Positions 1-36,811 are shown, numbered from the stretch's first letter. The stretch is DNA of 36,811 bases from Abditibacteriaceae bacterium (GCA_031425655.1 JANPJS010000084.1:1-36811); one strand, 5' to 3'. Notes: generated by a model not told the origin, from the letters alone. Numbers and translations: made by a program.

Positions 1-2
1 GG

Positions 3-1112
3 AAAAACGGCGCCGTCGCCCCCAGCAACCGCATCGTCATGGGGGGCATCGGCATCGGCAGTCAGGGCGGCGGCGATCAGGGCGCGTTCTTTGGCCGCGA
101 CGACACGCAATACGTCGCGGTGTGCGACGTGAAGAAAGCCGTGCGCGAAGGCTCGAAGAATCGTATTGATCAGCATTACGGCAATAAAGATTGCACTGCG
201 TATAACGATTTTCGAGAACTGCTCGCGCGGCCTGACATTGACGCTGTTCATATCGCCACGCCGGATCACTGGCACGCGGTGCAGGTGACGTGGGCGTGTC
301 GCGCCGGTAAGGATGTTTACGTTCAGAAGCCTGAATCGCTCAGCATCCGCGAAGGCCGTGTCATGGTCGAGACGGCGCGTCGTTTTAATCGCGTTGTCTC
401 CGGCGGAAGCCAGCGCGTGATGGGCGATTATATGCCTACCGTGCGCAAATTTTGGAGCGGCGAGGGAGGCACGCCCAAAGAGGTTTACGTCAATTGCGGC
501 GGTCCCTCGATTCCGTGTTACCTGCCGGGCGAGCCGGTGCCCGAAGGCGTTGACTGGGATATGTGGCTGGGGCCGGCGCCGTATTCGCCTTTCCATCCAT
601 ATCGCATCAGCGGCTCCTACAACATCAATGGCACGAGTTGGCGCTCGTTTCGAGATTATTCCGGCGGCGGCATGACCGATTGGGGCGCCCACCATTTCGG
701 CGGGATGATGTTCGCTGTGAACAAAATGGAAGAAGGCCCGGTTGCAGTCACCCCTCCCGATGGTAAGGAACATAAATATCTGACCTATCGTTTCGCGGAT
801 GGTATGTTGCTTTACCACGGCAAAAGCGTGGAAGTTATTGGCGACGGCATCCCGGTCGCCCCGCGTGAGATTCCGCAATACAAGGGTTCTGGAGGCATCT
901 ACGGCGACTTTATTCACTGTGTGCGCACGCGTGAAAAACCGTTCCGCGACATCGAGCGTGCCCATCGCACGACATCAATCTGTCATCTGGGCAACATTTG
1001 CTATCAGCTCAACCGTCCGCTGAAGTGGGACCCGATTAAAGAAGAATTCCCCGGCGACGAGCAGGCGAATCGCCTCCGCGACCGCGCCCGCCGTGAGCCT
1101 TGGACGATCTGA
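3..1112 (+). CDS. Gfo/Idh/MocA family NAD(P)-dependent oxidoreductase (5' truncated by the window edge)
   Basis: The frame is open from base 3 (KNGAVAPSNRIVMGGIGIGSQG, Rossmann Gly-rich loop). Family motifs: 'YNDFRELLARPDIDAVHIATPDHWH', 'GKDVYVQKP', 'DWDMWLGPAP', 'DWGAHH'. Confidence 0.93.
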   Translation, partial: KNGAVAPSNRIVMGGIGIGSQGGGDQGAFFGRDDTQYVAVCDVKKAVREGSKNRIDQHYGNKDCTAYNDFRELLARPDIDAVHIATPDHWHAVQVTWACRAGKDVYVQKPESLSIREGRVMVETARRFNRVVSGGSQRVMGDYMPTVRKFWSGEGGTPKEVYVNCGGPSIPCYLPGEPVPEGVDWDMWLGPAPYSPFHPYRISGSYNINGTSWRSFRDYSGGGMTDWGAHHFGGMMFAVNKMEEGPVAVTPPDGKEHKYLTYRFADGMLLYHGKSVEVIGDGIPVAPREIPQYKGSGGIYGDFIHCVRTREKPFRDIERAHRTTSICHLGNICYQLNRPLKWDPIKEEFPGDEQANRLRDRARREPWTI

Positions 1113-1152
1113 CGAGTCTCACAGGGTTCAAACATGGATTGGGTAACGAACC

Positions 1153-1194
1153 ACTGCCTGCCGGCATCTTTGCCCGGCAGGCAGTTTGAGTTTT
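1153..1194 (+). terminator. Probable intrinsic terminator
   Basis: Perfect 12-bp stem ACTGCCTGCCGG (1153-1164) / CCGGCAGGCAGT (1174-1185), followed by TTGAGTTTT, 40 bp after the oxidoreductase stop. Confidence 0.7.
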
Positions 1195-1310
1195 AGGTTC
1201 TTGCTGACTTAGACAACTGAAAATACTGCACTTTGTAGCCTATGTCCGGCATCCACTCAATCCACCGCACCATCAGGCGTGGAGGTATTAAGTAGTCAGA
1301 CAGAAATAGA

Positions 1311-1530
1311 TTAAACCGCAGAGACGCCGAGAGCGCAGAGGCAAAAAGAGCTTCGGGCCAACAGCAGGCGCACAATCCTGGCCCAGACTGGCCACCTCCC
1401 GGCACGGCCACCTCCCGGCACGGCCACCTCCCGGCACGGCCACCTCCCGGCACGGCCACCTCCCGGCACCGCGCCCTGCCCCTCCCCAACCTCTCTCAGG
1501 CTCGGCGCCCTCGGCGTCTCTGCGGTTTAA
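1311..1530. repeat. REP/MITE-like element bounded by 30-bp inverted repeats
   Basis: TTAAACCGCAGAGACGCCGAGAGCGCAGAG (1311-1340) matches the reverse complement of 1501-1530 at 28/30 positions. Both ends terminate in TTAA. Confidence 0.8.
1390..1469. repeat. Perfect tandem repeat, 5 x 16 bp (GGCCACCTCCCGGCAC)
   Basis: Units start at 1390, 1406, 1422, 1438 and 1454, with no spacers. Confidence 0.97.
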
Positions 1531-1633
1531 CTTAATTTTGTTCAGCCACTTAACCAACCTGACGCCAACTTTTGGCGCCGTGATAACGCGTGGAATATCG
1601 GCCTGTGTCGCAATCTATGGGAAAGGAAAATCT

Positions 1634-2395
1634 ATGTCGCGCAACTTGGGAGACCACGCCGAACAACTAAAATCTCAGGGCTATACCATCGTCGAAAACG
1701 TGTTCAATCGCGCCGAAATTGAAACGGCAAACGTGCTGCTGGACACGATTTTCGAGCGCGAGCGTGTCATTGGGCCACAACGCAACTGGCATAACGATAC
1801 CTACAAAGTGGCTTATATGCTGCCGCAAAAGGAGCCGTTGTTTTTGCAATTTGGTTTAAACCCGCGCGTGTTACCGTTAATGCAAATGCTGCTTGGTGAA
1901 CGGTGCGTTTTGGGCAGTTTGAACGGGCTTTCAATGACGCCGGGCGGGCAAGGGCAGAGTTTGCATCTCGATCAACCGGAAACGGTGCCCGGCGCAGTGC
2001 TTTATGTCAATGCCTTGCACACATTGGATGATTTTACGCGCGAAAACGGCTGCACCCGCGTGGTGCCCGGCAGCCAGAACCGGCCCATGCCAAGCGATTC
2101 GGAACGAGAAAAAATTGAAGCCGAAGCAGTCTACTTAGAAGCCCCGGCGGGTAGCCTGATCGCTTTCAACGGCGGCCTGTGGCACGCCGGGAGCCAAAAC
2201 AAAACTGATAAGCCGCGCCGGGCGATTCATGCGTTTTATCATCGCTCGTGGTTGCAGCCCCAGTGGGATTATCCGCGTAGCTTATCGCCGGAAGTTATCG
2301 CCACGATGACCGATGAGCAAAAGCGTTTATTTGGTTTCCATGCTCGCCCACAGTGGTATGACTGGCAAAGCGATGAAGTAAAACGCGGCGCTTGA
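1634..2395 (+). CDS. Phytanoyl-CoA dioxygenase (PhyH) family Fe(II)/2-oxoglutarate oxygenase
   Basis: Motifs 'QGYTIVENVF', HxD in 'LHLDQ', 'LDDFTRENGCTRVVPGS' and distal His in 'LWHAGSQN...RRAI'. The ATG at 1634 follows an AAGGA RBS and is preferred over the TTG at 1538. Confidence 0.9.
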   Translation: MSRNLGDHAEQLKSQGYTIVENVFNRAEIETANVLLDTIFERERVIGPQRNWHNDTYKVAYMLPQKEPLFLQFGLNPRVLPLMQMLLGERCVLGSLNGLSMTPGGQGQSLHLDQPETVPGAVLYVNALHTLDDFTRENGCTRVVPGSQNRPMPSDSEREKIEAEAVYLEAPAGSLIAFNGGLWHAGSQNKTDKPRRAIHAFYHRSWLQPQWDYPRSLSPEVIATMTDEQKRLFGFHARPQWYDWQSDEVKRGA

Positions 2396-2534
2396 TTTCG
2401 ATTGCTGTGGCACTACAATCAAGTGTGTGAATAGCAACTTTTACAGGCGCAACTGCCGCTTCGGGCTTAACTGCCGTTTCGGGTGCAGCCGCGTCGTGGA
2501 TATCGTGGACGCTTCCGAATCAGGGGAACCTTAA

Positions 2535-2795
2535 ATGGAGATAAACCAGCCTAAGAACCCGTTGCATGGTGTCACGCTGGAACAAATGTTGACCGAGTTA
2601 GTAGATCACTTTGGCTGGCAGGCATTGGGGCAGCGCATCCGCATCCGCTGCTTCACCAGCGAACCCAGCATCGCTTCAAGCCTCAAATTCTTGCGCAAAA
2701 CCCTCTGGGCACGGCAAGAAGTCGAAAGTCTGTATTTGTTTCTGCTCCGTGAGAAAGCACGTCAAAAGCGGCAAACACAGCGAAACAACTCCTAA
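2535..2795 (+). CDS. VF530 / DUF2132 family putative DNA-binding protein
   Basis: Family signature 'NPLHGVTLEQMLTELVDHFGW..LG.RI.IRCF...PSI.SSLKFLRKT.WAR..VE.LYL'. Confidence 0.92.
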   Translation: MEINQPKNPLHGVTLEQMLTELVDHFGWQALGQRIRIRCFTSEPSIASSLKFLRKTLWARQEVESLYLFLLREKARQKRQTQRNNS

Positions 2796-3175
2796 AAACC
2801 AAGCTGCAATGACCGTCCACGATTCTTTTCCGACCTAAAGAGTAAGGTTTTACCGGGAATTTAGTGGAAGGTGCTAAAATCAGCCGATTTCACCTGAACA
2901 CTTTTTCACGTTGCCTTAGCATTTGGGGTAAAGGGAGCCATCAATGCTCAACCTGAATAATGCCATGACAGATAAGGTCAAACGGGAATACTTTACTCCT
3001 CAAAACAATGGCAAGAGGCTCTCGAAAGCGGGAATGTTTCCCCTATGCCAGCATCACCTTCTAAGGGTGATTTGGCTTGCTTCCATTAAATTCCCAGTAG
3101 AACCAAGAGTAAGAATTTCTTCAAGCCTTCCTAATTTCCCCTTATTATTCACAGTCTTTGGCAAACTGGCGGATT

Positions 3176-4978
3176 ATGATGACCACCATTTGTGCTTCTC
3201 ATCGCGCTGCGCCTTCGGATTGGGCACTGGCGCAGCGATCCTTGATTGCTCAGATGAACGAGGCTGCCCCGCTTTTTCAAGAGCGTTATACGCGCGCCGA
3301 CGGCACGTTTATTTGGCGCCAGAGTTGGCCGGGCATGGATGGCTCGGACGATGGCTACGAAAGTTACCACAACTGGCCGTTATTTTACGCCCTTGGCGGC
3401 TCCGACGACCTGCACCGGCGCAGTCGGTTTCTCTGGGATGCCGTCACGCGCCAATTCACCGCCTACGGTCAGGTGTGGCGCGAATTCGACGCCTACTACG
3501 ATTGGATGCATCACGGCGAAAGCTCTATTTACTTTTACTATTTTGGGTTGGCCGACCCCAATGTTCACGTTGATCGTGCCCTCACTTTGCGGTTTGCCGG
3601 GATGTATATGGGCGAGGATGCCGAAGCCTGCAACTGGGACAACGAACACCGCATGATGCGCTCGCCGATTAACGGCAGCAAAGGGCCGCGACTGGAAAAC
3701 TCGTGGGATGACTGGGCCACGCACCGCGCGATTTTAGCCAACTATCCGGCGCCTTTTGAAGATATTCCCGGTGTGACTACGCCGATTGCCGATTGGAATG
3801 ATGACACGGTTTATGGCGAGATTTTGCGCCTTTTAAACCAACGTCAGATGCGAGGCGATGTGCCGCTCAACCTCACCAGCACCAGCCTTATCACGCACGC
3901 TTATCTTTATACCGGCGAGGAGCATTATCGCCGCTGGGTGCTGGATTATTTGGAAGCGTGGGCCGGGCGCATCAAAGACAATGATGGCCTCTGCCCTGAT
4001 AACATCGGCCCCAACGGCATTATCGGCGAGTTGATGGGAGGCAAGTGGTGGGGTGGCTACTACGGCTGGCGCTGGCCGCATGGTTTCATGAGCATCATTC
4101 AACCGCTGACCATCGCGGCTATGAATGCTGTGCTTCTGACTGGCGACATGAGCTATCTGGATATTCCACGCGGCCAACTCGACCGAATGCTCGAATTAGG
4201 CCGCGAAGAAAACGGGCAACTGCTGGTGCCGCACCGTTACACCGATGCCGGTTGGACGGCCTATCAGCCACTGGCCCCCGAATTTCCCTTGCAAATCTGG
4301 AATATGTCGCAAGACCCGCGCGATTTAAAACGCCTCGACCTATTTCCCGAACGCCACACAACCTGGCATGAAGTGAGGCCCGGCAGGGGCAAAGGCGACG
4401 ATATCCATATCGCGCCCTGGTTTTGTTACCTCAACGGCACCAAGCCGGGCTACCCGCAGCAAATTCTGAACGCTCAATGGGAAGAAGTGGCGGCGCGCAT
4501 GGAACGCATCGCCAATGACAGCGGCGACCCTGAATCATGGGATGTGCATCACTGGCAGGAACTCAATCCGGTGCATACCGAAGCTCTGGTGCAACTGACC
4601 TGCGGCGGGCCGCAAATCATCTATCACGGTGGCTTGTTGCATATGCGTCTGCGCTACTTTGACAGCATCACGTCTCGCCCTGGCTTACCGCCCGACGTAG
4701 GCGCTTTGGTTTGCGCGTTGGACGCGCAAAGCACGACCGTCACCTTGTCTAATATTAGCCCGCTACATGAACGCCGCCTGATGGTGCAGGCCGGTGCATT
4801 TGGCGAACATGAGTTCACTGATCTGCTGAATTTGAGCGAAGATACAGCGCCGCTTGCTATCAACCACAAACACTTAGCCGTGACACTGCCACCGGGTCAT
4901 AGCATCACCTTAAAACTCGGTATGCGCCGCTATGTGAATCAACCAAGCTATGGAGGGATTACAGAGTCGCATATCTGA
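3176..4978 (+). CDS. Hypothetical protein (~600 aa), probable enzyme of unknown function
   Basis: Long ORF rich in W/Y/D/H motifs (DDGYESYHNWPLFYALGG, YDWMHHGE, GKWWGGYYGWRWPHG). No signal peptide. The ATG at 3176 is preferred over the TTG at 3158. Confidence 0.8.
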   Translation: MMTTICASHRAAPSDWALAQRSLIAQMNEAAPLFQERYTRADGTFIWRQSWPGMDGSDDGYESYHNWPLFYALGGSDDLHRRSRFLWDAVTRQFTAYGQVWREFDAYYDWMHHGESSIYFYYFGLADPNVHVDRALTLRFAGMYMGEDAEACNWDNEHRMMRSPINGSKGPRLENSWDDWATHRAILANYPAPFEDIPGVTTPIADWNDDTVYGEILRLLNQRQMRGDVPLNLTSTSLITHAYLYTGEEHYRRWVLDYLEAWAGRIKDNDGLCPDNIGPNGIIGELMGGKWWGGYYGWRWPHGFMSIIQPLTIAAMNAVLLTGDMSYLDIPRGQLDRMLELGREENGQLLVPHRYTDAGWTAYQPLAPEFPLQIWNMSQDPRDLKRLDLFPERHTTWHEVRPGRGKGDDIHIAPWFCYLNGTKPGYPQQILNAQWEEVAARMERIANDSGDPESWDVHHWQELNPVHTEALVQLTCGGPQIIYHGGLLHMRLRYFDSITSRPGLPPDVGALVCALDAQSTTVTLSNISPLHERRLMVQAGAFGEHEFTDLLNLSEDTAPLAINHKHLAVTLPPGHSITLKLGMRRYVNQPSYGGITESHI

Positions 4979-5111
4979 TCTCAAGTTTCAGCGGTAATTA
5001 TCAAGTGCTGCGGCAATATGTGCGAATGAGCAGCGTGCCTATGCCGCAAAAACCGAACATCGGAATACGATGTTCGGTTTTTGCTTTTATAACTCCACCT
5101 GTTCCAATAGC

Positions 5112-5459
5112 TTACGGCGCTTGCTTGCCGCGCGGTTGCACGATGCTCATCAGCGAGTGCAACAAGCGGGTGCGATACTCCGTTGCTGTTGTCACGTTGC
5201 GCTGGTGGAGTTCCAGAAGAGCGGTGTCCACCTCGAAGGCGCCCTCGGCGGTCTGATGCATGGGGATTGTGGTCTTGCTGTCGCCGTCCCATTCCACTTT
5301 CGTTGTAGCGGCTAAATTGGGTTCGGGTTCAGCGGCGCCGGCCTGAGGCGGCTTGACCTCGGTGTAATACGTCTCAACCGTCATCTCGCCGGCATCTTGG
5401 ATAGTATCGACTATCTTTTGCGCCGCTTTGCGAATAGAATTTTCCAGTTCGTTGGCCAC
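5112..5459 (-). CDS. Hypothetical protein, 115 aa; stand-alone copy of the domain shared with the two upstream genes
   Basis: GTG start with strong RBS (AAGGAG-AAAACT-GTG), 10 bp after the upstream stop. Motif 'VETYY...AATTKVEWDGDSKTTIP...LLELHQRNVTTATEYRTRLL'. Confidence 0.85.
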   Translation of the reverse strand: MANELENSIRKAAQKIVDTIQDAGEMTVETYYTEVKPPQAGAAEPEPNLAATTKVEWDGDSKTTIPMHQTAEGAFEVDTALLELHQRNVTTATEYRTRLLHSLMSIVQPRGKQAP

Positions 5460-5469
5460 AGTTTTCTCC

Positions 5470-6261
5470 TTAAATCGGTTGCCGGCTGCTTTGCAGTTCC
5501 AGCATTTGCTTGATAAATCTTAGCACGGCTGGCAGGGCCAACAACGGCCCGCCGGGTAGGGCCAGCCGAAACGCCAGGCTGATCGCCATTTGCACACTGG
5601 CCGCGAACATTTTCAGCATGGTTTCGCGCGATTTCAACGCCAAAGCGACCGTGCGTTGATGCAGCGTTACTTCTTCGACCGTTTTTCCGCCCGGCCACAC
5701 GGTTTGCACGTCGCCCGCCCAACTCACGACGGTGCGGCCCAACAAACGCCCCGCAATGCGCGTTTCGATCAACACCGAGTCCGCGACGCTTTGCCGCAGT
5801 TTATCCATGAGTGATTGGAAAACTTGTTGGGCCTGCTCCCAGCCTTGCATGGGCGCCGCCGCTAAGTCGGCGCCCATGCCGAAACTGACCTGCGCTTCAC
5901 CTGGCGGCGTTTGACCTTGCAGCAGGGCCAATAATTCGCGTTCGGGCGGAAGCAGGTCTTGATCCGGCTCGGCGCCGACGGCAAACGAAACGGCGGAATC
6001 GGAGGCGATTGGTTGCAATTGTTCGAGCCGGCCTGCTGCTGCCGCCAAGAGTTGCTGCGAGCGTTGCAGGCTGGTTTCGCTATCGCTGAGGCGCGATGCC
6101 GCCAGCGCAAAATCGTCCGGCAGATTCACCTGCCAGAGCGCCGGGGCATCGGTTGGCGCGGCAATATCGAACGATAGGGCGCCCGAAGCCGTTGCGGCAT
6201 CACTCGACCACAAATCCAACGCGTTTCCAGACGCAGTGCCGTCACACAGATTTAGCTCCAT
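5470..6261 (-). CDS. Hypothetical protein, 263 aa; helical N-terminal part, shared C-terminal domain and hydrophobic tail
   Basis: Starts 4 bp after the C25 stop. C-terminal motif 'IETRI...GRTVVSWAGDVQTVWP...TLHQRTVALALKSRETML', then hydrophobic 'MAISLAFRLALPGGPLLALPAVLRFIKQML'. Confidence 0.85.
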   Translation of the reverse strand: MELNLCDGTASGNALDLWSSDAATASGALSFDIAAPTDAPALWQVNLPDDFALAASRLSDSETSLQRSQQLLAAAAGRLEQLQPIASDSAVSFAVGAEPDQDLLPPERELLALLQGQTPPGEAQVSFGMGADLAAAPMQGWEQAQQVFQSLMDKLRQSVADSVLIETRIAGRLLGRTVVSWAGDVQTVWPGGKTVEEVTLHQRTVALALKSRETMLKMFAASVQMAISLAFRLALPGGPLLALPAVLRFIKQMLELQSSRQPI

Positions 6262-6265
6262 GAGT

Positions 6266-8371
6266 TCACAGCACTTTGACGACTTGAGCCAGACCGCTGG
6301 CCGCCGAAACCGCAGTTTTGAGCAGTTCAGCGCGATGCACCTGCGCTTGTTGCACCATCGCGACGTGAATGGCCCACAAATCGTCGTCTAAACCGCCATC
6401 GGTGGCCGGGACGCAGATTTCGGTGTCGCCGTCCAACTGAATGCGCGTAAAAGCGCGCAGGCGGGCGCCTTTCAACAAATCGTCGTTGCTTTGCGCGCTT
6501 TCCATGTCGTCGCTGACGTAGGTCTTCACTTCCAACTGCGCTACGTCCTTCACAAATTCCTGCAAAGCAACGCTCAATTGCTCGGTGAAGTCGCGTAGCG
6601 CGGCGCTGACTTTCTTCTTCAATTCGTCGGATTCGCCCCCGAAAAAGGGCACGCCAAATGAGGTCTCGCCATCTGCACCCGACGGAGGCGCGCCGAAAGA
6701 GGGCATCGCGGTCGCGGTTTGTCCGCCCATCATCACAGTGACTGTAATCGGCGGCAGAGCCGGTGCGGAAGACGCCTGCGTGCCAAAATGCGGATTCGGC
6801 GCGGATTGCGGATCGTTCGGCGGCGCGTCCGGTTTCTGTGGTTCTGTTGATTGTTGCATTGCGGTCTCCGTTGGCGCCGCTTTAGCCGGCACCGATTTGA
6901 CGAGTTCGATAATTGGCCTCTCCGGCACAGGCGCATCGCCGCTGGCGAACACCAAGCGCACCGCCGGGTCGCCGATGATGACGAAGCTGCGCGCATCGTT
7001 GTTAGCCGTCCACATTCCGGCTAATTCCAGGTCGTTGGGAATCGTGAAGTTGCGCTTGATGTCTTCCAATGCCACGGTGAGGTCGGAAGACAACTCAGCG
7101 TAGCGTTCGTTGAATTTTTCAATTGCCGAGCCAACCGGATGGCCTTCGAGCAGGCGCTTCACTGTGCTTTCATAAGCTGCGAGTTGAGGCCCGGCCCGGC
7201 CCCAGGTGAAGGAGTAGCCCCAGGCGCGCTCAACGTGGCCCAGCACCGCTAAAGCGCCGCCTTTGGGATGTCCGAGCAGTCGCTGTGGCAGGCGCGCCAC
7301 AAAAGGGTGCGGCGCGATGTCCGTCGGCGCCTTGAAAGCCATATGCGCGAAGTCGTCCAACTGCGGCGTGCCGGCGCCGTAGCAGGCGAAGTGAAAGGCA
7401 ATTAGTCCCAGCAATCGGGCGTCGTCCGCGATGTCTTCGGCGGATAGATAATGATCCTGCGAAGGCGGTCGTCTGCCCCATTCGCGCGGGCCGGGCCAAT
7501 CCTGACAAATTAGCGCGCCTTGATGCGGCAACTGGCGCGGATCGTCTTTGGGAAAGCCCATGCCGTGACTTGCCGTAAAAAGCAGCGCGGGAGTCTGAGC
7601 GCCGCCCAGCAAAGCCTGCAAATTCGATTTTTTTGCGCCGTCGCCGCTGAGCGTTTCGATTTTCCAGTCGGGCTGGTCGGCGGCTGCGTAATCGGCCAAA
7701 GGCTTGATCAAATCGCGGCTGCTGAGTTGGGTGGCTTTGTCGTCGGCATTGCAAACGCCGAAGAACGCCGCGCGGCGCGGTAGCGCAACTCCTTTGGTTT
7801 CGGCGGTCACCACGCTGCGAGCGTATTGCGCGTATTCCAGCAAAGTTGGAAAGTGGAGACGCCCAACCGCGTATTGCACGTCGAGCTGATATTGAAAGCG
7901 AAATGGGATGCCCGCCGGGTCGCCGACAAGCAGCAAATAATAAGGCACCTTTTTGGGGTCTGCCGGGCCGGGGCCGGCGCCGTAGCGCTCCAAAAACTGC
8001 TGTTTGGACTCGCCGGGCCGGTAAACGAACTCTCGATAATAGTTTTCGTTAGTCGCTGCCGTCTGCTTTTTCCGGTGTTCGATCAACTCGCGCAAGGCCT
8101 CGCGCAGTCCATCCGTAACGCTTTGGTCGGGGTTCCACGCGAAGACGATGCCCCAGCCGGTTTCCGCCAGATTTTTAGGGTCTACACCTTCAACCGGCGC
8201 GAAAGTCGGGTGTTTGGCGAGGTCGCGTTTCGCCTTTAATTCCTGCAAGTGCTTTTCGTCCACCTGCTCGCCCCGCACGATCTCCGACAACTGCTCTGGC
8301 GTCATTGGCGGCAGCAGATACTCGCCGGTCGCGCCGTTGATGCCGTTAAAAACTAACTGTTCGTCCTCCAC
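6266..8371 (-). CDS. Peptidase C25 (gingipain-like, clan CD) cysteine protease with Pro/Gln-rich linker and uncharacterised C-terminal domain
   Basis: Motifs 'PYYLLLVGDP..IPF' and 'YAVGRL', catalytic His in 'LLFTASHG', Cys in 'HFACYGAG', closing 'IIGDPAVRL'. GTG start with AAGGAG RBS. No signal peptide. Confidence 0.85.
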   Translation of the reverse strand: MEDEQLVFNGINGATGEYLLPPMTPEQLSEIVRGEQVDEKHLQELKAKRDLAKHPTFAPVEGVDPKNLAETGWGIVFAWNPDQSVTDGLREALRELIEHRKKQTAATNENYYREFVYRPGESKQQFLERYGAGPGPADPKKVPYYLLLVGDPAGIPFRFQYQLDVQYAVGRLHFPTLLEYAQYARSVVTAETKGVALPRRAAFFGVCNADDKATQLSSRDLIKPLADYAAADQPDWKIETLSGDGAKKSNLQALLGGAQTPALLFTASHGMGFPKDDPRQLPHQGALICQDWPGPREWGRRPPSQDHYLSAEDIADDARLLGLIAFHFACYGAGTPQLDDFAHMAFKAPTDIAPHPFVARLPQRLLGHPKGGALAVLGHVERAWGYSFTWGRAGPQLAAYESTVKRLLEGHPVGSAIEKFNERYAELSSDLTVALEDIKRNFTIPNDLELAGMWTANNDARSFVIIGDPAVRLVFASGDAPVPERPIIELVKSVPAKAAPTETAMQQSTEPQKPDAPPNDPQSAPNPHFGTQASSAPALPPITVTVMMGGQTATAMPSFGAPPSGADGETSFGVPFFGGESDELKKKVSAALRDFTEQLSVALQEFVKDVAQLEVKTYVSDDMESAQSNDDLLKGARLRAFTRIQLDGDTEICVPATDGGLDDDLWAIHVAMVQQAQVHRAELLKTAVSAASGLAQVVKVL

Positions 8372-8416
8372 AATTTTCTCCTTTGTAACGTTTTGTTTGC
8401 GACGATTTGTGCCGTT

Positions 8417-11400
8417 TCATTTGCCGGGCGGCGGCATCGGAATGGTGTAGGGATAAGGCGAATCATCGCCGATGTAGCGCTGCCACTCGTGTTGGGTCAG
8501 GTTGCGGTTGACGATGTTGAAGGCGCGCTTTTGCAAGGCCATATCCCACAGTCGCACCGAACCACTTTTGCCGACTGAGGCCAGGCTCCATCCCTCCGGG
8601 CCGAAAGCCACACTCGAAACGCCTTCGCCATGTCCCACCAGAGGCGACCCTATTGGTTGCTGTGTCGCCATATTCCAAACGCGGACGGTGCCATCGCTGT
8701 TGCCCGAAGCCAGCAGTGTGCTTCTCGGACTAAATGCCAAACTGTTGATGGAGGCTTGAATAGTGTCCAGACCGATGGCGTCGGGGTTTAAAGCTTGAAT
8801 TGCAGCGTTTCTTTGGTCGCTGACCTCCGGTTTCCACAGGCGGATGGTAGAGGTGATGGTAGAGTTCCGGTCAAAGCCTTCTTCGACCACTGCTACGGTT
8901 TTACCGTCCGAGGCGACAGCGAGTTTAGATAGTTGGGATGCACGGATAGCGCATTGATCCACTAATTTCCCGCTGCTAACCTCCCACAATTGCAATTGCA
9001 TACGACCATCACGGGAAGCCAGCCACTTTCCATTGGCGCTAAAGGCCATGTTGTAAATCCAGCTTTCAGCTTTTTTACTCTTATCGTAGCGCTTAACCCC
9101 TGTTTTCAGATCGCCAAAAACTACCGGGCCATAATCTCCAATCGCCAAAACATTTGACTGAGGGCTAAATGCGAGAGCCAACCCGGCGGTGTGCGGGAAG
9201 AGGGGAGTTCGTGGTTTTCCGGTGACCAACGATTGCACTTCTATGGTGCCGTCTTTGCGGCACCGAGCGAGCCATTTACCGTCGGCGCTGCACACTAACT
9301 GGTCGTCGTTTTCCTGTTTCGGGAACACCCGCAATTTGCTGGGCGAGGTCGAAGCGCTGCCGGTTGCTAAATTCCAGGCGATGATGCGGCCCTTGTCATC
9401 GTAGGAACGAAGCATTTTGCCGTCCGGCGAGAAAACGATGCCTTTGAAATTCTTCGGCGCCGCGCCGGGCTTAGGCTTCGGCATGGCTGGCTGGGATAAA
9501 GGTCGCCCGAAGGAACGGCGGCCATTGACATCCCATAGAAACAGTGAGCGATCCTGACCAACAGTCGCTAATGTGCCGCCATCACGGCTAAAGGCAAGAT
9601 ACGAAACTTTGTCCTGTCCTTTGAGAGTTTGAGCGCGCGCGAAACCGTCTTTCTTACGCCACTGCCGCAGCATGAGCGAGCCGTCGGTATGAGTGGATGC
9701 CAAAGCCTTACCGTCCGGGCTGAATATGAGGTCGTAGACGGCGGAGGCGCACTTCACGGTTTGGGGTGGCGCGGTGGGCACAGCGCCACCCCAAAATTCG
9801 ATTCGATTCTTACCTGTCTCCTCAAAGGCAAACGCCAGTCGCTGGCCGTTTCCGCTCAGGGCTAAACTGGAAAGATGATTTATTGGCCACTTTCGCACCC
9901 GGTGACCCGTCGTGGTGTTCCACAAGGTAACGCCAACCACTTTTTCCTTTTCGTGCGAGTAAGTTTGTGTGACCAAACGGCTGCCACTGTCATTGAGGTT
10001 AGAAGCCGAAAAATCAGCCGCGCGGGGCAAGTTCAATTGCTTAGGCGCTCCCAAACGGCGGAGTGGCCCGGTGCCTACGGCATCGAACCGGTAAAGCACG
10101 CCGTGGCCGGAACCGGGAGCAGCCCATACTAACAACTGGCGGTTTGTCGTAAAGGCTGCCTGATAAATGGTTTTTGCTGCCAGAGGGCGTTTATTCAGGA
10201 GCTTACGAGTTTTTGTGTCCCATAGCGCGAGCTTGCCCTTATCCGCCGTCACTAAGGTTTGGCCATTCGGGCTAAAGGCCGGAGTTAAAACGGAACGCCA
10301 TTTTTCCTGACTTTCTGAACTAAACTCCGAAAAACTTTGAGGCGAAGCAACTTTTGGTTCCAACTCCAGCATTGAACCGGGTTTTTTGCTTTCAACGTCC
10401 CACAGCCAAATATGCCTCTCAAAATCTACTGCCACCACAAAACGTCCATGCTTACTCACGGCGACCTTCATAATTGAGGTGGATGCCGACTCTGGCAAAG
10501 TCGGCGAAACAAATTGTGCCGTGACGCCGTCCACCATAATTGAGGTGGATGAGACTGAGTTAGACGGGATGCGCAAAATGCCTATCAACTGCGGGTTTTG
10601 CGACAGTGCGGAAAATAGCGCCGAGTTGGCCTCCCCGAAAATACCGGCGGACTTTTGCACTTCCGCTTCATAAGCAGGCTTTATAGCAACTTGAAATTTG
10701 GCGGCGTCGTGAAAGTTTAAGTTCCACTGGCTGAACCACAGCCACGGATCAATAGAGGTTTCGGCGGCTTGGTCGCCCTTTTTCCACGCCTCAATGCCAA
10801 GCAGCAGCGCCAATTCCGGTTGCTGGGCCGACTTAGCGCGGCTTTGTGCTGCCAGGCGCAGGGACACTGCTTGCAATCGCGACGCGGCTACAGCACTATG
10901 GCGCTTGGAATTTGACCAGAATAAGCTCATCAGAAGCAGAAAAAGCGAACACAGCAAGCCGCCTTGTAGCATCCGGCGCTGTTGCCGCGAGTGAGCATCA
11001 AGGCGACAGGCCTCGACGAATTTTTCTACAACCGGCGTGATTTCCTGAGGATGTTTGGCTGCCCAGCGTTGAGCCTTTTTCCACTCTTGCCCACCCAGCA
11101 ACTGATGGGGATTTCCGCCCTGGCTTGCCCAAAGCGTCGCTTGGCTTTGCAAGAGGGGAAGTATGTCCCTTGTTTCGTTATCATCGCTCGTCGGACTCAT
11201 CGGGTTCTCGCGCGCTGGCTTGAACCAAAGCACGCCAAAACGCTTCCCGACGCGCACCAGTTGTGGCCGCAAAAATCGCTGGTAACCACTCTTACCAATG
11301 AGGGCTACCAGAGTTAAGGCAATAATATAAAGGAGCCACGCAGTATGCTCAAAGAGAATCCATATAAAAAAGATGGGGTAGACCAACCCAATCAAAGGGA

Positions 11401-12967
11401 AAAGCACCCGATTGCGTCGTTGGGAGCGATGGTAGAGACGCGAGGCCTCGAAGAATTCTTTTTCGACGGGCGTGATTTCCAGAGGATGGGTGTCAGCCCA
11501 GCGCCGGGCCTTTTTCCATTCGCGCCCGCGCAGCAACAAGCCGGGATCGCGCTTTTCCTCCCAGAGAGGCGCCTGGGTTTGCAAGGGCACCAGATGTTGT
11601 TTGAACCACTCGGTGTTGCTCGCGCGAACCGGATCCACCAACCGGTCGTGCGCCAGTTCAAACCACCTCACGCCGCGCCGTTCCTCGACGCGCACCAAAT
11701 GGCTTTTTAGCAGGGCGTCTATGACCTTGTTTTCTGCTTCATCGTTAATTCCCTTCAGTGTGTCTTTGGCATCCTGCATCACCTGACTGCGAATGCCCTG
11801 CGGCGTTATCAATTCGCTGTCGAACCATTGGCGAAGCGCCCGCTCGCTAATGACGCTCTCCTTGGCGATGGCTTTCACCTTCTCGGCGTAAAATTCGGAC
11901 AAAGCTTTATCTATGTTGCCGACCAGTTTGACGTGTTCCGGGGTGATTTCTGGCGTTTGTGGCTCCAACTCCTGCCATTTTTCCCACAGGCGATGGCATA
12001 CCACTTGAAGCTGCACCGGCTCGACGTAGGGGCCGATTTTCTCTTCCGCCTCGCCGCCCAAACCCTGCACTTTGACTTTGGCCAGGCCTTCTATCAATGG
12101 CTTGGCCGTTGCATCGGAAAAAGTGACACTGCCTATCAATTGCTCCGCCGCCGCATCGGAAAACGTGACACCGCGTTCCTGTGCCGGCCCTTGCATCGCC
12201 TGACGCGCGGCGTCGTGGTTCAGCAGATCGAGGCGAAAACGGTTACTCAGGCGCGTCGGCACGAGGCCGGCGTAAGGCTCCAAGGCGCCCAAATAATCCT
12301 CGCGCACCACGAACAGCGCCCAGCGGTGGCGCTTTTGCAAGGCTTTTCCGACCTGCTTGAAAAATGCGTCTTTAACATCCTTATCGGTGGCGTCTTGCGT
12401 CAGGATTTCCTCGAATTGATCGAAGATGAGCACCTCATAGCGCTCGTTCGCCGCTTGCTCAGGCGCTCCGGCAGGCGCCGATTCTATCAACGCGCGCTGC
12501 GTCAAATAGTCGTCCAAGGTTAACGTCGCCAGTTCCTCTGGAGACAAGCGTTTTGCGTTGGGAAACAGTTTCGGGTCGGGTGAATTTTTTTCGAGGCATT
12601 GGAGAGCGTTGATCACGTAGCGATTGGCACCGGGAACCTGCGTGTCGCCGCTAACGCGCATGATGGGCAGCACCGCGAAACCCTCGGCGCGCAGCAGGGG
12701 CAGCAAAGCGGCATTTATCAGCGACGACTTGCCCGCTCCCGATGGCGAATGGAGCAGCACGATGCGCTCGGCGATGAGCCGGTCGAACAGTTTCGACGTT
12801 TCGCGCTTACGCCCGTAAATTTCTTTTCCGGCCTTAATCGGGCGCGGGCCAACATAGGGATTGTCATCGCGCGTGGCTGTAGAGTTAGCGGGCGCTGCGC
12901 CGTTTTGTCCGGCCAATTCGCCCGGCGTGGAGGGCGCTGCTGTGGTCTCAGATTTAGGTTCGCTCAT
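8417..12967 (-). CDS. nSTAND1-type NTPase with transmembrane helices and C-terminal WD40 repeats (1516 aa)
   Basis: Motifs 'NPYVGPRP', Walker A 'HSPSGAGKSS', Walker B 'LIFDQFEE', 'VREDY', 'FELAHDRL'. Three hydrophobic segments. WD40 repeats such as 'SLAFSPRSTLLASGNSDGTVRVWN' and 'GHGEGVSSVAFGPEG...VRLWD'. The start is most likely the ATG at 12967 (GGAGGG RBS, 4 bp after the upstream stop), not 13120. Confidence 0.9.
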   Translation of the reverse strand: MSEPKSETTAAPSTPGELAGQNGAAPANSTATRDDNPYVGPRPIKAGKEIYGRKRETSKLFDRLIAERIVLLHSPSGAGKSSLINAALLPLLRAEGFAVLPIMRVSGDTQVPGANRYVINALQCLEKNSPDPKLFPNAKRLSPEELATLTLDDYLTQRALIESAPAGAPEQAANERYEVLIFDQFEEILTQDATDKDVKDAFFKQVGKALQKRHRWALFVVREDYLGALEPYAGLVPTRLSNRFRLDLLNHDAARQAMQGPAQERGVTFSDAAAEQLIGSVTFSDATAKPLIEGLAKVKVQGLGGEAEEKIGPYVEPVQLQVVCHRLWEKWQELEPQTPEITPEHVKLVGNIDKALSEFYAEKVKAIAKESVISERALRQWFDSELITPQGIRSQVMQDAKDTLKGINDEAENKVIDALLKSHLVRVEERRGVRWFELAHDRLVDPVRASNTEWFKQHLVPLQTQAPLWEEKRDPGLLLRGREWKKARRWADTHPLEITPVEKEFFEASRLYHRSQRRNRVLFPLIGLVYPIFFIWILFEHTAWLLYIIALTLVALIGKSGYQRFLRPQLVRVGKRFGVLWFKPARENPMSPTSDDNETRDILPLLQSQATLWASQGGNPHQLLGGQEWKKAQRWAAKHPQEITPVVEKFVEACRLDAHSRQQRRMLQGGLLCSLFLLLMSLFWSNSKRHSAVAASRLQAVSLRLAAQSRAKSAQQPELALLLGIEAWKKGDQAAETSIDPWLWFSQWNLNFHDAAKFQVAIKPAYEAEVQKSAGIFGEANSALFSALSQNPQLIGILRIPSNSVSSTSIMVDGVTAQFVSPTLPESASTSIMKVAVSKHGRFVVAVDFERHIWLWDVESKKPGSMLELEPKVASPQSFSEFSSESQEKWRSVLTPAFSPNGQTLVTADKGKLALWDTKTRKLLNKRPLAAKTIYQAAFTTNRQLLVWAAPGSGHGVLYRFDAVGTGPLRRLGAPKQLNLPRAADFSASNLNDSGSRLVTQTYSHEKEKVVGVTLWNTTTGHRVRKWPINHLSSLALSGNGQRLAFAFEETGKNRIEFWGGAVPTAPPQTVKCASAVYDLIFSPDGKALASTHTDGSLMLRQWRKKDGFARAQTLKGQDKVSYLAFSRDGGTLATVGQDRSLFLWDVNGRRSFGRPLSQPAMPKPKPGAAPKNFKGIVFSPDGKMLRSYDDKGRIIAWNLATGSASTSPSKLRVFPKQENDDQLVCSADGKWLARCRKDGTIEVQSLVTGKPRTPLFPHTAGLALAFSPQSNVLAIGDYGPVVFGDLKTGVKRYDKSKKAESWIYNMAFSANGKWLASRDGRMQLQLWEVSSGKLVDQCAIRASQLSKLAVASDGKTVAVVEEGFDRNSTITSTIRLWKPEVSDQRNAAIQALNPDAIGLDTIQASINSLAFSPRSTLLASGNSDGTVRVWNMATQQPIGSPLVGHGEGVSSVAFGPEGWSLASVGKSGSVRLWDMALQKRAFNIVNRNLTQHEWQRYIGDDSPYPYTIPMPPPGK

Positions 12968-12971
12968 ATTC

Positions 12972-15203
12972 TTAACCCTCCGAATTCCATCTGGCGTGCA
13001 GATCCTTGGCGAAGTCATCGGCGCTGCCCCAATAAATGTTGATGTCCGAAACGCCAAAGTAGGTCTTGAAATAGCTTCGCGCGCTTTCCGGGTCTTTGAA
13101 ACTGTCGCTGGCTGGATCAATTTGCACCGCGACGTGGGTATATTTTTTCTTTTTCAGGAGTTCGCTTCCTTCCTGATTGACGATGCTGCGAAACAGCACC
13201 CGGAAACTCCAATCATCCACTTGAAAGCCCAAAAACAAGAGCGCCGACTTGGTCAGAGCAGCCGAAACCGTGTCCGGCGTGCGTGTTGCGTCTTTGGAAA
13301 TGCCAATCAAATAATCCAGATAGTCGTCCAGCGTCAAAACGAGTGAATCTGGCTGGCTTAAGTGGCCGAAGGGGTGGTAAACAAGCGGTTTTTCCGGCGT
13401 GGCTTCAAAATCCTGATCCAATTTGGCTGGTAAGTCTTCTAAATCGTGGTTCCATCGGCAAAATTCGACAACCGGGTTTTGGCCTTGCTTTGTAAGCGCG
13501 TCGCCCATGATGTTGTCCGAATTGGCCGAGATGTAAAGCGGCAGCTTCAGGCTGGCGAAGACGCGATGCGGCTCGTCTTCCGCTTCGCGTAGCAACTTTC
13601 CCACTTCGGAAAAGCGTGCGGACAGTAACTGGGCGGCTTCATTTTGTGAGAGCCGCCCAGTTGCTGTCCGCAGGTTCTCCGGTAGTTTGTTTTCGTAGCG
13701 TTTGAGCAGTTCCTGACTCAGGTGCTTAATTAACTCCTTGCACGCCACATCTTTCGTGAGTTTTGTAATCGCCACATATTGAGCAACTTGCGGCAGGTCG
13801 TCGCGATTATTGGGCGCCATCGGAAAATTATGCTCGTCGCCCCAGCGCCGCGCGATTTCGCGCGCCGGGCCGACAAACGATTCCTGAAGACCCGGCCCTA
13901 AAATCGGTGTGCATTGCTTGTCCTCAATATGGGAGATCAAGGCGTCCCACCAGGCGTCGTCTTTTTCTTTGTCGTCCAACCTGAGGCCGGTTTCATACCA
14001 GCCGATGCGCCCGCTTTTCAAGCGCATGAACAAGACCGGCATCCAGCAGTCGCCGTGATCGCGCACTTCTCCGCGCGCGGCGGCGACGGCGCGATCAATC
14101 TGCTCGTCGCGGATCAGTTCCGTAAAGAAGCGGGGCATGAACTTCTCGACGGTTTCCATCGTGACTTTGCCCTGCATGGCGATAACGGCGGGCACGCCGG
14201 CATTGGCCAAAAGCGCCCCCAGAGTCGTCAGAGAATTGAGCGGCCCCTGCGACGCCTCTTCGGTCAGTCCGTCTCCGGCGCTCTGGCACGAAGCCAACAC
14301 CACAAGGCGCGGGCGCTGCGGCAGTTCTTTCAATCGCTTCGCCAGTTCGGCGCCCCATTCTCCGGCAATGTTGCCCTTGTCATCTTCGAGAAAAAGGCGC
14401 GCCTGCTCGTCGGTAAATGCGCCGTGACAGACCAAATAGAGGATGTCGTAGCCCTCGCCCAGCTTGGTGGCGATCTTGTTCAACGTGGCGATGCCCGGTT
14501 TATTCGGGTCGGAACACAAAGTTTCGAGCGGAATTCTTTTTTCTAACTTCGCGCTCTCGCTGGCGCGGGCCAGTTCCTCCAAAATTGTGCCTAAGTTCGC
14601 CTTATCGTCTTTTAGTTTCTGGGCTTGTTCCTCCCGGATTGTGCCTAAGCCGACGGCAACGCGGAGCAGTTCGCCTTCGACATCAATGGCTGCCAGCGCC
14701 ACGGTGCTGCCCAGACCGCGCGGGTTCGCAATCACGACCAGCGCCTTTCGGTCGCGCATTGGGCGCATATCAATCGGGCGCAGGTCGTCGCTGCTCAGAT
14801 AACGCGAAAACAGCAGGGTTTGATCGGTGAAGAGCGACACGTCTGTGCCCGGCTTGTCGGGATCGCGCAGTTTTTCCCAGTGCAGATCGTGTAATTTGGG
14901 GCAGTCGTGATCAAGGAAAAGGCGCATTCGCAGCGTCGCGTTGGTCGCTTGTGCCGTCGTGCGCGCCGTGCGAAACGCGGCGAGCAGCGGCTCCGACCAC
15001 AATGATTCGCCTAAAATCTGGGCGTAGGCCGAGCTGTCGTCATTTAAGCGATTCAGCGCCTCGAAGTCGAAATTCAGCCGCGCCGAATCGCCGGGCAAAA
15101 GATGCACTTCGGAGTCGCTGTTCGGCGGGGTGTAACGCACTTCGGCTCTATAACCGCCTTCTGCTTGTTTGAGGCTAATTTCCACATCGGCGTAAATAGG
15201 CAT
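12972..15203 (-). CDS. CHAT (caspase-fold) protease fused to a C-terminal SIR2-like (SIR2_2) domain
   Basis: CHAT motifs: 'LHDLHWEKLRDP', His in 'LYLVCHG', Cys in 'LVVLASCQS', 'GVPAVIAMQ', 'WMPVLF'. SIR2-like motifs: 'CTPILGPG', 'LYISANSD', 'LVYHPFGH...LVLTLDDY', 'LLFLGFQVDDWSFRVLF'. Confidence 0.88.
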   Translation of the reverse strand: MPIYADVEISLKQAEGGYRAEVRYTPPNSDSEVHLLPGDSARLNFDFEALNRLNDDSSAYAQILGESLWSEPLLAAFRTARTTAQATNATLRMRLFLDHDCPKLHDLHWEKLRDPDKPGTDVSLFTDQTLLFSRYLSSDDLRPIDMRPMRDRKALVVIANPRGLGSTVALAAIDVEGELLRVAVGLGTIREEQAQKLKDDKANLGTILEELARASESAKLEKRIPLETLCSDPNKPGIATLNKIATKLGEGYDILYLVCHGAFTDEQARLFLEDDKGNIAGEWGAELAKRLKELPQRPRLVVLASCQSAGDGLTEEASQGPLNSLTTLGALLANAGVPAVIAMQGKVTMETVEKFMPRFFTELIRDEQIDRAVAAARGEVRDHGDCWMPVLFMRLKSGRIGWYETGLRLDDKEKDDAWWDALISHIEDKQCTPILGPGLQESFVGPAREIARRWGDEHNFPMAPNNRDDLPQVAQYVAITKLTKDVACKELIKHLSQELLKRYENKLPENLRTATGRLSQNEAAQLLSARFSEVGKLLREAEDEPHRVFASLKLPLYISANSDNIMGDALTKQGQNPVVEFCRWNHDLEDLPAKLDQDFEATPEKPLVYHPFGHLSQPDSLVLTLDDYLDYLIGISKDATRTPDTVSAALTKSALLFLGFQVDDWSFRVLFRSIVNQEGSELLKKKKYTHVAVQIDPASDSFKDPESARSYFKTYFGVSDINIYWGSADDFAKDLHARWNSEG

Positions 15204-15219
15204 AATGAGGTTACCCTTT

Positions 15220-15254
15220 TTGAGGTGAACGGCTTTATTTTCACCTCAATTATA
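15220..15254 (-). promoter_or_regulatory. Candidate -10 box and palindromic operator in the divergent intergenic region
   Basis: Minus-strand TATAAT at 15249-15254. Perfect 10-bp inverted repeat TTGAGGTGAA (15220-15229) / TTCACCTCAA (15240-15249) with a 10-bp spacer. No clear -35. Confidence 0.4.
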
Positions 15255-15384
15255 CAGCCTGCGCTGTCAGGCGCGATAATTACGGTTATCACAAGTCGGG
15301 AGCAATGTGATTGCCCTGCGGCGCGAATGGCCGGGCACAGTCGGAGATTCAAACGGACGTATACTTTCGTGACACTGAGTCGCC

Positions 15385-18300
15385 ATGGCACTGCAAACCA
15401 TTAAAATCTTCATTTCTTCGCCCGGCGACGTGGGGCAGGAACGCCTCATCGCGACGCGCGTTCTGGAGCGCCTTCAGGGTGAATTCGCCGCTTACGCTGT
15501 GCTTCAGCCGATTCTCTGGGAACACGAGCCTCTGCGCGCGACCGCGCATTTTCAAGAGCAAATTCTTCCGCCCTCGCAGACCGACATCGTGATTTGCATT
15601 CTCTGGTCGCGTTTGGGCACGCGACTGCCGAACGAGAAATTCGCACGCGAAGACGGCACCGCTTACGCTTCGGGAACCGAATGGGAATTCGAGGATGCCG
15701 TGCAGTCGTTTTTGCAGCGCGGCACGCCCGATTTGATGGTGTATCGCAAGACCAGCGAAGCCGTGACTTCGTTAGCCGACGAAGAAGCTTTGCTTGGCCG
15801 TTTGCAGCAGAAAAAAGCGCTCGATAGCTTTATCGAACGCTGGTTCGGCAGCGCGCAAAGCACCTTTCGCGCGGCGTTTCATACCTTCGCGGCGCCCGAT
15901 CAATTTGAAGAAATTATCGAAAGCCACTTGCGAAACCTGATTCGAGAGCGTTTGCCGCAGCATCTCGAAGAAGGCGGCGAGAAAACGCCGATTTTGTGGC
16001 ACAAAGGCTCGCCGTTTCGCGGCTTGGAAGCCTTTGATGTCGAACACGCGCCGGTCTTTTTTGGGCGCACGCGCGCCATCGGTGAAACCAAAGACGCTCT
16101 CGTGGCGCGGGCCGCGAACGGCTGCGCGTTTCTGCTGGTTTTCGGCATGAGCGGCAGCGGCAAATCGTCGCTCGTGCGCGCAGGCCTGCTGCCGACTCTC
16201 ACGCAGCCGGGCGTGGTCGAGGGCATCGGACTGTGGCGCTGGGCCATTTTTCGTCCCAGCGATGCCGCCGGCGATATTTTTCACGGTCTGGCCATGTCGC
16301 TGCTGGCTGCCGCAGCCGTGCCGGAAATGAGCGCCGATGGGCTGGATGTGGTTGAACTCGCCGCGTTTTGCCGCGAATCGCCGCAGCGCGTGGTCGGCTT
16401 GATTCGCACTGCTCTTAAGCGCGCCGCCGTGGCCGAAGAAGCCAAAGAAAAGCTGACGGCGCCGCCCGCAGCGCGCCTCGCACTGGTCATTGACCAAATG
16501 GAGGAGCTTTTCACCCAAGAGCAGCTCAGCGCCGAAGCGCGCGAAGCGTTCGTGGGCCTTTTGACGGCGCTGGCGCAAAGCGATCTGGTGTGGATTATCG
16601 GCACCATGCGCAGCGATTTTTATCCGCGCTGCGCCGAAGTGCCCGCGCTCAGCGCGCTCAAAGAACAAGGCGCGCAATACGATTTATTGCCGCCTTCGTT
16701 CACCGAAATACGCCAGATGATTTCGCAGCCGACGCGCGCCGCCGGTTTGCGCTTCGAGGTTGAGCGTAGCAGCGGCGAAAGCCTGAACGACGTGTTGCAC
16801 GAAGCCGCCAGCCACGACCCCGAAGGCCTGCCTCTGCTGGAATTTACCCTCGACGCGCTTTATCACGAGCGCACCGAAGGCGGCGTGCTGACTTTCGCGG
16901 CTTATCAAAAATTGGGCGGACTCGAAGGCGCTTTATCCCAACGCGCCGAAAACGTGTTTCTGGCGTTGGCGCCGCCGTCGCAGGAAGTGCTGCCCGAAGT
17001 GCTGCGAATGCTGGTTACCGTCGAGGAAGAAGGCAATCGCGTGGCGCGGCGGCGCGTGGACATCGCCGCTTTAGAAACCACGCCGGAGCGCAAAAATCTC
17101 GTCCAAGCCTTTATTCAGGCGCGCCTTTTCGTGGTTGATCGCGCCGAAGGCACGGCTGTTGTCGGCGTGGCGCACGAAACGCTGCTGCGCCACTGGCCGC
17201 GCCTGGAGCAATGGTTGGACGAAGATCGTGAATTTTTGCTGCAACGCGAACGCATGGCCAGCGCCGCGACGCTGTGGAAAAACGAAGGCGCGGCTGCCGA
17301 TTTTTTGTTGCACGAAGGCAAAGCGTTAGCCGAAGCGAAGGACATTTTAGCGCGCCGCCGCGCCGAGCTTGAGCCGAATTTGGTGCAGTTTATCGAAGCC
17401 TCGCAGCATCGCGTGAGCGCCCTGCGCCGCCGCAAAATCGTCACGGCCAGTTCGATTATCGCGGCGTTTTTTCTTGTGGTTTCGGGCTTTGGTTTGATGA
17501 GTTATATGCAGTGGCAGCGCGCCGAAAAGCAAAAAGACCTCGCTTTGGCGGCGATTAACACTTGGACGCGCGACATTCCCGACAAACTGCGCGATGTGCC
17601 CGGCACGTTGCCGGTTTTGCGCGAGATTTTTGAAAAAAACGTCGGCATTTTAGACAGCATTCTCAAACTCAGCCCGAACACGCCGACCGCGATGCGCGAA
17701 AAAGCCATGAATTTTCGGCACAGCGGCGACACTTGGCGCGTGCTTGGCGCCACGCAATCGGCGCTGGAATCGTATGAGCAAAGCATGGCGATTCTGACGA
17801 AAATTGCCACTCAGGATAACGATTTTCAGGTGCGGCGCGATCTCGCCTCTTGTCATCAGCACATCGGCGATACGCGCATGGAAATCGGCGATCTCAAAGG
17901 CGCGGAAGAATCGTATCGAAAAGACCTCGAACTCACGACGGCTTTCGCCGAGGAGCGCAACGACGCCGGAACACGCAACGATTTGTCGGTCAGCTACGAA
18001 AAAATCGGCGATGTGCTGTGGCAAAAAGGCGACAAGAAGAAGGCACTGCAAACTTACGAAAAGAGTCTGGCGCTCCGCGTCGAGTTGGCGAAGGACAAAA
18101 GTAACAAGGAAGCTCAGCGCAATCTCTTCGTGAGTCACGAAAAATTGGGCACGATTTATCTGGCGCTGGGCGACGGCAAACGCGCGCTGGAAGAATATCA
18201 AACCAGTCTGGCGCTGCGCGTTGCGTTGGCCAAAGCGAACCCTAAAGACATGGAATTTCAGCGCGATTTAGCCGTCGGCTACGTTCAAATGGGCACCATG

Positions 18301-18876
18301 CGCCAGCAGCTCAGTGACGGCGCGGGCGCGATGCAAAATTATTTGCGCGCCCACGACATTTTTAAATATCAGGCCAGAGACCGCTTCAGCGTGCGCGCTC
18401 AGTTGGGTTTGGCGGAAAGCTTTGTCCGTATCGGTGACCTTCAGCAGGCGATGGGCGATAATCAAAAAGCGTTGGACGCTTATCGGCAAAGCATCGCCGT
18501 CACCAGAGAAGTGGCGCAGGATAAAACCAACATTCAAGCGCGCAAATACCTGGTTGAAAGCTATGCGCGTTTGGCCTGGATCGCATTGCTCAACCGGCGC
18601 CCGCAGGAAACGATTTTCGCCGCGCGCGAAGCGTTGAAACTCGATCCGAGTCAAAACGAAATCAAGGTGAATTTAGCGCACGCTTATCTTTTTACAAATC
18701 AAGTGGAAAAGGCGATGGCCACCTATTTGAAAAACGAAGCTGTGAAAATCAACGCGCAGCAGACATTCGCCGATGTGGCTCTGGCCGACTTCAAGCAGTT
18801 CAAAAGTCGGGGCCTGATTCATCCGCGCATGGATGAAATCGCGCGCTTGATGGTCGAAGCGCGCAAGCTGTTGTAA
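15385..18876 (+). CDS. DUF4062/TIR-like + nSTAND1 NTPase + single TM + TPR repeat protein
   Basis: N-terminal 'KIFISSPGDVGQER...DIVICILWSRLGT...SGTEWEFEDA', then 'SPFRGL', Walker A 'GMSGSGKSS', Walker B 'LVIDQMEE', 'MRSDF', 'LPLLEF', 'AHETL'. TM 'IIAAFFLVVSGFGLM'. TPRs of the type 'RDL.VS.EKIGD...GD...AL..Y.KSL'. Confidence 0.9.
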   Translation: MALQTIKIFISSPGDVGQERLIATRVLERLQGEFAAYAVLQPILWEHEPLRATAHFQEQILPPSQTDIVICILWSRLGTRLPNEKFAREDGTAYASGTEWEFEDAVQSFLQRGTPDLMVYRKTSEAVTSLADEEALLGRLQQKKALDSFIERWFGSAQSTFRAAFHTFAAPDQFEEIIESHLRNLIRERLPQHLEEGGEKTPILWHKGSPFRGLEAFDVEHAPVFFGRTRAIGETKDALVARAANGCAFLLVFGMSGSGKSSLVRAGLLPTLTQPGVVEGIGLWRWAIFRPSDAAGDIFHGLAMSLLAAAAVPEMSADGLDVVELAAFCRESPQRVVGLIRTALKRAAVAEEAKEKLTAPPAARLALVIDQMEELFTQEQLSAEAREAFVGLLTALAQSDLVWIIGTMRSDFYPRCAEVPALSALKEQGAQYDLLPPSFTEIRQMISQPTRAAGLRFEVERSSGESLNDVLHEAASHDPEGLPLLEFTLDALYHERTEGGVLTFAAYQKLGGLEGALSQRAENVFLALAPPSQEVLPEVLRMLVTVEEEGNRVARRRVDIAALETTPERKNLVQAFIQARLFVVDRAEGTAVVGVAHETLLRHWPRLEQWLDEDREFLLQRERMASAATLWKNEGAAADFLLHEGKALAEAKDILARRRAELEPNLVQFIEASQHRVSALRRRKIVTASSIIAAFFLVVSGFGLMSYMQWQRAEKQKDLALAAINTWTRDIPDKLRDVPGTLPVLREIFEKNVGILDSILKLSPNTPTAMREKAMNFRHSGDTWRVLGATQSALESYEQSMAILTKIATQDNDFQVRRDLASCHQHIGDTRMEIGDLKGAEESYRKDLELTTAFAEERNDAGTRNDLSVSYEKIGDVLWQKGDKKKALQTYEKSLALRVELAKDKSNKEAQRNLFVSHEKLGTIYLALGDGKRALEEYQTSLALRVALAKANPKDMEFQRDLAVGYVQMGTMRQQLSDGAGAMQNYLRAHDIFKYQARDRFSVRAQLGLAESFVRIGDLQQAMGDNQKALDAYRQSIAVTREVAQDKTNIQARKYLVESYARLAWIALLNRRPQETIFAAREALKLDPSQNEIKVNLAHAYLFTNQVEKAMATYLKNEAVKINAQQTFADVALADFKQFKSRGLIHPRMDEIARLMVEARKLL

Positions 18877-18894
18877 CCGGCTATGCCGCTTCCA

Positions 18895-19040
18895 GCCCCC
18901 ACCTAATCCTGCCCGAAGGGCACCCGCCCGGAGGGGGAGGAATTACGCTTTTGAAGATACATAAAGCTTTCCAAAGCAAAGTTCCTCCCCCTCCGGGGAG
19001 GTTAGGTGGGGGCAACCGGGCGGGTAGCAAGTAGGCTGAT
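18895..19040. repeat. GC-rich palindromic REP/MITE-like element (degenerate copy)
   Basis: GCCCCCACCTAA (18895-18906) pairs with 19002-19013, and CCCGGAGGGGGAGGAA (18927-18942) pairs with 18982-18997. It shares TTACGCTTTT and a GGTAGCAA end with the 26084-26275 element. Confidence 0.75.
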
Positions 19041-19056
19041 TTTAAAGGAGTTCCCA

Positions 19057-19935
19057 ATGCGACGTTTCCTATTTTGTTTATGCGGTTTGCTGACGATCAC
19101 GGCGGCGCACGCCGACACCGCGCCGAACAAGCTGCGCGTTTACGCCGAAGGTATGACTCTTCCCGCCGAAGCGACGGCCAACACCGATTTGCTGACGACC
19201 GACGGCGCCGGAAAAGGCAATTACGACGTCGTCGTGCGCCGCGAAAATGGCCAGATATTCTTGCAGTCGAAAGATGGCAAGACGCTGCGCCAATTCGCCG
19301 ACAATGTCGAGGCCGCCGGTAAGGTGGCGCAGGCGCTCGAAGCGCAATGGCGCTGGAACTTTTTGCGCGATTTGCGCAACGACGACGCCAACGCGCCGCT
19401 GAAAGTGGATTTTCGCCTCGTGCCTTTGAACGTGCGCTTCGACATGAACGGCAAGGCGCAGGAAGTGCTGGGCGCTCGCAAAGATGTGGAAATGAACGGA
19501 GACCGCCCGGTTTTGCGCGAAGGCGACAATGTTCTGATGCAGCTTCGCAATCGCTCGGCAGCCGATGTTTATGTGACGGTTCTCGATTTGGGGCCGGACG
19601 GCAGCATCAGCCAGCTTTTCCCCGACCCGTCAGCGATTCCGCAATACAATATCGTGCCCGCCGACGGCAACTGGCATCCGGTTTTTCGCCCCTTTGAAGT
19701 CGGCCCGCCGTTCGGTCAGGAGATTTTTAAGGCCATCGCCACGCGCAGTTATGTGGATTTTCGTCCGGCTGAATCTTCGCGCGCCGCGACGGTTTCGCGC
19801 GGCGCACCGACGCTGACGCTGGGCAAACTGCTGATGACTTCCAGCACCTCGAAACGCGCGCCCGCGCCCGGCGAATTGCCGCCCGACGATTGGACGAGCG
19901 CCGAAGTGATCGCCGACGTAAAACCCAAAAAGTGA
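19057..19935 (+). CDS. Secreted DUF4384-like domain protein
   Basis: ATG at 19057 after AAGGAG. Signal peptide 'MRRFLFCLCGLLTITAAHA'. Motif 'LREGDNVLMQLRN...VYVTVLDLGPDGSISQLFP...GPPFGQEIFKAIAT'. Confidence 0.75.
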   Translation: MRRFLFCLCGLLTITAAHADTAPNKLRVYAEGMTLPAEATANTDLLTTDGAGKGNYDVVVRRENGQIFLQSKDGKTLRQFADNVEAAGKVAQALEAQWRWNFLRDLRNDDANAPLKVDFRLVPLNVRFDMNGKAQEVLGARKDVEMNGDRPVLREGDNVLMQLRNRSAADVYVTVLDLGPDGSISQLFPDPSAIPQYNIVPADGNWHPVFRPFEVGPPFGQEIFKAIATRSYVDFRPAESSRAATVSRGAPTLTLGKLLMTSSTSKRAPAPGELPPDDWTSAEVIADVKPKK

Positions 19936-19941
19936 GGCCGC

Positions 19942-22900
19942 ATGAAACCTCTCCGGGCGCTGATTCCCTGTCTCTTCCTGTTCCTGAGCGTGACCACGCC
20001 TGCATTGCCCGGTCATGCCAAAGATTACGTTGATCCCGGCGGCGCCTTTGCGCTTCGCATTCCCGATAATTGGCAGGCCCAACGGTCGGCTTTGGGCGAT
20101 AAAGGCTGGCTGACGCAATTCGGCGACGGCGATCCTCAAAGCGAAAGTTTTGGCGTGATGGCGTTTCAATCGGATGTCGAGCTTGGCCCGGAAATGCTGG
20201 TTCCGATGGGCCAGATTCTAATTGATAGCGTGCTGCAACTCTTGAGAGCGCAGGGCACTGTCAACGCGACTGAGCCGATCAAAACCAAATTCGGAGCGCA
20301 AGAGGCTTTGCGCTGTGAATTGACGATGCAGCAACCGGGCCGCAACGAAAAAGGCTATTTGCTGGCTTTATTGGGCCGAAAAAACGCGATTTTAGTGGCT
20401 GTTTCGGCGCCGCAAAACGATGATGCAGCGTTGCGGCGCGCTGGCGCAGTGCTGGCGACGTTGGCGATTGAAGCGCGCACTCCATCGGTGGCAAATGCCC
20501 CGGCTGGCAACGGCGCGGCGGCACCGGACGAAATCGCCAAAACCGGCAACGCCCAACTGGATGTGTTTTTGCGCGGCCTGCTTGACGATGAAAAAGAATT
20601 GATTGCCATGCAGCGCGCGTTTCTCTCGCGCAGCGCGACGGGCGCGGCCTTAGACGTCGCGGGAGCCAAAGCGGAATATCCCGCCCTCAACGCGCAGCGA
20701 CTGGCGGCGAAGCCCGGCTCCAAAGAGCGGGCGCTGGCGGCGCGCAAAGCTCTCGATGTGGCAACGATTGTGGCATGGGCCGCTTTCGACGCCAAAAACT
20801 ACGACGAGGCCTCGAACTGGTTTGGCCGGCGCGCCATGCTGCAAAAAGACAGCTACGAGGCGGCGCGCATCTATCAGGAAAATTTGCTGGCCAAACGCGA
20901 GGCCGAAATGCAGGAATGGCGCGCCCAAATCGCCGCCACCGACGAGGCCGCGCCGAAAAAGGCTCTGCGCGGCGTGCTGAATGTGTTGGCGTTGTTGCAA
21001 AGTGAGCGCATCGCGGTTTTGCAAACCTTCGCGCGCGGCAGCAACGACGCGGCGAAACTGCTGGAATACGGTAATACGGAACTCAAAATGCGCCGCGCGG
21101 CTCTGCAAATGGCGCAGCAGGACGGCGAAACGCCCGCGCAACTCAACGCCAAGAAAGTTCTTCTTGCCGATGCGTTGGAGCACGTCGCCGAAGCGCAGGA
21201 AATCGCCGCGCGCTTTCCCGAAGCTGAAAAGACCTTTCTCGAAGCCTTAGACGTGCGCCGCGCTTTGCCCGCCGATTTCGCGGATCGCAAAATATATTCG
21301 TCTCTCAGCGCCTTGGGCGACCTTCACACCTACACCGGCGACTTTGCCCGGTCGCGCGATTATTATCAGCAGGCTTTAGATGCTGTCGAAGCCGCCGAAC
21401 CACTGCGTAAGCAGGTGCGCGATAAGGAAAAGAAGCCCGAAACCAAAGCGCGCCTTTTTACCCAGGATGTGGGCACTCACGCCGCCGCTTTGCTGTTGCT
21501 GGGTAACGTGATGTCAAGCCTGGATCAGCATCCACAGGCTTTGGCACTTTATGAGCGCGCGCTGAAACTGGCCGACTCACTGCCGCAGGAAGGCGCAATG
21601 GGTGAAGTCCGCAGCACCATTCGCTTGAAAATATTGATTTCCACAGCCGCGACCCACGCCGATTCGGGCGAAACCGATCTGGCGATCAAAGAAATCACGG
21701 CCATCGGCAAATTGTGGCGTGATTTAGGCGACGATGAAAGCATCGTTTCCTCGCTGATGAGCGGGTTAGTAATTTACGCCGTGCTTTACGAAAAAGGTGA
21801 GTTGCAGAAAGAGCAAATGACGGCGGCGAAACCGTATGCCGAGCAAGCGCGGCGCATTTTTCTGTCCACGCAAAACCCGCGCGGACTGGCGGGAACGACC
21901 GTCAATCTCGCCAAACTGGACAACGAAATCGGCGACCTCGACAGCGCGGCGCGCTACGGCGAAGAAGGTCTGAACTTAGCACGCAAAATGGGCGATGCCT
22001 CGCAAATCGCGGACGCAGCCGGCACCTTAGCCAAAACCCGCCTGAAACAAAGCCGGCCCGACGAAGCGATGAAGCTGCTCGACGAAGCCCAAAGCGCCGC
22101 CGAGCGCGTCGGCTCGCTCCTGACAAAAGCCGCGCTCTGCGATTTGCGCGGCCAGATTTTAGAAGCTAAAAACGATCTTCCCGGCGCGTTGACACAATTC
22201 AAACAGGCGGTCGCGCTTCTCGAAAGCGTGCGCGCGGGCGCCGCCTCGGAAAGCAACTTTTCCAACCTGAAAAGCCGCTCGCAAACTTACGAACGCACGG
22301 TGCGCCTGCTGATCAAATTGAACCGTCCCGATGAGGCTTTCGATTACCTGAGTCGCGCCAAATCCAAACAATTGCAAGATAATTTGCGCCTTGCCAACAT
22401 CAAAACGCCCGATCCGGCGCTGCAAGCGTTGTTAGCGCGATTCAACGGTCTGGAAACCAAACTGCGCTCGGTTTCCACGCAATTGGAAAACGAGCAGGCC
22501 AAACCGGAAGCCGAACGCGACGCCGCTAAAATCGAAAATCTAAAAGTGGTGGTAGCCACGACGCAAGGTGAATATCGCCGCGTTTTCGAGCAAATCAAAG
22601 CAACTCATCCCAACTGGGAATCGAATCTTACCATCAAGCCCAAAGAACTCAGAGAAACACAGCGCAGCATTCCGCCCGGCGTGGTTTTGGTGCAATATGC
22701 GCCGCTCGGCGAGCAGCTTTACGTTTTCGTCGTGACCAAAGACAGCCTCAAAATCGTCACGCCTGCGGCCAAACCGGACGCCATCTGGCAGCACATTAAA
22801 GCGGTGCGCCAATTGATTATTAATCAGGGCAACGAGGCCGGGCGCGGCGCCGTTTTGCGAACCGAAGCCAGCCAAACCAATATCGGCGGCGCCACCAGTT

Positions 22901-23736
22901 TGAACGACCATCTCACGGCGCTTTACGACATGGTGATTACGCCCATCGAAGCCGACATCGCCGGAGCGAAAACCGTCGCTTTCATTCCCAACCAGAGCCT
23001 TTATTATTTGCCGTTTCACGCCTTAGCCAAAAAACAGGGCGATGGCGTGCGTTATTTAATCGAGGACAAAGAAATCGTTTATCTCACCGGCGCGGATGTA
23101 ATGCGCTTCGTGCAAGCGCCGGACGCCGGCAAACTGCGCGGAGGCTTGGTCGCGTTTGGCAACCCGACCGGCGCCAATTTGCCGGCGTCGCTGGAAGAAG
23201 TGAAAACCATCGCCGCGATTTATCCCGAAACCAAAGTGCTGACCGGCGCCGATGCCACCAAAAGCGCGATGATGACGCCCGGCGCGCTCGATAAACGGGT
23301 CGTGCATTTCGCCACACACGGCGTTCTCAATTCCAGCGTGCCGGCGCAAAGCTATATTCAGATGGCCAAAGGCGGCGCGCCCGGCACCGAGCAACTGACG
23401 GTCAACGAAGTGTGGGATTTGCCGCTCGGCAAAGTGGATTTAGTGACGCTTTCGGCCTGCGAAACCGCGCTTTCGCTGAATAATCCCAACGGCGGCGACA
23501 TCACGACGTTGGCCGAAGCCTTTTCAACGGCGGGCGCCACGACGGTGGTTTGCAGCCTGTGGAGCGTGGCCGACGAAAGCACCAAAGACTGGATGGTCGA
23601 GTTCTACACGCAACTCAAAGCCGGAGCCACTAAAGCGGCGGCGTTACGCGGCGCACAATTGAAAGTGATGAAAAATCCAAAATATGCTCATCCCTTCCAC
23701 TGGGCGCCTTTCATTCTCATGGGCGATTGGCGCTGA
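19942..23736 (+). CDS. Secreted TPR-CHAT protease with N-terminal PsbP-like domain
   Basis: Signal peptide 'MKPLRALIPCLFLFLSVTTPALPGHA', then 'YVDPGGAFALRIPDNW' and multiple TPRs. CHAT motifs 'LYYLPFHAL', His in 'VHFATHG', Cys in 'LVTLSACET', 'SLWSVAD', 'HPFHWAPFILMGDWR'. Confidence 0.92.
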   Translation: MKPLRALIPCLFLFLSVTTPALPGHAKDYVDPGGAFALRIPDNWQAQRSALGDKGWLTQFGDGDPQSESFGVMAFQSDVELGPEMLVPMGQILIDSVLQLLRAQGTVNATEPIKTKFGAQEALRCELTMQQPGRNEKGYLLALLGRKNAILVAVSAPQNDDAALRRAGAVLATLAIEARTPSVANAPAGNGAAAPDEIAKTGNAQLDVFLRGLLDDEKELIAMQRAFLSRSATGAALDVAGAKAEYPALNAQRLAAKPGSKERALAARKALDVATIVAWAAFDAKNYDEASNWFGRRAMLQKDSYEAARIYQENLLAKREAEMQEWRAQIAATDEAAPKKALRGVLNVLALLQSERIAVLQTFARGSNDAAKLLEYGNTELKMRRAALQMAQQDGETPAQLNAKKVLLADALEHVAEAQEIAARFPEAEKTFLEALDVRRALPADFADRKIYSSLSALGDLHTYTGDFARSRDYYQQALDAVEAAEPLRKQVRDKEKKPETKARLFTQDVGTHAAALLLLGNVMSSLDQHPQALALYERALKLADSLPQEGAMGEVRSTIRLKILISTAATHADSGETDLAIKEITAIGKLWRDLGDDESIVSSLMSGLVIYAVLYEKGELQKEQMTAAKPYAEQARRIFLSTQNPRGLAGTTVNLAKLDNEIGDLDSAARYGEEGLNLARKMGDASQIADAAGTLAKTRLKQSRPDEAMKLLDEAQSAAERVGSLLTKAALCDLRGQILEAKNDLPGALTQFKQAVALLESVRAGAASESNFSNLKSRSQTYERTVRLLIKLNRPDEAFDYLSRAKSKQLQDNLRLANIKTPDPALQALLARFNGLETKLRSVSTQLENEQAKPEAERDAAKIENLKVVVATTQGEYRRVFEQIKATHPNWESNLTIKPKELRETQRSIPPGVVLVQYAPLGEQLYVFVVTKDSLKIVTPAAKPDAIWQHIKAVRQLIINQGNEAGRGAVLRTEASQTNIGGATSLNDHLTALYDMVITPIEADIAGAKTVAFIPNQSLYYLPFHALAKKQGDGVRYLIEDKEIVYLTGADVMRFVQAPDAGKLRGGLVAFGNPTGANLPASLEEVKTIAAIYPETKVLTGADATKSAMMTPGALDKRVVHFATHGVLNSSVPAQSYIQMAKGGAPGTEQLTVNEVWDLPLGKVDLVTLSACETALSLNNPNGGDITTLAEAFSTAGATTVVCSLWSVADESTKDWMVEFYTQLKAGATKAAALRGAQLKVMKNPKYAHPFHWAPFILMGDWR

Positions 23737-23832
23737 TTTCAAGAAAACGACCAAGCTATATCGCCGGAAGCGCAGCGAGGAAAGAGCGAAATTTAGGCGG
23801 TCGGGTGCAGTGATATATGAATTTTTTGCCGA

Positions 23833-24420
23833 TTAGAAAAACTGCCGCGCTTGTTTTTTCTGACCTTCCGCAAGGCGTTTCTCTGCTTGGCGCTTGTATT
23901 TACCTTCGGGCATTGAAGCGGCGAGTTTGTGAGCCGCTTCAATATCTTCTGACGCTAATATCAGGACAACTTGACGAAGAATGTAATCAGCCTTCCAATG
24001 CCCAGTGCAAGATTTGACCAATGCGCCAAGAATAGATTTATGCCCCTGCGTTGGAAAAAATGCCTCCCATAACAAGAACAAAGCATCGCAGCGACTAACT
24101 TGGTTTTCGATTTTTGTGGACAGTGTCAAAATGTCAGGAAGTGACTGAATGGCCTTTTGCTCTTGGTTTCTCTCGATTAAAGCGCGCAACGGCCATGCCG
24201 TTGCTGCCACTTGCTTGTAAGAATCAGTTGCCGTGAGTGCAGCCGAAATAGCTTCTTCCGCTATTTTTACAACGTGTTCGTCGGGCGCATAGCGGGCCGC
24301 TCCGGCTAAAGCTTGGCAGCGAAACCATGACTGCGACACATTACGCGCCAATACCAATGCCTTTTTGAAATCCGTTTTTGCAGCACGGATGGCTATATCA
24401 CGGTCGGTAGTCGCACTCAT
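23833..24420 (-). CDS. Hypothetical protein, probably alpha-helical repeat
   Basis: 195-aa ORF with amphipathic helical pattern ('ALVLARNV...WFRCQAL', 'RCDALFLLW'). Visibly more AT-rich than its neighbours. Confidence 0.7.
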   Translation of the reverse strand: MSATTDRDIAIRAAKTDFKKALVLARNVSQSWFRCQALAGAARYAPDEHVVKIAEEAISAALTATDSYKQVAATAWPLRALIERNQEQKAIQSLPDILTLSTKIENQVSRCDALFLLWEAFFPTQGHKSILGALVKSCTGHWKADYILRQVVLILASEDIEAAHKLAASMPEGKYKRQAEKRLAEGQKKQARQFF

Positions 24421-24447
24421 AGCCTGTATTTTACAAGGCTTGGCAGC

Positions 24448-25533
24448 CTACACGATTATCGGGTGCCATTGCGCGATTTTATCCTGCACAGCGGCGTGCG
24501 AGGCGCGCAAAAGCGAGATTTCATCGTCGGTGTAGCCGTCGAGCGGCAAAATTTGCTCGACTTTGCCGGCCAAAACCATTCGCGCGCCGAACGGCCCGCT
24601 TAAGCCGTTTTCGCCGTCGTGCTGAAATTGCGCGGCGATTTCGACCGAATGACCTTGCAAAATCCATTCGACTAAATCTACGGCGGCGTGCGCTGTCGCA
24701 ACGACGGTTTTGGCTTCGGTGTAATGCGTGGTCAGCGGTTTCAAAACCACGCGCAAATCCGGCGGCAGCGTGGCGATGTGTTCGTAAGCGCGGGCCGGGC
24801 CGTCGTGCGGGTCGTCGTGCAGCAACGAGACCAGATGTTTCAATTCGCGCGCCACGGCGCCGGGAAATTCGGCGGCGGGCAGAGGCTTGATTTTATCGCG
24901 TAGTGCGGCCTGCCATTCGTCGGCGCTCAGGCCCGACACGCGCACGCTGCTCCACAAAGGCACCAATCCGGCGCCGTGTTCTCCGACGACGTAGCCTTGC
25001 ACTCTCTGGCGGCGAATCCCTAAATCCTGCGCGATTTCGGCGCGGAAACGCAGCGAATCCGAGTGTGCGCCCATGCCGATTACATAATCGCGCGGCAAGG
25101 CCTGCGAAAACACGCTCACGCCCAGTTCGACCGGGTTGGTAACGATAATCACGACCGGCGGCACAGCGCGTTTTTGCGCGGCTAAAGCGGCTGCGAATCG
25201 CTCGAAGATCGGCAGATTTCCGGCTGCGAGTTCGTCGCGCGAGGCATGAACTACGCTTTCCGGCGAGGTGGCGAAAGTGCGCCCCGCCGTCATCACCACG
25301 ATGTCGCCGCTCATCGCTTCCAGATCGTTGACGACTTCGATTTGCGGTGCGACTTCGGAATAAGCGTCCAGCAAATCGGCGCGAAAGCCCTGTAATAAGT
25401 GCGGATGCGCGCTGTGCGGGTCGCCGCCGATGAGTTGCAGCGTTTCGCGGCCTTCCAGCACGCGGTCGCGTAGCAGTTTAATCACGATTTCGCGTCCGAC
25501 TCCGCCCGATGCGCCGATAATGGAAATGTTCAT
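24448..25533 (-). CDS. Lactate/malate dehydrogenase family protein (atypical)
   Basis: Motifs 'ISIIGASGGVG', 'DIVVMTAG', 'SRDEL...NL.IF', 'IVTNPVE', 'DSLRFR' and catalytic His in 'VVGEHG'. Confidence 0.88.
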   Translation of the reverse strand: MNISIIGASGGVGREIVIKLLRDRVLEGRETLQLIGGDPHSAHPHLLQGFRADLLDAYSEVAPQIEVVNDLEAMSGDIVVMTAGRTFATSPESVVHASRDELAAGNLPIFERFAAALAAQKRAVPPVVIIVTNPVELGVSVFSQALPRDYVIGMGAHSDSLRFRAEIAQDLGIRRQRVQGYVVGEHGAGLVPLWSSVRVSGLSADEWQAALRDKIKPLPAAEFPGAVARELKHLVSLLHDDPHDGPARAYEHIATLPPDLRVVLKPLTTHYTEAKTVVATAHAAVDLVEWILQGHSVEIAAQFQHDGENGLSGPFGARMVLAGKVEQILPLDGYTDDEISLLRASHAAVQDKIAQWHPIIV

Positions 25534-26024
25534 GGATTATCTTCCGGCAAAGGATGCAGCAGCGACAGCATGAAAAGCACAAACGAAAGGCCCGCCGCCG
25601 GAGTTCGGAGATAGCTGAGAGCGTTCCAGCGGTCGCGCAGCGTCTGCCAGTCCGCCGGTGGCGACTGCACATTCCAACTTAATATCTGGTTATTAATCGG
25701 CACGTTGAGAATGATAGTGACGGCAAAAACGCCGACTACGAAAACCAGCCAACCCCAGAAAGTTAATTTCCACGTCATGCTGCGAGGCGCGTGGCGCAGG
25801 CGAAACAGCGCATAAAGTGGTGCCATCATGCCGGCAACCACGACAAGGGGCACCAGCGGCGGGTTGTCGGCGCCGTGAATCAGGTTTAGCATATTGCGCG
25901 CATATTCTGAGGCGGATAACGGCTCCAACATCCGCTGAATGACAACCAAAAACGTGAACATCAAGCCGAAAAACAAGCCTGCGGCGAATGCGGAAATCAC
26001 TTGAGCGGTGCGAATGCCTTTCAT
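25530..26024 (-). CDS. DUF1772 (anthrone oxygenase-like) membrane protein
   Basis: Four hydrophobic helices, 'AGLFFG', and 'NVPINNQI..W....PPADW...RDRW...SYLRT'. ATGA overlap with the dehydrogenase gene. Confidence 0.85.
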   Translation of the reverse strand: MKGIRTAQVISAFAAGLFFGLMFTFLVVIQRMLEPLSASEYARNMLNLIHGADNPPLVPLVVVAGMMAPLYALFRLRHAPRSMTWKLTFWGWLVFVVGVFAVTIILNVPINNQILSWNVQSPPADWQTLRDRWNALSYLRTPAAGLSFVLFMLSLLHPLPEDNP

Positions 26025-26083
26025 GGGCCTCTCTGTAAAACCGTTCGAGTTTCGTTGAATTGATGGCGCGCTGCAAAATGATA

Positions 26084-26275
26084 ATTAGCCCAAGTTGCTA
26101 CCCATCACTTTTGAAGTAGTGGAGTCGCATTCAGCCCCCATCCAACTTCCCCCGGTGGGGGAAGAGTTACGCTTTTCACGGGCAAAATTCCTTGAGAAGC
26201 CCAGCTCTTCCCCCACCGGGGGAAGTTGGATGGGGGCATGAGCGACGCAGTCAATAGGTAGCAACGTGGGTTAAT
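26084..26275. repeat. MITE/REP-like element with nested inverted repeats
   Basis: Perfect 33-bp inverted repeat 26134-26166 / 26205-26237 inside 19-bp terminal inverted repeats 26084-26102 / 26257-26275 (17/19 match). Confidence 0.88.
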
Positions 26276-27258
26276 CAGCGATCTGTGGCGCGTGCGGAGC
26301 CTTTAGCATTCAGCACGAAAGTGCCTTGAGCTTTGCCGCCGTCCCGCGCTTTGAGGCGCACGTCGCGCAGCGAGAAATTTAGATTTCCGTTTTTTACGGC
26401 GTCAATTATTACGATGCCGTTGAGAGAATCCCAATCGTTATCGCCATCGTTTGCGGCGCCGAATTCCGAATACGAAAGGCTGTTGCCGCTACCGGGCGCG
26501 AAGCTGAATTTCTGTCCGGCTTGGAGTTTTTGGGCCGGCGGCGGCTGCACGCTAAAAACTATCTGTCGCGCGCGTTTGCCGTCCTTTAAAATAAACGAGG
26601 CTGTCCATAGCCCCTGGGTTTTTGCGGGCACATGGCAGAAAGCCAGCGGCAAATCAAGGCTGTTGCTCAAAACCCGCGCGCTGCTCAGTTGCGAAATTTG
26701 GCCTTTCAATTGATGCGGCGACTGAGGCGCTTTGGCATCTGAAGTCGTGCCGTAGCCAAAGGGCGTTGAAGGCGTTGAGCCATCGAGCGCCGGAACCGCG
26801 CCGCTGGCGACTTTGCCCGCTACCATGACGCCGTAATAGCCGGGCTGTGTGGCGGTCGGCAACACGCCGGAGATTGCGAATTCATGCAAAGGCGCGGGGA
26901 ATTCTCCGATCACGCGATAGCTGCCCGGCTCCGCGAAGCGTCCCTTCACGGCGTATTCCCCTGCCGGAAGCGGAAAGTCAATGCGTGGGATGCTGCCAAC
27001 GTGGCTCACGAGTTGAAAACGCGCCCCAACCGGCGCCAGCGAGACATTTGTGGCAGCGAGGCGCAAAGAGCCGGTCGCAATGTCTCCGCGCACCGTTAAG
27101 CGCAATACGCCTTTTTGGCCGGTATTGAAACCTATCGGAATGTCTGGATAAGTGTGTCCGCGCCGCAGCCAAACGCCCGCACCGATTATGGCCGCTACCA
27201 ATGTGAAGGCCGCAATTCCTTGAAATAGCCGTCGCCGACTCTGTGTATTTGTAGGCAT
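26275..27258 (-). CDS. Hypothetical exported or membrane-anchored protein
   Basis: 327-aa ORF. N-terminal 'SRRRLF' plus a hydrophobic helix (possible Tat-like signal or anchor). The remainder looks beta-rich. Confidence 0.7.
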   Translation of the reverse strand: MPTNTQSRRRLFQGIAAFTLVAAIIGAGVWLRRGHTYPDIPIGFNTGQKGVLRLTVRGDIATGSLRLAATNVSLAPVGARFQLVSHVGSIPRIDFPLPAGEYAVKGRFAEPGSYRVIGEFPAPLHEFAISGVLPTATQPGYYGVMVAGKVASGAVPALDGSTPSTPFGYGTTSDAKAPQSPHQLKGQISQLSSARVLSNSLDLPLAFCHVPAKTQGLWTASFILKDGKRARQIVFSVQPPPAQKLQAGQKFSFAPGSGNSLSYSEFGAANDGDNDWDSLNGIVIIDAVKNGNLNFSLRDVRLKARDGGKAQGTFVLNAKGSARATDR

Positions 27259-27360
27259 ATCGCTTCGCCGTCCCGCAAGGAATTATAGCGGCGCTTTCTT
27301 GATTTATGCAGCAACACGGCTCTGATAAGCTCTTTTCAGAAAGAAGTTTTTGGAATTTTT

Positions 27361-28149
27361 ATGCGAACCGCTTTGCAACGTCACTGGCCCGAATATCTGA
27401 TGGAAGCCGCCAGTCTGGGCCTTCTGATGATTTCCCTGTGTTCGGTCGTGATTTTAGTCGGACATCCTGCCTCATCGCTGTCGCAAGTCGTTTCCGACCC
27501 GCTGCAACGCCGAATTGTCATCGGCATCGTGGTGGGATTGACCATTATCGCTCTGATTTATTCGCCGTGGGGCAAGCAATCCGGCGCGCATCTTAATCCG
27601 GCGGTGACTTTGGCTTTTTGGCGCGCTGGGAAAATAGCGCCGTGGGATGCCGGTTTCTACGTTGTAGCGCAGTTTGTAGGCGGCATGGCCGGCGCGTGGA
27701 TCATGGCAACGCTGCTGCATGGATTTATGGCGCATCCTGCGGTCAATTACGTCGCCACGGCGCCGGGCGCAAGCGGGGTCGGCGTTGCGTGGCTGGCCGA
27801 ATGCGCCATATCGTTCGTGCTGATGTTAGTTCTTCTGACGGCTTCCAATACGCCGCATTTGGCGCGTTATACCGGCCTTTTCGTTGGCGCATTGCTGACG
27901 ATTTTCATTATTGTCGAAGCGCCGTTATCGGGCATGAGTATGAATCCGGCGCGCACTTTCGGCTCGGCGCTGCCGGGCCAGTTGTGGACGGCGCTGTGGA
28001 TTTATTTCACCGCTCCGCCGCTGGGAATGCTGATGGCCGCGCAAGTTTATTTGTGGCGCAACGGCCAACACGGCGTTGCCTGCGCCAAATTGCATCATCA
28101 CAACGATAAACGCTGCATTTTCTGCGAACACCATCGGCAGAAGGCTTGA
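27361..28149 (+). CDS. MIP family channel (aquaporin)
   Basis: Two NPA boxes ('SGAHLNPAVT', 'GMSMNPARTFG'), six TM helices, and a C-terminal 'CAKLHHHNDKRCIFC'. Confidence 0.95.
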   Translation: MRTALQRHWPEYLMEAASLGLLMISLCSVVILVGHPASSLSQVVSDPLQRRIVIGIVVGLTIIALIYSPWGKQSGAHLNPAVTLAFWRAGKIAPWDAGFYVVAQFVGGMAGAWIMATLLHGFMAHPAVNYVATAPGASGVGVAWLAECAISFVLMLVLLTASNTPHLARYTGLFVGALLTIFIIVEAPLSGMSMNPARTFGSALPGQLWTALWIYFTAPPLGMLMAAQVYLWRNGQHGVACAKLHHHNDKRCIFCEHHRQKA

Positions 28150-28263
28150 AAAATTGTCACACGGCCTCTTGTTAGGTTTGTGCGACGGGCTTACAATTTA
28201 AGCGAAGAGGCGCCCGATTTTGGGCCGCTGTGATTGAGACCAGTCGTTTCTGGGAATGTCACC

Positions 28264-28983
28264 ATGAATTTTTCTCCCGCGTATGCTACAACCGTTTTTG
28301 CGGTTATTTTAGCCGGCGATTTTTTGGCGGGCGCACCGGCGGCAATGGCCGCTCCGCGTCCGGCGACAGTTGTTTCGGGGAGCGTGGTTGTGCGGCGCAA
28401 GAATCTTCGCACGACCACCACGCTGCACGCCAACGATAGCTTGAACGAAGGCGACGTTGTGGCGACCGGCGCCACCAGAGCCTCGCTGCAATTTAATGAC
28501 GGCTCCAAAGTGGATATGTCTTCGGATTCGGCCATTGAAATTACCAAGCCGACTTCGGTGGGGCAGGGCAAACTGCTGCTGCGCGCTTTGAACGGGCGCG
28601 TGTCGGCTCGCCTTCGTCCCGACAAAGTCATCGCCACGCGCACCGCTTTAATCCGCGTCAAGGGCACCGAAATCGTTATCAGCATCGCCGCCGATGGCAC
28701 GACGACATTGGAAGTGTTGGAAGGCGCCGCCGAGTTCTTTAGTCCCTGCGGGCAAGTGTTGGTGGGAGCCGGTAAGAAGAGCGATGCGCGGCCCGGCACC
28801 GCGCCGACGACGCCGTCGGACATTCCGAATTTGGACGCGCTGTTGAAAGATTGGCAGATTACGGGAATTTCAACCGAAGTGCCACGCGCAACCGGCAAAT
28901 CATCTGCGATTTTTAGCGCCGTGACGGAGCCGAAAAAAGACCTTGAGAACACGCCGGAGGCCGACACCAAACCGCCTGCGTAA
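28264..28983 (+). CDS. Secreted FecR-domain protein
   Basis: Signal-like N-terminus ending 'APAAMA'. Motif 'LNEGDVVATG...SLQFNDGS...RVKGTE...GTTTLEVLEG'. The ATG at 28264 is preferred over 28234. Confidence 0.82.
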   Translation: MNFSPAYATTVFAVILAGDFLAGAPAAMAAPRPATVVSGSVVVRRKNLRTTTTLHANDSLNEGDVVATGATRASLQFNDGSKVDMSSDSAIEITKPTSVGQGKLLLRALNGRVSARLRPDKVIATRTALIRVKGTEIVISIAADGTTTLEVLEGAAEFFSPCGQVLVGAGKKSDARPGTAPTTPSDIPNLDALLKDWQITGISTEVPRATGKSSAIFSAVTEPKKDLENTPEADTKPPA

Positions 28984-28994
28984 CGGCTGCTAAG

Positions 28995-29040
28995 CAATAA
29001 AAAAGGAGGAGCGGCTCAAAGCCGCTCCTCCTTTTTATTG
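28995..29040. terminator. Bidirectional intrinsic terminator
   Basis: CAATAAAAAAGGAGGAGCGGCT-CAA-AGCCGCTCCTCCTTTTTATTG between convergent genes, with A and T tracts on either side. Confidence 0.92.
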
Positions 29041-29047
29041 GCCCGAA

Positions 29048-29611
29048 TCAGCGGGCTTTATCCAGCGCTTTGCCCAAACGATTGAGAATCGTCACGGCAT
29101 TCTCTAAAGCCGTCGTTGTCGCTTCGATGGCTTGCAGGCGCTTTTGAACGCCGCTTATTTGCTGCGGCGCAGGATTGGACGCCAGAATTTTTTGCTGCTC
29201 CCCAACCGAAGCCGCCAACGAGCCGCGCAGCCGCGTTGCGATTTGCACCGTTCGATTATAAGCGCGCCAGTTGACGTTGGAACAACCGCAAAATGGCAGC
29301 AGTTTGTCCATGCTGCGATTGAAATCAATGACGTTATCCAGCAAAGCGGTGCCGCCCGGAGTGTCGGCCTGCGCCATCATCACGGACAGGGGCGTGTTAA
29401 TGCCGATAGTGCGGATTTCCGGCGGGGCAGCGAGTAGAACGTCGGCGCGAGATGACACGCCAAGATTGTCCAAAGAAGGCCCGGTGACATCTGATAGATT
29501 TCCTGACGAAGGGTAGCCGTCTTGTGCCCATGCCGGCAAAGCCACTGCGCAAGGAGATATTGCCAGCAGCAAACGCAGGCCGTAGGTTGGAAGTGATGAT
29601 TTGGTTTTCAT
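29048..29611 (-). CDS. Secreted hypothetical protein with helical C-terminus
   Basis: Signal peptide ending 'LPAWA'. GAGG RBS. Starts 22 bp after the barrel gene stop. Confidence 0.75.
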   Translation of the reverse strand: MKTKSSLPTYGLRLLLAISPCAVALPAWAQDGYPSSGNLSDVTGPSLDNLGVSSRADVLLAAPPEIRTIGINTPLSVMMAQADTPGGTALLDNVIDFNRSMDKLLPFCGCSNVNWRAYNRTVQIATRLRGSLAASVGEQQKILASNPAPQQISGVQKRLQAIEATTTALENAVTILNRLGKALDKAR

Positions 29612-29633
29612 AAATTCCTCTCGAAATCGCTCG

Positions 29634-30578
29634 TTATTTGAGCAAATAACCTACACCCAGCGTGAAGCGGGTGCCGTCGCCGCCCGGCCCGGCCACATCG
29701 GCCAGAGCCGGCGTGATAACCAACGGCAAGTTTTTCCAGGGCACCAAAGAAACGCCGACGTTGAGCGCCTGTCCTGTCCATTCCGTAAATAAAATCGCCG
29801 AGCGGCTAAGGTTGATGGACGCGCTGCCGAAGACGTTAACCGAACCCGTATCGCTCAGCACGTTGCTTTCGGAGCGAAAACGCCCGTTGCCAATGCCTCC
29901 CGAAAGGTAAAGGCGGCTAAACGGCTTGCGGCTGCTTTCTGCGAGGCGCACTTTTTTGCTAACAACGGCGTAAACACTGCGCTGCCCATCGGTAAACCCG
30001 CGCACCAGCAGATTCTCGAAGCCCACCGCCACCGCATAATCGTTTTTCAGGCGACGATGCAGCTTGAGACCCAGTGAAGCGCGATCACCAAATTGTGAAA
30101 GATCGAGCGCCGTCAATTGCACGTCGGCGCCGATTTTTTCGGGGTCGCCGAAGCCGATAATCATTCCGGCTGTGCCATCGTCACTCTGGCCGAATCGTGT
30201 GCGCTCCTGATAGCCGAAACCGACGCCGAAGGCGCCTTTTCCGCCTCCGTAGGCCGATGGGATATTGGAATTCAGGCCCGGCACTAAAAGCCAGATCGGT
30301 TCGAGATTCGTTTTTTCCATCTGGCCCAAACGCTCTGTGACGTGCGACAGCCGCTTCATCAAATCCTCGGCCTGCTGTTGAGGAGTTTGCGTGTCGTCCG
30401 CGACCAAAGTCACGATGGGAGGCAGCGGCAAATCGGCGCTTTGAGCCGAATCGGCGCTTTGAGCCGAAGCTGTGGGCATACCGGACACGACTATCGCCAA
30501 CGCGCAGACAACACTTGCCGCTTGATGGCGCGAAACCGCCAAAGGCCCGACTTTACGCATTTCGTCCCGGAGTTTCAT
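29634..30578 (-). CDS. Putative outer-membrane beta-barrel protein
   Basis: Signal peptide ending 'PTASA'. Alternating amphipathic strands ('FGVGFGYQ', 'VAVGFEN', 'LYLSGGIGNGRF') and aromatic C-terminal 'FTLGVGY'. Start uncertain (30578, 30560 or 30638). Confidence 0.75.
   Translation of the reverse strand: MKLRDEMRKVGPLAVSRHQAASVVCALAIVVSGMPTASAQSADSAQSADLPLPPIVTLVADDTQTPQQQAEDLMKRLSHVTERLGQMEKTNLEPIWLLVPGLNSNIPSAYGGGKGAFGVGFGYQERTRFGQSDDGTAGMIIGFGDPEKIGADVQLTALDLSQFGDRASLGLKLHRRLKNDYAVAVGFENLLVRGFTDGQRSVYAVVSKKVRLAESSRKPFSRLYLSGGIGNGRFRSESNVLSDTGSVNVFGSASINLSRSAILFTEWTGQALNVGVSLVPWKNLPLVITPALADVAGPGGDGTRFTLGVGYLLK
30431..30466. repeat. In-frame 2 x 18-bp tandem repeat (SAQSAD x2)
   Basis: AATCGGCGCTTTGAGCCG occurs at 30431 and 30449. 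Confidence 0.9.
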
Positions 30579-30724
30579 GATTAAATTCCCGAAATTGAAT
30601 AATAAGTTATGGGATGTTGCCAATCTCAAGCGCCACATGACGGCCTGCGTGAGATGATACCATTAACTATGATGACCGGTTTGTTTACCGGCATCGCCTA
30701 AGTAAAGCAGCGGAGGGAATTGTT

Positions 30725-33700
30725 GTGAAGTGGCACGAATGGCTGGCTCAACTGGAACAATTGCCGTCGGACGCGCCCGAATGGGACGACTATCCGAACT
30801 TCATTTCGGTTGTCGAGCAACTCGGCGCCGCCAAACTGCGCGAACGAGCCGACACAAGTGCGGCGCTGGAAAAGGTCTTATCGCGTCTGCAACACGATTA
30901 TAATTCATCGCTGGCCCGCTTTGGGCAAAGTGCATTGGTCGCTGCGGCAACAGAAAATAGTGCGACGGCACACGCCGCGCGCATCGTGAAGCTCGTTAAA
31001 CAGCTTTGCACGGTGCTGGATAGTTTTGAAGAATCATCGGAGAAAATTCCCGCCTCGCCGGACGAATATCAAGAATTGCGACGCACACGCAACACGCAGG
31101 AAGACGAAATTCTCAGCCTTTGTGCCGGTTTAGGACGCATTTTTTCCGGCGCTGAAGAAATCGAAGAAACCGACGAAATCGAAGAAAATATCCCAAAAGT
31201 TTCCGAGGCATTGGCCACCTTGCAAGCCGTGGCGTTGGAAACCGTGGCGTCGGGAAATGTGGCCTTGAAAATCGCCGCGCAGCCCCTCGCGGCGCCGCAG
31301 AATCTTGAAACGGCCTCAGACAGCGCTCCAAATCCTGAACCTGAACCGCAACTAACACTTGAGCCGAAAATACAGCCGGATTCCCATCCCAACCTGCAAC
31401 TTTCCACGGCGCAAAACGAGCCTGTTGTAGATGCTCAAACGTCCAAGCAGGAATTCTCGAACGGCACCGCAAAACACCCACCCGCTCCGCATTCGCATCA
31501 CGCTACGTTAGAAATCTTTGATGTCACCGCGGACAACAAAATCAACGTGCTGGAATTTGAAGTTGATGATCTTGAATCGAACGCCGCAATACCGAGTGGC
31601 GCGGCGCTGATTGAACACACCGGCGAACAAATTAGTGCGCTTATTGAAACGCCTTCGCCGGCCACGCCCGCAACGGAAGCCGCGCCCACATCGGCGCCGG
31701 ATTTACTTGAAACGAATTCCGCGCCGACTGCGGTCATCGAAAAAAGCGCCGCTCCGACTTCGGCATCGGAAAACCAAAACGACAATGCGATCGCGGGCGA
31801 AATCGTCGTGAGGAAGCTGAAAATTTTTATTTCCTCGCCCGGCGATGTGGGACAAGAGCGCCTGATCGCCCAGCGTGTCGTCGGGCGTTTGCAGCACGAA
31901 TTCTCGGCGTTTATGGAATTGGAGCCGATTCTCTGGGAACACGAGCCGTTGCGCGCCACCAGCCACTTTCAGGATCAAATCGCGGCGCCTTCGATGGCCG
32001 ACATTGTCATTTGCATTCTCTGGTCACGTTTGGGCACGCGCTTGCCGGCTCATTTTCATCGCGCGGATGGATCGCTTTACGATTCGGGCACCGAATGGGA
32101 ATTCGAGGACGCTTTAGCCGCCTACAAAGAGCGCGGCACGCCGGATTTAATCGTTTATCGCAAGTCGGCGGAGCCTCACGCCAGCATGAGCGACGAAGAA
32201 GCGCTTTTGCAAAAACTGGGGCAAAAACGCGCTCTCGATACTTTCATTGACCGCTGGTTCGGCAATCCTCACGAGAGTTTCAAAGCGGCGTTTCACCAGT
32301 TTCCTTCGCCCGACGCTTTTGAAGAATTGCTCGAAAACCATTTGCGCCGCCTCATCCGCGACCGCCTGCCGCAACACGTCACCGAAGACGGCGAAGCGGC
32401 GGTTTCGGTGCGCTGGCACAAAGGCTCGCCGTTTCGCGGTTTGGAAGCCTTCGATTTCGAGCACGCGCCGATTTTCTTTGGCCGCACGCGCGCCATCGGC
32501 GAAATCCGCGAACGCTTAGCGATGCAAGCGCATCATAATCGCGCGTTTCTGCTGGTTTTCGGCATGAGCGGCAGCGGCAAATCGTCCCTTGTGCGCGCCG
32601 GTGTGCTGCCGACCATCACGCATCCCGGCATCGTCGAAGGCGTGGCTTTGTGGCGTTGGGGCATCATGCGCCCGACCGACGCGCGCGACCCGATTCTCGC
32701 CCTTGCTTTAGCCCTGCACAGCGACGAAGCATTGCCTGAACTGCAAAGCCGAGGGCTGGATGCCAAAGAACTCGCCGACTTGCTCCGCGATGCGCCGCAA
32801 AGCGCATTGGGGCCGCTCCGCGCCGCGCTGCAAGGCTTTGCTGAAGCGACCGCCGGGCGCGAAAAGCTTTCAACGGTTCCCAACGCACGTTTGGCGATTG
32901 TCATTGACCAATTCGAGGAAATTTTCACCCACGACAGCGTAGATGCGACCATGCGCTCGCAATTCATCACGGCGCTTTCGGTTTTGGCGCGCAGTGGTTT
33001 CGTGTGGATTTTAGGCACCATGCGCAGTGATTTCTTCGCGCGCTGCGCCGAGATTCCCGAACTCATGGCGCTCAAGGAAGGCAGCGGCCAGTATCATTTG
33101 CTGCCGCCGAATTTCGCCGAACTCAGCCAGATGCTGGTGCAGCCGGCCCGCGCCGCAGGATTGCGTTTCGAGATCGCTGCCGATACGGGAAATCGGCTCA
33201 GCGACGTGCTGCAAGAAGCCGCCGGCAAAAACCCCGGCGCGCTGCCACTGTTACAATTCACGTTAGACGAGCTTTTCAAGCGCCGCACCGACAAAGGCGT
33301 GCTAACCTTCGCCGCTTACGAGGATTTGGGCGGACTCGAAGGCGCTTTGTCGCAGCGCGCCGAAGAAGTTTTCGCCGCCTTGCCGCTGGAAGTGCAAGGC
33401 GAACTGCCGTTTGTCTTGCGCGCTTTAGTCACGGTCAGCGAAGAGCGCGACGTAAAAGTCGGCGCGCGGCGTGCGCCTCTGGACACCATTGCCACCAACG
33501 AAACGCGGCGTCAATTGGTCGAAGCGTTCATCGCAGCGCGCCTTTTGGTCAGCGACGAGGCCGAAACCGAGGAAGAAAGCGAGTCCGTGTTGCGCGTGGC
33601 GCATGAAGCCTTGCTGCGCCATTGGCCGCGCGTGCAGCACTGGCTGGTTGAGGACATGGAATTTCTGCGCGCTCGTGGCCGCGTAATGAGCCAGGCCGCG

Positions 33701-35452
33701 CGCTGGGCCGACGAAAATCGCAGGCCGGAATATCTTCTGCGCGAAGGCCGGCCCCTCATTGAAGGGCAGGATTTACTGGCGCGCCGCCGCGAAGATTTGG
33801 AGCCGGCGTCCGTGGAATATATCGAAATTTCCAGTCGCGGCGCGCGGCGAGCGCGGCGCAAACGTGTCGGCATCATTTCCGGCGTCGTGGCGACGTTTTT
33901 CGGCGTAGTTTCCGGCTTCGGAGCCTTTAGTTACGCCCAATGGCAGGAAACCGAAGGCCAAAAGCAAATCTCCGAGCGCCAGAAAGTTATGGCGATGGAA
34001 GCCCTCGACCAATGGACTTATAAAGTGCCGGAAAAACTCGCGCGCATTCCCGGCGCGCGGCCCATTATTTCGACGATTTTCTCGGAAAATATCAAGCTGC
34101 TCGACGGAATTATCGCCCTGAACCCGGACGCCGATGCCGCGCAACGCGAAAAAGCCTCCAACCTGCAAAAAGTCGGCGATACCTGGCTCGATCTCAACGA
34201 TACAGCCGCCGCGAAAAAGGCTTACGATGACAGCTTCGCCATCATCGAAAAGCGCGCCGCGAAAAAGAACGACGATAAATCGCGGCGCGATCTGGCGACC
34301 AGTCTGGAAAAAGTCGGTGATATTCGGCAGAGAATTAACGAATTGCCGCAAGCGAAAATCGCTTATGAGCGGAGTCTTGCTTTACGCCGCGCGTTGGCCG
34401 AAAGCGATTCCGACCGCGTTTTGCAGCGCGAAATTTCGGTGAGTTATGAAAGAGTCGGCGAGGTGCGGCTGGCGCTCAAAGATTCCTCCGGAGGCTTCGC
34501 GGCCTTTGAAGAATCCCTGAAAATTCGCAAGACGCTCGCCACCGACAAAACTAATAAACAAGCGTCGCACGATCTGCTCGGTATCGCCTTAAAAATGGGC
34601 GATGCTTATCTGGATCGAGGCCAAAAAGACAAGGCCGGGCAAACGTTTGAGCAATGCCTGCAAATCGCAAAATCCAGCCAGCGCGCGGGCGACGATGAGG
34701 CGGCGCGCCATTTATCGGCGGTTTACGACCGCTTGGGCGACTTGCAGCTTGAAAACGGCAAAATCGTCGAGGCGCTGCAACGCTACGAGAGCAGTCTGCT
34801 AATCGCGCAAAAACTCGCCAAAACACAAAAAACCGCCGAAGCCGCGCACGATTTAATGGGCAGCTACGACCGCATCGGCAGCGTTTATTTAGCGCAGGGA
34901 AAACCTGCCGAAGCGTTGGGATATTTCGCCAAAAGCCTGCCGCTTTGCGAATCGCTGGCAGAAGATGAAGCTAATCTATTAGCGCAACAGGAACTTCTGG
35001 AAAGCTACGTCAAAATCGGCGATGCGCAGCTTAACCTGACCAACTTAGTGCCCGCCCGCCGCGCTTATTGGCGCGCGACGGAAAAATACGCTGCGATGGA
35101 AAAGCGCTGGCCGCACGATGAGCGTTCCAAATTGCAGGCGGCCTCGGCTTTCGGCCAAATCGCGTATATTGACCTGCTTTTCCACAACGCCAAACAAGCG
35201 CTGGGCGAAGCGACTAAAGCCTTGATTCTTGCGCCCGACCAGACCTGGATTGCAGTTAATCTCGTTCACGCTTACGTGTTCAACGGGCGCGTTGATAAAG
35301 CCATTCAGCTTTGCCGGCGCCACGCCAAAAGCGATGTGGGCGGCACGCCTTTTCGTCAAGTTGTGCTGGACGATTTCAAGCAATTCGACGCGCGCGGCTT
35401 GAAGGCGCCGGGCATGGATGCGCTGCGCCAATGGTTCGCGCAAAATCCGTAA
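30725..35452 (+). CDS. DUF4062/TIR-like + nSTAND1 + TM + TPR protein with ~360-aa N-terminal extension; paralog of 15385..18876
   Basis: GTG start with GGAGGG RBS. Same motif series as the paralog: KIFISSPGDVGQER, SGTEWEFEDA, GMSGSGKSS, IVIDQFEE, MRSDF, TM 'IISGVVATFFGVVSGFGAF', then TPRs. Confidence 0.9.
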   Translation: MKWHEWLAQLEQLPSDAPEWDDYPNFISVVEQLGAAKLRERADTSAALEKVLSRLQHDYNSSLARFGQSALVAAATENSATAHAARIVKLVKQLCTVLDSFEESSEKIPASPDEYQELRRTRNTQEDEILSLCAGLGRIFSGAEEIEETDEIEENIPKVSEALATLQAVALETVASGNVALKIAAQPLAAPQNLETASDSAPNPEPEPQLTLEPKIQPDSHPNLQLSTAQNEPVVDAQTSKQEFSNGTAKHPPAPHSHHATLEIFDVTADNKINVLEFEVDDLESNAAIPSGAALIEHTGEQISALIETPSPATPATEAAPTSAPDLLETNSAPTAVIEKSAAPTSASENQNDNAIAGEIVVRKLKIFISSPGDVGQERLIAQRVVGRLQHEFSAFMELEPILWEHEPLRATSHFQDQIAAPSMADIVICILWSRLGTRLPAHFHRADGSLYDSGTEWEFEDALAAYKERGTPDLIVYRKSAEPHASMSDEEALLQKLGQKRALDTFIDRWFGNPHESFKAAFHQFPSPDAFEELLENHLRRLIRDRLPQHVTEDGEAAVSVRWHKGSPFRGLEAFDFEHAPIFFGRTRAIGEIRERLAMQAHHNRAFLLVFGMSGSGKSSLVRAGVLPTITHPGIVEGVALWRWGIMRPTDARDPILALALALHSDEALPELQSRGLDAKELADLLRDAPQSALGPLRAALQGFAEATAGREKLSTVPNARLAIVIDQFEEIFTHDSVDATMRSQFITALSVLARSGFVWILGTMRSDFFARCAEIPELMALKEGSGQYHLLPPNFAELSQMLVQPARAAGLRFEIAADTGNRLSDVLQEAAGKNPGALPLLQFTLDELFKRRTDKGVLTFAAYEDLGGLEGALSQRAEEVFAALPLEVQGELPFVLRALVTVSEERDVKVGARRAPLDTIATNETRRQLVEAFIAARLLVSDEAETEEESESVLRVAHEALLRHWPRVQHWLVEDMEFLRARGRVMSQAARWADENRRPEYLLREGRPLIEGQDLLARRREDLEPASVEYIEISSRGARRARRKRVGIISGVVATFFGVVSGFGAFSYAQWQETEGQKQISERQKVMAMEALDQWTYKVPEKLARIPGARPIISTIFSENIKLLDGIIALNPDADAAQREKASNLQKVGDTWLDLNDTAAAKKAYDDSFAIIEKRAAKKNDDKSRRDLATSLEKVGDIRQRINELPQAKIAYERSLALRRALAESDSDRVLQREISVSYERVGEVRLALKDSSGGFAAFEESLKIRKTLATDKTNKQASHDLLGIALKMGDAYLDRGQKDKAGQTFEQCLQIAKSSQRAGDDEAARHLSAVYDRLGDLQLENGKIVEALQRYESSLLIAQKLAKTQKTAEAAHDLMGSYDRIGSVYLAQGKPAEALGYFAKSLPLCESLAEDEANLLAQQELLESYVKIGDAQLNLTNLVPARRAYWRATEKYAAMEKRWPHDERSKLQAASAFGQIAYIDLLFHNAKQALGEATKALILAPDQTWIAVNLVHAYVFNGRVDKAIQLCRRHAKSDVGGTPFRQVVLDDFKQFDARGLKAPGMDALRQWFAQNP

Positions 35453-35561
35453 CCGCGAAGGGTTGTATTCGTTGTAGCAAAAGGGCGAGAGGCGCGTCTT
35501 CGGTATTTTTTTGTCGCCCGGAATTGCCATAAAAAATACTCAAAATTTAATCAAAAATAGC

Positions 35562-35590
35562 TTGACGAGTTTTGTGCGCAGCATTACAAT
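35562..35590 (+). promoter_or_regulatory. Sigma70-type promoter
   Basis: TTGACG (35562-35567), 17-bp spacer, TACAAT (35585-35590), preceded by an A/T-rich UP-like tract. Confidence 0.7.
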
Positions 35591-35831
35591 TGAGGCGTTA
35601 GAAGTCGTTGACCGTCTGCTGTGAAACGACCTGACGTTTCATACGCACCTTTTGAATCTATTGGTTGCTCCATACCAATCTCCGCTGTGCCTGAGCCAGT
35701 AGATTTTTTGTTGAATGGCGAAGCAATTTCTTCCCGCTTCGCCCATGCGCTGCCCGGCGCTCTTGCCGAAATACTTTTGCCGTAACGCTTTTGTCGTCAG
35801 ATCAAAAACCTTGAGAAAGGAAAGGACATTG

Positions 35832-36659
35832 ATGGCTAAAAAAGTTCTCATCATTCTGTCGGAGTATGGCTATTGGGGCGAGGAACTCGTCGGCCCATTG
35901 GAAACCTTCGACGCCGCCGGCTACGAAGTTGATTTCGCAACGCCCACCGGCCAACGACCCGTCGCCTTGCCGCCCAGTTTCGACGAAACCTACGTTGACC
36001 CGCCATTAGGCAAAACCGTGACTTCCAAAGAAGTCGCCGACAAAGTCAAAGAAGTTGACAAGTCGCCGCGTCTGGAAAATCCGATTAGCATCAAAGAAAA
36101 GATGCCGGAGCGTCCGTATTTCAGCTCGCACAACCTGATCCGCGAGTTGGAAGCCTACAACAAGGCTGTCGAAGAAGTCGCTCACGGATGGCTGGCGCAA
36201 TACGACGCGATGCTGATCGTCGGCGGCAGCGGCCCGATTGTGGATTTGGCCAACAACCAGCGCGTTCACGACATGATCATGGCGTTCCAAAAAGCCGATA
36301 AGCCGATTGGCGCCGAATGTTACGGCGTGACTTGTCTTGCTTTCGCCCGCGATTGGCAAGACCGCAAGAGCATCATCTGGGGCAAGCACGTCACGGGTCA
36401 CTGCAAAGAATACGACTACAAAGACGGCACCGGCTTCATGAACGCCAACATCAACATGGGGCCGCCCCCGTATCCTCTGGAATACATTCTGCGCGATGCC
36501 ACCGGCCCGGACGGCGCCTACATCGGCAACTTCGGCAGAGAAGGCTCCGTGATCGTGGATTATCCGTTTATCACGGGCCGCTCCAACAACGATTCGTATC
36601 TCACCGGCGAAAAAATGGTTGAGGTGCTGGACAAAGGCCTCAGGCGTTACGGCTGGTAA
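35832..36659 (+). CDS. DJ-1/PfpI family (type 1 glutamine amidotransferase-like) protein
   Basis: Motifs 'KKVLIILSEYGYWGEEL..P', 'YDAMLIVGGSG..VDL', nucleophile elbow 'AECYG', 'FITGRS'. ATG at 35832 follows an AAGGA RBS. Confidence 0.9.
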   Translation: MAKKVLIILSEYGYWGEELVGPLETFDAAGYEVDFATPTGQRPVALPPSFDETYVDPPLGKTVTSKEVADKVKEVDKSPRLENPISIKEKMPERPYFSSHNLIRELEAYNKAVEEVAHGWLAQYDAMLIVGGSGPIVDLANNQRVHDMIMAFQKADKPIGAECYGVTCLAFARDWQDRKSIIWGKHVTGHCKEYDYKDGTGFMNANINMGPPPYPLEYILRDATGPDGAYIGNFGREGSVIVDYPFITGRSNNDSYLTGEKMVEVLDKGLRRYGW

Positions 36660-36665
36660 AGCAAA

Positions 36666-36728
36666 TGCGGAATTTGGAGTGCGGTAAGCGGAGTGAAAAA
36701 TTACGCATTACGCACATCGCATTTCAAA
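36666..36728. repeat. Inverted arrays of degenerate heptamers
   Basis: TGCGGAA/TTTGGAG/TGCGGTA/AGCGGAG followed by the roughly complementary TTACGCA/TTACGCA/CATCGCA/TTTCAAA just after the stop codon. Confidence 0.6.
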
Positions 36729-36811
36729 CTTAATTTATTATTGGCGCAAAAAAATGCCATCACGGCCTTATAGTAAAATTTATAGCCGACGGGGTTGTCC
36801 AAATTTTTTGT

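Follow-up and report, generated by a model that had tools for sequence, protein, structure and literature searches.

We found that five genes on one strand of a 36,811-nucleotide stretch of DNA from an Abditibacteriaceae bacterium (the window, by which the whole stretch is meant) encode a CHAT protein with a SIR2-like domain (A), a membrane STAND-WD40 protein (B), a C25-like protease (C) and two small proteins (D and E) that share a domain with the C-terminus of C. In our judgement it is about an even call that this operon is an nSTAND1-class conflict or cell-death system, in which a two-tier protease cascade would work together with a docked partner and which may serve in defence.

Gene layout, the CHAT protein and the membrane sensor

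The features discussed below are as follows.

12972..15203, minus strand: gene A, 743 aa, CHAT and SIR2-like domains
8417..12967, minus strand: gene B, 1516 aa, nSTAND1-TM-WD40
6266..8371, minus strand: gene C, 701 aa, GTG start, weak Peptidase_C25 match
6626..6664, minus strand: linker motif [FY]-G-[LIV]-x-[DE] of C (aa 570-582), from the linker alignments
6269..6634, minus strand: shared domain of C (aa 580-701), with the E-family profile match at nt 6296-6580 (1.2e-18)
5470..6261, minus strand: gene D, 263 aa
5112..5459, minus strand: gene E, 115 aa
5046..5084, no strand assigned: hairpin with a 17-bp stem and T-runs, from a pattern scan only
15204..15384, no strand assigned: divergent intergenic region from the ORF map, putative promoter region

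The ORF map agrees with the original prediction of five co-directional genes, with gaps of 4, 45, 4 and 10 nt for A-B, B-C, C-D and D-E, respectively, and it places the start of B at the ATG at 12967, within a longer TTG-started frame. The hairpin begins 28 nt past the stop of E, between E and a convergent ORF (3158-4978), and is likely a two-way terminator that ends the operon. At the other end, the intergenic region separates gene A from a neighbouring DUF4062-nSTAND1-TPR gene and is likely the promoter region, with sigma-70-like matches that are weak (7 in the scanned region versus 4.3 expected from shuffles). The window also holds two further nSTAND1 genes and one TPR-CHAT gene. Pfam finds no member of the gasdermin family in the five proteins or their neighbours, in line with the expectation that any effector here is not a gasdermin.

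Upon examining protein A, we observe a CHAT domain at aa 60-382 (nt 14058-15026; PF12770, 90.9 bits), followed by a SIR2-like domain whose SIR2_2 stretch covers aa 556-715 (nt 13059-13538; 65.6 bits versus a cut-off of 24.5). The His/Cys dyad of the CHAT domain is conserved, with H260 present in 15/15 relatives and C306 in 14/15, as had been proposed for an intact CHAT protease fused to a SIR2-like domain. The family profile of A aligns to ThsA (6lhx, E=2.8e-13), and PADLOC returns for A weak ThsA-SIR2 matches alone (1.5e-7). The Gly-rich motif of the SIR2-like domain is retained, and the ThsA catalytic Asn ('TTNYD') is present in the window's own A (N561), but in only 8/15 family members. At the position of the ThsA catalytic His (of 'HG'), which we take to be His152, 14 of the 15 members carry Phe and one carries Tyr, while 14/15 have another His two residues upstream. 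Because the canonical catalytic His is missing, the SIR2-like domain appears degenerate and a NADase role, which the original prediction had brought up, is doubtful. Cyanobacterial loci do not have the SIR2-like domain and still have CHAT, STAND and C, with CHAT being fused directly to the STAND protein; in the Nostoc loci this fusion adjoins C.

Protein B carries an nSTAND1 NTPase (PF20703) at aa 51-445 (nt 11633-12817; 113.6 bits versus a cut-off of 27.1), a GxxxxGK[ST]-type motif that is presumably the Walker A P-loop, and WD40 repeats whose best Pfam stretches span aa 1057-1483 (nt 8519-9799; 123.6 bits). Hydrophobic segments lie at aa 519-562 (nt 11282-11413) and aa 665-685 (nt 10913-10975), and the juxtamembrane module occurs in two copies (53% identity over 62 aa, E=6e-19). 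These domains and segments agree with the proposed membrane nSTAND1-WD40 protein; PADLOC matched one repeat model in B. In 15 homologues of B, a single TM separates the NTPase from the WD40 part, and K/R residues number 87 on the NTPase side versus 33 on the WD40 side. B is thus probably a membrane-spanning STAND protein with a cytoplasmic NTPase and an outward-facing WD40 part. Since the WD40 part is predicted to be extracytoplasmic, the analogy to an inflammasome with a cytosolic sensor, which had been drawn for this operon, fits poorly.

The C25-like protease and the domain it shares with D and E

In protein C, a clan-CD C25-like protease (aa 1-475) is followed by a linker rich in Pro and Ala and then by the shared domain. 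Its Peptidase_C25 (PF01364) match is marginal, with 24.3 bits versus a cut-off of 23 and an alignment limited to profile positions 288-374 out of 374, and the C family profile matches no solved gingipain at E<=1. The dyad of H269 and C330, in clan-CD order, is invariant in 50 sequences. Gingipains, the Peptidase C25 proteases, are secreted and carry a signal peptide; C has no hydrophobic segment, the N-terminus included, and therefore no signal peptide. Judged from its sequence, C is a cytosolic C25-like caspase-fold protease. Of the signal-less C25 protease with an intact dyad originally described, the dyad and the missing signal stand, and the assignment to C25 itself is borderline.

The C family is large, with 7272 clusters at E<=0.001 among 8000 candidates scored, and its members are 50-60% identical across phyla, with many invariant columns. 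C is frequent in filamentous Nostocales and Chloroflexota, and it is present in 2/81 related genomes, counting the window's own. Most homologues bear a precomputed PF01364 label, and the source names encountered were all 'hypothetical' besides this generic C25 label.

Directly before the shared domain of C lies the linker motif, whose [FY]G[LIVMF] core is found in 43/50 C-family sequences. We regard this motif as a candidate cleavage or docking site; it could instead form a structural cap.

The domain common to D, E and the C-terminus of C spans about 110-120 aa. Pairwise BLASTP finds no significant similarity of D or E to the C-terminus of C, whereas profile comparison with hhalign joins the E family to the C-terminus of C (99.6%, E=7e-24, 104 columns) and to the C-terminal half of D (95%, E=4e-8), as anticipated for the two small proteins. 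On the window's own genome the E-family profile has exactly three matches, namely E (5e-42), the C-terminus of C (1.2e-18) and D (3.5e-4). By these profile comparisons, the domain of D, protein E and the C-terminal domain of C are paralogous. The shared domain has no Pfam match, nor do D and E, and among 82 E-family members none gave an informative one.

E is a stand-alone alpha/beta copy without a hydrophobic segment, modelled by AF2 at pLDDT 90.8 with the topology a1-b1-b2-b3-b4-b5-a2, and its family profile draws 651 representatives at E<=1e-3. The top three matches in a wide fold search for E are YbaB/EbfC structures (3f42, 1ybx and 1pug; Z 5.2, 5.0 and 4.9), with 80-86 residues aligned at an rmsd of 5.0-6.2 and an identity of 6-10%. 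YbaB/EbfC proteins share with E a helix-small sheet-helix topology and are dimerising, but these scores fall under the level where unrelated models usually find their best match, making this a resemblance only. Foldseek returned no match at E<=0.001.

D has a helical N-terminus, flexible loops with conserved SF motifs (F31, F93 and F127), a domain core at aa 139-233 (nt 5563-5847) and a tail; its AF2 model reaches pLDDT 77.7, with low-confidence loops at 22-36, 86-97 and 125-128. The tail is a hydrophobic helix-PGG-helix element (aa 229-258, nt 5488-5577) in which L243/P244 are invariant and P236 and G238 nearly so. In Nostoc homologues it is strongly hydrophobic (Kyte-Doolittle mean up to 2.42); many homologues from Chloroflexota do not reach a simple hydrophobicity threshold.

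Upon co-folding D with residues 560-701 of C, we obtained a median ipSAE of 0.72 (runs 0.71, 0.75 and 0.72), with the best of three controls at 0.00; this mark is reached by 116/157 solved complexes and 2/215 mismatched pairs, a calibration that holds only roughly here because the co-fold was made with custom alignments. At least 73% of contacts are common to the runs, with a partner pLDDT of at least 69. D is therefore predicted to dock on protease C via the shared domain. In the model, D contacts the C-terminal domain of C and not its active site, and the hydrophobic tail packs on C and is not free. A docking or adaptor role for the shared domain would fit at least as well as the cleaved, self-assembling effector first put forward, since the model pairs D with the C-terminus of C.

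Recurrence of the unit and its relation to published systems

We examined 79 loci from Chloroflexota, Cyanobacteriota, Acidobacteriota, Planctomycetota and others. The exact A-B-C-D-E order occurs in five loci (L009, L029, L033, L046 and L074), CHAT is found in 44 of the 52 C-homologue loci that span 15 kb or more, and CHAT together with SIR2 in 18/78 loci with a called C unit. This conserved synteny indicates that the five-gene cluster is not a chance arrangement, and the five genes can be taken as a recurring unit. Among 74 complete C units, 29 have both the shared domain and D, three have the domain without an adjacent D (two of them with D elsewhere in the locus), and one has D without the domain, its C being frameshifted, such that D follows C almost exclusively where C bears the shared domain. 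The remaining 41 have neither the shared domain nor D or E, and many of these adjoin CHAT-STAND genes; E is present in only 13 of the 27 units with room to show it. Since 41 of the 74 do without them, D and E are an add-on and not the core output, contrary to the part of effector that they had first been given.

PADLOC-DB v2.0.0 (2023) finds no named system in the operon and leaves C, D and E unmatched, A having only its weak ThsA-SIR2 hits. The combination is thus without a name in that database; the general class is already published, and three lines of work are close. The first is that of nSTAND1 NTP-dependent conflict systems (Kaur, Burroughs, Iyer, Aravind, eLife 2020, PMC7159879; 2021, PMC8195603), which are biased to multicellular bacteria. 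As outlined in the available text of these papers, such systems resemble the operon in combining an nSTAND1 NTPase and repeat sensors with caspase-superfamily peptidases and SIR2/TIR-type domains, and in coupling adjacent genes by a shared small domain (the 'EAD-coupling principle'). In that text the EAD is Death-like and helical, whereas the domain shared here is alpha/beta and has no Pfam model; the same text of PMC7159879/PMC8195603 describes neither the D and E families nor a second protease of the C25-like kind.

The second, by Steens et al. (bioRxiv 10.1101/2023.06.23.546230), concerns a type III-B CRISPR/CBASS locus with a SAVED-CHAT to PCaspase cascade, in which, according to the available part of the preprint, a CHAT 'initiator' activated by oligomerisation cleaves and activates a second, caspase-like 'executioner', and a small partner, PCi, is bound and cleaved. 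Like the operon, that locus has two caspase-fold proteases. As far as that part goes, its sensor is SAVED with cA3, whereas here a membrane STAND-WD40 protein takes this place; its PCaspase is C14, whereas the second protease here is C25-like; and the small partners here, D and E, have a domain in common with the protease itself. Pfam finds neither SAVED nor C14 domains in the five proteins.

The third is that of the protease-licensed small pore formers Pepco (Trypco1 PF19493/Trypco2 PF19631) and EACC1 (PF19953) (Evans et al. 2025, PMC12642450). In the available text, these are, like D and E, small proteins of unknown family beside a serine or caspase-like protease, some with a transmembrane STAND ATPase as partner, and cleavage licenses a membrane toxin; Pepco has about 117 aa, while EACC1 combines alpha/beta elements with a TM helix bearing a small-residue patch, which the helix-PGG-helix tail of D resembles in form only. 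No sequence relation to D or E is detectable: the Trypco1, Trypco2 and EACC1 family models matched 0/41 D-family and 0/82 E-family members (Trypco at E<=1), the D, E and C C-terminal HMMs had no match in loci with EACC1-like matches, and the EACC1 family was not found in the window's own genome. Comparison by hhalign with 20 Trypco1 and 3 Trypco2 sequences stayed below 1%, a weak test because Trypco1 versus Trypco2 itself scores below 1%. Unlike in the Pepco and EACC1 modules as described there, protease C itself bears the small protein's domain, and D is predicted to dock through it.

Finally, proteins that join a caspase-like protease, a STAND NTPase and a WD40 propeller are known, and the closest, in cyanobacteria, correspond to the fused Nostoc architecture that adjoins C. 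The available accounts make no mention of a TM separating NTPase and propeller, or of a partner gene of the C25-like kind, and in the operon CHAT is, unlike in these fusions, a separate protein with a SIR2-like domain.

Proposed mechanism, alternatives and meaning

Under the conflict-system reading, an envelope or outside cue would turn B on, and B would then oligomerise and activate the CHAT protease A. CHAT would process C, alone or in complex with D, much as SAVED-CHAT acts on PCaspase, and a cut in the flexible linkers with their conserved motif ([FY]-G-[LIV]-x-[DE]) would free a C-terminal piece of D, whose helix-PGG-helix tail could then act on the membrane, while E would tune the C-D pairing. 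D may be a membrane effector that is held latent, or it may have a regulatory role. From the pathway first proposed, the sensor and the two caspase-fold proteases with intact dyads carry over, and its effector and cytosolic-inflammasome parts are not well supported. Counting for the conflict reading are the patchy spread of C (2/81 relatives) despite its cross-phylum identity and the further nSTAND1 and TPR-CHAT genes in the window; counting against it are that D is not a universal output (41/74 C units are without it), that its tail is packed on C in the co-fold and lies under the hydrophobicity threshold in many Chloroflexota, and that E has no hydrophobic segment.

The absence of D and E from most complete C units, many still beside CHAT-STAND genes, also implies that protease C alone can be the output, and brings in a second explanation, namely that D and E regulate C, to which they would be bound as inhibitors or chaperones, and that death results from broad proteolysis by C. 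It would agree with the tight seating of D on the C-terminal domain of C, the hydrophobic tail included, with the irregular presence of E, and with PCi, which the available text of 10.1101/2023.06.23.546230 presents as a small inhibitor cut by PCaspase. However, the strong hydrophobicity of the D tail in Nostoc and its invariant L243/P244 would be unusual for a soluble inhibitor, and the predicted contact lies away from the active site; we consider this explanation somewhat unlikely.

A bolder form of the conflict-system reading is a transmembrane 'apoptosome', in which an outward WD40 part would signal through STAND and CHAT to a C25-like executioner, pre-loaded with the latent membrane effector D via a YbaB-like heterodimerising domain and releasing it by a cut after the acidic linker residue. 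We hold this form to be unlikely.

The predicted position of the WD40 part outside the cytoplasm would also suit a non-immune role, in which filamentous or multicellular bacteria would use the operon for outside-in signalling or envelope surveillance, be it in development, kin recognition or stress, by limited regulatory proteolysis via an external WD40 receptor. The identity of C across phyla is unusually high for a defence gene, and its frequency in filamentous Nostocales and Chloroflexota points the same way. Nevertheless, C is patchy among close relatives, the operon has further conflict-type genes (nSTAND1, CHAT and DUF4062) around it, and its domain repertoire is that described for conflict systems in the available text of PMC7159879 and PMC8195603, such that this role appears distinctly improbable. 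There is a very slight chance that the SIR2-like domain of A is the main effector, depleting NAD+ in the manner of Thoeris ThsA or DSR2, and that the proteases are accessory: the SIR2_2, ThsA and PADLOC matches, the Gly-rich motif and N561 would allow it, but the catalytic His is replaced throughout the 15 family members, the Asn is kept in about half, and the cyanobacterial loci dispense with the domain while retaining CHAT, STAND and C.

Returning to the conflict-system reading, the pairing of a C25-like protease with CHAT-STAND points to a second widespread bacterial two-protease cascade beside the one published CRISPR-linked case, in a C25-like family that is very large and spread over many phyla. 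The shared domain offers the testable idea that a protease carries its partner's fold so as to hold that partner. To our knowledge, the STAND sensors tested experimentally so far detect cytosolic phage proteins; an outward-facing STAND sensor, if true, would broaden how NLR-like switches may be triggered. Furthermore, D as a membrane effector, if true, would add a family to gasdermin, Pepco and EACC1 among protease-licensed bacterial death proteins, and the transmembrane 'apoptosome', if true, would bring with that new effector family a new docking principle, based on a domain common to the protease and its substrate. Overall, the operon resembles a so far unstudied bacterial module for cell death or defence.

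Gene content, boundaries and setting of the operon

We found five consecutive open reading frames (ORFs) on the minus strand at 5112-15203 in the ORF map of the window, separated, from gene A to gene E, by gaps of 4, 45, 4 and 10 nt. Pfam detects CHAT (90.9 bits) and SIR2_2 (65.6 bits) in A, nSTAND1 (113.6 bits) and WD40 repeats in B, and Peptidase_C25 in C, the last at 24.3 bits against a cut-off of 23 and over the last 87 profile positions only. The co-directional five-gene unit described in the original prediction is thus confirmed in its orientation, its gaps and its domains.

Features of the operon and its surroundings
12972-15203, minus strand: gene A, CHAT plus SIR2-like protein, 743 aa
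8417-12967, minus strand: gene B, nSTAND1-TM-WD40 protein, 1516 aa (frame in the ORF map opens at an upstream TTG)
6266-8371, minus strand: gene C, C25-like protease, 701 aa, GTG start
5470-6261, minus strand: gene D, small protein, 263 aa
5112-5459, minus strand: gene E, small protein, 115 aa
5046-5084: hairpin with a 17-bp stem and T-runs (pattern scan), 28 nt past E and facing a convergent ORF
15385-18876, plus strand: DUF4062-nSTAND1-TPR gene, divergent from A
19006-19935, plus strand: DUF4384 protein, 309 aa, followed 6 nt on by the TPR-CHAT gene
19942-23736, plus strand: TPR-CHAT protein, 1264 aa, CHAT 216 bits
30725-35452, plus strand: DUF4062-nSTAND1-TPR gene

For B, an ATG at 12967 yields the 4-nt gap to A, and this start is matched in homologues. 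The operon boundaries are clear, since the hairpin and the convergent ORF lie on one side and A is divergent from its upstream neighbour, another nSTAND1 gene, on the other. The convergent ORF (3158-4978, plus strand, 606 aa) has no Pfam match, nor has an ORF of 209 aa overlapping it (2944-3573), and the gene call is ambiguous there. Because of the DUF4062-nSTAND1-TPR, DUF4384 and TPR-CHAT genes in the window, we place the operon within a conflict-gene island; the DUF4062 matches ahead of the NTPase (22.2 and 22.1 bits) are slightly below the cut-off of 24.7. The DUF4384/TPR-CHAT pair lies directly downstream of an nSTAND1-TPR gene, and together they look like a second STAND-plus-CHAT module. 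Upon searching PADLOC-DB v2.0.0, we obtained weak ThsA-SIR2 matches for A, one repeat model for B and no match for C, D or E, so that no named system was matched there. NCBIfam gave no meaningful match for any of the five proteins, and D and E had no Pfam match even at E<=10.

Both proteases keep their dyads, with H269 and C330 of C invariant in 50 sequences, and H260 and C306 of A present in 15 and 14 of 15 relatives, respectively. No match was found when the C family profile was compared with solved proteases, or A alone with solved chains. The C family is large (at least 7272 clusters at E<=0.001 among 8000 candidates scored), most of the 120 homologues listed share 50-60% full-length identity with C, and Pfam detected no domain in the long extensions that other C homologues have at their C-terminus. 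The N-terminus of C is not hydrophobic. Its first ~20 residues (8290-8371, minus strand) are almost invariant across phyla, with F8, N9, G10 and G16 invariant in 50 sequences, which is unusually strong conservation for an extreme N-terminus; docking or processing may take place there.

A profile built from 15 A-type proteins could be aligned with ThsA (6lhx; E=2.8e-13). In the column of the ThsA "HG" His, the A family has Phe in 14 sequences, Tyr in one and His in none, and the Asn of the ThsA "TTNYD" motif, N561 in the window copy, is kept in 8 of 15 relatives; we take these two ThsA residues to be catalytic. Another His, two residues upstream of the "HG" position, is kept in 14 of 15. By this alignment the SIR2-like domain of A is degenerate, and with Phe or Tyr in place of the ThsA His a canonical NADase role is doubtful. 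The original interpretation weakens on this point and is supported in part: the operon as a unit, and a STAND protein with two proteases of conserved dyads, stand.

B carries hydrophobic segments at aa 519-562, enough for two helices, and at aa 665-685. B has two copies of the juxtamembrane module that precedes the membrane segment (53% identity over 62 aa, E=6e-19), and the duplication (window 10880-11620, minus strand) takes in the juxtamembrane helix module and its membrane segment, which accounts for three predicted spans in this B against one in homologues. In 15 homologues having both matches, a single TM lies between the STAND and WD40 parts, and the 15 residues flanking it sum to 87 K/R towards the NTPase and 33 towards the WD40 part. 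Positively charged residues flanking membrane segments favour the cytoplasmic side (the positive-inside rule), and the bias therefore predicts a cytoplasmic NTPase with the WD40 propellers outside. Three spans lead to the same final topology as one, and the WD40 part of B is probably outside the cytoplasm.

A domain shared by C, D and E

Pairwise BLASTP among C, D and E gave nothing significant, and profiles were required. E-like ORFs of other genomes match residues ~590-695 of C (1e-4 to 3e-18). In hhalign, the E family pairs with the C-terminus of C at 99.6% (E=7e-24, 104 columns) and with the C-terminal half of D at 95% (E=4e-8, 59 columns), and the C-terminus of C pairs with D at 60.6%. 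When searched against the window's own genome, the E-family profile has exactly three matches, namely E itself (5e-42), C at nt 6296-6580 (1.2e-18) and D at nt 5587-5754 (3.5e-4). By profile comparison, then, one alpha/beta domain of ~110 aa occurs three times in the operon, and the claim of the original prediction that D and E are homologous to the C25 C-terminus is borne out.

Searching 1.84 billion representatives, the E-family profile retrieved 651 proteins at E<=1e-3, of which 329 reach E<=1e-10. Most of the 150 matches listed are stand-alone proteins of ~110 aa, and in some the domain ends a protein of 650-750 aa. For D, a word-indexed homologue search returned only 17 proteins. One protein of 2675 aa (P0121) combines Trypsin_2, nSTAND1 and WD40 with four tandem E-like domains at residues 992-1327; the shared domain would thus also form part of a STAND protein that is joined to a serine protease, unless this is an assembly or gene-call artefact.

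The AlphaFold2 model of E, built with 82 sequences, is confident (pLDDT 90.8), with a helix at 2-22, strands at 25-32, 48-56, 61-64, 67-69 and 75-77, and a helix at 79-107. The model of D (pLDDT 77.7) has an N-terminal strand and long helix, a shared core (helix 139-158, strands 162-188, helix 195-233) and a last helix at 238-258; its low-confidence loops at 22-36, 86-97 and 125-128 each hold a nearly invariant Phe (F31, F93 and F127). The tail of D is a helix-PGG-helix with L243 and P244 invariant and P236 and G238 nearly so, and its hydrophobicity is strong in Nostoc homologues and lower in several Chloroflexota homologues. Neither E nor D had a Foldseek match in the PDB at E<=0.001. In a wide structural search, three YbaB-family chains came on top for E (3f42_B, Z 5.2, rmsd 5.4, 80 aligned; 1ybx_B, Z 5.0; 1pug_A, Z 4.9), at Z-scores below the usual level of a chance best match, and D had scattered helical matches only (Z<=5.6); ESM Atlas values for D and E (0.76-0.77) were under the level of a lead.

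Upon co-folding C(560-701) with full-length D, we obtained ipSAE values of 0.71, 0.75 and 0.72 (median 0.72), the best of three controls being 0.00. Of 157 solved complexes, 116 come up to a mark of 0.72, as do 2 of 215 mismatched pairs; this calibration is only rough here because separate, own-built alignments were used. At least 73% of contacts are common to the runs, and the partner pLDDT is at least 69. In the predicted interface the two shared-domain copies meet helix to helix, with the C strand 615-618 against D 185-188 and the D tail 237-244 against the first helix of C. Binding of D by the C-terminal domain of C is thus supported as a prediction.

Just ahead of the first shared-domain helix, C homologues carry [VA]-[DE]-[YF]-G-[LIV]-x-D, whose [FY]G[LIVMF] core is found in 43 of 50 C-family sequences, and the counterpart in D homologues is [VT]-S-F-G-[LIV]-x-[DE], whose core is seen in 28 of 41 sequences. 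In C as in D, this linker motif falls in a flexible region that is not part of the predicted interface, and stand-alone E proteins start right past the equivalent point. We infer that it is a candidate cleavage or docking site.

Synteny and distribution

We annotated the ORFs of 79 loci around C homologues in species-representative genomes with the window proteins and family HMMs. Five loci (L009, L029, L033, L046 and L074) repeat the order CHAT+SIR2, STAND-WD40, C, D, E, and the same parts occur in other orders in L038, L048, L050 and L053. A CHAT+SIR2 gene is present in 18 of the 78 loci with a called C unit, CHAT in 44 of the 52 loci of at least 15 kb, and the partner found in Nostocales is a CHAT-nSTAND1-(TM)-WD40 fusion protein. 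Some genomes have tandem arrays of two or three C25-like genes, both bearing and lacking the shared domain (L037, L047, L071, L015 and L004).

Co-occurrence of D with the shared domain of C (complete C units followed by at least 1200 nt, n = 74)
C with the shared domain: D adjacent in 29, not adjacent in 3 (in two of them D lies at another place in the locus)
C without the shared domain: D adjacent in 1 (a frameshifted C, the domain being a separate ORF), not adjacent in 41

This pattern spans several phyla; as the loci are related to each other, we give no P-value. Of the 27 units that have the domain, D and at least 2 kb of room, 13 also have an E-like gene. L048 contributes one count row and one sequence to each of two alignments, and the conclusions are independent of it. 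When examining 81 related genomes, we find C in two, that of the window and that of a congener (66% identity), and in none of the other 25 genomes of the same family; relatives at 50-60% identity are present in distant phyla. Such a patchy distribution is typical of mobile accessory systems.

Predicted roles and precedents

In the best-supported picture, a STAND switch in the membrane is combined with a CHAT protease and with a second, C25-like protease to which D would be held by the shared domain. The closest experimental precedent is SAVED-CHAT, which cleaves and activates the protease PCaspase, with a small inhibitor, PCi, that is bound and cleaved (10.1101/2023.06.23.546230). By analogy, the CHAT of A would act on C. 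Following the logic of PCi, D would be a regulator or an add-on, in keeping with the 41 of 74 C units without D and with the packing of the D tail on C in the model. Alternatively, D would be a latent membrane effector in the manner of EACC1 and Pepco, to which its conserved hydrophobic tail, its flexible loops with conserved motifs and its genomic position linked to a protease point; pore formation by D would be a further step, outside the main claim. A non-immune signalling role of the operon is possible.

Pepco and CATASP were reportedly named by Nicastro et al. in 2023. Pepco (Trypco1/2, ~117 aa) and EACC1 are described as toxins that act on membranes once a neighbouring protease has licensed them, and transmembrane STAND partners accompany some of these proteases (PMC12642450). 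This makes Pepco and EACC1 obvious candidates for D and E. None of the 82 E-family or 41 D-family members matches the Trypco1, Trypco2 or EACC1 Pfam models at E<=1, and hhalign against 20 Trypco1 and 3 Trypco2 genome-derived sequences gave <1%, a weak result as Trypco1 against Trypco2 also gives <1%. Neither Trypco1, Trypco2 nor EACC1 was found in the window's own genome; in the phylum, 301 genomes were sampled and two carried Trypco2. EACC1 gave marginal matches only, in 5 of 401 genomes, so that a good alignment was unattainable, and those loci contained no match to HMMs of D, E or the C-terminal domain. A Pepco or EACC1 identity of D or E is thus not detectable by these comparisons. D does resemble EACC1 as outlined in PMC7159879, with an alpha/beta core and a hydrophobic helix with a small-residue patch, which is a likeness only.

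The general class of operon is already in print, with descriptions of nSTAND1 conflict systems and neighbours coupled by shared small domains (PMC7159879, PMC8195603), cyanobacterial caspase-STAND-WD40 "Apaf-1-like" proteins (PMC13581612) and nSTAND1/NACHT systems with periplasm-facing sensors (PMC10907252). A full-text search of one literature collection found no published C25-like protease with CHAT and STAND, and within the same scope no D or E families or their shared domain. The one new element is a predicted, protease-borne docking domain common to the protease and its neighbours, which is directly testable.
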